Shown in pieces: positions 1-64,000 of a stretch of DNA of 64,000 nt. The stretch spans positions 1 to 64,000 of the forward strand of contig MCFE01000374.1 in assembly GCA_002104905.1 (NCBI GenBank). Reading direction: 5' to 3'. Every line of letters begins with the position of its first letter. Position 1 is the first letter of the stretch. Below the pieces are notes generated by a model. It was not told the DNA's origin. It made no database searches and saw only the letters and a list, made by a program, of their open reading frames with translations. Made by a program: the position numbers and the translations under genes. This DNA comes from Basidiobolus meristosporus CBS 931.73 (lineage: Eukaryota; Fungi; Basidiobolomycota).

Positions 1-119
1 ACTACTAATTCCCCTTAGCTACATATTATTATATCAAAGCTACTACAGTAATGCTGGCTTTTTTTGTTTTAACTGAAATAAAGATTTCACCTGTTGATGA
101 TTGTATCCCCCCTAACCCT

Positions 120-415
120 TGTAGTCAATGATGTTTGTGACTAATTTAGGTGAATATTTAGTTGTAGTTGCAAAACTTACACCACTCATAAAGCAGACAT
201 GTGCAATATACTTATGATGGGCCTACTAATATATGCACAAGGCTTAAGGGTATTTAGACAACCCAGAGAATTCATATGTTCTGGGTACCCAATATTTTGG
301 TAAAATATCCCGAGTACATCCAAACAAAGAATATAGGCAAAAATACCAAGGTTGTTGAGTTATAACCCAAGTGATCAAGTCATTGGAATTAATTAAAGGT
401 ACAAATTTTACATCA
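120..415 (-). mobile_element. Degenerate Ty1/Copia LTR fragments (at least two partial copies), same family as the LTR at 52363-52710
   Basis: The reverse complement of ~200-415 aligns by eye to 52363-52590 (e.g. ATATTTT-ACCAAAATA..GGTACCCAGAACAT..AATTCTC..GTTGTC) with mostly transition differences and starts TGATGTAAAA vs TGTTGTAAAA. The reverse complement of ~125-165 (CTAAATATTCACCTAAATTAGTCAC) matches 52387-52411. AT-rich and CpG-poor. Confidence 0.6.
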
Positions 416-722
416 GGTGTTACATGAGATTTATGTTCTCAGCTACATACGAGTGTAACAAATGAGAATTACAAAACCCAGCTACTGACGCTCTAATGTA
501 TTATAAATACTTTGTATTTGGCTGTGTGAGGAATGGAACACGTGTAGGGAACCACATCAAAAAGGTGGCGGTATCAGTAAAAACGATTACAATCTAAGTG
601 AGAAATTTCTACAAGGGATATGGATTATGGAATCAAAAATTCGACTGTTACAGAGTTCAGTATTCAAGTAAGCCGTATAGAGCGAGGATAGCTTGCAACG
701 ACGTATCTTGTATAATAAATAA

Positions 723-1784
723 TTACAAGTAGTCTGGAGAGTAACTAGTTGGCGGCATAGATGGCATGGTCTCATCGGAAAGGGTACTGGATGATGCATA
801 ATAGGAAGGTGGCTGTTTGATTGCGTGATACTTCGGAAGCTGCTCCGCCTCTGGAGCAATTATGGGCGAGACTACACTGATCGGGATCTTAACGGTGATA
901 GAGCTTTCTCCCTCCTCAATTGTTTTATAGCTGATTCGAACATCCAGCCTGTGATGGATTACAACGTTGTAGTTAGAACAACTACAACTAGCATCCTCTG
1001 GTACTGCCATTGGAATAATTTTCCCGTATTCTAGGATGCGCATTGATTTGGACATAATATCCAGGCGCTTCAGGAAGTCGGCTGCTGACACAACAGTTTG
1101 ATCATTTTTTGCGGGAATATAGAACTCAGTATACTCGTATAGTGTACAGGTTATATTGGACAAGCACAAGCCAGCTCTCAAAGGCAGCGTGGACACCTTG
1201 ATGTCGAACTTCTCTCCAGGATTGTAACCTGATTTTGGTAGCGTGACATTGCATGCGAGTTTGCCTTGGGCGATATCTTCAACTATATACTCGTACTTTG
1301 GATCGTATTTCCAGTCTGGATTGCGCAGAACAGGTACAGCTACCTCAGACTTTAAATTGACATTAATGAACGAGGTTTCAGCTACAGCCTTTAGCGTATA
1401 TTTGACTTTCCCGAACTCTCCTTGGAATGATTCTGGAAGGTCGCAAGGTAGCAGAAGCTCGAACGGAACAGTATGCTGACCTGTAAATGGAATGGGTTTC
1501 TCATGGTCAAATAGAATGACTGTTTGATACACAAGATCACGACGAGTTTTTTTAATGGCAGCCGGAAATTGCATGGATAGTCTCCCATGGAACTGAAGAC
1601 TTAATTTTTTGACTTTCAGGATGGTGCTTGTACTTAAGATAATGCTTCCTCGAAGCGCCATTGATGAGGCATCGTCAGCGCTGAAAGTATTTGTGAAAAG
1701 GGCGTCATCTTGGAGAAGGATGCGTAGTGTTGAATGCATCGTGTGGATTGAGGGTTTGTTGCTACTTGCAGTGCAGATTAGCAT
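723..1784 (-). CDS. Alpha-arrestin / arrestin-related trafficking adaptor, intronless
   Basis: Arrestin-N motifs (LRGSIIL, VPFELLLPCDLPESFQGEFGKVKYTLKAV), an arrestin-C-like region (YNVVIHHRLDVRISY) and C-terminal Rsp5/NEDD4-binding PY motifs LPKY and PPSY. Confidence 0.85.
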   Translation of the reverse strand: MLICTASSNKPSIHTMHSTLRILLQDDALFTNTFSADDASSMALRGSIILSTSTILKVKKLSLQFHGRLSMQFPAAIKKTRRDLVYQTVILFDHEKPIPFTGQHTVPFELLLPCDLPESFQGEFGKVKYTLKAVAETSFINVNLKSEVAVPVLRNPDWKYDPKYEYIVEDIAQGKLACNVTLPKSGYNPGEKFDIKVSTLPLRAGLCLSNITCTLYEYTEFYIPAKNDQTVVSAADFLKRLDIMSKSMRILEYGKIIPMAVPEDASCSCSNYNVVIHHRLDVRISYKTIEEGESSITVKIPISVVSPIIAPEAEQLPKYHAIKQPPSYYASSSTLSDETMPSMPPTSYSPDYL

Positions 1785-3150
1785 TCTTTTATACCGCGTG
1801 CTATAACCTTAAAATTCACGCTCGAGTGATGATTGCATAGACAGTCGGACTGGGGAATATTTGACTGGCATTTTTCAAAGCTAAATCGCATTTTACTTTC
1901 ATTACCTCAAGGGAGCATCTCACCAACTTGGAAAGTCTATTAATAGCAGGGATTTGGGGGAATTTTCTGATGGATCCCGATCACCATCATGTGCAGTGTG
2001 TGAGAGGCGTGAATAAAATAAGCGATTTACAAATTTAGGCACAAGGGAAGGGACTGAAGGCTAGAGTACCCTGGCTCACTAACTAACTCTAAAGTAACCA
2101 TCAAAGCAATAGTCCGTTTTTGACTGAGTGAGTTGACAGGTTCGCTCATCATTACTCAAATAGACTAGCATATATGCACTCCAATCCATCAAATTGGATC
2201 CCCACTTGTACTCCTGATTAGACTCATATAATATGGTGGTACAGCAGGAAGTTATTAATAAACCCTCCATAGTCTATTCTTGTACGGCTCGAGGAAGCTC
2301 GACTGAGTAACAAGCCATCCGACTAAGGACTGTTTGTTCAGATTCATAACTGAGCAATCAGCTTTGCTCACGTCGGATGAGCAATATTTCCATATTGAGC
2401 GGTAGAAATCATCGCACTACTGCTATGCCCTGTACATATTGAAATTTTGGTAGTTGCAACTGATGGCTTCAATGCTGTTTATTTGTTATTTTCGATTTGG
2501 AGAGGATCACTAGAAAAGTCCTTGATGTTGTCTGATATTAAAGCTCATGTATGTGTATAACGACGGGGAAAGGATATAACACGCAGAGGGCTGAGGATTT
2601 GCAACAATTTTGGCATGAGCTTTATGAATGCATACTTAGATATGACCAACATAAGCTCAAACCTTCCATGCTACATATTAATGTCTGTTATTTATACAAA
2701 GAACTTTCCAGTATATTATTGTTGAGATCCCTGCAATGAAGATGGGGGATGTCAAAAATCCGAGGCATATGTTCACTCTGCAAGCTTCACACTGAAAACT
2801 TCCAAGTTCAGGTACTTGTAATATGTCAATTGCAGCAGGTGTGCGCATATGCTTTGGTCAACACGCCGGAGCTAATAGTATTTATTCATTTAAACTATAC
2901 ATGTAATATACTGTAAGAGCAAAATATTGGTCTTGATTCTATGTTGTCCGCCCTATAGGTACGCATTTTGATAGCACCACCAGATCAATGGAACCTTGGA
3001 ATATAGTAAGAATGATATGCCGAAATTCGCAACCATTGTAGATGACAATAAGCTAGTCACTAAGGGATCGATATTTTGGTTAGCACGTTTAAAAGCGGCT
3101 GAACACCCACAACAACATAGCGGTGGATTTATTTAACAAAAATAGTCAGT

Positions 3151-3212
3151 TCAGCAAGAGGAAAGTCTGTCGGTCGGTGGGTCAGCAAGAGGAAAGTCTG
3201 TCGGTAGGTGGG
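3151..3212. repeat. 31-bp tandem duplication (1 mismatch) covering the last codons and stop of the GH5 gene
   Basis: 3151-3181 TCAGCAAGAGGAAAGTCTGTCGGTCGGTGGG vs 3182-3212 TCAGCAAGAGGAAAGTCTGTCGGTAGGTGGG. Confidence 0.95.
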
Positions 3213-4530
3213 TTAGGAATCCACCCCTCTTCTACTCCTTGGATATAATTCCATTGAGGAGAGTTTTCAGCTTTGAAGTTCCAGAAAATCCAGCCATACC
3301 CTGCTTCGTATGCGTCCATCTGTTTCTCAGCAAACTCGCGCAGGAATGCACGGTAGCTTTTACCGAACTTGGCAACATTCCCTTCATCTTTGCATGTGCA
3401 GCTAGGACACACTGGCTCGGTAGTAATAAAGGTTCCATCATATCTTGCGCCTTTCTGGAACCCATTTAGCCACAGAGTGCAGTCTGTGGTAGCCAGACTC
3501 CATTCGCCCACGATAGTGCGCAACGGGCTTCCTCCGATTCTGGCTTTATCATTGCATGTCATCTCCAGATGTTGTTGACGAGAGTATTTAAGTAGGTTGA
3601 CATCAAAAACCTGGTAGATATGGGTATCCAGCACTGTGTTTTTCATGGAGCTCAAGAAACTCCCAATCTCGTTGAAGAAGGAGAACCCGTCATGGCCAAA
3701 TGTTGCCGGTTTGTAGCTTAGCTTGGAAGCGTTGTGAATGGCAGTATACGAACGGCCATAAAAGTCTTTGAGTAGATCCAGAGTCACCCCGGTATTCGGA
3801 ATGGCAAATGGCTCGTTCAGAAATTGGATTGAAACATCCCCATCTCCTATTTCTGCCCGGAACTCCTTTGTGACATTACTGAGTACGTCGATGGTACGTT
3901 GGATGTTGTTGGCCTCCTTAGGCCAATTAACCGGCCCAGCACGTCCACTATTGTCGAAGCCATTCTAAGCGCACAAGATGTTAGCAATATCCGAGTGGTG
4001 ATTTACAGGCTTGCCATTACCTGTGATCCGGGAGCCCCATGCAAATCCAACAGAACATGCAGGTTGTGCTGAATTGCCCACTTGACTGCCCTCCGTAAAT
4101 AAGGATACTGGCCTTGAACATAAGGCTCGTGCTTTTCTACGTCCACCATCCAATATCCGTAAGGAATTCTAACAGTATTCAGGCCATAATTCGCAAGCTT
4201 TTTGATGTCTTTCTCTGTCACCCAGGACTCCCAGTGCCTTCTGAGCTGACTGTAGGCTTTGTTTTTCCCGAGGCTCTCGGTGAAGGTGTATTCATCTACT
4301 GCAGCATCATCTTTACCTCTGAATTGCTCAAATAGACTTGGTGTGATCCCTATAGGAAAGATCAATCAGGTTAGAATGGATCTTCTTGCTGGAAATTGAC
4401 CCCACTCACATGGCTCAAGCAACAGCCATCCGCCAAGATTAGCGCCACGGATGGTATCAGGCAACTGGGCAGCATGGATAGCTGCACAGAGCACAGCCGA
4501 AGAAACAGTAATGAAAGTGGTCAGCCTCAT
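3182..4530 (-). CDS. Secreted glycoside hydrolase family 5 exo-1,3-beta-glucanase (Exg1-like), 3 exons
   Basis: Signal peptide [21 protein letters not shown]; [15 protein letters not shown]|ITPSLF across a GT-AG intron; [10 protein letters not shown]; [11 protein letters not shown]|NGFDNSG across a second intron; catalytic LNEP and VGEWS motifs; C-terminal [10 protein letters not shown]. Confidence 0.92.
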
Positions 4531-5089
4531 CCCGTAGTAGTGAAGTGTGGACAAGCAAGGGACGTTTTATATTGCCCTCATTGTTTAAAACATGCTGGAG
4601 AGAATATGGCATTGATTCGGTAATTTCATTAACAATGGAAAGCCCCCTTATTGGTCAGATTACGCTATTCAGCAACAACTTTTGCAGATACCCAAACGCT
4701 GGGAACTAATGTTGCATCATATCCTGAACCGGCCGAACGTCATATTGTTCAGAGTTGTACCACAACTACTTGAGCATCTGCACCCTAAATGGCAGCTGAA
4801 GAGTAGTGGCCATTCAAGAGTAACTAATCCATCAATGCCTATTCTAGAATTTGCCAACCCCAGGTGGACGCTTTTGTTGTGAGGAAGAGCCTCCCGCAAG
4901 CAGTAGAGATGTACGTAACAGAGTAGATAGGCAGTTAGATCGCACATTTCAAGTAAATGGGTTTCACCGTCAATCCTTTAATCACTGGAAACCAGTTTGG
5001 AGCGGGAACGAAATGAGGGTTGGGGCTGGTCGATTGTGAATTAGGTATGATTAACCATCGAGTATATGGTAGTCTATCAGAGATCATGT

Positions 5090-5171
5090 GGGTCAGGGCT
5101 AGGGTCAGGGCTAGGGTCAGGGCTAGGGTCAGGGCTAGGGTCAGGGCTAGGGTCAGGGCTAGGGTCAGGGC
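5090..5171. repeat. Perfect telomere-variant tandem repeat (GGGTCAGGGCTA)x6.8, with 14 GGG tracts
   Basis: Six full 12-mers plus GGGTCAGGGC with no mismatches. It alternates TCAGGG and CTAGGG and begins 5 nt beyond the stop codon (5176-5178) of the minus-strand F-box gene. Confidence 0.97.
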
Positions 5172-5175
5172 CAGA

Positions 5176-6289
5176 CTATTGAAAGAAGGAAATGGCAACT
5201 CTATGTTTGTCAAAAACGGCATTCTGGAAAGCTTTTGTGACAAACTGATTACTCAAGATTACAAGATTTTGAAGTGACTTTAAACTTGTGATCAGCCGGG
5301 TAATAAAGTCGGTTGTTATATTTGGGAATGAAAGACATAGTGTGGTAAGGTCTTGGAAGCCTAGCAAGGGCTCTAGCAATTCCTCTGCTTCAAAAAGTAC
5401 CTCCGTTGGATCCTCAACTCCAACCCAGAGAGTTGCTAAGGTGGATATACTTGAGAATGCTCGCAGGACTGCTGGATGCACGGAATAGGATAATGTTAAT
5501 TCGAGTCTGACTAAATTGACACATGCTCTTCCAAGTTTGCTGAGAATAGCCTGATCTATCCTGGAGCACCTTCTCAAAGTAAAGCATGTGAGTCTTGGAG
5601 CACAGCATTTAATTATTTTCCGGATTGTTTTGTTGTTGACTTGGCGGCAGTGCACAATTGAAAGGCTAGTAAGCTTTGAACACCGGGATATCACCGCGCT
5701 CAACCCCTCGTTGGATATTTTGTGACAGCTTTGTATCGTGAGAGAGTCCAATTCGGTACAGCGCTCTGCTATCTGAAATAGTACTAGCAAGTTGAAAACA
5801 ATTAAACCACATTATTCTACTCGACGCGCAGCGCTCATCACACTTACTGATATCGGATAGGTACTGGTTCTCGCCGAGCTTTATGACCTTTAGACTACCC
5901 AGATGAAGAATCTTGAAGAGTGAGTAATCGGTTACTCGGCTGCAATTGAGTAAATTCAGCACGGTGAGTTTTTCACTCAAGGCCCAAGAGGCAGCATCGA
6001 TCTCTTCCGGAAGACAGAATCTTACGTTGGAAAGGTCTAGTCGAACTACTAGTTGTCCGTAGTTTATAGTAGATTCTGCTGCACTACTTTCCCTCATCGT
6101 CCTTACGAACTTCCCCCAGGCAAAAGCAGAGGAGAACTTCGGGGCATAATACAGCCGACCTATCGTTAGGTAAAAGAAGGAATGATTAACCTTCACTAGA
6201 GAAAGTAGCTCCTCTGTAGATTGGAAGTAAGGCAAACATAATTCGAACAGTTCGTTTGGTAACAGGGTGTGATGGCCAAAGAATATCAT
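5176..6289 (-). CDS. F-box / leucine-rich-repeat protein (FBXL-like), one intron near 5790-5880
   Basis: N-terminal F-box-like LLPNELFELCLPYF; cysteine-containing LRRs (LTVLNLLNCSRVTD, LDSLTIQSCHKISN, LTSLSIVHCRQVNN, LTCFTLRRCSRID) split between two ORFs. Confidence 0.82.
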
Positions 6290-6384
6290 TAGATAGTTGG
6301 CATTCCGTATTTACCTCGATTTTATACCATAGTAGTTAAGTATATTCATGATTGGAATTCACTATTCATGGATCCTATTTGTCC

Positions 6385-6444
6385 AAGAGAGATGGTCACC
6401 CTCAAACTGCAACTAAGAGAGATGGTCACCCTCAAACTGCGACT
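6385..6444. repeat. 30-bp tandem duplication (1 mismatch) upstream of the F-box gene
   Basis: AAGAGAGATGGTCACCCTCAAACTGCAACT followed by AAGAGAGATGGTCACCCTCAAACTGCGACT. Confidence 0.95.
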
Positions 6445-7038
6445 TTTTGCAGGTCGTAGTCTGGACTTGGGATTGCGGTACAAAGGAAATTCCAAAAAAT
6501 GATGGACGATTCCAAGGTGAAAGTACCCGATGGTTTACACAGTTGCACACGTCCATGTCAGCATATTGCTGAATCAGCAGCTTTAAATCTGACCATCTGA
6601 TCTTACCATAAAGCACCAAATTCCTGGCGACGAACACCATATTGAACATTCTGACCCTTCCGCCATGGACAACTCTAACCAAAGCAAGAACTTGTCAGAC
6701 AACCAGATCCTCAGGAAGGTAGCAAATCTCAAGGTAGCACCAGACAGTCAGTCTGGATGTAGTACCTAGATGTTAGCTGGTAGCAACGCTTATCTGCAAA
6801 TCAATCACGCCATATCAGTCCCATTTTCCCCAATTTCCCCAATTTCTGATGGCCAAACCGCCCTCTCCATAGAGTATTTTGAACAACCATCCTCTTTTGC
6901 AATGGTGATTTTTTTCGGATAGTTGGCAATGAAGCGGAATATGGTTTGGGGTGATCTCGATCCTAGCAACCATTTAGAAAACTATTAAAACCCTCATCCT
7001 GTTCTATGCTTCTCTCGAAAACTGGCTATTCTTGTTAG

Positions 7039-8142
7039 ATGAACTCCTCTATCCCATATCCCCTCGCTACAAGCGAGGTAGATGATCAGATTCTTGAGTT
7101 GGATAATATACTTACAGCTCAGCTCGAGAACGCCACCTTATTGACAGGATACGTGACTCCTCTTGACATTGATAGTAGCCCATCCAAGGTACCGTTTCCA
7201 GCACATCAATCCTTGGAGAAAATTCCTTGGAATCAGCCACTCTTGAATTGCACATCAAGCAAGGTGTCACCAGTTAACGTGACTTTCTCTCCGTCCACCC
7301 TCTCAACTGAATCATCAACGATACCTGATCTCTCAACTTCGTTGTTGGATGGATCAAGCTTAGCTTGGGGAGTCACCCATAACCTCCCTTCCCTTTCAAG
7401 TCAGGCCTCTATGTACCAATATACAAATGCTGATCTCCATTGCTTGCTACCACGCTGCGTGAATCCACCCGACAGTCATCTCCCTCCTTTTGATAACATG
7501 CCACCTGGCCGGAAAAGAAGCATCTCCTGGATCGATGTGGAGACCCATTCTTTTGGTGGCAATGATATAAGCCAGATCTCTCACCAGGCGTCACCATTGA
7601 CACGCACTCGACGTTTTTCCTTGCATCTGCCAGTTCAAGCTACCAGGTCTACCTCAACTTCACCCAACCCGAGGGATTCGCTCTCAATTGACTACAGTCC
7701 AAGTGCCATTTCCAATAAGCCCCCAAATGGCGTGGATGGAAATGCGAACGATCCGGTCAATCTCCCTGTTGTATATGAATCTCTAACAAAGCTCGAACGT
7801 TACCTGCCTTCAACCAACCATGGTTCAGAACCCAGAAACGTGGTAGGGGGAAGTCACAAAAGCTCTCAAAAGGTGCGAAATACTGTCGATATATCAAATG
7901 ACTATTCTGCCGCGAACAAAGAAACACCCGGAAAGCATCAAGCGCTAATAGAGCGGCGCTTGTCTCGTCGGAGAGAGAGGAACCGACTGGCTGCACGCAG
8001 AAGTCGAGAAAAGCGAAGCCAACATTTACAGGAGTTGGAACAAGGGAATCGAGCATTAAGCAGCGAAAATGCGGCATTAAAAGTAAGACTCTATGCGGCC
8101 ATACAAGAGCTGCAAATGTTAAGAGCCACCAAAATCGACTGA
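7039..8142 (+). CDS. bZIP transcription factor (ATF/Fos-like, C-terminal bZIP), intronless
   Basis: Basic region RRERNRLAARRSREKR followed by a leucine heptad (LQELEQGNRALSSENAALKVRL); long S/P-rich N-terminus. Confidence 0.85.
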   Translation: MNSSIPYPLATSEVDDQILELDNILTAQLENATLLTGYVTPLDIDSSPSKVPFPAHQSLEKIPWNQPLLNCTSSKVSPVNVTFSPSTLSTESSTIPDLSTSLLDGSSLAWGVTHNLPSLSSQASMYQYTNADLHCLLPRCVNPPDSHLPPFDNMPPGRKRSISWIDVETHSFGGNDISQISHQASPLTRTRRFSLHLPVQATRSTSTSPNPRDSLSIDYSPSAISNKPPNGVDGNANDPVNLPVVYESLTKLERYLPSTNHGSEPRNVVGGSHKSSQKVRNTVDISNDYSAANKETPGKHQALIERRLSRRRERNRLAARRSREKRSQHLQELEQGNRALSSENAALKVRLYAAIQELQMLRATKID

Positions 8143-8523
8143 GAGCACCTCACCGTCCATTGGCACCATGAAGGCTCAATTTGTAAGCTACAATGTATAT
8201 TTTCACTAATGAATAATAGAACGGTCACAATGAAAGACGCGTATACAATACAACCTAGCAGTCACATTTCGTTCCCAGGAAAGAATCCATTGGGGAATGT
8301 GACCATATTGAGCGATGATCTTGGAAATGTTGAAACAGACAATCATATAACCAAAATGAGTAATGTCTCACACTAGTTTCGAAAAGAAACCTCCGCCTGG
8401 CGCTCGAGTATTTCGAGAAATCTGTTTTTATATGGGTACAGAAATTATGGAGTAGTGATGTGGTGATAGCTGGGAGGGAGAAATGCGATGATTTAATGTG
8501 GGAAGGCTGAAGGTCATGTTGCT

Positions 8524-10533
8524 TTACATTCTTTGGGTAGCAAATAATTTGTCGGAATGCTCAGGGTAACGCTTCAAAAATTCGATTTGGCAGAGCGCAG
8601 CTTCCTTGAAGCTGACCGAGTTGGAGAGCTCCATTTGGGTTCGGCCGACCTCGATAGCTTGGTTGAAGTAATCGAGAGCTTCTTGGATCTGTCCTTGTTG
8701 TAGGGAGAATTGCGCAAGAGTGGAAATCGCCACATAGTTATCATGGTCGACTTCGACTGCTTGCTTGCAGAGGTCCATGGCTTCTTGGACATCTTGCTTC
8801 CACTGGAAAATGGTGACTCCCTTGTTAATCAAGGGGCTAGGATTCTTGGGGTCGCAAGCGATGGCCTTGTCAAATGAAGTGACGGCTTCTTCGAAGCGTT
8901 GTTGGTCCATGAAGAGCTCGCCATAGTGGTTATGGACATCAGTGTTCTCAGGGAATCGGCTTAAAGCCTTACGGAAGGTAGCAGTAGAGGCCATGATAGA
9001 GCCGCTCTTATACTGAGCAACACCAAGCTGAATCATAGAGAGAGGGAAGTCGCTATTGAGAGAAATACTCTTGTTGTACTCTTCAATAGCTTTGTCGACT
9101 TCGCCAAGAACAAGGTAGACCTGGCCTCTATGATAATAAACATCGGCATTATCGGGGTTAAGGTTAGCGGCCTTCTCGTACTCCTCAAGAGCAGAAACGT
9201 AATTGCCAGTGGCATCAAGAAGGATAGCACCCTTTTTGATGTAGCTAGGAACATATGATTGGTCGTATTCGATGGATTTGTTGAAATCCTCCAAGGCCTC
9301 GGTAGAGGCTCCCTTCAAGAACTTGAAGGATCCACGCATACTATAGGCATATGCCATGTGAGAGCAACCCTTCTCAATGGCCTGGTCGAAGAAGCCAATC
9401 ACGTCGTTATATCTGGTTTCCTTGATGGCTTCTTGAGCTTGGTACAACGCAAAGTCGCCATTTTCTTCCTCGGGCTTCTCTAAATCAAGTAGTTTCTCTG
9501 GTGCAGATTAGGAGATCAGTATGTTAGTAGTGGACTCAGAGAAATAATTAGAGATATTTATGCTACCAGAGCTGAAGGAGTTGAGGAAAGATTGGACCAC
9601 AGAGATAGATGGATATTGTGCCTCTCTGGAGTTCAAGATCTCCACTGCAGCAGTATCTGAAAGCTTCTTGAGCATGCGTTCCATAGAAGCAACAGCGGTT
9701 TGGTTGGAATAGCCTTCGAAGACACAGGCAGCCATAAAGTCTAAAAAGGAAAGCCATCAGTCACTGAGTCTGACCGAGTCAACTATTCAGGTGAAGGAAG
9801 GAGGGTCATTACCGTGCAAAGAATCTCTTAATTGTTCAACCTTCTCGTAGGCCTGGGCCCTTCTGATAAGGGCCTTTACGTAGAGTGGTTCAATGGCAAG
9901 TGCCTTTGTACAATCCTCAATCACGTTCTTATACTCCTTGAGGTTAGCATAACAGGCGGCTCTGTTAGCGTAGTATACATGATCAGGCTTGAAAGCAATG
10001 GCTTGAGTATAAAGTTTAATAGCGGAGTCATAATCCTTGGAACCAAAGTAGCTGTTTCCTCTGCTCTTGAGAGATTGAGCATATCTTAAACGGGTCTACA
10101 GTTAAAGTGATGAGATAAGGAGAACAAGCCACAATGTAGTACATCCAAAAACAAACCTCTTGAGGAAGTGCCTCAATTTCCTCGGCAGTCATGCTGGCAG
10201 GATCGGCGTTTGGCTCGGCTAAAAATTGATCTCTGTTAGGCAAGCTAGCTACAAAGGGCAACCTTGAATATACTCACAACTGGGCTCACTAGCTTCAGCA
10301 GACTTCTCACTGCTTGTCTCTTCAGCAGCTTTTTTCTCACCCTTGGCCTTCTTTGAGCGCTTGGGCTTCTGTTGCTTTTGGCCTTTAGACAAGTACCAAG
10401 CGCCCAACCCTGCGAGAACAAGTGGGGTAGCAACAGCCAAATAGAACTTCCAATCCTTTTCCGAGAAGAACTTCTTAACGGACTCCGAATTGGAGGTCTT
10501 GGCGATGGTTGAGGAATCAGTTGTATTGGCCAT
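8524..10533 (-). CDS. TOM70: Mitochondrial import receptor Tom70 (TPR protein), multi-exon
   Basis: N-terminal anchor (DWKFYLAVATPLVLAGLGAWYLS) then a K-rich linker; TPRs (YTNRAACYANLKEY, ALYRRAQAYEKVEQ); MAACVFEGYSNQ...SMERMLKK; C-terminal TPRs ending FLKRYPE. Confidence 0.93.
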
Positions 10534-11068
10534 TGTTTAGAAAGAGAACAACTTGGTTGAGCCCTAGGAGTTATCAAGTACACGGTAATTAAAAGCGCAC
10601 GAAGTGAAAAAGATTGCTAAGCTTTTCAAAAGTATCTCGAAGCCAGCCAATCAGTTGACGCGTAAGATATCCACATAATCCCCAGCTTAAGCCATCATGA
10701 TGAGTTAAGCAAAATCGAAGATTCCATGACGTGATGAATCAACGAGGTTGAGCGCCTAGCAGTATTTATACTTCGCACTGACAGTCTTCAATCGGTATGA
10801 TGCGTCTATCTGCACTAACTGAATACCGACCGTCCTCCGCTACAATATTGCCCTTCGGCTTTTTGCCTAAATTCTCCATCAGTAACGGCCCCAGTAAATT
10901 AGGGAAGAGGTATGGCACCCTAGATGCCACTTCAGCTAACTGATCACAATCTCATACCTGGTTTCAGCCTGTATCCGTCTACTCCACACTACCTTATTGG
11001 ATACTCACCTTCGCTCATTTTTACGTAACACGTTGTTTCTCCCGGCGGATCTTTCTCTTTGCAACGTT

Positions 11069-11419
11069 TCATCTTTTCATGGAATATATAAAATGCCATC
11101 CCTCCATCTCCGCTCGGCTCATTAATCTCCAAGAATGATTCGTCTGGTTTATGTTATATGTATTGCCATGGCCACCGGGGCCTCTCGACTCGTCCGACGC
11201 GATGACTGCATTCCTGCGGAGATCATTGACAGCACAAGTAACAAGAAAGAGATCATTTGTGTCGACGAGAGTATAGGCTCGAATATCCTGGCTCAGATGT
11301 ACCATAACTAGAGTATCCCTAAACATAACCTTGATGTGCACAGACCCATCATTCATTATAAATCCACATTCCATATTATCGTGAGATGAGTGTAACAAAT
11401 AAAGATGCACACTTCGCAA
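11069..11419 (-). CDS. Short hypothetical ORF, no recognisable family
   Basis: The only sizeable ORF in a ~2-kb intergenic stretch; globular-looking composition; no motif recognised. Confidence 0.2.
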   Translation of the reverse strand: MRSVHLYLLHSSHDNMECGFIMNDGSVHIKVMFRDTLVMVHLSQDIRAYTLVDTNDLFLVTCAVNDLRRNAVIASDESRGPGGHGNTYNINQTNHSWRLMSRAEMEGWHFIYSMKR

Positions 11420-12568
11420 ACCAAACCAACCGGATGACCTTGATCTTGCTCAGAGCACCATCTATTCCCACAACCAGTTCTCGTGCTGCACAGCTAACTT
11501 CCATGCCCCGCGAGATGTCGTTGATTAGGCAACTGGGTTGCTAACGGTTATGGATCAGACCTTGATCAGACCTGAATCAGACACTTAAGTCACGAACGAA
11601 TCGAAACTCGCGCATCAGATGACCTTGCATCCGTGACCACCGTTTGAATAAGGTTTGCCCAGTGATTTTCCAGCGGTCTAATGTGTGACGGTGCGACTTC
11701 CCCCAGGCAGCCAGACACTCCAGCGATGTACATGGTAGAGTATACTATACCATTAAGTAGTATTGTTATCAGGCTCAAGGGTCGACAAGCCTACACTCCG
11801 GAATAATCCCTCAATCAACACGGTTTCAGCCAAATAACTTAACCAACCACCAATTCATCAGGTGTAATTATGTTGCTAGATCGCTTCATTGGCGGTTAAT
11901 TGTACTTCCACGCCAGTAACCACTAGCTGAGACAGGCAAACCAGTTTGTTATGCAAGCAGCAAACATGCGACGACACACCGAGCATCACCTGCTTTACTT
12001 GCTCTAATACCAGCAAGCAACCCACGGATCATCAAGCACTTTGATAAGTGCAAACAAACCGAATGGAAAGCGCCATCCAACCGGGCCTTCCTTTCACAGT
12101 TGTTTTCGGTGAACTCCACCTTTACACAAGCCACATCTTTATTGGACCATTATTGTTGTGCAACAGTTGGGACACTTTCATACGCTAGGCAAGTAACTCA
12201 CGGAAGGCAAAAATTTTCCTCACTGCGCGTGATTCATTTAACTTGATTTCCCATAATGGGAAAATACCGTTGCAGTCTCTGGACAAGCCTCTCAGCTCTA
12301 CATTGGAGTCCAGTAGCATTTGACAAGGAGCCGCTCATTGCTACAAATCAGGATTGTAGAGATAGCTATGCATTGATGCGATAAGCACCGGCTAAGAAGC
12401 TGTTGACAACTAGCGTTCCCAAACCGCCCGAAACTTTATCGTTCCAAACAACCGAAAAATCAGGAATAAACCAGTTGATCTAGGTGTCGCCTCAACCATA
12501 TATAAATTCCTCACCAGCTTGATCCTTCCCCAAAACTGTGCTTGGTTAATTAGGCCTTCTTGAAGGCA

Positions 12569-13486
12569 ATGAGTAGCAATGAACATGTCTCCATCAATTC
12601 TAGCCTCGAGCTTGTCACCACTGTCTTTTCGCTCCCCTTCATTGTTAGTGACGCCTATGTTACCTACAAGATGGTAAGAAAGGACACCCGCACCATTTAC
12701 AAGCTTAATGCATTGCAAGTGACCTTGCTCTTGATAAACAGCTTGACTCTACTTCTGGTCCATGCCCTGAGCGGCGGAACCTGCTTTTATGTGTTTACAA
12801 TCTACAATATCCTGTCATTTCTTTCCGTAGGGGTCATTTCCTCGATGGCCTTCATTAAAGCGTATCTGTGCATGCGCGCCCCTCGGCTTCTGTTGTATTT
12901 CTTTGTCGCAATCCAGATTGTGCGGGCGGCCTCCATAGTTCAATTCTTCATTGAGCCAGGAATCCAAGGCAATCTCTTGGGCGGCTGTCTCTGGGACAAC
13001 CCTACAGTATGGGTCATTACATTGCTTGGATCCGAAGCGCTTGGCTTTATTTTCTTCACCACCATCACCGTGTATTTCATGAGCCATCAACTTCGTCAAA
13101 AGGGATCCAAGATATACAACATCTTCATCAACGATGGGCTGATCTTCTCGGTGACCATTTCCGCCGTATACATCGTGGCTACAATCCTTCAAAGTCTGGC
13201 CATCATCCAATCAAGTATAAACCTTTATCTGGTGTGGATTGCATGTTCAAAGTTCGCCACCCTGCAGACCCACCATTCCTTCAAGTGGAATCACCGAGAA
13301 ACCTCGGATTTCAACAGCACCATCGTCATCTCGTCCCCACTGGACACGGACGAGACTAAACTCACAAGCAAGGACTATGGCATTCACATGGGGTCCAGCC
13401 GAAGCAGTAGGAGTAGCAATGACTCGGCCAAAGCTGACTTTGTGATCTTGGAGTTGGATAAAGTCCGGCTAACACCGACCAAATAA
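12569..13486 (+). CDS. Orphan seven-transmembrane (GPCR-like) protein, intronless
   Basis: About seven hydrophobic segments, Cys in predicted extracellular loops (GGTCF, GGCLWD), basic intracellular loops (RKDTR, RQKGSK) and an S/T-rich C-tail. First ATG at 12569. Confidence 0.75.
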   Translation: MSSNEHVSINSSLELVTTVFSLPFIVSDAYVTYKMVRKDTRTIYKLNALQVTLLLINSLTLLLVHALSGGTCFYVFTIYNILSFLSVGVISSMAFIKAYLCMRAPRLLLYFFVAIQIVRAASIVQFFIEPGIQGNLLGGCLWDNPTVWVITLLGSEALGFIFFTTITVYFMSHQLRQKGSKIYNIFINDGLIFSVTISAVYIVATILQSLAIIQSSINLYLVWIACSKFATLQTHHSFKWNHRETSDFNSTIVISSPLDTDETKLTSKDYGIHMGSSRSSRSSNDSAKADFVILELDKVRLTPTK

Positions 13487-14507
13487 ACCCCTCTAACCCC
13501 TCTGTATCAATCAGACGTCTTTGCTACACTTTTCTAGGCATTCTCCACTAATTTCGGTTTTCTTAAGCTTGGTCTCACTGTACCATCTCTCATGGCCATT
13601 AGTGTACAACTTTAATAACTTGCTTGTATTTATAATAATAAATAGATGGTCGATAAACTGAGGTAGGATCTGGTTATGCATTCACACGTACACATATCGA
13701 TACTCGCCATTTCGCATTGACGAGATTTGATACATGAAGGAACCAATCACCACGTCAAGCGAGCAGAGTTTTGCTCGTTAACGTAATGATAATCATGTGC
13801 CGATGGTTTCACATAGGAAATATGGGAGCGTGGAGTATTTGGAGAATCTTCTCAGCGGATATAAGCTTATACTCGTCCAAAGAGTGGAATCTCAACGTTG
13901 AAATACCATCTTGACATTACATTATAAGTACGCCATCATGGAAGACAAGATCTATGATGCATCGAATGGGCTACGATTGGTCGCGGTGCTTGATGGAAGC
14001 ACACCACTCCCAACGTTTCCCTAGTGAACTGATCTGCTGAATCGTGATCCGGAAAACACCGCTGGCTCACTAAGAGATGTGTTCTGGTTTATTTTGCTCC
14101 CATGGTTCCAATGATCATGCGAAACGATGTGATATTTCGGTATTCCCAGTCACCTAATGAATAGCACAGGTATGTAACATTCCAGCGGTTGCATTCATAC
14201 CACTCAATGTTTCATAATTCGCCCCAAATCCTATTATGCTTAAAACCTGGCCAATTATGGGGTTTCGAATAGTAATTCCCAGTCTAGTGATCAGCCCGAG
14301 CCTTTCTATTAATGACCGACTCAATCATGATCATCATATTCGATAATGAAACATCCACCTTGCTCGTCTTTTTCGATACAAACTATATCCTGTTTGCATC
14401 ATGTCAAAAATTTCGTCGACAGAAGTTTAGGGGAAAATGCTTAGATTTATTCAGTCTTTGGTTTAGACTACCAGCATGCATTTAATCAATCAAAGGTTTT
14501 GGGTGAT

Positions 14508-15246
14508 TTAAGCAAGAAGGGCATCCTTCTTGGCTTGAATGCGCTCAGCACGGCGATCACGGGCGGCCTTAGCCTTGAGGCGATGAGCCTCAGCTTGATC
14601 AGCGATGAGCTTAGCTCTGAGCTTCTCAGCCTTAGCCTTGTGAATGAACTCCATCAACACACGCTTGTTCTTGAAAACATTACCCTTGGACTTCATGTAG
14701 AGAGAGTGGTACAAGTGCTTGTCGATCTTGCCGGATTCACGGTACTTTCTCAACATACGACGCAAGACACGTTGGCGACGCATCCAGAGGACCTGGGTAG
14801 GCATACGGGCTTCGGCAGTACCTCTGCGCTTACCGGTACCAGTGTGACGACCCTTACGCTTAGCAGCAAGCTTCTCGCGGACTCTGAAGCGAGAGTGAAC
14901 AACTTGGGGCTTCTTAATGATGAGACCATCCTTAATGAGCTTTCTGATGTTTTGGCCTTTGGGAATAAGGAGTTCAACGGTTAATGGATAAAGCACTCAG
15001 ATTGCGGGGTGGGAAAGTCGAGCTCTTACGGGAGTTGGCATTGCCGATTTCGTTGACCTCGTTAGGATCAATCCAAACTTTTCTTTTACCGCACTTGAGT
15101 ACGCTGGCGGCCAAACGTTTCTGACTGCTCAAAGAAACCCTAAGTTGCCAAACAGATGGATGGGTGAGTCGGATGGGTTGGATGATGTGAAGGTGGATAT
15201 TTGGCTGCAACTGGCTGTCGCTTTCTTCCTTGAAAAATACTTACAT
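14508..15246 (-). CDS. RPL19: 60S ribosomal protein L19 (eL19), 3 exons; start codon split by intron 1
   Basis: [28 protein letters not shown]...ANSR|[13 protein letters not shown]...HSRFR...[14 protein letters not shown]...[10 protein letters not shown]...[16 protein letters not shown]. Confidence 0.98.
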
Positions 15247-16257
15247 TGTAATAAGAGCAACCTGTCAGGTTAGAAGGAAGAGAAAGAAATTGTATGTGAT
15301 GAGGTCGTTTTTAATCATCGATATTGCTCCCTTGGGAGGTCCAATCAAATCCGATCAAGCCCTCATTTTGATTATATTTTTCTCAATTATTGACAATGTC
15401 ACTTAATCTATGTATCCTTTCTTTCCCGGCGATAACCGTAATCACCGATCACTTTCGGCTGCGGCCGAATCGACAAGTATGTCATGGTTCCTACACGGAG
15501 GGAAGTTGAGGTACACAAAAACTCGGTGAGCAGTGAAAAGGGAAATGGTGGATTCGAGCAATGAAGGCAGTAGAGAAAACCACCTGTGCTTAGCCCTAAC
15601 CTGACGACAATATTCAAGACAATGTTATGTCTGGGGCCGGGAATGGCAATAATTATATTTGGAAACCAACACCATGCAGGAAAGAGGAATTCGCCATGTT
15701 CTGACCAATGGTCCAATTAATCTCCCTGCTACTGCGGAGTAAGCAAAGACAGTCCAGTTTGGTACAAAAAGTAGGATTGTCAAGCATGGATCGAACAAGT
15801 CACTGAGGGCACTCGGAAATCTTATTTCCCTTTTTAATTAAGAATTTACCGGACTCGGAGAAGGAAATTCATATTATTAATACCAATGCATAGAAGCTGC
15901 CTAAAATTCCAGTCAAGTCCACCGGGTATGACTAATTAATCCATTCGAGCTGGCTCCTAAAACTGCTCAAAACACTGGTGATTCTGTCCTCAAGTACACC
16001 AGGCCATCTATTGGCTCAACAAATTCCACATGACATTATCCAATCAACCTTGAGGCGTGGTTAACTATATCTGAATCTGGCCGATTTACAACGTTCCTCT
16101 TGAATCTCTACTCACTGAACATCTCAACTGATAAGCTCAAATCATAAGGTTCTATTCTCCTCTAGGCCTAGTGTTGTTCTATTTCACTCGTAACGAGTTT
16201 TTCTTTCTTCTACTTCACACACTATCTAGAATATTGCCCCAACCTCGATCAGCAGCT

Positions 16258-17707
16258 ATGAATGATACTCTAGCTTATCAGTTTCAATTCATACAAAATG
16301 AGCCCAATACTCCGACAATTCTTGAGTCCTCCATTGCTCACAACCAGTTGGACAACATTGAGGATTATTTGAAACGAAAGAATGACACCGAGTTCCAAAA
16401 GACTCCCGCTAAACACAATCGTATGTAATGCATATACGCTAAGCTTTGGCCTTGATTTTTAACTCTGATCGTAGATCAAGAAGAGAAACACAGCAAGGGA
16501 GCTGACTCCCCTGAAGGTAGTTCACTCGTTTGCCACTTGAAGTAGTAAAGCTTTGCTGAACCTCTACCCTAGACAAATCGAAACCTGCCCCTAAGAAGCC
16601 TGGACGCAAACCTATAACCACAATGCCAGTAGATGTAATTTTCTCCCTTTTTTTCTCTTTTTCCGCTCCAGGCTGAACCATTTCCCCAACAAACAGAAAA
16701 GAAAAGCACAGAACCGTGCGGCTCAGCGAGCGTTCAGAGAGCGCAAGGATAACTACTTAAAGGAGTTGGAGACTAGAGTGAAAGAGCTGGAAGAGAGCAA
16801 CGACAAAAACTCCGAGGAGAACGCGAAGCTTAGAAAGATCCTGGAGGAGGTGAAGGCCGAGAACGTACTGCTCAAAGGCAACTTTACATTTCAGCCACCA
16901 AACAATGCGCTGGACGGCGCACCTACTTTGGTTGACTTGCTTAAAAATGCAGACAACTCTCAATCGGCGTCACCAATATTCAGCCCCGCCACATTCCCTT
17001 GGACACCCACATCCAATTCAGGCGAAATCAACTTCATCCACAATTCACAGTCGCCAGAAAACCTGGGATTAAGTTCGAGTGATGATCGTTCCCCCTTCAA
17101 CGAAGCATCCCCTCATATATTGCAGATAGCCACCCCCAAAACCAACTCCATCTTAAATCCAAACCAACAGCCCGCCATGTTCCAACAGCCTATTCATGAG
17201 TCGAGTTTCTTTGCTCCTATCGGGGAGATCGTCGATGATCCATTGATTTCAGTTCCTCAGGAATTCGCCTCTCCACAAATATATGACACCACTGGAGAGC
17301 CAAACCTAAACCTGCCCTTTAGCTTTTCTGATTACAGAGATCCTTCAGCTGGCGTATATGACGAGAATATTGCTGGGGACTTATCTGCGTTGCCTGTCTT
17401 TTATGAAGAGGGTTGGAATGATGAATTCAATGAGCAACTGAGTGAGCAGCTGTTTAGTCCAGTTCAAACATCATCCGATGTTGCGAATGTGGCGGACTCT
17501 CCAGTGCTGCCGGCCCCCGAAGTACCCGGGGTGAGTCCGGATGACTCTGAGATCCATATAAGCTTAGAGGATTGCAAGGTCCTAGAGCACGCCAGCTTGC
17601 CGCTTGACTTCGACATCAGCCTGCTGTGTGATGCGTTACGAAAGAAAGCTACTTGCGGTGGTCGTGTTCCTTGCCCCGAGAAGGCTGATCCGCTAGCACA
17701 ATTGTAA
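16258..17707 (+). CDS. Yap1/Pap1-like AP-1 bZIP transcription factor, 4 exons
   Basis: Spliced KKPGRKP then KRKAQNRAAQRAFRERKDNYLKELE (Yap-type basic region). C-terminal LPLDFDISLLCDALRKKATCG resembles the Yap1/Pap1 C-terminal cysteine-rich/NES domain. Confidence 0.88.
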
Positions 17708-18244
17708 AATTCTAGAATATGGCCTAAAGGGAAAATACCATGCTGAGCACAGCGTACGGGCTCCCCAATCTATTGTTAGACGTCGTGGAGCCTAGTAATT
17801 GCGTAATATATCCTAGCTTAATAATAATCATTTAACCAACCCACCCGTTATTTTATTGACTGGAGGTAGTCCCACGCAAGTTCCCCCCACAACTGGACTA
17901 TCTCCTTGTTTGCATGGGGTATTGGCTTGACTAGGTATGATCCTCTCGCTACTTCATCATAGTATTGTTGTCTCTTGAGTCAAGATGCGTGCCTTCAGCG
18001 GCATGCCATGGTAGTTTAGTACAGAATATGTTGTTTCTTTCAACCCCAATCGATAAACTCGCTTTTCCTTCTTTTATTTGGTTCATATTCCGGGATCGGA
18101 TGGGTTGTACGGATGTGGGTGTAGGTGAGTGTGAGCGTGCGAGATGTCATGTGTGCAAATCAATCACAGCCCCTGTGGTCAAACGACCAGCAAACATCAG
18201 GTTTCCTTTCCGAGAGCATCGTTGCTGCCAAACACAACGCATGA

Positions 18245-19666
18245 TTACACGGCTGTCGCGGCGTCCCGTTGCTTCTTGAGGATGTTGGTGATGTAGAATT
18301 CGCCGGCTTTGTATGACGAACGAACCAGAGGGCCGCTAGCAACATATTTGAATCCGAGCTCTTCACCGATCTTGGCCCAGTGGTCGAATTTCTCTGGAGG
18401 GATGTACTCCGTCACCTTCATGTGCCTCTTGGTGGGACGCATGTATTGGCCAAGAGTTAGGCAGTCTACGTCAACATTGCGAAGATCTTCGCGGGGGGGG
18501 GGTGGGGTGGAATTGTATCAATACGTGGTTCCTGGTGTGGGTCGAGGATGAATGGAAGTACCTTTCATGGTTTGAAGAACCTCATCGTCCGTCTCTCCGA
18601 GCCCCAACATCACCGAGGTCTTGGTAAACAGGGAGGGGACGGTTTTCTTGGCATGCTCCAGAACCGCAAGGGATTGTCTGTACTTGGCACGACGGTCGCG
18701 AACGTAGGGTGTGAGCCCTTCCACCGTTTCCAGGTTGTGTGCGTAGACATCCAGGCCCGAGTTGGCCACGATGCCAACGTGTTCCAGGTTCCCCTGGAAA
18801 TCGCCAGTCAAGCATTCGACCAGCACGTGGGACGCTTTCTCCTTGATCTTGCGTATGGTGCTGGCGAAATGTTCCGCTCCGCCGTCCGGAAGGTCGTCAC
18901 GGTCAACCGACGTCAGCACGACGTAGTCGAGTCCCCATCTCTTGATCGCCTCCGCGGTGTTCTCCGGCTCTTTCGAGTCCAGAGGTTTTGGCTTGCGGTT
19001 GGTTTTGACGGAGCAGAAGCGACAACCGCGGGTGCACTCGTCACCCATTAGCTAGATTTTCGGGGGGGGTGTGTGTGTTAGGGGTGGGTTTTGGGGAGAG
19101 GTCAGAGAGGAGACGTACCATAATGGTGGCAGTGGCAGTTTGGTGTTCGCCACCGCCCCAACAGTCCCCGACGTTCGGGCACCTGGCCTCCTCGCAGACG
19201 GTGTGCAGCTTCAGATCCCTCAGGTTTCTTTTGATCTTCGCGAAGTTCACTCCGACCGGGATTTCGGTCTTGAGCCACGGGGGTAGCCTCTGCTTGCTTG
19301 GTTTCCGAATGGTCCCTTCTGGTTAATTCTCTCGAAAATGGGGGTGGAGGATGGAAGAAAAACCTACGGTTTCCTGGCGCCTGAAGGCAGCCCCGGTTCC
19401 TTCAGTTCGAACGCCTCTTCCGGGGAGAGTTTCGTGGAGTCGCCAAGGAACTCTTCCAGGGAGGGGCCCTCGGTCAGCTTCTTGGTGAAGCCGGTGAGCG
19501 AAGGGGCTTGCTTGACGGTGGTAAGCGTGCGAAATTGATTCTAGGGTTGGTTCAAATGGTATCAGTAACGCACAATTGGCTATCAGATTCTTAGGGGGAC
19601 GATGTCAATTACCCCGAGTGAACGGGTCAGAATCGAGGTGGTCGGTGTGCTCAGGAAGCGAGACAT
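18245..19666 (-). CDS. LIP5: Mitochondrial lipoyl synthase (radical SAM), multi-exon
   Basis: Targeting peptide [18 protein letters not shown]; LPPWLKT; [17 protein letters not shown]; [12 protein letters not shown]; [10 protein letters not shown]; [14 protein letters not shown]. Confidence 0.97.
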
Positions 19667-20564
19667 AACGCTATTTAAAAAGAGAAGCTTGGTGAGGTTC
19701 AGAGATTTCGACCGAAATATATCATCCACACCCGATATCTCCCCGAAGCTAGACACCGATCGAAATGTGGTGGAGGAAATTTTCGGTGTCCAAGCTAGGC
19801 ACTTCTTTCGAACCTCACTCCATCCCCCATGCCATTTCCGAACCTCGCTACCAAAAGTTTACCCGATGATCAGAGTAACCAAACTAAATCCATCTCAGCC
19901 ACTGGTTTCCGTCACTTGCCATCCTCTCTGGTTTATGCTGCTGTGCTACTATGTTGACCACCCTCGATGCCCCGTTGCTCAACGTATATGGGCTCGATTT
20001 GGCCATTTTGGATCCCTTATCTTTACCATTCGGAATGATGACAAATTTTCATCCTATCTCTCCCCCCTCTCGCCGCTTCGAATAGCTCTAGACCGTCTCA
20101 TGGTGATTGTAGGGCCAATGAGTCGTCTACGTCCTGTAGAGCATTTACGTCCATTTACCGAGTCTCCACTCTACAGCATAGCGAAGATAGCCTCCAGTGC
20201 TCAAGGAACCCCCACAGATTGCTGAAGACTGTGATCAGCAACAGTGCTGCGATGATTGGGTGACTGCTTGTGATTTTCACATGCCGCTGACTGCTAACAA
20301 ATGCGACCATCCGCTAATCCGGAATGCCGTCGACGGCTGGGATTCTCACATGGATTTATTCATAAAATGCCTCATTAGATGTAAATAGGTACAAGGTGAA
20401 GATGGGGTTGGGGTTGACTGAGCTGGTGGACAGCAGACCACCGCCTCGATGAAGTATACGTAAGAAGCGAGTATTAAACTACCAAAATGTAACTGCAACG
20501 GAGACCGGAAAGTGGAACAAACGTTGCCAAGATAAAGTATTTTAAATAGCCCCCCAAAAGTCGG

Positions 20565-22078
20565 TCACGATCTCGAGGCCGCCGGCCGCCTGGAGCCATC
20601 TGCGGTGGACTCCTGCGGTGCGGCCCCGGCGGGCACGTTCACCCGACAACTGGACGCCGCATTCAGGCTAGGTACAATCGGCCTCGCTGGATATTGGTGG
20701 ACAGAGTCCTCAGGTATGCCGCCACCAAAATACCTGCCATTCCCTCCATCATAGGCTGGGTTGGTTCCAAAATTAAATCCGTACATATACCCATGTGCTC
20801 CCGGCACTGGATTGGCCTCGCCCGCCACTGGTCGCGGCGGTGGTGGCTGGTGTTGATGTGGTTGATGACCGTTATGCAAAGTGTACATTCCTCCATTCTG
20901 AGTGCCCTCTAGTCGTCGCTGCAGAGTGTTGGCCTTGTTTTTGAGCCGCTGGTTTTTGCGCTCTAGACGCTTGATAAAGTCCACCGCCTTGAAGAGTATT
21001 GTGGACTTGCTGTTGTTCATGTCTCGAAGGGATGGCACGATCTCCGTCAGATCACGGAACCCGGACCGAATCATATTGCGTCGCTTTTGCTCCGAGGCGA
21101 TGTGGTTGGCCCTCTTCTCCTCCTCCGTTAGTAGTTCTTTGTTGCCCTTGCGTGAGCGGTCTGACTTCGGGGTGTCCTCCTTCAGTTGGTCCATGGCGCT
21201 TGGCGTGGGTGACTGCGAGTTCTGCCCGGTCTCCTGGTTCGAGTCGTTGTTCATGCTCGAGCGCGACTCGGGGCCAGCTTCCCTGATGGGCTTGCTAGTC
21301 TCGTGCTCTTTCTTCATGGAATACTTGCGTGGCTTGATGTCGCTGCCTTTCCGTTTGGCCGGGATGATGGGGCTGATCTGATTGGCGATATCCGTGTTGA
21401 TATGCAATGGTAAGGCTATGGATGAGCTGCGCTTGATGGGCTTGGGGGGAGGGGAGTGGATATTCGTCGGCGTGAGGGCTTGGAGCGTGTGGCTATCGAC
21501 AGGCGAGGGCATTCCGGAATGGTGGTTCATGAATAAACTGGAGGGTGTGGTGGGGGCAGGAGTCGGTGTACCATGCATGCTAGGTTCTCTAGAATGTTGG
21601 TGGAGCATATCGTAGAGCGAAGAGTGTACAGCGGATTTGTGTTGAGATTTCTCCATGGGAAACGTGTGGGGATGACTAGTGGAAGGTCCAGGGGTGAAGT
21701 AGTGGGCGTTGTCAAGGGTGGGCGGTAGCGGATTCTCCGTGAAGAGGTTTTCCTCGAAAAAGATGTTGTCTAAGAAGTTGTCAAAAAACCGCTGCTCCGT
21801 TTCGTCAAAAAGCTTGGTGTTGGGGTTGGTGGCGGATCTAAGGGAGGGAGAAGAGGGGAGTGTTGCTAGGTCTTCCTCCGTCAAACCGAGTTGATGTCCA
21901 AGCTCTGGTGAGCAAGAATGACGGTTAGACAAGTATTGGGCATTCCGTGAACAAGGAAATTACCTCGGAGCTCTTGAGCCAAGTGTACGGATATCGAAGG
22001 GTCTGGAAGCGTAGCCAAGGGATGTGATGGGATCGGCGGTGGTGAGATAGAAGGGGGAGCGAGTACTCCATGATTCAT
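20565..22078 (-). CDS. bHLH-ZIP transcription factor (Ino4/MLX-like); 5' end uncertain
   Basis: EEKRANHIASEQKRRNMIRSGFRDLTEIVPSL...SKSTILFKAVDFIKRLE followed by a zipper. GT-AG intron near 21905-21962; nearest in-frame ATG upstream is at 22078. Confidence 0.85.
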
Positions 22079-23226
22079 AGATTCCAACGGCGAAGGAGAG
22101 TGCAATTGCGAATGGTGAGGATAAGAATGGTATGCGGGGTGGTAAAGCCCAACGTTTGCATTCTGTGAGGGAGGTTTGTTGTTGGCATTCAACGGAAGTT
22201 TTGAGGGTTGGCGATGTTCGATGGATAATACCCAGAATTGTTCATTGCTATGTTACGATTGGTGTGGTTCATTGTTGGAGGATATATAGTAACTTCACAG
22301 GGTATTGACAAAGAGCGATAAAATAATGGAGGGGGAAGAATAGAGAGAATCAGACTCAATCAATCAGTTGAAGCAAGTATCTATCCAACAATCGACAGAG
22401 AGGAGGGGTTGTGGGCTCTACCGTATGAGTTGAGGGAATTTTGCAGGTTAACTAACTCTGAAGCCAAGGGTTTGGCTATATGCGAGTGTTGTAAAGGTAG
22501 CACTAAGCAGAGTTGATGAAAATGGCGAAGTAAAAATTGAGCACCAAAAGGACGGGGTGTGCTTAAGACTTCACCCAACTGTGCCCTGCCATTGGTGCAA
22601 CAATCACCATTTTTGGATGTCCTATAATGTTCACGTCTCAGACAGTGGGAAAATGATGTTGGTTAGCTAAATCTTAAAATATGCAAAACAACCCAAATAT
22701 TAAGTGGATTCTAGGATCCCATTTTCACATGATTTTGGAAAACAATTGTTGGTTTAGAGTGTGGAATCGGCCAAGCGTGACATAATGTTTGTGGAATACA
22801 CAACTGAAGGCGCTTCTATCTAGTTGGCTCACAAGGTTATGGTGCTTGCGATCAATCTTACAAACTTGAAACCTGATTCGACATGAAAGCCCGATAAAAT
22901 ATTTCTTCAAATGTTACATCAAATAATTGATGTGGGAACAGTTGCTGTGTGTTTCCAGTGTTTTGTCAATGTTCTCTCCACTGTTTGTTGGCTGGTGGCT
23001 GCAGGCACTGGATTGGCCCAACTATTGCACACTTGCCGAGATACCGAGAGATGCTCAGCCATGTAGGAATGTTTCATATAAGGAAAAGCATTGATTTATT
23101 TGAAGCGTGAATGTCCGTTTTATGTCATTCGTTACTTTTACCTAGGATAGCGAATTAAGCTTAAAGTATACATAAATTGATACTCTTCCCTACTTTGACA
23201 TAGAACTCTTTCTACAATAAAGTCAC

Positions 23227-24941
23227 ATGCTTTCATTTCCACATGCTACTTCTTCAATACGAAGGAGACATTCAATAGTGTTTCTGTGTGCTTTGAGCGT
23301 AATCATAAGTTATGCAGGTTTGGACAGCAACTAATTAACTTCAGGAGAGGACATTCTGTTAACTGGTAAATACTTCATTCCAGATCGCTCCAACATTTCC
23401 ATCGCTATCATACCTATGTCAGAAGAGTATTCATGGTCGTCTACAACACAGGGCCTCATACTGTCGGCCTTCTTTTACGGTTATATCTGTACTCAAGTTC
23501 TGGGAGGTTTTTTAGCGGATAAATTCGGAGGAAAGAGTGTCCTAGCTTTAGGTATGTAAAATTTTCAAGTTTTAGTGCTGGGAACACATACTCAATGGAA
23601 AACCATATAAAGGTGCCTTTTTATGGTCCCTTTTCACGCTGGCTACACCTTGGGTAGCTCACCACGTGTTCCTTCTATTTGCCTGTCGAATGCTGCTCGG
23701 TGCTGGAGAAGGTTTGTTAAGCATCATAGCCTCTTCTCAAAGCACATTCTAAATAGGATTCCTCTTGTTTCAAAGGTCTCGGGTTTCCAGCAATCCACTC
23801 TTTAATAGCACAATGGATTCCGCATCATGAGAGCTCTCGCGCAGTAGCTACCGTCACTGCTGCATCGTATGCTGGGGCAATTCTAGCACTCCTGATATCT
23901 GCGCCTATTGCGGCTTCGTCTCTTGGCTGGAAATGGATTTTCTACATTTTCGCAATTATGGGTTTCGGATGGAACATCCCGTGGTACATATTTGGCGCTA
24001 GCACCCCAGATCAATGCTCCGAACTCTCATCATTGAGATCCATGTACGATGGCAAGAAAGATAACCAGATCCCATCGTACACGCCCCTAGGGGGTGACCT
24101 GGAGTCAGTGACCGAGGGAGGAGAGGAGTACCATAGAGACTTGGACAGCTCTAAGGCTGTGGGTGAAGAAGAGGTTCTAGTGCAGAACAACCAGCAGCGA
24201 TTGGATAACAGGATTCCCTGGTGTAAGATCTTGCGAGCAAAAGAAGTCTGGGCTATATTGATCAACCAGTTTTGTAATTCCTGGGGATTTTACGTGCTTT
24301 TGAGTTGGTTGCCTACGTATTACAAGGACGTATTCAATGTAGACTTGAATGAATTGGGCTATTTCTCAGGTACGTAGTTGGCTCAAGCTCTATCAGATTT
24401 CGTTTCTCACTATTGTCCTCAGTTTTGCCGTATATTGTACAAGGATTAGTTGGTCTAGCCAGTGGGTTTATTGGTGATTATGCAATTTATAGATTGGGGA
24501 TACCTGTGGTTACTGTCCGTCGGGTTGCCCAGTGTGTCGGGATGCTGGGCCCAGGGGTGTTTCTCCTATTAGCGGGCTATACTGCCACTTCAGTTACCAT
24601 CGGCATGGTTTATATATCCCTCGCATTAGGTTTCAACTCGCTCACTTTAATTGGTGTTTCCATTTCGCAGTTGGATATTGCTCCTAGGTTTGCTGGAATC
24701 ATCTTTGGGATTGGGAACACTGCTGCTACACTTCCTGGTGGGTTACTGAGTAGTAAATTTCATTGCTTAGCTATTTCCCTGACAAACCATCATCAGGTAT
24801 TCTAGGGTAACAGTGACTGGGCTTTTACTAGAGTCCAAAGAAGCGTGGCCGCTTGTTTTTGGATTGGCCGCAAGCTTCTATTTTGTTGGGGCCTGGACAT
24901 GGCTTTTCTGGGGTGGAGGAAGTCAAATTGTTATACCATAG
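23227..24941 (+). CDS. MFS anion:cation symporter (SLC17/PHT4-like), multi-exon
   Basis: Spliced ISYA|DRSNISIAIIPM; QGLILSAFFYGYICTQVLGGFLADKFGGK; WGFYVLLSWLPTYY; DIAPRFAGIIFGIGNTAATLPG; ends WLFWGGGSQIVIP*. Confidence 0.9.
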
Positions 24942-25139
24942 TGGCTACCTCGAAACTACTCAATGGTTCACGTTCTTCTGGTGTAGACTCGGCGTTTTCA
25001 ACGCTGCATAAATTATTGAAACCAAATAGACGAAGTAAACTTTTATTCATCGTACAGGCAACCAGAGAGTCTCAACTTGTAATGAAGTTGTTTATCTGAT
25101 GACTTTCCACTCCGGAACCTACTTCTCCTATCTATATGA

Positions 25140-26172
25140 CTAGTTGATTGCGCTCAAGCCTGACAGAATATTTTTGGATTGGAACCACAGAAAGGGGCTT
25201 TCTGGTGTATCCTGCTCCATATCAATAACACTCCCATCGGAGTGCAAGCTTATGATTTCCTCAGCATCTGCATCAACCTCATTGCTTATGTGGTTGCTTT
25301 CCAGTGTGATCACAGTAATCTTGCCTTTCAGCTTTGAGTAATTGAACATTTGTTTCGGAGTGAGAAAATCCAGTGGGTGTTCACGTGTTGTTTCTACCAA
25401 TACGAAAGTGCGCGTTGGTCCTAGAGGCGGTCAAGATGCTCATCAATAGATTGGACATCCAATTGAGCATACATCGAAGCATACTTAATGTCGTTTCGTC
25501 GCTTAAATGTTGCACCAAGGTGCGAACCAGCTTTCGCTCACATGCATTGAGGATCTTCAAGTTATTGTTAAGATCAGTTGAGTGGATAGGAGGTAAAACG
25601 ATCAGATATGCTGCTTTGGGGGTAGTGATGGTGGTTCCAATCAGCACCAAAAATCGGATTTGCCCCGCTTCTCCATTTTCTACACGCTGGCATGCCTTCT
25701 CTATATCCGCGAACAAAGCCTCCCCAGAGGCCAGCAACTACAAGCACGTCATTAGACAACGGGTACATGATTTAACTGAATATGTATTTACTTACATCGA
25801 TGGCCTTTTTGTATTTTCGCTTGAAATGTTGTGGCTACAAAGGGAATTGATCTTAATCGAAGGGGTAGTTCAGACTGGATCTCAGCTGAGAGCCGAGTAA
25901 AACTTACGTTTTGGCTATTTCTCTCCATCTCTACCATGCTCTGGAGTTGCTCCCAAGAACTCATATGGGTTGAATAGGTACCTGTTAGCGTAAGTGTGTC
26001 AATCTCGAGTCCAAGAGCAAACCTACCATGGAAGCTGCCCTCGAATTAGAAGGATAAACTTTACAATCGTTTTCAGTAGCCGAGTGGTGATCTCTGGAAT
26101 GAAGGGGGCATCTAGCTGAACTGTGATTTCCTCTAAGCTGGGCGGTGAGGTTTTAGAGGTCGCTCGGTTCAT
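25140..26172 (-). CDS. p31comet / MAD2L1BP-like HORMA-domain protein, 5 exons
   Basis: Manual splicing gives ...IVKFILLIRGQLPC|SWEQLQSM...|PQHFKRKYKKAID|LLASGEALFADIE...RFLVLIGTTITTPKAAYLIVL...NACERKLVRTLV...|RPTRTFVLV...DFLTPKQMF...KITVITL. These blocks match, in order, p31comet blocks as I recall them (QRQQLPLPYEQL; LILLGGNALSPKEFYEL; ACLRRLFRAI; DWFRPK...LTVTL). Confidence 0.72.
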
Positions 26173-26389
26173 ACTGCTCATTGCATCGCCGCCAAATCCA
26201 AGTGATCACCGCGACACTGGTGGCACTATATATGATCATTGAGTCACCATTCACGAGAATAAACATGCATTTAACCAAACATCAATCAATGCAAATAGTG
26301 CGAGCTGATTTGAACTACCCACCAAGGTGGCATGGCAGTCATTCCATAATAATAAATAAAAAATACTCCAACTACATGCGGTCCGTGAG

Positions 26390-28620
26390 ATGGACTCAGT
26401 ATTCACACACCGAACGTCAGACGTTCTTATCAACGAAAATGTCACCTTCGATACGCTGATATCAAATCCGTTGCTTTTGAAGGGACTAAACCAATCTGGC
26501 TATCGAAAGCCATCGCCCATTCAACTGAAGGCCCTTCCCCTTGGTAGGCTCGGCCTGGATCTGGTGGCGCAAGCCAAATCCGGGACGGGAAAAACCATAG
26601 TATTTAGCGTCATCTCTTTGGAAGCAGTTAATTTGCATGTCAATTTTCCCCAGGTATACGCGTTCTACCATTTCACACGAAACAAACACCTTTCATTCAA
26701 CTCACGCTTTCGAAATGAAGGTTCTCGTTTTGGCGCCAACAAGAGAAATTGCCGTACAAATCAAAGAGGTCATGACAGCTGTTGCGTCTTTCATCGAAGG
26801 TTTGCAAGTTCAGGTGTTCATTGGAGGTTTACCCATCTCGGAAGATCTATCCAAGCTACGAAATTGCCACATTGCCGTCGGAACTCCGGGTATTGCTCAC
26901 TTTATTTCGAACGCCTACACAATTGACTTCTGACAAGGGGTTGCTTTTTCTCAGGCAGAGTGCAAGCACTTATACAAGCCGGTTCTTTTCCCACTCATGC
27001 GCTCAAGCTGTTTGTCTTGGACGAGGCAGATAAATTGATGGAGGATGTATTCTTTGTTCAAATAGAGTAAGTGGCATGCAAAGCACCACGTCAAAAGGTG
27101 AACCCCAGGCTGTGTAGTTAACCGACGATTCGTTCCATCAGAGTAATCTATAAATCACTCCCACAAACCAAGCAATCCATGGCGTTTTCCGCAACTTATG
27201 ACAACGGGCTATTGGAAAAGATAAACCGATTCGTTCACATGCCCCAGTATGTTATGCTTTGTTCGGAAACTCCCTCTCTTGAAGGTTGTATTGCCAAGAA
27301 CAGCTAAGTCTGCCCAGGATAATGTAATAACATTGGATTCCATCGCAGGGGTACAGCAGTACTACGAGGTTGTTTCCAGCGATGGTGACAGCAATGCGAT
27401 TCAAAAGTTTGCTGCCTACAAGGGCAAGTTCAGACGCTTAGAAGAGCTTTTGAGCAAGGTTCCCTTTTACCAGTGTATCATATTCCTCAACCACCGTGGC
27501 AGGTATGTACGCAGTAGTCCAAGAGTAGCAGCATTTCATAGGAATCAACTCTCTTATGTGTATAGAGCAGTGGAATTGTCGGAGAATCTCACTCGTAAGG
27601 GATGGCCTGCGTTATACATTTCAGGTATTGTAGCATGCGGCCGATTTCCTACACCCACTATTCACATATCTTCACAGGGGGTTTAAATCAACGCGAGCGC
27701 CTAGCAACTTTATCAAAGGCTCGGAATTTTCAGTTACGAGTCTTGGTCTGCAGCGATCTGGTATTAAATTTCACTATGCTGGCGAATGAACGAAATATAT
27801 TAACTGTAATGTAGATTGCTCGAGGTGTGGATATTGAAAGGGTGGATCTGGTTGTAAACCTCGATATGCCCAGAGATCCAGAGACATACTTCCATCGCGT
27901 AGGGAGAACAGGAAGATTTGGTAATATACAGATGCCGCTTGGGTACCGAGCACTTCACTTACCTGAGTCATAGGCACACGAGGCCTTGCCGTTAGTTTTA
28001 TCGATCAAAATGAGGTGACGGCGATCCAGCGGCTTCAGCAGACATACGCAGTCAAATTGCAGCAGTTGCCCGGTATTGATAGCCATTACGCATAGGAGGA
28101 AAATCGTTGCTAATCGTATTTTAGATCAAATCACGGAAGAGCTTATTGAAAAGAAAGAACTTTCCACAGTGGACCACAAAGCGCTCCAAAAGCTTGAGGA
28201 TATCCGAGCCAGCGCAAAGTTGGTAAGTTCCACCGATGTTTTTTCAGATGGTTTGGCTACCCTTTAACCTATACTTCGTAGGTTGCTTCAGACGAAGCGG
28301 ATACATATAGCGAGGAGCCCGCAACCAGAATCCCGGAAAGCATTCAGGACAGTCGCAGAAAGCCGAAAAAGGAGAGGAAACGCGATACACCGCATCAACA
28401 AACTAGTCCAAGTGATGTGCCTGCACCAACCTCGGACTCGCATAGTACTTTCCCTGTGTATGCCACTGAATATACCAGGCAACCCTATTATCCACCACAA
28501 TATCACCAAACTCCCCCAAACAACCCACATCCCATGATGTACCCTACCTACATGTACCAATCCAATACCCGGCCTAACACTCGCACTGCAACCTTCTTCC
28601 CCCCTGACCTGACATTTTAA
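26390..28620 (+). CDS. DEAD-box RNA helicase, DDX20/Gemin3-like, multi-exon
   Basis: [30 protein letters not shown]; [11 protein letters not shown]; VFIGGLP; CHIAVGTPG; [10 protein letters not shown]; AFSATY; [12 protein letters not shown]. The PLGRxGLDL and CHIAVG signatures are DDX20-type rather than eIF4A- or Dhh1-type. Y/P-rich C-tail. Confidence 0.85.
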
Positions 28621-28861
28621 CAAGGAGCACATCACATCCACCGAATGTAGAGCCAGGCTAATTGACTGGACCTCAATCCAAATTGGATAGGAATCTACTC
28701 AAGATCAGATCAAAATGAATAGAATAAAAAAAAATCGATCTTAAAGTACCGGGGAAAGCGAATCCGCGAAAAAAAATTCCACCAAAAGTCACCACTGTAA
28801 TCCCCCCACCGGCCCCGACTCTCTGTGTCAATAGAGTTGACTGAATCTTTTCAAATTCACC

Positions 28862-30048
28862 ATGTCCGACGTCGAGAAAGAAGTTCAAGAGATGCAAGAG
28901 GATACTGTACGTTCGCCTGATCCATTACGTTCGTGTGTGTGTACGTGTGTCGTGCTGTATTTACTTACCTGTTCTCCAACTGTTACAACAGAGCCTCTTG
29001 TTCGATACTTCCATGAAGAAGAAAAAGAAGAAGAAGAAGGCCATCGTTGAAGAAGAGGCCGTTCCCGAGGAACCCCAACAAGAGCAAGAAGAGCAACAAG
29101 ACGGAGAAGGTAGGTGATTCAGGAGAGGGCTCGGATCGAGTGGCTTACTGATCTATTCCAAAGTTGAGGAAGCCGAGGAGGATTCTTCAGCCATGTTCGC
29201 CGATTTGAAAAAGAAGAAGAAGAAGAAGGCTGTTAAGGAAGTGGAGGGTGAGGCTGAGGAGGAGCCTGCTTCCACCGAGGCCTTCGACTTCGGAGAGATG
29301 AAGAAGAAGAAGAAGAAGAAGTCCAAGAAGGCTGACATGGAGGCTTTCGAGGCCGACCTCAATGATGATGATGAAGAGGGCAAGAACGAGTCTAGCGAAA
29401 AGCCTGGTAAATTTTTACTTCCCACCCGAGTTCTACCGAACCTCGACCTCTAACCCTTAATTTTCTCTCAGCCGGCAAAGATTCTTGGCTCGGTACCAAC
29501 CGTGATTACACCTACCAAGAGCTCCTCGGCCGTATCGTCAACATCCTCAGACAGAACAACCCCGAGCTCATCTCTGAGAAGAGACGTTACACCATGGTTC
29601 CCCCCTCCATTCACAGAGATGGTAGTAAGAAGACCTCTTTCACCAACATCACCGATATCTGCAAGAGGTAAGACCCACTGGGGACCACGTCGCGACGCGA
29701 CCGACGCTAACGCACTTTTTGGAAACTAGAATGCATCGTCAACCCGAGCATCTTATTCAGTTCCTCTTCGCCGAATTGGGTACCAGCGGTTCCGTGGACG
29801 GTCAAGGCAGCTTGATCATCAAGGGCCGTTTCCAGCAGAAGCAGATCGAGAACGTGTTGCGTAGATACATCGTCGAATACGTCACCTGTAAGACCTGCAA
29901 ATCCCCCGACACCATTCTTACAAAGGAGAACCGTCTCTTCTTCTTACAGTGCGAGGCTTGCGGTTCCACCCGTTCCGTCTCCGCCATCAAGACTGGTTTC
30001 ATGGCTCAAACCACCAAGAGAGCTGTTGCCCGTCGTGCTGCTGCTTAA
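28862..30048 (+). CDS. SUI3: Translation initiation factor eIF2 beta subunit, multi-exon
   Basis: Three poly-lysine boxes; [24 protein letters not shown]; [18 protein letters not shown]; C2-C2 zinc finger CKTCKSPDT...CEACGS. Confidence 0.96.
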
Positions 30049-30228
30049 ATCTGAATCTTCCAAACATGTCAATCTCTATAAAAACTTAGACACATCAAAC
30101 CATGATTTCTGTTGTTAATGTTGTTGTTTCGAATGTATAATGATAGAAGAATATTGCTGGGTGGATTTATTATTTTAGTGATGTAAAGTACATGGCACCG
30201 GCTGAGGTCGGGGGTTTGGCGGAGTTCC

Positions 30229-33070
30229 CTACTCCTCACCTACCGAGAAGTTGGCCTTCTTGTGTAATCTACCCCCGCCACCAGCCTCCCCTACGTGGAT
30301 GCCACTCTGCGCGCTAAGCTGCAACTCGCCATTGATCTCCTCGACCCGCTTTTTCAACTTCTCGATCTCGCTGAGTTTCTTCTCGAGCTCCGCCACTTCA
30401 TTGTCAACGGACATCCGCTCTTCCTTGGTTCCGATTCTGGAGAACTCCCAGCGGCCGTGGTCTCCTATCAATCGAAGCAGATACTTGTGATACTTGAACA
30501 ACGTGGGTCGATGCGAGATGGTAATCAGTGCTATGAGGGTGCAGACATCAGTTAGCAGGGCCGTTGGCTTGACTTGTTCTACTGAACCTACTTATTCCCA
30601 TCTCCTTGGCATGGCTGTACATCAGGCCCTCGACGTCGGAGCTGACCGCACTGGTACATTCGTCCAAAATCGCGAACTTGGGATGGTGGTAGAACAGTCG
30701 GGCCATGTTCATCTACAAAACTCATTTAGCTCACTCCTTCGATGGGGAGGTTGAGGTGGACTTACTCGCTGTTTCTCTCCGCCAGAGAATACATCCTTCC
30801 ACTCCTTCACGGTCTCCCAGCCACCTTCTCTTTCAGGGATATAGGCGAGGTGAACCGCTTTGAGGATCTCGAAGAGCTCCTGATCGGTACGGCCATCTTG
30901 CAGCATCTGTGCGTAGGTGTGTGGGTAGATCACTCTGGAATTTCCCCAAGTTAGTCATCAGGTTCATGTGGAGAATGGGTCTCGACGTTGACATACTGTT
31001 CGCGTAGAGTGCCCAAGGATAAATAGGGTCTTTGAGGTATATAGAACATGTCGACGGGCTCCGGTTCTTCAAGAGTCCCACCTATACACGACATGTTGGT
31101 TGGTGAGTTTAGACCAATCTCGATGTCCTACTGGAGGCTACTTACGGAACACTGGCCATAATCCACTGATCACTCGAGCGACAGATGTCTTGCCTACGCC
31201 GTTGGGACCGGTGATCAACAGATGGTCGCCCTTGTTGATGTCCATGTTTAGGTTCTGCACAAGTAGCTCACCTCCTTTGACATTTGTAGGGTTGGGGGTG
31301 ACGATGGGAACGTCCTTGAACTGGATCCCGTTGATCCCGTACTCCACGTGCCCGCGGATGTCGGTGAGGGAGTAGATCTCGTCGATTTTCTCTTGCAGCA
31401 ATGCCTCGTCCACAGCGGAGGTATACTCGTTGTTGTTCAATGAGTGCAGGACCGAGAGAAGATTGTACACTCGAGAGGTGAAGCCAGCCAACTCGGCCAG
31501 TTCCTTGTACGAGTACATGATACGGCCACCGGCGTCTGCCAAAGAGATCATCAGCCTGGCCCATGGAGTTAGATGGAAGTGTGAAACATAGTCCTAGCAT
31601 GCTACGTACCTCTTGTTGGTGATGAAATCTTGGGTACGGGCCCCGGAGCGATCTTTCGAAGCATTCGAGCCTCCGGTCAGCTCCTGGCGTCCCCCTTTCC
31701 CACCCCATTGAGGAAAGAAGACCGGAATGGAGCAGACGCCCAACCCGATGGCGCTCCAGCAATACTTGATCACGAAGTCCTCAAACATGTTGTAGCCGAT
31801 GCGGAGTTTGTATACCCGGTTCACATGCCGAATTAGGTGCTGGTATGCTCGATTCAAGATCGATTTCTCAAGGTTGGCGCCATGATAAAACGCGATCTCC
31901 TCAGCATTCGTGATCAACCGGGTGTGAGCGGAGCGGAAGTCGCCCTAGACATTGAAACGCAGGTAAGTATATTTGTATCCTGGGGGTGAAGGGTCAACGA
32001 TTATCTGGATGACCTCTAGTTTGGCCTCCTCAGCTGCCATTTTGCCAAATGCTGGGGAGATGGCTCGCAAGATGGAGGCGCTTAGGATGTAGTTGAAGAA
32101 GAGCCCAATCATCCCGGAGGCACCAAGGCTACTTGCGAGTTGGTAGTTGAAGATGAACAAGTCTAACAAGGGCTTTCCGATGTTGGAGTACAGAGACGAC
32201 AGGGAATCGCAGAATCTGGCGATATCGGTGGTGATGTATCTAAAGTGCACGTTAGACCGATGCCATGGGTCAAGCAATACTACCGCTGCTCTTACTGGTC
32301 AGGACCATCCACACGCCCATCAAGGTTGAGAAGCTTGTAATAGGTTTTCTTTGGGCTGAGGTAGAGATCATGCACATATCGTGTCAAACGAGTTCGGAAT
32401 GCAATGGCCAGTTTGGACTGGAGATAACGGATCTATTCAAGAGCAATGTTACCCATCGTATGCTTAGGCCTAGCCGACGGCTCTCAACTTACCATGCTAT
32501 TCGTGTAAGTCGCTGGCACGGCAATGGCAAACCAATAGCCGATTCCCTTGAGGAATTGCCGCCCATTTCCATGCACCTATTCCAAACAACATGTGAGCTC
32601 AAAGTCCATCCAAGGCTATCGCAACCATCTCCACTCACCAGATCCTTCACGATTTTCCCGTCCAGCTTCGCAACCACGACACTCAACCAGGTTCTCAAGA
32701 TCAAAAAGGCGGTGTGGAGCATCAGGATGAACACCTCTTTCGACCGCATGGACGGTATGATGATCATAAAAATCGCCTTCATCTGTCGGAAAAATTCATT
32801 ATCCACGGCCACCTTGGTCCCAGGCTTGATGGCTTGGAAGTGTTCCCTGTGTTGCTCATACACCAAGTTCGACACCTTGTTCCCCATAGGGTGGTTCTTC
32901 TCTATGACAAGCCCTGAAGAAGCTCCGTTGGAGGTGGAGATGGTGGTTTTTTTGGCTTTCGAGTAACGGTACATGCGGTTTATCACTAGACCGCTTAAGG
33001 AAACCAGGAAGAGCAAGGTTCGCACGTTAGCGCCCTGGCCCAATCGATCACGGCGCACGTTTACAGTCAT
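30229..33070 (-). CDS. PXA1: Peroxisomal ABCD half-transporter (Pxa1-type), multi-exon; 5' end uncertain
   Basis: EAA-like motif ([19 protein letters not shown]); [34 protein letters not shown]; Walker [10 protein letters not shown]; FSGGEKQR; [10 protein letters not shown]; [10 protein letters not shown]. Confidence 0.9.
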
Positions 33071-33931
33071 GGCTGCCAATCAATCAGCGTATATGCTGGC
33101 AAGAAGAGTCTGGTTTGTAGAAGTAAGGTTAGTTTCTATCCAAGTTGGCAAGCTCCTGAATAGTGGTTTGGCAAGAATATCGAGGGCTTTCAACTGCACT
33201 GGGGCAACAAGGGAGAGAGGTGAAAATAAGGAAGCCCAGGTGAGAGGAATGATTCAATAAGTAAATACTGGATTACCACGACTGTGAAAATAGTACCTTT
33301 CCTAAAGAGGATAATATGGGTTGCTTTTTCGTGTTACTGCTGAGCTCCATTCATGATCCCTAAACCCTGAGCCCTGACTCAATTTTGACATATGGTGGAA
33401 TTGTATTCATTCGCATTCATTCACATTCATCCACTTTACATATATTCCCACTAATCCCACCTTAATGGAAAATCCCTCCCTCCATTTCATCTCCCAACCA
33501 ATCTGATTTGTGACCACGATTACTGACATCACATGCTTGCCATCAGTGGTGCAGTGGTGCAGTGGTGCATTAGTATCCTGTGGTTTTCACGAGGTTTGAT
33601 CAATCGATTGATTGATTGATTAGTGGGATCTTCACATGTCACTACTTCTCACTAAAGATCATGTTACGCGTAACATCATGTGAAAGTCAGCCATGACATC
33701 AGCTGGTAAGATGCATAATGTTCACATGCAAATGAAACACTCATTCTCTACTTTTAATTCACAGCGTACGAGTGGTGGTGGTACATTCACATCACAATCG
33801 AATACGTTCCACTGCTTATCATCAATTGCTTGCCCGTAGAAGTGTCAATCCCGTTGGGCATTATCTTGCTGGACCCGATTGGGAAGGAGAGTCAAGGAAT
33901 TCACCGCATACTACCTGTATGCCACCGAGTG

Positions 33932-35630
33932 CTACTCCATCTTGGACATCATCTCGAAGATCTCGACGTTCCGCAAATGTCGGGCCATAAACCTCATGAA
34001 TTCAACGGTGTTGTTTTCGGGACTCATATGCTTGTCCAGAAAGATGACCGCCAGAGTAATCTGAGCGTCAGCTCGGATTAGGTAATAGGTGCTGCCGACC
34101 TTTTTGTCGTAAAAGTGAACGTATGTGGTCCGAATACTTGACAGGGAGATATCGTTTGTTTGCATGATTGAGATCAAATTCGGCCAGTGTTCGTAGGGGG
34201 GATTCTTTGGTACACAAAGGTTACAAAGCTGAATAACTCTAATCAAAACAAATGATAGTGTTACCTCTGGATAGCTATAAATGCATGGGAAAGACATCAG
34301 TCCAGACGGTGCCTCATATTTCCCGGTTAAGAAAACATGGCCCTTCTTGTGAAATGGCTTATCCGGAGTTACCTCGTATATCAGTGATATACTATGGGCG
34401 CCTGAGCGTTTCCGAAAATTTCGGATTCTGGAGAGTGTAGAATGGTGAGGGGGATGTAAAATCTGAGCGAGTAACAAACAGACTTACAACGTAGAGTAGT
34501 CAGGCTCAACCCGTTTCCAGAGCGTCTTCAGTTCTCCCCCAATCGATCGCTCTTTTTCCAATAAGGTCTCCTGAAAATAGAGGGTCATTTTCGACATCAG
34601 ACCATTGATGAATTGCGTGGTCCAACTCAAATTGTTGGGTAGTATCGGGGTATTTCGAAATGGACGGGTGTTTCTCTAAGAACAAAAGGTTATTTGGAGA
34701 TACATGAACTGATCGGGCCATGAACCCCTACATCTTGAGCCTCTGAAAGTGAGCACGCCTTTTTCCACTCAAAAAGCTCGTTTTTGGCAAGGTACAAGTT
34801 TACAGTCGACTTCTTGAAGTTGTATTCTCCTAGGGCAATCTGCGTACTGAATATATGATATAGTACATCAAGTTCTTTCCTAGTGTTGATGCCAAATTGA
34901 GTATGGTTCAAATCTCTTCAAGATTCATATCGTAGCTGATAATATCTTACTTGAGCACATATGATAGTAGCCCAAGGCTCTCTCCTAAAGGCATTTGCTG
35001 CAGTCTAGTTTGTATGTTGGAGATTTTGTCGCGAACTGCCTCATATTTCGTTCCTACAGACTCTCCGGATAAACTGCGATAGCTGGGAATAAGAATAACT
35101 TAGCACGATATCCGCCACCAAAAGATACAGCCAACGAGGCATACATGTTGATCTGCTCCTGACGTATGATGGCCAAGTCATTCAAGGCTCTGCAGAGCTG
35201 GTTCAAAAATGCAGAGGCAGCAGATTCCACGGGCGTAGGACTTCCACCTGAAAATAATACTTTCGCTTCTTTTATGGCGTCGTTACCAATGGTAGCGTAC
35301 AAAATATTCAAAAACTAAAACAACAGTGTCTTCGAGTTAGGGATTTTTCGAAACGATAGGAACTTGTTGAAAGATTACGTTTTCTCTCCGAAAGAATTTA
35401 GGCTTTAAGAAAGCAAGGCTAGTATATAGTGCTTCACAAGTTGCCAGCCGTGTTAGTATAGTTCCTACAGAGGGCGATAGCTAACAATTCGGCAAACCAA
35501 ATAAATTATCGACTCAGGTATCGAGAGGCTCAGGTATACATACCTTGTGAAGTTTTGAAGAAAACCGGTTAGCCTTGAAGTATTCGAAACCACCGAGAGC
35601 GTTCAGGTAGTCTTTACATGCGGCTTCCAT
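33932..35630 (-). CDS. KICSTOR subunit 2 (C12orf66/KICS2)-like protein, multi-exon
   Basis: Spliced N-terminus MEAACKDYLNALGGFEYFKA...LATCEALYTSLAFLKPKFFRREN|FLNILYATIGND; C-terminus EHWPNLISIM...VHFYDKKVGSTYYLIRADAQITLAVIF...FMRFMARHLRN. Both track human C12orf66 as I recall it (FFSHLGIFSYDKA; AEKVYHSLTYL; HWPNVIMIM; VHFYDDKVQSTYFL). Confidence 0.8.
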
Positions 35631-35915
35631 AGCATACAATCACAAATCAAGATATGCTGGAAATTTTGAGTACTTGTCACTGTGAATTTTTTCCGGTATA
35701 CCCGAAATCTTGTATTTAAATTTCCACCCTTAGAAGAAGGCCGATGATTACCGAAAATCGGCCCAGCCGAAAATGAAGTCGATTCAAGTTTGGCTTTGTT
35801 GTTTGTTTATACTTGAATAGACTAAAGGGACAGGGTTGGGTAGGACCGGTGTTTGCTCCTCTCCTTTAAATCAATTCACACTTAGTTTGTCTCATATACC
35901 TTTTTTCCTACTGAG

Positions 35916-36612
35916 ATGGAAGAACCACGTGCGCTTATCAAGCAAACCATTGATACTTTCCAACCTTCGGGGGACCTAGACGTTATTCGGTACGTCAACA
36001 AATTACTTACCCAAACTGAAGAGCTAAGGCAAAAACATGCGAACGAGTGCAAAGACATCAACAAAAGTAAGTAAACCGTGTAAGAAACTGCACACACGAG
36101 CAACCTACTAACACGAACTGTTTTAGCACTTGAGAACGAGCTTGAGCTGGCCAAATCAAGCACCACTAGTTACAAATCCCTTGCTAATGACTTGAAGGGA
36201 GAAAACGTCCATAATCTTGAGCGTGAAAAACTCTTCTTATCAAAGCAGCTCCAGGATTCTGAAACCAAACTTGGCTCCTTGAAGACCGAGCTCGAGCAAC
36301 TGGAATCCGAATTGGCTGAACTAACCAGCCTTCCTGTTGAGGATGAGCTAGCTCCTGACCAGACAATGTAATCCCGCGATTTCTACTCAAGTGTGCTTGA
36401 CCATTTCTAACCTCATGCCTTTTTTAATTCCCTGCAGTTTGAAACTCCAAATCTACCGCTCTTTGGGTGTTGATGTTATCCCAGACGAACTCGGGAATCT
36501 GAACAAGATTCGGGTTCGCTCGACCGAAAAGAATGATATTCATACATTGTCGTTGGATGAGAATAGCTCCAAATACTCCCAAGTCAACCATTTGTGGGAT
36601 CTATGCTCTTGA
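35916..36612 (+). CDS. SPC24: Kinetochore Ndc80-complex subunit Spc24, multi-exon
   Basis: MEEPRALIKQTIDTF N-terminus, coiled coil, and RWD-type C-terminus LKLQIYRSLGVDV...NDIHTLSLD...YSQVNHLWDL. Confidence 0.8.
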
Positions 36613-36792
36613 ATCCCAGTTTTCTATGTAAATAAGTGTTTCCTCAACCGCTGTGGCAGACTATCGCTTGCAATGTTCCGTTAGATTTACCTTCCGAGAT
36701 GCGTAAATTGTGAAGAATGTAAAATGGTCGTAAACCATTCAATAAAGTGGTTTTATTAAATCATTGTTTCTAATGCTCTAAATGCTACAATA

Positions 36793-38434
36793 CTATTGGA
36801 CGTGCTCAAACGGCTTGACATCAATCCCAAGGAGGCTGTACATGGATCGAACCTTCTCTTCCATCTTCCCGTAATCTCCAATGAATGTAATGACTTTGCC
36901 ACGCTTCCCCATTCTGCCTGATCTACCGGCCATATGGAGATAACTGGTTGGGGATGAGGGTAGTCCAACGATGAATACATGGCTCAGATCGGGGATGTCG
37001 ATGCCTCTGGCCACATGCTCTGTCGCGATGTAGATACGCTGCTCTTTGGATCCCAAGTTGGATTTGTGGTAGCGTTGTGAAAGCTCGGTGGGGCTTATCC
37101 CGTATTCTTCCAGGCGGAAGATGAAGTCCGATATGCTTGTGCCGGAGGGAACAAAAATAACCGCTGATTGGACATCCTCGGCCTGGCAGGCCGCGGCAAC
37201 ACTCTCCAGCATGACATCGTCGCTATCCGAGAATGGCTCCACTTTCTCAACATTCTCTTCATATCGATTACTAACCATCTCAGGATCGGGCGTGAGCTCT
37301 ATGTTACGAATCAATTCCTGATTGACCATGAGGCAGTGGTGCACGATCTTGGCCGGTGGTGCCGTGCCCTTGGTAGCGTCAATAAATACTGCGTCTCCGA
37401 TCCATCCTTTACCAAGCAAGAAATGACGCAGTGGGCGATTGATGGTGGCCGAGGAGGCAATGAATTGGGGTTTTGCACCTGACTTGGTGGCACTCTTGAA
37501 GATTAGGTCAGCCAGCAGTTGAGCGGGTTTTGGATGCTTCTCACGGATGTATATTTCCCGAGTTGACGCGTAACGCTTGGGAAGTCTCAACATATGATCG
37601 GCCTCATCCATCATTAACAGCTCAAGTTGAGACAGGTCCAACTGGTTGGATTCGACAAGTTCCAGTAATCTACCGGGAGTACCAACAACGATCTGTGGAA
37701 TATTATCTTGTAACCTTTTCACCTGGGATTCGAGCTGTGATTTATCTGTGATCAGGACTTGGAGCAAAGGGTCAAGATTGGTTACTATATCGGCGGGAAC
37801 CAGTTCCCTTGTCCACAGTAAGATCTGATTAGCCAATTCGATACTAGGCACCACCACCACACACTTGACCGCCTTGGCGGGTTGGGTCAGATTGATATAT
37901 GGCAAGCTGAGTATGCTTACGACCGTCCCAAACGTTTTTCCTGACCCGGTTTGATCTCTTAATAATATATCTTGTCCCTTCAAAATAGTTGGCGTTAAGA
38001 CTTTTTGTACAGCGGTCGGGGTATGAATGTCGAAATTTTCTTTGAGAGACTGGCACAGAAGCGGTTTGACTCCAAGATCCTATGTTACCAAGCAGGGCGA
38101 GTTAAGGGTCAATGTTGCGAATGGAGAAGGGTTGAAGCAAAGATACCTTGAAGCTGGTGATCTTACGAGTGGAGGGGGTGCTTACCCATCTAGCCTGTTT
38201 ACCTCCTACACTGTAGAAAAGTTTAGCTTGGCGATAGCGTACATCCCGAGGTAAATCGACTTACGAGAATGCCAAATTTCTAGCTGGAAGTGCTCTGCTA
38301 GTTTGAATGGAAGTCACTAGGCATGACTTGTAACCGGCTGTTGCTGTGTGTAGCTTGCTCAACGAACCTGCAGCAGAGTATAAGCCAAGTCTATTCCGAT
38401 TCAAGCTTATAGCCCTTCTAGCAAACGAAAGCAT
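36793..38434 (-). CDS. Mitochondrially targeted DEAD-box RNA helicase, 3 exons
   Basis: Manual splicing gives an R/S/L-rich, acid-free presequence MLSFARRAISLNRNRLG...; Q motif PTAVQ; DQTGSGKT; GTPGRL; MDEADH; SSAT; ARGIDIP; HMAGRSGRMG. Confidence 0.85.
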
Positions 38435-38675
38435 GATGATATGGTGTCAAGCCAGAGAAATTGGCTTAATTTAAAAAGAATAATTCAACAAAATTTTCAG
38501 GGACCAATCCTACGACTGGAGTCAATTTGTGACTTGAGAAAATGAACTACCTATCATTCGTCAACAAAATGCCCACCACTAGAGTTTATTATGCAATATA
38601 CGAGTGATCCAATACAATATTTAAAAAATGTCAGCTAAAATAATAACGATATAACTATTAATATGGGTTAGAGCT

Positions 38676-41318
38676 TTAGATTCGTGGCTTTCTTTCAACG
38701 TCTGTACGGGCCTCATGAGAAGGCTGTAGGTTATACGCCTCAGAGCTCCACTTGGTAGGTTCAGATTTAGTATGTTGAGCAGGAAGCGGTTCAATTTTGG
38801 ATTCAGTCTTTCTTCTTTCGGCTTCCTGAAGCGCTTGTTCAGTAGCAAGTGCTATCTTGTTATCAAGGTCAAGCAGCATCTCTGTCAGCTTCTTTGGGAC
38901 CATCTGTTGGATGACTTTTTTCACCTTCGAGTTGATGAATGGCGCGAGGAGTTTGTAGGTGGTGCTGTGTCTGGTCCCATGGATCTTCAGCTTCAGGTCA
39001 TGCACCCGAGTATTGCAGTCTAACACCTCATACAGATGCGCCTTCTTCCCTTTCTCTGGGCTCACATTGAGCAGCAGATCCAGCTCAATCCCCTCCTCTG
39101 GCATGTCCACATCCATGTACCCAACATCGGTCATCTTGGGGAATGTCTTCTTGCGGTAGTAGAATGCCGCATCCCTCACCTTCACCTGGACATTGCTCAG
39201 CTTGATGTACACCTTGTTGCGGAGGTTCTGCTCTGCCTTGAGGTTGGTGTCCACCACCGTCTGGGTGTTGATGTGCACAAACTTGGGAAGGATGTTGCTG
39301 CACTGGATCACCACATTGTCCAACACCACGTCCAGCTTCTCGTCCGACTGCTCAACTCGTGGCAGTGGGACGTAGTCCATCTTCTCAGCGATGATCGGAA
39401 TCAACCTGGCAAAGTCCTTGACCAGGTCGTACTTGAATGTGGGCTTGCCAAATTCATCCATGAACAAGTCCTTTGTGAACGCCTCCAGATCCTGAACAAA
39501 CCGCTTGCTCGTCTTGTCTTGCTTCAGAGCAGCATTGAAGTTGCTCAACTCATCGCTGATCTGTGCAACTAGCCCGCGATATCTGTTCTCCACGATGGAG
39601 TGGCCACGCTCCACAATTCGGTTGGCGTCATCGGTGTACCCCGGACGATCAACATAGTCGTACTCGCGGATAGAGCGGTGGACGAATGTCTTGATGTCGC
39701 GTAGGAGCTCCGCCAAGTCATGATCTTGATTGGCTTTGTTAAGAAGCACCCTGACAGAGTCGAACAACGGGTCCAGCGACTTCTGCCCAGCAAAGTTCTC
39801 CACAAGCTCTTTCGCATTTGCTCTAGCAATCGACAGATCATCCTGAGCAACTTCGTGCTTGGCTGCGGTGGTCTCCTTGGCGGAGCTGGTCACATGACGG
39901 CCATGGTCCTTCAGCCCAGATAAGACTGAGAGAAGCTCGTCGACAGCCATCTGGAAGTCAGGATTGCCTTGGACCTCTCTGAAGATGGCCTTGACCCGCT
40001 GGATCAGGTGGGTGCGTTGATCTGGAGTCAGTCGCATGTCGGTGACCTTTTGCTGCAGCCCTGTTTGCACCTCCTTGGCTACCCCAACTGCAGCATCCAG
40101 CGGGGAGATCTCGCCTTGTTCAGCCTTGTGGACATACGGGAGAGCCGTCTCTTTGGCGTTGAAGTATACCGGGGCCATGGAGTCTTTCATAGTGTTCCTC
40201 AGTTGGTCCCTCGCCTCACCAGGCATCATCTCACGGTCCTCACCATGATGAACACTGTTCGGAACTCCTTGTGCTTGAGTGAGGTCGTGTGGGTGTGCAT
40301 ACGATTCAGCTCCATGTGGCCCTGTGGATGAGCCAATGACTGGCTGTTCCAGTTCGCCTCTGCCATAAGCACCCTCGGTCTGTGCGGTTTGTGCGAAGGG
40401 CACGCCATCAACGTCACTACCAATTCCACTCTGATTGGTGCGGTGATGGTAGCCAGGCTGATCACTGGCAAGTGTATCTGGTGCGGAGGTTGGTGCGCCT
40501 GCAATCCCTTCTGACGGTTGAGCCATATGGTTGGCGAATCGTCCTCCCTCTGAATCTCCGTTGCGAGTGAAGCTGTCGCCAGTGTGGTTATTGATGTCGA
40601 TGCCATTGTTGGCGCTAGCGTAGTTGTTAGGAGCTCCTACTGGGACCCTGGTCTGTTGGGCAGTTTGCATATCCGGATAGGTTGACTCACCAGTGTGTGG
40701 ATCTACTGTTGTCTCTCCATTCTGTGCTGGATGTCCGGGAACATTGGAGGTGACTGTCTCTTGCAGGATGTTCGTCACGTCATTGATCAGTCGGCGGAAC
40801 TGTGAGGAAGTGACCAGTAGCCAGGCTACCTTCGAGATGCTCTCCACCCCATCCGAAGCCAAATCCTTCGCCTCGCCAACTGTCCCGGAAAGCTCGCCCT
40901 TGGCCCCGGCGAGTTCATCCCCATCCTTCATGGTGTTACCAGCCTTGCCGCTGTGGTAGATGATGTTCTGTAGCTGATCATTGTCATTCTTCTCGGCGAG
41001 TAGGATTTGGGCCGACTCAACAAGACGCTCCGCGTTGGCCATCATTCTCTTTCCCTCAGGGCTCATATCCGAGGCTATGTCATGGAAGTTGTTGTTCTCG
41101 GTTAGCTTCTCCAGGCCCTGGTTGATCTGATTGGTGGTTGGCAGTCTGCCTTCCTGGAGCGCCTTACCCACCTCCTGGAGATGTTCTTTTCTGCGAATGA
41201 CCTTCTCCTGTTGGGTGCCCTGTTTCGGTGGCAAGCTCTCACCAGGAACCCCGATCTTTGTAGAGTCATTGATATGAGTTGAATGATCAGTGTTTGTGTT
41301 GGAGTTAGAAGGGCTCAT
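38676..41318 (-). CDS. HAM1-like (DUF5923/DUF4449-type) fungal protein, copy A, intronless, ~880 aa
   Basis: N-terminal PTTNQINQGL...SPEGKRMM..AERLVESAQILLAEKNDNDQLQNII; C-terminal YVPLPRVEQSDEKLDVVLDNVVIQCSNILP and DAAFYYRKKTFPKMTDVGYMDV. First ATG at 41318 (the ORF-track start is a CTG). Confidence 0.82.
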   Translation of the reverse strand: MSPSNSNTNTDHSTHINDSTKIGVPGESLPPKQGTQQEKVIRRKEHLQEVGKALQEGRLPTTNQINQGLEKLTENNNFHDIASDMSPEGKRMMANAERLVESAQILLAEKNDNDQLQNIIYHSGKAGNTMKDGDELAGAKGELSGTVGEAKDLASDGVESISKVAWLLVTSSQFRRLINDVTNILQETVTSNVPGHPAQNGETTVDPHTGESTYPDMQTAQQTRVPVGAPNNYASANNGIDINNHTGDSFTRNGDSEGGRFANHMAQPSEGIAGAPTSAPDTLASDQPGYHHRTNQSGIGSDVDGVPFAQTAQTEGAYGRGELEQPVIGSSTGPHGAESYAHPHDLTQAQGVPNSVHHGEDREMMPGEARDQLRNTMKDSMAPVYFNAKETALPYVHKAEQGEISPLDAAVGVAKEVQTGLQQKVTDMRLTPDQRTHLIQRVKAIFREVQGNPDFQMAVDELLSVLSGLKDHGRHVTSSAKETTAAKHEVAQDDLSIARANAKELVENFAGQKSLDPLFDSVRVLLNKANQDHDLAELLRDIKTFVHRSIREYDYVDRPGYTDDANRIVERGHSIVENRYRGLVAQISDELSNFNAALKQDKTSKRFVQDLEAFTKDLFMDEFGKPTFKYDLVKDFARLIPIIAEKMDYVPLPRVEQSDEKLDVVLDNVVIQCSNILPKFVHINTQTVVDTNLKAEQNLRNKVYIKLSNVQVKVRDAAFYYRKKTFPKMTDVGYMDVDMPEEGIELDLLLNVSPEKGKKAHLYEVLDCNTRVHDLKLKIHGTRHSTTYKLLAPFINSKVKKVIQQMVPKKLTEMLLDLDNKIALATEQALQEAERRKTESKIEPLPAQHTKSEPTKWSSEAYNLQPSHEARTDVERKPRI

Positions 41319-44300
41319 ATTGAACAGCACGATGAATTATCAGATTATTAACAAAGAATGTACAAAGTTGGAAAGTTTGAACTGTTCCCGAAGAACGCAA
41401 CTTTTTTTATAAAGCGGAAGCCGGTATAGAGTGTGACAACAACCCGTTGAAAATAAATTGAAACGGTGACGTTGATGAGAGCATAGTGATTGATAGCATA
41501 CCACTATTCTCGATCTAATAGACCTTCATATCTCATTGCTATTGCCAGACGAACTTCAACCATAACAATCAATTGTAGTTGGTGATTTAATTCATCCCCA
41601 TTTTTGGTATGGTCTGATGTTAGTATTACATAATACGCTAGACATTTATAATGAAATTGGCCATCATGACACCAAACTGAGTCGGAAATGGAGATACTTG
41701 CAACTTATTTTCATTAAGAGGTCCAACTATGGTTGGTTCAGTTTGACCAGAACTAACGACAAATCGGGGCGGAAATGGCAATGTTAATCACTGCTGAGCT
41801 AATTACTTTGGTGAAGGTTGAAATCATCTTTTGCTCATCCACAAAGTCGACGTCATCTGGCCTGCTTTATGAATGAACCATGATAGAATCTATATAAACG
41901 CTGTGAGAAACTTGGGTTTCTCCAGAATCCGCTTTGTATATTCTTCGTTAATAATCTATTAATTCATAACATGAACCCTACTAACTCCAACACAAACACT
42001 GATCATTCAACTCATATCAATGACTCTACAAAGATCGGGGTTCCTGGTGAGAGCTTGCCACCGAAACAGGGCACCCAACAGGAGAAGGTCATTCGCAGAA
42101 AAGAACATCTCCAGGAGGTGGGCAAGGCGCTCCAAGAAGGCAGACTGCCAACCACCAATCAGATCAACCAGGGCCTGGAGAAGCTAACTGAGAACAACAA
42201 CTTCCATGACATAGCCTCGGATATGAGCCCTGAGGGAAAGAGAATGATGGCCAACGCGGAGCGTCTTGTTGAGTCGGCCCAAATCCTACTCGCCGAGAAG
42301 AATGACAATGATCAGCTACAGAACATCATCTACCACAGCGGCAAGGCTGGTAACACCATGAAGGATGGGGATGAGCTCGCCGGGGCCAAGGGTGAGCTTT
42401 CCGGGACAGTTGGCGAGGCGAAGGATTTGGCCTCGGATGGGGTGGAGAGCATCTCGAAGGTAGCCTGGCTACTGGTCACTTCCTCACAGTTCCGCCGACT
42501 GATCAATGACGTGACGAACATCCTGCAAGAGACAGTCACCTCCAATGTTCCCGGACATCCAGCACAGAATGGAGAGACAACAGTAGATCCACGCACTGGT
42601 GAGTCAACCTATCCGGATATGCAAACTGCCCAACAGACCAGGGTCCCAGTAGGAGCTCCTAACAACTACGCTAGCGCCAACAATGGCATCGACATCAATA
42701 ACCACACTGGCGACAGCTTCACTCGCAACGGAGATTTAGAGGGAGGACGATTCGCCAATCATATGGCTCAACCGTCAGAAGGGATTGCGGGTGCAGCAAC
42801 CTCCGCACCAGATACACTTGCCAGTGATCAGCCTGGCTACCATCACCGCACCAATCAGAGTGGAATTGGTAGTGACGTTGATGGCGTGCCCTTCGCACAA
42901 ACCGCACAGACCGAGGGTGCTTATGGCAGAGGCGAACTGGAACAGCCAGTCATTGGCTCATCCACAGGGCCACATGGAGCTGAATCGTACGCACACCCAC
43001 ACGACCTCACTCAAGCACAAGGAGTTCCGAACAGTGTTCATCATGGTGAGGACCGTGAGATGATGCCTGGTGAGGCGAGGGACCAACTGAGGAACACTAT
43101 GAAAGACTCCATGGCCCCGGTATACTTCAACGCCAAAGAGACGGCTCTCCCGTATGTCCACAAGGCTGAACAAGGCGAGATCTCCCCGCTGGATGCTGCA
43201 GTTGGGGTAGCCAAGGAGGTGCAAACAGGGCTGCAGCAAAAGGTCACCGACATGCGACTGACTCCAGATCAACGCACCCACCTGATCCAGCGGGTCAAGG
43301 CCATCTTCAGAGAGGTCCAAGGCAATCCTGACTTCCAGATGGCTGTCGACGAGCTTCTCTCAGTCTTATCTGGGCTGAAGGACCATGGCCGTCATGTGAC
43401 CAGCTCCGCCAAGGAGACCACCGCAGCCAAGCACGAAGTTGCTCAGGATGATCTGTCGATTGCCAGAGCAAATGCGAAAGAGCTTGTGGAGAACTTTGCT
43501 GGGCAGAAGTCGCTGGACCCGTTGTTCGACTCTGTCAGGGTGCTTCTTAACAAAGCCAATCAAGATCATGACTTGGCGGAGCTCCTACGCGACATCAAGA
43601 CATTCGTCCACCGCTCTATCCGCGAGTACGACTATGTTGATCGTCCGGGGTACACCGATGACGCCAACCGAATTGTGGAGCGTGGCCACTCCATCGTGGA
43701 GAACAGATATCGCGGGCTAGTTGCACAGATCAGCGATGAGTTGAGCAACTTCAATGCTGCTCTGAAGCAAGACAAGACGAGCAAGCGGTTTGTTCAGGAT
43801 CTGGAGGCGTTCACAAAGGACTTGTTCATGGATGAATTTGGCAAGCCCACATTCAAGTACGACCTGGTCAAGGACTTTGCCAGGTTGATTCCGATCATCG
43901 CTGAGAAGATGGACTACGTCCCACTGCCACGAGTTGAGCAGTCGGACGAGAAGCTGGACGTGGTGTTGGACAATGTGGTGATCCAGTGCAGCAACATCCT
44001 TCCCAAGTTTGTGCACATCAACACGCAGACGGTGGTGGACACCAACCTCAAGGCAGAGCAGAACCTCCGCAACAAGGTGTACATCAAGCTGAGCAATGTC
44101 CAGGTGAAGGTGAGGGATGCGGCATTCTACTACCGCAAGAAGACATTCCCCAAGATGACCGATGTTGGGTACATGGATGTGGACATGCCAGAGGAGGGGA
44201 TTGAGCTGGATCTGCTGCTCAATGTGAGCCCAGAGAAAGGGAAGAAGGCGCATCTGTATGAGGTGTTAGACTGCAATACTCGGGTGCATGACCTGAAGCT

Positions 44301-44395
44301 GAAGATCCATGGGACCAGACACAGCACCACCTACAAACTCCTCGCGCCATTCATCAACTCGAAGGTGAAGAAAGTCATCCAACAGATGGTCCCAA
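38894..44395. repeat. Large inverted repeat: arms 38894-41308 and 41981-44395 (2415 bp each), 672-bp spacer
   Basis: Both arm ends map with the same coordinate sum (83289), so there is no net indel. Only 3 amino-acid differences within the arms (H/R, S/L, P/A) plus scattered synonymous SNPs. Confidence 0.97.
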
Positions 44396-44601
44396 TGAAG
44401 TTATCCGAAATGTTGGTTGATCTTGATGATAAAATTGCCTCGCAAACCGAAATCACGCTTGCAAAAGCATCCTTGAGAAAAGCCGAGATAGAGGAGGAGA
44501 AAAGAAGTTTAGATATGTCACAAGCCACGGCGACACCTGAAAAATGGGCTTCGGAGGCCTATGATCCTCGTTCGACTAGTAAAGACACGCCTGTGCAGTA
44601 A
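41971..44601 (+). CDS. HAM1-like (DUF5923/DUF4449-type) fungal protein, copy B, intronless, 876 aa
   Basis: Same motifs as copy A; differs at residues 2-4 and in the last ~68 aa. Confidence 0.82.
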   Translation: MNPTNSNTNTDHSTHINDSTKIGVPGESLPPKQGTQQEKVIRRKEHLQEVGKALQEGRLPTTNQINQGLEKLTENNNFHDIASDMSPEGKRMMANAERLVESAQILLAEKNDNDQLQNIIYHSGKAGNTMKDGDELAGAKGELSGTVGEAKDLASDGVESISKVAWLLVTSSQFRRLINDVTNILQETVTSNVPGHPAQNGETTVDPRTGESTYPDMQTAQQTRVPVGAPNNYASANNGIDINNHTGDSFTRNGDLEGGRFANHMAQPSEGIAGAATSAPDTLASDQPGYHHRTNQSGIGSDVDGVPFAQTAQTEGAYGRGELEQPVIGSSTGPHGAESYAHPHDLTQAQGVPNSVHHGEDREMMPGEARDQLRNTMKDSMAPVYFNAKETALPYVHKAEQGEISPLDAAVGVAKEVQTGLQQKVTDMRLTPDQRTHLIQRVKAIFREVQGNPDFQMAVDELLSVLSGLKDHGRHVTSSAKETTAAKHEVAQDDLSIARANAKELVENFAGQKSLDPLFDSVRVLLNKANQDHDLAELLRDIKTFVHRSIREYDYVDRPGYTDDANRIVERGHSIVENRYRGLVAQISDELSNFNAALKQDKTSKRFVQDLEAFTKDLFMDEFGKPTFKYDLVKDFARLIPIIAEKMDYVPLPRVEQSDEKLDVVLDNVVIQCSNILPKFVHINTQTVVDTNLKAEQNLRNKVYIKLSNVQVKVRDAAFYYRKKTFPKMTDVGYMDVDMPEEGIELDLLLNVSPEKGKKAHLYEVLDCNTRVHDLKLKIHGTRHSTTYKLLAPFINSKVKKVIQQMVPMKLSEMLVDLDDKIASQTEITLAKASLRKAEIEEEKRSLDMSQATATPEKWASEAYDPRSTSKDTPVQ

Positions 44602-44665
44602 AGTGAGCATGCAAAACAATAAAATCATAGCTAATAATATTCTCAATCAAATCCGATTTTATTCT

Positions 44666-45144
44666 TTACAAGTTATACTTTGGACGCCCGATTATTATGG
44701 GGACCATGTTGATTTTTTTGAATTTTTCCACCCGTTTCTTGGTAGTCGTGTAAGTGGCGTTTCCATGGAATTTCAAGGAATATTTTCCCAATGGTATGGA
44801 CCTAGGTATCATCCATTCTTGATTAACCACCTTGTTCCAGTTGCCGGTTCTTCTTGAAGTAGAGGCCAACTTGTAGATCACTGTTCGATTGGTTTTGTCC
44901 AGGAGATCCACTCTAACGTAGTCCAAGTATGCAAGATCTTGTTGAAGCAACCGATACTTCAGCTGTACCCTCTGCCCACGAGCAAACTTGGCGTTTGGTT
45001 TGGGAGCCAGAACCTGAATTTGATCTTTTAGGAATGATTAGTACGGCGTTATATGAATAGGTTTTCATCACACCAAAACCTACCTGCATGAATGAACCCA
45101 AACAACAACATGATACCAATTGGGAAATAACCAGATAAATACAT
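44666..45144 (-). CDS. Small secreted beta-rich protein (Kre9/Knh1 N-terminal Ig-like fold possible), 2 exons
   Basis: Signal peptide MYLSGYFPIGIMLLFGFIHA, then a GTAGGT...CTAATC...AAAAG intron, joined to DQIQVLAPKPNAKFARGQRVQLKYRLL...WMIPRSIPLGKYSLKFHG. Confidence 0.65.
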
Positions 45145-45604
45145 TAGAAGTGGGTTAAATTAAAGGAAAGCCAAAAGAAAACGAGATGAAGGGGTTAAGT
45201 TTTTCAACTAACCAGTCCTCCCAGGAGATCCCCATTCATTATATATTCCTGCTGTCAATCGACCCACAACACAACAAAAACATAGGAAAACAGAAGAGTG
45301 CACTGATGGACATTTATATCGATGTTTCATCCATCACGGAATTCCAGCAACTCGAGCCAGTTATTTCTTGAACCTGATCAGGCGCTTCTTTGTTCTAATT
45401 GTTATGGAAGCTAATCCCTCTTCAATCACGCTCATGAAGGTATGAAGGAAAATCGATCATCAACGCGAATACCTTGAAAGAGGTGAATGTTTTGAAGTGA
45501 TTCATCGAAGTGGCTTTAATCTATCCATGTCTATATAACCAATCCATCACCGCTCTTGGGACTTTATAGAGTGTCTCCTACTCTATTGGCACCTACTCTT
45601 CGAA

Positions 45605-45907
45605 ATGGCAGCACTAAGCCCGGATTTTCTGAAAGATGCAGAGCGTTTCTACTCAAGGTTATCAGAAAGACGCAGGAACGATTCGGAGAATGTGCCCACT
45701 TACCGACGAAGATCTGCATTACCCACGCTCGAGGAGGCTCGCAGAGTTGGGGTAAGAAGTCGGCCTTACAAATCCAAAAATCGAGTAGATTCTACCGAAG
45801 TGTCCAAGCGACTTAAGGCCTACCTAGGAAGTAAAGAGACGCACCCTTTACCCACGCTGTGCGCAGCAAAACCCAGGCTCCTTCAAGAGCGGGATATTTT
45901 AATCTGA
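45605..45907 (+). CDS. Hypothetical small basic protein (100 aa)
   Basis: ATG-started ORF in the gap between two genes; R/K/S-rich; no motif recognised. Confidence 0.3.
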   Translation: MAALSPDFLKDAERFYSRLSERRRNDSENVPTYRRRSALPTLEEARRVGVRSRPYKSKNRVDSTEVSKRLKAYLGSKETHPLPTLCAAKPRLLQERDILI

Positions 45908-46267
45908 AGGCCTTGTTTGGATGATGTCCACTCCTGCATGTGCAACTAAAGAGATATGTAAAAAAAGCAAGCTAATGTAATTTGATGGTTAGCTAATACA
46001 GAGATTCGGATTCCAAATTCCTGTCCATACTAACCCATCGTTTACACTACTCGATAACCTAGCAAGAAAATCCAAGCCACATGAATCGGTTCTGTCTGTA
46101 CGCTCTCGCTAATGAACATGTTCCATTTCCAAGCTAAATTTGGGGATTTCTTCAGCGGTCACACACCAATAAAGCAAATGGAAATGCATTGTCTCAGCCA
46201 AGCCCTAGCGGCCTATAAATTCAGATACTACCCTCTTGGACACACAGACCCCTTTCATTACACCTCA

Positions 46268-48799
46268 ATGGATGTTGCTAATTTAATATATTCCGGTGAT
46301 GTGGCTGCAATACAGAAGAATATTCTTCCTGCTTCTGTTAATCAACTTGACTCTCAGGGAAGATCCGCCTTAGGAATCGCTGCTACAACCAACAACGTGG
46401 CCATCGTGGAGAAACTGCTAGAGATTGGAGCAGACGTTAATCTAAGACATGAAAATGGCGCGAGCCCTATTTCTATCGCTGCTGAGTATGGCTACTTTCA
46501 AGTGGTAAAAGCAATCGCCAGACATGAGTGGGATGTGAAGGAGCAAGGGCCCCAAGTGCTACTGAATTGTATTCGACACAACAACCCACATATCATCGAT
46601 TGGCTGTATGCTCAGGGAGTAACCCCTGGTTTATTTGAAGAGTCCGAAAAACTCCCAATGGTGCAAGCTGTGTATCACGGTCATTTGGAGAACGTTAGGA
46701 AACTGGCTGAACTTGGATTTGATGTCAATAAGTTTGAATCCCACGGTAGTAACCACTCAGCACTGCTAACTGCTTGCTACTGGAACCAAATAGATATTGC
46801 ACAATATTTGTTGAGTCTACCCGAGATTAATCTGGGCTATAAACGACAGGGCTATCAAGGTTTAATGCTGGCCATTGGGGGAAATCATCCTCGCATAGCT
46901 CGTAAATTGCTTGAAGCAGGCGTGGATCCCTCGGATTACGATCCGGAAACAGAACAAGCACCAATGGTTCAAGCAGGGTATGTGGGTTCGACTGAAATAG
47001 CCAAAGAACTAGTCAATCACGGGGGAAGATATGAAGCACTTGACAGTCGAAATGATACCATGCTTATGCTTGCCTCATATTGGGGGCATGCGGAATTGGT
47101 GCGATACTTACTGTCAGAAACAATTGATCTTTCGATCCATGACCAGGGGAAGAGAAGTTTGCTCAAGGCAATTGAGCAGGATCACGACAGAATAGTTAAA
47201 TCGCTACTAGAGTATGGCCAGAGCCCAAACCCCGACGACCCAGAGGTGGACACAGTGCCTATCATACGAGCCAGCTACAAGGATAACGTGAAAATCATCA
47301 ACTTACTTCTAAAGCATGGTGCTGACAGTAATACAGTGGGCCATGACTCCTCGACATCAATCACCACTGCTGCCTATTGGAATCACGAAAAGGCCTTGGT
47401 ATGCTTGCTCGAACATGGGGTGGACTTCAACAAAGAGAAGCAAGGGTTCCGTGCACTCATTATCGCAATCGAGCGAGGCCATTTTCGCATCGCTCGGAAA
47501 TTGCTTGAAGCTGGTGTGGATGCTGAGGACTACGACCCTGAGGTCGATCCAGTACCCATGGTGACTGCAGGCGCAAATGGCAGCGTCAAAACGTTGGAAG
47601 TTTTACTCAAGCACAGTCTTGATATCAACTCGATACGGCATGACGACCATACTGCGTTGACTATTGCTACTTATTGGGATCACTATGCTGCTGTGAAAGC
47701 CATCATCGAGGCCGGAGTGGATATGGAAAGCCACCGTCAAGGCTGGAGGGCTTTGATAATCGCTGTAAATCGAAACCACCATCGAATACTGAAGCTATTG
47801 CTTAACACAGGCATGAAGATGAATCTACCGGTCGAAGGGGACGATCCGAATCCCATCCTGATCGCCGCCCGTGATGGGAACACGGAAATACTAAAGCTAT
47901 TACTTGGTGCTGGTGCTGGTGGTGATCTGAACCAATATTGGGGAACCGTCAGCTGCCCATTGATGGCAACTATTTCCTCCAACCATTACGATGCTACAAA
48001 ATACCTAATCGAGAATAGCTCAGCAGCACACAACAAGGAATTACTCGAAAATGCCCTTCAGGAGGCTGAAAAGCGCGGTCTTTCAGAGCACTGCCAGCTG
48101 TTGCAAGAATCCCTGCTAAAAAAAGAGGACTCGGCCAACGAAGACATATTTGCATGCATAAAATCTGGGGAATTAGCCGCCGTTCGTGAATGTCTGTCAC
48201 GAAGTCCAGAGAGGATATATTCGAGGCTGGCGCCAACAGAACAAACGCCCTTGATAGTTGCCAGCAGGGAAAATCAGCCAGAGATAATCGAGTTTCTCCT
48301 GGAAAAGGGTGCCAATATCGATGCAAGCGACAACGAACGACAGACACCTTTGATTCTTGCCGTTCGCTTGGACCTACAAGAGATCGTCCACATTCTACTG
48401 AAACGTGGCGCCAATCCAAACTTATGTACGGGGCCGCAAAACAAGACACCTCTGATGTTTGCGATAGAAAACGATCATAAGGAGATATTTGAACTGCTAC
48501 TCCAACATAATGCCTCTGTATGTTATCCTGATTTACGCTTAAGAACCCCATTGATGTACGCAGCTGAGGAAGGGCGCGACCACTTCTTACCCCCGCTGCT
48601 GGAAAAGGGAGCCCGCATCCAAGAACGGGATGACTCGGACACCACAGCCATAATGCTCGCCTCATACAAACACCATCAAAAAACTGCTCAAGTTCTCATT
48701 GAAAATGGGGCCACCATTGAAAAACGGGATCTTAACAAGCTTAGTGGGATTGGATGGCTCATGTCACTGATAAAACGATCACTATCCAATTTCTTCTAA
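46268..48799 (+). CDS. Large ankyrin-repeat protein (>20 repeats), intronless; start at 46268 or up to 46112
   Basis: Recurrent ankyrin motifs (GRSALGIAA...VEKLLEIGADVN; EQTPLIVAS...IEFLLEKGANID; RQTPLILAV...ILLKRGANPN; RTPLMYAA...LLEKGARI). No catalytic domain recognised. Confidence 0.92.
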   Translation: MDVANLIYSGDVAAIQKNILPASVNQLDSQGRSALGIAATTNNVAIVEKLLEIGADVNLRHENGASPISIAAEYGYFQVVKAIARHEWDVKEQGPQVLLNCIRHNNPHIIDWLYAQGVTPGLFEESEKLPMVQAVYHGHLENVRKLAELGFDVNKFESHGSNHSALLTACYWNQIDIAQYLLSLPEINLGYKRQGYQGLMLAIGGNHPRIARKLLEAGVDPSDYDPETEQAPMVQAGYVGSTEIAKELVNHGGRYEALDSRNDTMLMLASYWGHAELVRYLLSETIDLSIHDQGKRSLLKAIEQDHDRIVKSLLEYGQSPNPDDPEVDTVPIIRASYKDNVKIINLLLKHGADSNTVGHDSSTSITTAAYWNHEKALVCLLEHGVDFNKEKQGFRALIIAIERGHFRIARKLLEAGVDAEDYDPEVDPVPMVTAGANGSVKTLEVLLKHSLDINSIRHDDHTALTIATYWDHYAAVKAIIEAGVDMESHRQGWRALIIAVNRNHHRILKLLLNTGMKMNLPVEGDDPNPILIAARDGNTEILKLLLGAGAGGDLNQYWGTVSCPLMATISSNHYDATKYLIENSSAAHNKELLENALQEAEKRGLSEHCQLLQESLLKKEDSANEDIFACIKSGELAAVRECLSRSPERIYSRLAPTEQTPLIVASRENQPEIIEFLLEKGANIDASDNERQTPLILAVRLDLQEIVHILLKRGANPNLCTGPQNKTPLMFAIENDHKEIFELLLQHNASVCYPDLRLRTPLMYAAEEGRDHFLPPLLEKGARIQERDDSDTTAIMLASYKHHQKTAQVLIENGATIEKRDLNKLSGIGWLMSLIKRSLSNFF

Positions 48800-49029
48800 G
48801 TATTTCAAACATTTCCTTTAATTAAATACCGGCTTAGCTGACTCTGTAATCATGAGCAATTGATCGATTTCACAAGCCCACCTCCGTCTTATTTTAAGGT
48901 TGGCTGAATGTGATGTGATTTGGTGGGCTTTGCGCAGAAGTGACTAGCATCGTTTTGGCATTGGCTTGGGGGAAGGTTTGGATTTAATGCAACCCACCCT
49001 CATCAGCTATAAAGCAAACTGCCGCTATC

Positions 49030-49494
49030 ATGTTCAAGAAGAGTTGCGGCTGTCTTGACTTGAGGTTTAGCTGTCTCTTCCTCACCATCATTCAGATGGC
49101 TTGGGGTGTACTCTCCATAATCACCTCTGGACTGGAGCTGATAAAGCTAAGAGATTTCCATGCAACGACGGAGAATGCCAACCTGGCCCGTAGTGGGATG
49201 TGCGTTTTCATCACCTCCGGGGTAGCTACCCTGCTGGTTGGCGGGTGCGGTTACTTCGGCACTCTTCGGAGCAAACCCAACATCCTGCTGGCATACTTGA
49301 TACTCGACACAATGTCGATACTGATCTCAGTGGCAGCAGTGGTGATTGTTTGGCAGATAGGTGAAGGATTACAGGTGGTGCAGATCATAGCCTCGGCAGT
49401 CTTCCAAGGAACATTCTCGTTTTTCATAGCGGAATACCGCAAACTGATTATGCTTGATGCCCACACCGGAAAGATCCATGCAGATGTCCAGTAG
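49030..49494 (+). CDS. Small four-transmembrane membrane protein (tetraspan-like)
   Basis: N-terminal KKSCGCLDLR followed by four hydrophobic helices (including LLVGGCGYFGTL, ILLAYLIL); 154 aa. Confidence 0.6.
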   Translation: MFKKSCGCLDLRFSCLFLTIIQMAWGVLSIITSGLELIKLRDFHATTENANLARSGMCVFITSGVATLLVGGCGYFGTLRSKPNILLAYLILDTMSILISVAAVVIVWQIGEGLQVVQIIASAVFQGTFSFFIAEYRKLIMLDAHTGKIHADVQ

Positions 49495-50137
49495 CGTTTA
49501 GTGGCAGAAACTGCTCCACTTGCAATGAGGCCATATATCGGGCCATTTCCCGACAGATTCCGGTCAAGAACCATGCAATCATCAACATTCAAAACTGGAT
49601 AGATTGATGTGACCAATTCCCATTCTGAGGCCTTCCAAATATATGACGAAATAAACGAAATGGGGTATTTTTCCCAGAGCCAGCCACTCCCCATGGATGC
49701 AGGGGGATAAATTTAGAATCCATCAACAGCCCGCTTGATTCGAGGATCCCCAATGGCGCCCGTGTTACAAAGTGATCTGATTGACTTGTATAATGAATTG
49801 GAATATTGGTGCTAGCATGCTTAACATATCGTGTTGGAGATATATTCTACATATTAGCAGCAATTCATGTGAAATGGGTGTGCAACGTCAGGTTTGGCTT
49901 TAATACTTCATCGAATGGATGAATATGGGAATAGCTGTAGCGTCAAGATGTATGACATCGGTTCCATTTGCATCATTGGCTTGGATCAGAAAGTTTAAAC
50001 CGTTTTAGTGCGTCTAGTACGTTTTAGCGTTTGGCTCTTTGGGGTTGCTCAGATCTTTTTTTAGATTCTCCACCGTTCGCGTATAAATACCGCTGGGCAG
50101 CTTGGGAAGTGAGCCACATTATCCAGTTTCCCGAAAG

Positions 50138-50710
50138 ATGACTGCTGTTCTTTCCAGTGCCAACTCCCCCGCCAAACCCGCGGTCACCACCCGCGTGCGC
50201 AACACCTCGCCCATTCGACCTGGTCAGATTGCGTTCGAGATTGGGCTGGGCGAGAACGAGCAAGCGATCGTTCGCACCCACCACCAAACATACTACACCA
50301 TGACGTTGAAGAAAGGATTGTTCGGTAGCAAAGTGAAAGTTTACGACGCGATTGGCAAGAAGGAGCTGTTCGTTGCGAAGAGTAGAGCGGCGCTGGGCTA
50401 TATCCAGGTGCATAGCCCTTGCTTCGAAACCCGTCTCCAGTTCTCGCGACCCGCCTCCAAGAGTGGGGTGTACGGGTTCGAGGTGCACGGGGAGAAGTAT
50501 TTTTGGGATTACCTTCACAACTCCCACTTGCGATGCTTTGTCGCTTCTACCAAGACTTTGGTAGCCCAGTTCCAGTACAACTTTGACGAGGATTGCCGGA
50601 AAGTGGGCCAACTCGTGTTGGCCGAGCAAGCAACCCAGCCCCATATCCAGCCCTTCCTTATCCTCACTGCCCTCTTATTCCTGAAGCCCAAAATCTGGTG
50701 CTCCGAGTAA
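50138..50710 (+). CDS. Tubby-C/LURP-one-like (phospholipid-scramblase-fold) protein
   Basis: Beta-rich pattern KVKVYDAIGKKELF...YGFEVHGEKYFW...TLVAQF...VGQLVL, ending in the buried helix FLILTALLF. Confidence 0.6.
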   Translation: MTAVLSSANSPAKPAVTTRVRNTSPIRPGQIAFEIGLGENEQAIVRTHHQTYYTMTLKKGLFGSKVKVYDAIGKKELFVAKSRAALGYIQVHSPCFETRLQFSRPASKSGVYGFEVHGEKYFWDYLHNSHLRCFVASTKTLVAQFQYNFDEDCRKVGQLVLAEQATQPHIQPFLILTALLFLKPKIWCSE

Positions 50711-52362
50711 CCGCTTCGTTTCTCCGTAAAGCTGGACTCTTTACCTTTACCTGTTCATTGTTGTTCCCCCATTCACCCCATTGGATCCACGTAAATTTCC
50801 CATGATCCAGGACTTATGATGCAGTTGACCGCTCCACCAAATCCGTAGATATCGCATCGATCACCCATCTGTACATAATAAACCTCTCATCACATCAAAA
50901 TTTTCTTCACAGTTCTAGAAATCAGGGCAATGGTTTGAAAAGTAGGTTCGAGGCCCGACTGCACCGAATGTAGCACCATCGCTTGTGCACCATTCGATCT
51001 CAGTCTTTCGGGACTCGGATAGGCTGTGGGTTCCAACACAACCTTGCGCCAGTCTCGAATCAGCACTTGGCCCACGGGTGGAAAGCATAAAGGGACTCGA
51101 GGCCATTTTCGGCCAGTTCGTTGCCCGATTCGAGGGGGCTGAGGATTGTCGTGGCGGTTGGGAATCGGGCGTTTTTTTGGCAGTTGCAACACATGCTGGA
51201 GTTCTGGTTTGTGATGGGCAAAGCTAGCGCCAATCCCGCTTTAGTTAGATTGGATATGGGAATGTTGGCGGATTTCTTGTACACAACATTCACGGGATAT
51301 GCTATGCGCTTCTTTAGAAACATTAACTCCATTTCCGTATCTTTCTGATTACACCTAGTTCGCTTACTTTGGCCCTGAAATGGCATGTTTTGGCAGCATG
51401 TAGTGACGAACACCCTCCACCTTAGCCTGAACACACACCTTTGAATCGATTGTAGTCGACTATTGATTTGGTGCTCGCTACCGAAACCTAAAATCCAATA
51501 ATGTTGGCCTTGGGGTATAGTTTCTTCCGGAGCATGCATCCATATGCGTTGAGCTATTCAGGCAATCGGATTGGTCAATTTGGACGTTCACTCCATCGGA
51601 TCCCACCTTGTCCCAAATTTTCGAGAAATGATTCATTGGCCCCACTTTGCCGCATTCAATTGACCTCGATTCTTGTGCCCTCCTTCCTGCAGAAACGGAT
51701 TTGCATTGTTGGATGATTCATGCTTGTACCGTGTGGTCGACGGCTGATGGCTGACTGGGGAGAGGGAGGGGGAGGGGATTGGATTTCTCAACACCGAAAC
51801 AAATGTCCCGTGGTTGAAGATGGAGGGTGTATGATATGGATTTTTATAGTATTCCCAAAGCTGCGGAAAATTTCTCTTGGCACTCAGGCAGAATATTGCA
51901 GCTGAGCCTACACTGATAATATCTCCGGTTTTCTACAATTCAAGCTTGGCTATGAACTGTTTGAGGCACCTTCAGATGTTGTAGGTGATTAGGAAATCAA
52001 GTACTCTGTGGCCTTCACTTATTTTTGGTAATTGGTGCACTGCTAATTCTCTCACTTTCTGATCCTGAACACTCAATCACCTCCTACACTTGTGTACATT
52101 GATTGGCTATTGCCTCTTTCTCACACTCCTTACTTCCTGACTCATCCAATGCTCTTACTTTTCATGCATGCAAATTTGTTTATAAAAATTGAATCTTCAG
52201 TTGTCAATTGCCAATTGTACTGACCTGTACAAGTCTCTATACAGAAGTAGTAATAAGTCCTTAATCCACATTACTGAAATTGGTGGAAACACACTGGTTC
52301 TTGAGCCAATACATCACATCATTTGCTAGTAAATGGGCAACAGGGTTCACTAGGCTCCATAA

Positions 52363-52942
52363 TGTTGTAAAAATTTGTATTTCCACCTAAATATTCACCT
52401 AACTTAGTCACTTAGATCATTACCCTCAAATCCTAGAGAATACTGACCAAATTCCTTGTTGGGATTTACTTAGAATATTTTCACCAAAATACCTGGTACC
52501 CAGAACATGAAAATTCTCAAAGTTGTCCAAACAGCCCCAAACTTAGCACACATGCTCTTGGGACCTTTCTTAACCTATTCTACATGTTTGTTATGCCAAG
52601 ACCATGTAAAAGTATAAATACTACTTTTACATTCAATAAATCATTAAGTGAAACCACATAATCTACTTGTTCTCCCAATCACTTCCAATATCTCCAAGAC
52701 TCTTACAATAGGTTATGAGCCCCAAGCTGTCACTCTCTGCAATGTCTACTACTGCTATTACTGGAATTTTTCCCTTTGCTGAAAAGTTGGATGGATCTAA
52801 CTACCAAGTGTGGAAGGTGAAGATGAAGATCCTGCTACAAGAAAGAGGCCTTTGGGATATTGTCATGGGAGAAGAATGCCCTCCTAAAAACATGGGAGAG
52901 GAAGCCTTAAAGTACCAGAAGAAAGAACAAAGTGCCTTTGAT
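52363..52942 (+). mobile_element. Ty1/Copia 5' LTR (52363-52710), PBS and truncated gag start
   Basis: LTR runs TGTTG...CAATA with TATAAATA and AATAAA; GGTTATGAGCCC follows immediately; then EKLDGSNYQVWKVKMKILLQERGLWDIV (Copia gag N-terminus). Homology with the second copy stops at ~52942. Confidence 0.82.
52711..52722 (+). promoter_or_regulatory. Copia primer-binding site of the half-tRNA-iMet type
   Basis: GGTTATGAGCCC directly after the LTR end resembles the GGTTATGGGCCC PBS of Drosophila copia. A degenerate second copy (GGATATAAGCCC) lies at 55835-55846. Confidence 0.6.
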
Positions 52943-53031
52943 GATCACTGATTTGCAATGGCTTGATTCGGATCGCAAAAAAAAAGGGTTGTTGGGATCA
53001 TTACAAATGTGAGCGATTCACAGCGATCGCA

Positions 53032-54303
53032 TCATCTTCTCCTGGGTTTTTTTCTCACAGGGATTACTACTGAAGCATTTGGTAGTGACTCACTTTGCAC
53101 ACCTATACTACTTCCTGGCTGACTATCATCTTGGCTACTTGTGTATTTGTAGTCAGTATTTTGCCTCCTAGTTGATGAGTGCGATGCTGCAGCTTGGCCG
53201 CGCTGAATCGCTCTGACTGAACCAACTGAACCAACTGAACTGGCCTGTAGTGCCACGCACTGACGCGTTCTTTTACTTGCCAAGGGCTCCGGTGGTTGAG
53301 TCACTTCATGTTGGTCATCATCAGTCAGTTCACCAGATGTAACTTGCTGATGGTCAGGCAAAACAGCACGCGCAGGCGCGCCTTGACGTGTTGAGATGGC
53401 CCTTGGCTGAGTTTGATGTGATGCCGCATGTTGACGCGACTTGGTCTGCTCCAATGGACTTGTGTCTAAGTGAGCAGTTTGGCGAGTTCTGGTAGTTTTG
53501 CTCTGAAGCGCGTGCGTTGACCCGACGCGTGTTGACTCAATGCGCGTTGACTCGACGCGGGGCGTTCTGGTAAAGGGTGTTGGCGTGGTCTGGACTGACG
53601 TGCGCCGGCGCGCTGTGGTTGCAAGAGATGGTAGGGAATCCAGCAAGGCGTGCTGGCGCAATCTGGACGATGTTGCTCGCGGTCTGTATTCTTCCTCCTG
53701 AAGCTCACCATCTGATTCCTCAAGGTATTTACTTACCCTCTGTCTGATACTTTGGAGCTGTTGCCTGGATGAGTCCTGTGTATATTGCTCTTGGAAGCCA
53801 CTTAGCTCTACTAATATATCACGTAGTACATTAGTCATTTGAGGCAAAAACTCATTCAAAATCTCTTTGGTTCCCAAAGTTGAGGCACAAACAGATGCGT
53901 CCGGCCCGTACTGTGCAAATTGCGCGCAAAATTGTTCCCGCGCGGCTTCCTCGTCAAATCCCCTCACTCTCAGCTCATTCTTGATTTCAATACTTGTGTT
54001 GTTATATATCTTTTTACATACATCGGCTGGCATCTTGATGTAGAACTCATACCACAGCTTTCTACTCAAATTCTTCCATCTTTGTCGACTCTCTGAGGTA
54101 TCTAGTTCTGCTAGATTAATCAGTAGTGCCCAAATATCTGTATGAAGGCTCATCATAGACACTTGGGCCATACTAAAATCATTTGGCGAGAACTCGAACG
54201 GATCCGACATCGACTTTTCCGGTCCAGACCGCGCTTGTGAGCTGGGGGATGGGTTTTGTCTGGGTTGTACTAAAGATGAGTTGAGGCTTGGTATGGGGAC
54301 CAT
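53032..54303 (-). CDS. Putative Harbinger accessory protein (possible Myb/SANT-like trihelix N-terminal part, disordered S/T/R/Q-rich tail), 423 aa
   Basis: Uninterrupted 423-codon frame inside a repeat compartment; DIWALLINL...RQRWKNLSRKLW resembles the RWKNL helix of MADF/Myb-SANT domains; head-to-head with the transposase; C-terminal basic NLS-like RKKPRRR. Confidence 0.55.
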   Translation of the reverse strand: MVPIPSLNSSLVQPRQNPSPSSQARSGPEKSMSDPFEFSPNDFSMAQVSMMSLHTDIWALLINLAELDTSESRQRWKNLSRKLWYEFYIKMPADVCKKIYNNTSIEIKNELRVRGFDEEAAREQFCAQFAQYGPDASVCASTLGTKEILNEFLPQMTNVLRDILVELSGFQEQYTQDSSRQQLQSIRQRVSKYLEESDGELQEEEYRPRATSSRLRQHALLDSLPSLATTARRRTSVQTTPTPFTRTPRVESTRIESTRVGSTHALQSKTTRTRQTAHLDTSPLEQTKSRQHAASHQTQPRAISTRQGAPARAVLPDHQQVTSGELTDDDQHEVTQPPEPLASKRTRQCVALQASSVGSVGSVRAIQRGQAAASHSSTRRQNTDYKYTSSQDDSQPGSSIGVQSESLPNASVVIPVRKKPRRR

Positions 54304-54662
54304 AGCAACGGATTTGGATACTTATACAGCAGTATATTGGCATCAACCTGGTCTTATATGAAATATATATGAAAACTAAAGTGATTGCTGAATTTTCCAT
54401 ATATTATGCATGATGCATCTCGGATCGCGTTGACACGGATCAGATCACATCAATCGCAGATTTCCTATTTGATTATAGACCTATGATTAAAGCATCAATA
54501 AAAGTACCAAGGCATTGTTTGCGGATGATTTTTGCGACATAATGATGGGATACATGGCAATTGATGGAGATTTAACCATAATGTGTTAAAAATCAGATAA
54601 ATAACGCAGATCGCGCCGAATCGATTCAAACCGCCTCCATACGATCATCCATCAATTTTAAT

Positions 54663-55547
54663 ATGACTTACTCATCTGAATGGTCTCTTCTCATCAATCC
54701 CATCACTACCACTGGATTTCCTTTTGACACACTGGAGGAGATCTATTCCAAGTACTGTGGACCATCAACCCCAATCTACTCAAGGAGATCCCTTGTTAAG
54801 CTTCTCTGCTATTACAAGAACTAATGCCCTACAAGGTTTCATCCCACCATCCATGGCAACAAAAGTCCTAGAAGCTTTCATTCCCAGCTGACAGCAATGG
54901 AGAACCACCTTGCAGAGGGTATGAATGACTTAGAGCAAGCTTGGAATACTAGGTTCAGAAGCTCCAATAGACTTCCATATCCCAGAGTGTTCAGCAACAG
55001 GTTCTATATCAGGAGTATTTTGGATACCTTCCCAGTGAGGATTAACAGACCTTCTAGAGGGCAGAGGCACTTTTATTCTGGCAAGTACAAGGCACACTGT
55101 GTGAAGTTTCAAGCACTGTCTGACATTGAGGGTAACATCATCTGGTTTAGTGGGCCATTTGCTGGAAGTAGGCATGACAAAGCACTCTGGGTAGAGAATC
55201 ATCCTGAATTCAGTAGAGGGGAGAAATGTATGGCAGACTTGGCCTATATAGGAGAGGATTGTCAGAGATTAGGATGTATTACAGCTTATAGGAAGCCAAG
55301 GAATGGTGTGCTTAGCAGGAAGCAGAAGCTCTACAATGAGATATTTAATCATTTCAGAGTAAGGGTAGAGCACACATTTGGATATCTGAAGAGATTCAGC
55401 ATATTGGCAGGTAAATACAGAGGAAAGTCATATATAGGAGAAAACAGCAGAATAGGTAAAATAGTTAAGATACTTATCAATGCACAGTATGTTCATACAA
55501 GAAGACATCCACTGAGAGAAATGTGTCTGGAGCATTATGAAGAGTAA
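54663..55547 (+). pseudogene. Harbinger/ISL2EU-type DDE transposase, 294 codons with one in-frame TAA at 54822-54824
   Basis: ATG at 54663 is in frame with the 216-aa ORF. Catalytic motifs ILDTF, FYSGKYKAHCVKFQ, GPFAGSRHD, MADLAY and RVRVEHTFGYLKRFSIL are intact. Confidence 0.88.
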
Positions 55548-55641
55548 ATAAAGCAAGGAAAGCACTATTCTGAGCAACATAAGTAAGATTGAGTAAAATT
55601 ACCAGTAACTGTATCATACCACTGGCATCATGGTAGAAATT

Positions 55642-55721
55642 ATAGTGCCAGATAGTGCCGTAGAGTGCCAGATTGATCCGGCACTATAAACCGGCTGGCA
55701 CTATGTGGCACTATCCAATGG
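55642..55721. repeat. Subterminal palindromic motif cluster: 3x AGTGCC followed by 3x GGCACT
   Basis: ATAGTGCCAGATAGTGCCGTAGAGTGCCAGATTGATCCGGCACTATAAACCGGCTGGCACTATGTGGCACTATCCAATGG. Confidence 0.9.
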
Positions 55722-58150
55722 AACAAGTCTAATGTATAAATACTATATTTTACATTCAATCAATGATTAAGTGAAAACCACATAATCTACTTGTTCTTGC
55801 AAGCACTTCCAATATCTCCAAGACTTGTGCAACAGGATATAAGCCCTAAGCTGTCACTCTTTGCAAAGTCCACTATTGCAATTACTCCAATTTTCCCCTC
55901 CATTGAAAAGTTGGATGGATGTAGCAATCAAGTGTGGAAGGTGAAGATGAAGATGCTGCTACAAGAAAGCAGTCTTTGGGATATTGTCATGGGAGAAGAA
56001 TATGTGGGTTATTACTTACTGTTCTTTGTGAGTGGGAGAGCATGTAGGTCAAGTCAGTACCACTTGGCTCATAATAGCTTCCAATAGAAGGTAGCAAGGT
56101 AATAAAGACCTGTGCTTATTCTGTCCAAATCTTCCTGTCCTCCCACCTTGTTCAATTGGATATATATATATATATATAACACTTGGGGGGGCTTAGATAA
56201 TAGACAATGTACTATAAAATAGGGGTGTGAACACCTTCCTGTCATGGTAAGTGTTCTAACTAGATAAGGGGAGGGATAGGAGGGAGGACACAAGGGGGAA
56301 TCATAGGGAGGATACTGGGGGACTTTGGGTAGGACTCTGGGGAGAACTCTTGGGCAAAGAGTGGGTTCTACATTTAGTACTCACAGAATGCTCTCCTAAA
56401 GATGTAGGAGAGGAAGCCTTAAGGTACCCAAAGAAAGAGCAAAGTGCCCTCAACTACATCTGCCTTAATGTCAAAGACAAATTGCTATTTCAATGCCCAA
56501 GCGCAAGAACTGCAAAGAATGCCTGGAAGACATTAGAACACACCTACCAGTCATGTTCAGATGCTAAGAGAATGTATTCTAGACAAAAATTCTTTACTAC
56601 AAAGACCCTGATAGGAGAAGAAATGAAAAATCTAATTAATAGAATTACCCTGCTGGTAGATGAAATGAATCTGTGGATATACCAACTACTAATAAGGATG
56701 TGATTGTTGACACCCTGAATGGCCTGACTAACAGGTTTCAGGGCCTTGTATCAGTTTTAGAGTTCCGAACTGCAGATTTAATCTTAAATTATGTATATGG
56801 AAGGCTCCTGGATGAAGAATTAACAAAATCAAGCCCTAGTAAGAAGGAAGAAGAAATACTTCAATAAGCAATGATTACCAACAGAGGAAATACTCAAGAC
56901 CCTTTAAAGAAATAGCAACATGCTTTGCAACTATAGCAAAAGCAGAGGATCCACATTAGACCAATGCTCCAAAAAGAGAGATACTCAGCAGAAAAGGCCT
57001 GAATATTGGGATGCTGCAACAGCTGACAAGCAACTAATAATATATGCACTAAATGTCACCACAAACAATGATTTGCAGGTATAATACATTGACTCTAGTG
57101 CATATTAACACTTTACACACCAAAAAGAACTCTTACCCTATATCAAAAAATTTCAATTAAAAAGGTTTTCATGGGTGATAATAGAATACTTGATGAATGG
57201 GAGAAGGAACTATCCAAGTAAACCTTAGAAGCAGTCAAGGAAGCCATACACTGACCATCAAAAAAGTACCCTACATACAAGAAATAGTCCAGAACCTACA
57301 GTCAGTAAGCAAGGTCACTGCAGATGGACTCAGTTTCAGCTTTGACAATTCTTGATGCAGGATCACTGATTAAAATGGTGCTCATATTGCTCTGGGTAAA
57401 AGAGATCAGAATCTATACAAGTCAAATTATATTCTGTGATATCAGGAAGCCAATATAGGCATCTAGAATGAAGAAACACTAATGCTTTGGCACAGGAGAT
57501 TTTGACACATCAAATGTGATTATTTGTGCAAAATGATGAAAGATCAGCTAATTTCTGGAGTAAAATTGATCCCCCAGTTGATTTGAAGAATTGTGAAACC
57601 TGCATATATGGGAAACAAGCCAGAAAACTGCTCAAGAGCTCTGGGTTAGTCAAAACCAAGAACAAACTAGTTCTAATTCACACAGATATGTGTGGACCAA
57701 TGCAAAACTTATCCTTAGGCAGGATGAAGTATTTAATCAATAATATTGATGATTACAGAGGAAACCTGTAGGTCTACTTCATGGGGAGAGCAAAAGAAGC
57801 TCTGTCTAAGCTCAGGGAGTTTAAAGCCATGGTGGGGAGAGAAACTGGTGAAAAAATCAAGAAGATACACTCTGACAATGGAGGAGATTATACCTCAAAC
57901 TCTTAATCCTCCTCAGCACAATTTATGGGATAAAGCAAGTGACTACTGCATCATACTCCCCACAACAAGATGGAGTAGTAGTACATGCAGACATTTCAAT
58001 AAATGATATGGAAAGATCTATGATCTGTGATTAAAAATATCTTATGATATTTGAACAGATTCAGTTGCTATAGCTGTATACATCAGAAATAAGAGTTAAG
58101 ACAAAGCAATTTGTGATTCTACTCCATTTGAAGCATGGTATGGATACATA
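55722..58150 (+). mobile_element. Degenerate, truncated Ty1/Copia element (LTR 3' part, gag, protease, GAG-pre-integrase, integrase; no RT/RNase H seen)
   Basis: KLDGCSNQVWKVKMKMLLQE; AKNAWKTLEHTY; IIDSSA; LWHRRF*H; CETCIYGKQAR; LIHTDMCGPM; IDDY; IHSDNGGDY; TPFEAWYG, with many stops and frameshifts. Confidence 0.9.
56003..56385. mobile_element. Solo LTR (383 bp) inserted in Copia gag
   Basis: Termini TGTGGGT...ACTCACA; flanking 5-mers GAATA and GAATG. Removing it restores GEECSPK, matching GEECPPK in the first gag copy. Confidence 0.85.
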
Positions 58151-58196
58151 CAAGTGCAGAACATCAAATCATATATGGGTATATAGTAGACTTGCT

Positions 58197-58512
58197 CCAT
58201 TGCATAGTGCCACATTGATCCATGAGTACCAGAGAGGCATAGCAGACCTAAACTTGACCACAGAGTGTGAAACATAGCTCTTCATCTTCATGCAAAGCCA
58301 CCCCTGTGTCTCACCCATCATACTGGAGAAAATCCATTTTTTGACCTTTTTTTATGTCAATGTTGTGCAGGATGTGTAAGAGTGCAAAAGGATTGAAGAC
58401 ATGCATCTGGTACTCAATACCCATGGCACACTGCATCCAGTTCCTGTGGCTTATATTACATCACAAAAACACATGCCACTATCATGGTCCACTGGTGCTA
58501 TGTGGCACCATA
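58197..58512. mobile_element. MITE-like non-autonomous derivative sharing ends with the Harbinger right terminus
   Basis: Left end CCATTGCATAGTGCCACAT is an 18/19 match to the reverse complement of 55703-55721. The right part CATGCCACTATCATGGT...CTATGTGGCACCAT resembles 55616-55714. Confidence 0.55.
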
Positions 58513-59659
58513 TTCAAGTATTAGTCCTAAACCTTAAGAAAGATAATTTGGTCTTGTGGGAGGATTCAATCCTGATCAGCCTTCAGGATCCTGCAATGAG
58601 TCCATTGAAATGCTGGTGTGGTGATATAGAAGTACAGCTGGGAGAAGCTACAAAACTCAGGGTGTGTGAGGTGTCTAAAGGGTGCAATAACCTTTGGGTC
58701 TAAGCAGCTAGTGTCTCTATCACTATATAACTTTGGTAAATGCTCCTGCTTCATGAGCTTCTTAGGTGCTCCAAGCATCTCCAAAGGTCTTTGTGGATTC
58801 CTCATATTCAATGTTCAGGACTTCAGCTGGATCAAAGTAGTCAGAATTTTCTTCTATGTAGATGTAAACCTTTCTTTTGTGAGAGGTAACTTGCTTGTAG
58901 AAAACTCTCAATCCTCCTTAGTCATATGTTGTAGATAGTGTGCTGTCATGCTTACTGGTTGGATATCCCTGAGGGCTATATGGGACAGCACCTTTAGATA
59001 ATAAGGACTGAAGTGCTTAGCAGTTTTGCTTGGAATAATTGGTAGTGTCATACCATATGAATGTACACTTGACTTCTTTCTCTACTGGTTTCTGCCCATG
59101 TGCTTGGCTGTCCCAAAGCAAGGAAAGCTTCTCTAGTTGTTGTGCCAGCTCCTGAGATTGAGGGTTTGCTTACTTAAATGAGGTAAATTTTAACTATCTT
59201 GGTTTTGTGCTGCACTTGAAAGAAGCTCTCTGACTGATGAGGTCTTTTCAGTAGTAAGTAGAATATTTTAGCCAATAGAAAAGCAGCTCTCACAGTAGAA
59301 TCATCTTCCAATACAAGGTCCTGTAGCAGTGCTCTGAGAAGATTAGCAAATAAACTGAGGTCAGTGATAACTCCTGGGGCTTTTGGTGGCTCTCCAACTT
59401 GCTCAAGGCCACTTGGGGATTCTTTCTATGATAGTGGCCCAAATTTGCTATATGCAAAGTTCTCCCAATATCAAAGTGTATTGATGACCTGCTTCTAACC
59501 ATATTTACCAATCAGGTGGCCCTTCAGGAGGGTTCAATTTCAAAGGAGGTCATTTCCTACTAATCACAAGAGCATGATTGCATCAGTGCTGTAATGTTGC
59601 ATCTCTTCAGCCACAATGGATTAATCTTTATTTGCTTACCAACAACTACCTTGGGTACT

Positions 59660-60357
59660 TGTTGTATCCAAGAGAAAAGTTTAATACAACTCCTGAATTG
59701 TCTAACTGAGCCTAAGTGACAACCAAATGCAGAACCTTAGAATTGTCAGAAAGTGGTGGAAATATTAGCAGATTGGTTCTGGTCTAATATTGGTCTTGAG
59801 TATAGCTGGGTTTGGCAACAAAGGTAATGGAGCTGGTTTGCTATGCAGGCTGGGACTTGTGTTTTTGGGAGTGTTACATATGCTAGGCTTGGGTGGAAAC
59901 AAGAACATGATTGTTCAGTTCTTAATTTGCTAAGACACAATCTTAATTTTGTTGAGACACACACAAAGCCAAAAGGCTCAGTAAGCTTTATTTATACTTT
60001 TTCAATCAAGTTGAATTAATAAGTGCTAAGACACTGGACTAACTGAGATCTGTTGGGATGTTGATAGGTGCATAGAATAAATGAAAAATTGCATCATTAA
60101 TCACCTGATGTCTTGGCAACTGCACAGTTGTTGGATATATTTCAGATGACTAGTTTGGCAGATAGTTTGATAATGTAGTGGCCACATGATAGTTGATCAG
60201 GTATGACAGCTAATAATATATACTGAGATCAGATAAAATAAATCATAACTGGGATTAGATATGTTTGGGGTAGGGAAAATCAGGTTGGGAACTAGACTAG
60301 GTATTGGATTTTTTAACAGAGTAAAATTGGCTAAGTCTTAAATGTTGATGCACAATA
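59660..60357 (-). mobile_element. Solo LTR (~698 bp), same family as 61336-62034
   Basis: Termini TGTTG...CAATA; flanks GTACT and GTATT (TSD with one C>T); aligns end to end with the reverse complement of 61336-62034. Confidence 0.85.
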
Positions 60358-61335
60358 GTATTACATATATAGTTTGAATCAAAAAATGCTATGGCCTTCT
60401 GCTCACTATCTTCTACAAACACACATACCTGCCGCAATTGACATACTTCTGTCACCTCAACTTCACAGCTTTTTAGTGTGTTATCTACAAAGTTGCCATA
60501 TACCTTTTATTGCTCGTAACATATACTTCTTGCAAACATATGCTTAGTTGCTGCCTCTTGTGCCATGAATACCTACTGAATATCTGCAAAGTGTTTTTTT
60601 ATATTATACCATAATATTTCTTCTCCCTGCTGGATTCTAGTCCCCCTTATAGGTGTGCTCTGGCGCTTGTTTGTGTGAATTTTATATTGAATGAGGTTGA
60701 AATTGGCTTGTGACCAAGAGAAATCCTGCATACCATGGTAGAGTTTTCCTAATAAAAAATAGTTGCTTGTTGCACCCAACCCAACTTTGCATATCTTAAC
60801 TGATTACCCACACATTGGGGCTGCTTAGCTCCATAATGCCATAGGCACAGGTGTCACCATGTGCACTTCTGGCCACAGTATTTTCCAACTCTTCCTGGCT
60901 ATCCTCAAAGTGCCAACTCATCATATCCATGATGAGCTTGAAGGTAATACTCCTGATGAGATTGGGATATGGTAGTACCTACAACTTGACTAGTCTTTCT
61001 ATCTCCCCACATATTCACTGCATAGAAAACCTGCCAAAGGTGAAGCAAGGTCCAATATTCTCAACACACCAAGCAAGATGGAGTAGGGAATGGTTACATT
61101 AGCAGCAGAGAACTACATGTTCAGCTTTATGTTTGCAGTATAGCTGCTCTAATCCCATCACAAACTCCTTACACAAAAGCTGTAGATGCATCAAGCTGGC
61201 ATAGGTGATCTACCTTCAGATAAATATTGCAACAATGTCCACATATAACCCACCAATGTTTCCAATGTACTCATGGTAGCAATGGCTTCAGAAGGATACT
61301 TGTATCAATATTTATCCAGTTCATCCAGTCCTTAC

Positions 61336-62034
61336 TGTTGTGCATCCACATTTAAGACTTGGCCAATTTCACTCTGTTAGAAAATTTAGTACCCTAACTG
61401 ATTTTCCCTAACCCAAACATAACTAATCCCTGTTATGGTTTATTTTATCACTTCTCAGAATCTATTTTTAGCTGTCACACCTGATTAATTTTCATGTGGT
61501 CATCACGTACTCAACTGATCTGCTAAGCCTTTCTAAGTGATTAGTCATCAGAGATTTATCCAACCACTTAGCACTTGCCAAGACATCAGCTGATTGATGA
61601 TGCAATTTTTCATTTACCTTATACACCTTTCAACACCCCAATAGATATCAATTAGTCCAGTCTCTTGGCGCTTACCAATGCAACTCAATCAGAAAAGTAT
61701 AAATAAAGTATACTGAACCTTTTGGTTAAGTGTGTGTCTCAACAAAATTAAAATTGTGCTTCAGCAAAATTAAGAATTCAGCAATTCTGTTCTAGTTTCC
61801 ACCTAAGCTTAGCATATCTAGTATTCCCAAGAACACCAAGCCTAGCCTGTATAGCAAACCAACTCTGTTGCCTTTATAGCCCAACTCAACTATATACAAA
61901 ACCAATATTAGACCAGAACTTCTCTGCTAATATTTCTGTCACCCTTGACAATTCTAAGATTCTGAACTTAGTTATCACTTAGGCTCATTTAACTCATTCA
62001 AGAGTTTTATTACACTTTTCTCTTGGATACAACA
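61336..62034 (+). mobile_element. Solo LTR (~699 bp)
   Basis: Termini TGTTG...CAACA; internal TATAAATAAA; flanks CTTAC and CTTGC (TSD with one transition). Confidence 0.85.
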
Positions 62035-64000
62035 CTTGCACTTGTTTTGCTGATTTGCATATGAATGCCAATTGGAGCCAATGAGAAGCACTTAGGGTAG
62101 CAGATACTCAGAAATATCTTGCCAATTCTTTCAAATTTCTTCAGTACCACAAAGTGATTATTTAGCGTGAAATGCCCCATGTACAACTTGGTCATCAGTA
62201 TAGGAATATTGTAGAAAAGCAAATGCATTGCTCCCAGTAAAGAGCCTATGGTCCAACAGATACCCTCTATCCTGAGTATCTCCAGTTTCCAATTGATTAC
62301 ATATTTCAGCCAATGGCTTATAGCTTGCCCACTTTGTTGCAATTGAATGCTGACTTCTGTACATTCTCTTTGTGGGAAGATGCCATTGTTGGTGTTGGTT
62401 TGTGGCTTATAATAATGTGTGCAAGTTATGGAGTAGGTGCCCTTGATCTCATACATTTGACAGCAATACTGTCCATTGTGTTGCAATATTCTGAGGAATA
62501 TTGGAGGTGATATGGGAAACTAGAGAATTTGCACTTTATTCACTTGCAGATTTATTAATCAAAAGTATGGTATTTATACCTGTGATAAAGTGGAGAAAAA
62601 AACATAGAGAGTTTACTAAGGAAGGTCTCAAGAATATGTGTGCAAAGTTTGAGGGCTTTTGGATAACTTTGAGAAAGACAATAATCTGGGTACTTGATAA
62701 TAGGTAAAAATTTTCTTAGTAAACTCCAACAAGAATACTTGGTCAGGACAGATTGCTAATAAAAAAAAAAAGATCTTTGTGACTATGCTAGCATGAATAT
62801 TTAGGAGACAACTCAGCAATTACAACACTCCCACTCAACAAACTATTCACAAGTAAAAAATACATATGAGAGTGTGCAATCTTTAATAAGTATATAAGGT
62901 TCACCTGTGTTTCATACTGGACTAATATTTTATTGAACAGTATATGTACTTGTGTTGATCTTTATTGAACAAGCAACTTGTAATCTAATGTGCATTGCTA
63001 CTCAATAGTATGCCCAAGTATCAGAATCATCTGATCATAATACTAATCATGTGCCTTAATTGGTTTTACAGGCTTGAATAGCGCTCTGAAACTAAGTATC
63101 AAATTGTAATGATGATATATAACCTCTGTGCTATCCAATGCTTCTTATTTGAGCAAAATTGACCCGCTTTGGGTCAAGTTAAGACTTTGTCATATATGGC
63201 AGATCAGAAATTTCCTTATTTACAGGCAAAAGCTAAATCATTTAGACAACTTCACTGTGTATCTATATTAGACTCAGGGACAGGTATTTTCTTCATATAG
63301 ACTCTATATGAGGTAAAAAAAAATGGCCTATATTGGGCCAAGTTAAGGTTTTGTCATTTGGGGCTGATCCAGATTATCCTCATGTCCTGGCACTGTGACT
63401 TGTACAACATGGTCAAAAATATTTTCTCTCAACTAGGAGCTGGGATGACCTACTCCCGCTTGAGCAACATCTGTTTGGTGATTCAGATCTACAAAAGTGA
63501 TCTAGAGTAGTCATCTTTGTCTTAAGTAGCCATAACTTTCTTTAGTCTGCATACTCCATTCACAGTAGATTTAAAGTCCATTTGTTTCTTGATTTACCCA
63601 GTTTAGTATCAAAAAGTACCATTGGTTGTTTGGTAGGAATTTATAGAGTGTGCTACTGACTTGGATGGTTACAGCTGCTTTTGTCTTATCAGAATATACA
63701 TGTAGAGTAGAGACTGGAGCTTTTCCAGAAGTAAGATTCTCCTGCGCAAGAGCTTTGAGTATACTTATTCTCCTGATTGTTATTTTCAACCTTGAACTTG
63801 GTTTACAAGTTTAACTAATCTCCTCAGCATCTTCAGAACTCTTAAAATCAAGCTGGTTGATCCTTGCACCTTTTCTTTCAGCTCCATAGATACCAGACAT
63901 TGAGACTTTTGCTTGCAGGCTTTGTACAAGAAGCTCCATGGAGCATATCTGCACTGCCAGATATTCCAAATGTAGCCTACATAGGTTTTGGCTCCATTTG

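Follow-up and report, generated by a model that had tools for sequence, protein, structure and literature searches.

The locus considered here lies in a 64,000-nt stretch of the genome of Basidiobolus meristosporus CBS 931.73, referred to below as the window (assembly GCA_002104905.1, contig MCFE01000374.1, positions 1-64,000), which was assembled from PacBio data. The DNA-level evidence comes from this one genome, and the sister species, B. ranarum, was compared at the protein level. Two HAM1-like genes, called L and R, are divergently transcribed from neighboring start codons, and both reading frames are intact. A repeat search of positions 36000-47500 returned a single inverted repeat, whose 2,471-nt arms are 99% complementary and flank a unique spacer of 646 nt, so that the locus has the make-up of a palindrome, with inverted arms at least 99% identical around unique DNA. 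A preliminary description of the sequence had proposed a palindrome of two head-to-head HAM1-like genes, and both the repeat search and the two divergent ORFs bear this out. Its value of 672 bp for the spacer was not recovered, as we measured 646 nt between the arms delimited by the repeat finder, 652 nt from one start codon to the other, and 676 nt when the strictly homogenized cores are taken as the limits. The window contains no other long near-identical repeat, the remaining ones being 107-227 nt long with 70-87% identity. The features of the locus are as follows.

38676..41318, minus strand: L gene, an intact HAM1-like ORF of 880 aa from the ATG at 41318, with its stop codon at 38676-38678 (ORFs, Pfam)
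38679..38894, minus strand: L tail, 72 codons, ending in a conserved W-x-S-E-A-Y motif (tail alignment)
38851..41321, minus strand: left inverted-repeat arm, after extension by the repeat finder (repeat search)
38895..41306, minus strand: strictly homogenized core of L, codons 5-808, 2,412 bp (base-by-base alignment)
41307..41367, minus strand: L side of the stratum of intermediate divergence, comprising the proximal 5' region and codons 1-4 (alignment)
41322..41967, no strand: unique AT-rich spacer, 37% GC, presumed to hold the promoter and 5' UTR of each of the two divergent genes (repeat search, alignment)
41932..41982, plus strand: R side of the stratum of intermediate divergence (alignment)
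41968..44438, plus strand: right inverted-repeat arm, after extension by the repeat finder (repeat search)
41971..44601, plus strand: R gene, an intact HAM1-like ORF of 876 aa, with its stop codon at 44599-44601 (ORFs, Pfam)
41983..44394, plus strand: strictly homogenized core of R, codons 5-808 (base-by-base alignment)
44395..44598, plus strand: R tail, 68 codons, more diverged than any other tail of this family in Basidiobolus (tail alignment, ML distances)

The two products were assigned to their family with the Pfam profiles PF19343 and PF14613, using the gathering score as the threshold. HAM1_N is matched by both copies with 346 bits against a cut-off of 27 (E = 3.9e-103 for L and 5.9e-103 for R), which places them in the same family as HAM1 of Cryptococcus neoformans and HAM-13 of Neurospora crassa, E being about 1e-103 (bioRxiv 10.1101/2023.09.18.558251). 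In contrast to those proteins, the Basidiobolus copies match only the first ~70 of the 162 positions of HAM1_C (positions 2-70), with scores of 24.9 bits for L and 21.5 bits for R that fall below the cut-off of 27, and they harbor a long low-complexity insert at aa ~216-345. The R product is 100% identical to NCBI ORX90570.1, a partial model from B. meristosporus CBS 931.73, and this truncated model is the only one that covers the L/R locus in the public gene set. A sequence search of solved structures with the HAM1-like protein gave no match, and AlphaFold2, run on a shallow alignment, produced an unusable model (mean pLDDT 32.8). A metagenome scan with a six-protein alignment yielded one 2.2-kb contig carrying a 35%-identical HAM1-like gene of another fungus.

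The genes that flank the pair differ, with a DEAD-box helicase on the left and an ankyrin-repeat gene on the right. The other neighbors are a KICSTOR C12orf66-like protein, an ABC-membrane fragment, and ORFs without family assignment, making this an ordinary housekeeping neighborhood. No recombinase or transposase gene was found within about 10 kb, in an ORF-based check that is partial since the local genes have introns, and a survey of the spacer for a tRNA, an Rfam match, a long ORF or a repeat found none of these.

Between the cores of L and R, 16 differences are found over 2,412 bp, corresponding to 99.3% DNA identity, with 14 transitions and no indels. Thirteen of them are synonymous third-position changes (binomial p=1e-4), and dS and dN amount to 0.024 and 0.0016. 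This distribution, with its excess of third-position changes and transitions and its lack of indels, has the look of real evolutionary change constrained by purifying selection. The remaining three alter the protein, at aa 208, 256 and 276; they are the three amino-acid differences of the preliminary description, to which two more must be added outside the core, at codons 2 and 4. Purifying selection acting alone was considered as the cause of the core identity and ruled out, as synonymous sites are near-identical too and the B. ranarum orthologue differs at 28% of core residues. GC3 is 0.65 in the core and 0.39-0.44 in the tails, but as it is also low (0.46) in the low-complexity middle of the core, the contrast is an equivocal indicator of GC-biased conversion.

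Near-identity ceases past codon 808, in agreement with the abrupt end first noted after the residues QQMVP. Beyond this point the tails are nonetheless homologous, as had also been proposed: BLASTP aligns them with E=3e-13 and 27 of 56 residues identical, despite DNA identity of 49%. Identity amounts to 65% at second codon positions and to 35% at third positions, where 27% is expected by chance. The tail dN is 0.59, and synonymous sites are saturated (NG86 dS undefined), compared with the dS of 0.024 in the core. Maximum-likelihood distances between tails are 1.5 for L and R, 1.1 for L and the B. ranarum orthologue P0002, and 1.7 for R and P0002. For the tree of the tails (66 sites), all topologies lie within 0.2 log-likelihood units of one another, and the AU test rejects none (p-AU 0.36-0.70; 1,000 replicates, a number that IQ-TREE marked as insufficient), so that the L/R tail split may be either older or younger than the split between B. 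meristosporus and B. ranarum. Searches for the R-type tail in other species with residues 790-876 or a 139-aa fragment, which were blind to fragments and covered few Basidiobolus proteomes, gave no match.

On the 5' side, the roughly 50 bp upstream of the ATG and codons 1-4 are identical between the copies at 44 of 51 positions (86%), plus a 10-bp indel. In the rest of the spacer the two halves match at chance level (121/292). Regulatory constraint could account for the conservation of the proximal stretch, instead of an older conversion tract. Within the core, the part that extends in R up to about 42800-42990 is more diverged than the rest, with a dS of 0.044 for aa 5-340 versus 0.0097 for aa 341-808. 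The best change point lies at 42803, with a permutation p of 0.018 for all sites and 0.14 for synonymous sites alone. Three divergence strata can thus be distinguished: right before the ATG the copies differ by about 14%, in the 5' core dS is 0.044, and in the 3' core it is 0.010. They give a modest hint (p=0.018) that there may have been more than one conversion event.

At the protein level, the cores of L and R are 99.4% identical to each other and 72% identical to that of P0002, with maximum-likelihood distances of 0.005 and 0.37, respectively. In the core tree L joins R, apart from P0002, which is the greater likeness within than between species that had been anticipated under conversion. 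P0002 is the one annotated orthologue of B. ranarum (strain AG-B5, assembly GCA_040143965.1, protein KAK9768549.1), and it has an L-like tail. Two further HAM1-like genes of B. meristosporus, P0003 and P0005, likewise form a near-identical pair of neighbors; they lie on another scaffold, of 97,383 bp, which carries ORX91653 and ORX91654. The tail of P0005, the only other complete one known, is 33% identical to that of R and 36% to that of L.

Because dS is 0.024 in the core, synonymous sites are saturated in the tails, and the core is only 72% identical to that of B. ranarum, the core must have coalesced far more recently than the ends, and the earlier proposal that the duplication is old relative to the core is upheld. 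A near-identical tract is thus bounded on both sides by homologous, much more diverged sequence, with synonymous divergence far below that of the tails, the pattern by which gene conversion is recognized. The core identity can reasonably be ascribed only to gene conversion or to an equivalent recombinational overwrite. Very probably, L and R are old, adjacent, inverted paralogues whose codons 5-808 were overwritten by interlocus, arm-to-arm conversion.

While the structure, the mosaic divergence and the species contrast are observed, we infer how the repair took place, how many events there were, and any division of function between the copies. A break in one arm of the old head-to-head pair would be repaired by homologous recombination with the other arm as the template, replacing codons 5-808 of one copy by those of the other. 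At least one such replacement would be recent, and more than one has probably occurred. The tracts would stop where homology has decayed, on the 3' side after codon 808 and on the 5' side about 50 bp upstream of the ATG, and for this reason the diverged tails and promoters would escape and keep diverging. The outcome would be two genes with the same 804-residue body, different C-terminal tails of ~70 residues and different promoters. The arms of the mammalian Y differ by a few hundredths of a percent only; the synonymous divergence of 2.4% between L and R points to conversion that is episodic, not frequent. As to the idea that the core is continually homogenized, the strata and the change point suggest more than one event and lend it weak support, short of proof of an ongoing process. 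The same idea had invoked a dedicated conversion system that keeps the gene intact; neither part of it is supported, since general homologous recombination suffices, and the partial, ORF-based check found no recombinase gene nearby.

The same mosaic might be read the other way round: the whole gene would have been duplicated recently in inverted orientation, and one copy would then have had its tail, promoter and flanks replaced, for instance through rearrangement or by conversion with a third, diverged paralogue as the donor. Possible donors exist in the genome, namely P0003 and P0005, and the L-like tail of the sole annotated B. ranarum orthologue would fit this order of events. However, two separate replacements would be required, one per end, the 3' one in frame and at the homologous position, and the P0005 tail is no nearer to R than to L. 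A recent duplication should also have left some shared flank, whereas the comparison of the flanks found no sequence shared beyond either gene end. Such a history, which would still involve gene conversion with the roles reversed, appears improbable. An even less credible source of the palindrome is the assembly itself, through a long read that is a palindromic chimera, or through haplotypes that were collapsed or mis-joined, either of which would create a false inverted duplication. The assembly is made from PacBio data, and PacBio reads without an adapter can give palindromes. To our knowledge, artefactual read palindromes are perfect and lack a spacer, whereas the L/R locus has an asymmetric 646-nt spacer, differing flanking genes, and two different but homologous in-frame tails. 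Its 16 substitutions, free of indels, carry the signature of purifying selection, and the genome annotation contains another such pair at a different place. Taken together, these features make an artefact extremely unlikely.

Another possibility is a functional flip-flop, in which regular crossover between the arms would turn the spacer around and exchange the promoters of the two tail isoforms, the identity of the arms being kept for that purpose. The geometry would permit it, with inverted arms of 2.4 kb and 99.3% identity around spacer halves that are unrelated, and in yeast inverted repeats of such size recombine to give inversions. On the other hand, the partial check described above found no site-specific recombinase or transposase nearby, the spacer is without structured RNA or repeat, and the single assembly has one spacer orientation. 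Moreover, the 0.7% divergence of the arms speaks against frequent exchange, and regular inversion is accordingly very doubtful. A broader conjecture, for which we see a slim chance, is that the twin-gene layout is an old design kept by selection at two loci, in which conversion is confined to the gene body, each locus provides two tail isoforms under different promoters, and occasional crossover between arms re-pairs promoters and tails.

Conversion of the kind proposed for L and R has precedents in several groups. In animals, it has been described between adjacent inverted paralogues such as the hsp16 modules of C. elegans, which have a 416-bp unique spacer, and hsp70 genes (PMC3966223), with further cases in Drosophila (PMC3924832). 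As in the hsp16 and hsp70 pairs, the copies at the L/R locus are head to head and a few hundred bp apart, near-identity is restricted to all or part of the ORF, ending before older flanks, and conversion is preferred over recent duplication. Unlike them, the pair belongs to an early-diverging fungus and to the HAM1-like family, the tract ends inside the coding region, and the copies retain distinct, homologous C-terminal tails. Mammalian sex-chromosome palindromes also show gene conversion between their arms (PMC8600007, PMC3403216, PMC8327919). They share with the present locus inverted arms at least 99% identical, a unique spacer, and an arm-to-arm identity that exceeds identity to the orthologue. 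The mammalian arms measure between about 9 kb and more than 1 Mb, typically share over 99.9% identity, and are found in non-recombining or sex-linked DNA with testis-expressed gene families. In contrast, the L/R arm of 2.4 kb is contained in a single gene, with 2.4% synonymous divergence, amid housekeeping genes. Among fungi, duplicated ribosomal-protein genes show concerted evolution (PMC6993855). There, as for L and R, interlocus conversion keeps the coding sequences similar while the flanks diverge. The members of ribosomal-protein pairs are usually dispersed, and dosage-related selection is presumed to act on them, whereas L and R are adjacent and inverted.

While the mechanism of conversion is textbook knowledge, the L/R locus offers a well-bounded case, from an early-diverging fungus, in which concerted evolution is partial: the same protein body is kept in duplicate and the tails and promoters diverge. 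It also serves as a warning to annotators, as dating these paralogues by whole-gene identity would be badly wrong. Ectopic conversion between inverted neighbors may be common in B. meristosporus.

Two HAM1-like genes, L and R, point outward from a common spacer, and the body of each open reading frame (ORF) constitutes one arm of an inverted repeat delimited with a repeat finder:

38851-41321, left arm of the inverted repeat, 2,471 nt, 99% complementary to the other arm
41968-44438, right arm, 2,471 nt
38676-41318, minus strand, L, intact ORF of 880 aa counted from the ATG
41971-44601, plus strand, R, intact ORF of 876 aa
46112-48799, plus strand, intron-less ankyrin-repeat ORF of 895 aa (Ank_2 E=7e-132, 13 stretches)
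33932-34477, minus strand, C12orf66_like ORF (KICSTOR subunit; Pfam match E=2.6e-26)

The arms are separated by 646 nt and form the sole inverted repeat found in 36000-47500, and a repeat search of the whole 64-kb window returned no second repeat near them in length or identity. Both proteins match HAM1_N of Pfam (E about 1e-103), as well as the first ~70 positions of HAM1_C with scores slightly under the cut-off. The ORF directly downstream of R consists almost entirely of ankyrin repeats. The Pfam match at 33932-34477 agrees with the KICS2-like gene described in a separate preliminary description.

Global alignment of the two halves of the locus set the limits of the near-identical core at codons 5-808 (2,412 bp), where L and R are distinguished by 16 substitutions, 14 of them transitions, and no indel. 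Synonymous third-position changes account for 13 of the 16 (binomial p=1e-4 against one third), and the three non-synonymous differences (aa 208, 256, and 276) all fall within the low-complexity middle of the protein. The figure of three amino-acid differences in the preliminary description holds for this core, but codons 2 and 4, outside it, also mismatch. Near-identity ends after codon 808, at the ...QQMVP noticed in that description, and the C-terminal tails beyond (72 codons in L, 68 in R) are still homologous (BLASTP E=3e-13) despite a DNA identity of 49%. A W-x-S-E-A-Y motif close to the C-terminus is common to L, R, their Basidiobolus ranarum orthologue P0002 (KAK9768549.1), and the paralogue P0005. 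At the other end, the stretch made up of the ~50 bp 5' of each ATG and codons 1-4 is identical at 44 of 51 positions, with one 10-bp indel; the remaining spacer halves align at chance level. The overall observation is confirmed, with slightly corrected numbers.

According to Nei-Gojobori estimates between L and R, the core has a dS of 0.024 and a dN of 0.0016; in the tails dN reaches 0.59, and dS is not computable, as synonymous sites are saturated. Third codon positions of the tails are 35% identical (27% being chance) and second positions 65%, which indicates that the tails are old yet constrained at the protein level. The maximum-likelihood (ML) tail distance between L and R (1.5) is no smaller than that between L and P0002 (1.1) and similar to those to the other paralogue lineage (1.2-1.8), and the timescale on which the ends diverged is comparable to the split between the two Basidiobolus species. 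Core ML distances are 0.005 between L and R versus 0.37 to P0002, and coalescence of the core is perhaps fifty times more recent than divergence of the ends. Purifying selection was rejected as the cause of core identity, since synonymous sites are nearly identical too and 28% of core residues differ between P0002 and the L/R pair. A mosaic of recent core and old ends is characteristic of interlocus gene conversion, which very probably explains the pair. Two comparisons envisaged in the preliminary description, core versus tail dS and within- versus between-species distance, support its proposal of copies that are old relative to a core homogenized by conversion.

The B. meristosporus genome was sequenced on the PacBio platform (PMC7466969). 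An assembly artefact is an unlikely origin for the inverted pair, given a unique and asymmetric spacer, unlike flanks (a DEAD-box helicase on the left, the ankyrin-repeat gene on the right), tails that are both in frame, and a selection signature among the L/R differences. Recent duplication of the whole gene, with both ends replaced afterwards, would require two additional events and an unseen donor, and P0005, which has the sole other complete tail known, is unlike R; this scenario is quite improbable. The geometry of the locus, and nothing further, speaks for a functional flip-flop of the spacer and its promoters between the arms. It is quite improbable: the assembly shows one orientation only, searches of the spacer for RNA genes and repeats found none, and no recombinase gene was found among neighboring ORFs within about 10 kb of the pair. 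The data likewise offer no support for the dedicated conversion system postulated earlier.

Under gene conversion, the question arises of one event or several. The core differences are unevenly placed: codons 5-340 hold 13 of them (dS 0.044), against three for codons 341-808 (dS 0.0097). A change-point permutation test on the core gave p=0.018 with all sites and 0.14 with synonymous sites only. The 5'-end stratum is intermediate (about 14% divergence and an indel). The core change point and this stratum modestly suggest that the conversion tracts date from at least two or three different times, but the 5' stretch could alternatively be a constrained regulatory element. The arms of mammalian Y palindromes diverge much less than the synonymous 2.4% found here, and 'episodic' therefore suits the pair better than the continual homogenization initially proposed, which is plausible but weakly shown. 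GC3 is 0.65 in the core and 0.39-0.44 in the tails; GC-biased conversion is not claimed, as GC3 also drops (to 0.46) in the core's low-complexity part.

P0002 is the only B. ranarum protein of this lineage known. Its tail is nearer to L than to R in identity (46% vs 37%), and a likelihood test on 66 tail columns did not discriminate among the three groupings of L, R, and P0002, which differed by at most 0.2 log-likelihood units (p-AU 0.36-0.70, from 1,000 replicates, which IQ-TREE flags as too few). Protein searches directed at the tails (with residues 790-876 and with a 139-aa fragment) drew no match among the few Basidiobolus proteomes covered, under word and length filters that can hide short matches. 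A metagenome scan returned nothing beyond one distant fungal homologue.

Neurospora HAM-13, whose Cryptococcus homologue is HAM1, has been linked to cell fusion and mating (bioRxiv 10.1101/2023.09.18.558251). A second HAM1-like pair of B. meristosporus lies on another scaffold, of 97,383 bp: P0005 (ORX91653) and P0003 (ORX91654) bear adjacent accession numbers and match throughout 662 aligned residues but for a single substitution and a difference of 17 residues between their splice models. P0003 is a partial model that ends 5 residues past the L/R divergence point. The B. ranarum orthologue of this pair, P0004 (KAK9759551.1), is alone on a 2,188-bp contig scarcely longer than its coding sequence; one may speculate that short-read collapse of a two-copy repeat yielded such a contig and that this type of pair is duplicated in B. 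ranarum. At the R locus, ORX90570.1 (P0001) lacks both ends and treats aa ~190-331 (42538-42963) as an in-frame intron. The start of this stretch (N-V-P-G-H-P ... S-T-Y-P) is invariant in all six Basidiobolus homologues, and hence the stretch is coding. As the locus has a single public model, one gene of the pair appears to be without public annotation. An AlphaFold2 model built from a six-sequence alignment was discarded (mean pLDDT 32.8), and a sequence search of solved structures found no relative.

Further repeats in the window include:

52651-52877 and 55775-56001, direct repeats of 227 nt with 87% identity, at a distance of 3.1 kb
59759-60152 and 61542-61936, inverted repeats of some 400 nt, detected as two adjoining pairs with 81-83% identity

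The former enclose a 423-aa ORF (53032-54303, no Pfam family) and a putative transposase stretch (54644-55658), and the whole may represent a mobile element bounded by direct repeats at its termini. The latter lie on either side of 1.4 kb at the window's AT-rich end and could be transposon ends or another small palindrome.

Descriptions of conversion between neighboring inverted paralogues date back to the 1980s and include the C. elegans hsp16 inverted repeat, which shares this arrangement with L/R and has a 416-bp spacer (PMC3966223). Also well documented are arm-to-arm conversion in sex-chromosome palindromes (PMC8600007, PMC3403216, PMC8327919) and concerted evolution among ribosomal-protein paralogues of fungi (PMC6993855). 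The kind of mechanism is already known; the L/R locus is distinguished by its host, by its gene family, and by a tract that ends within the coding region and leaves two tail isoforms.
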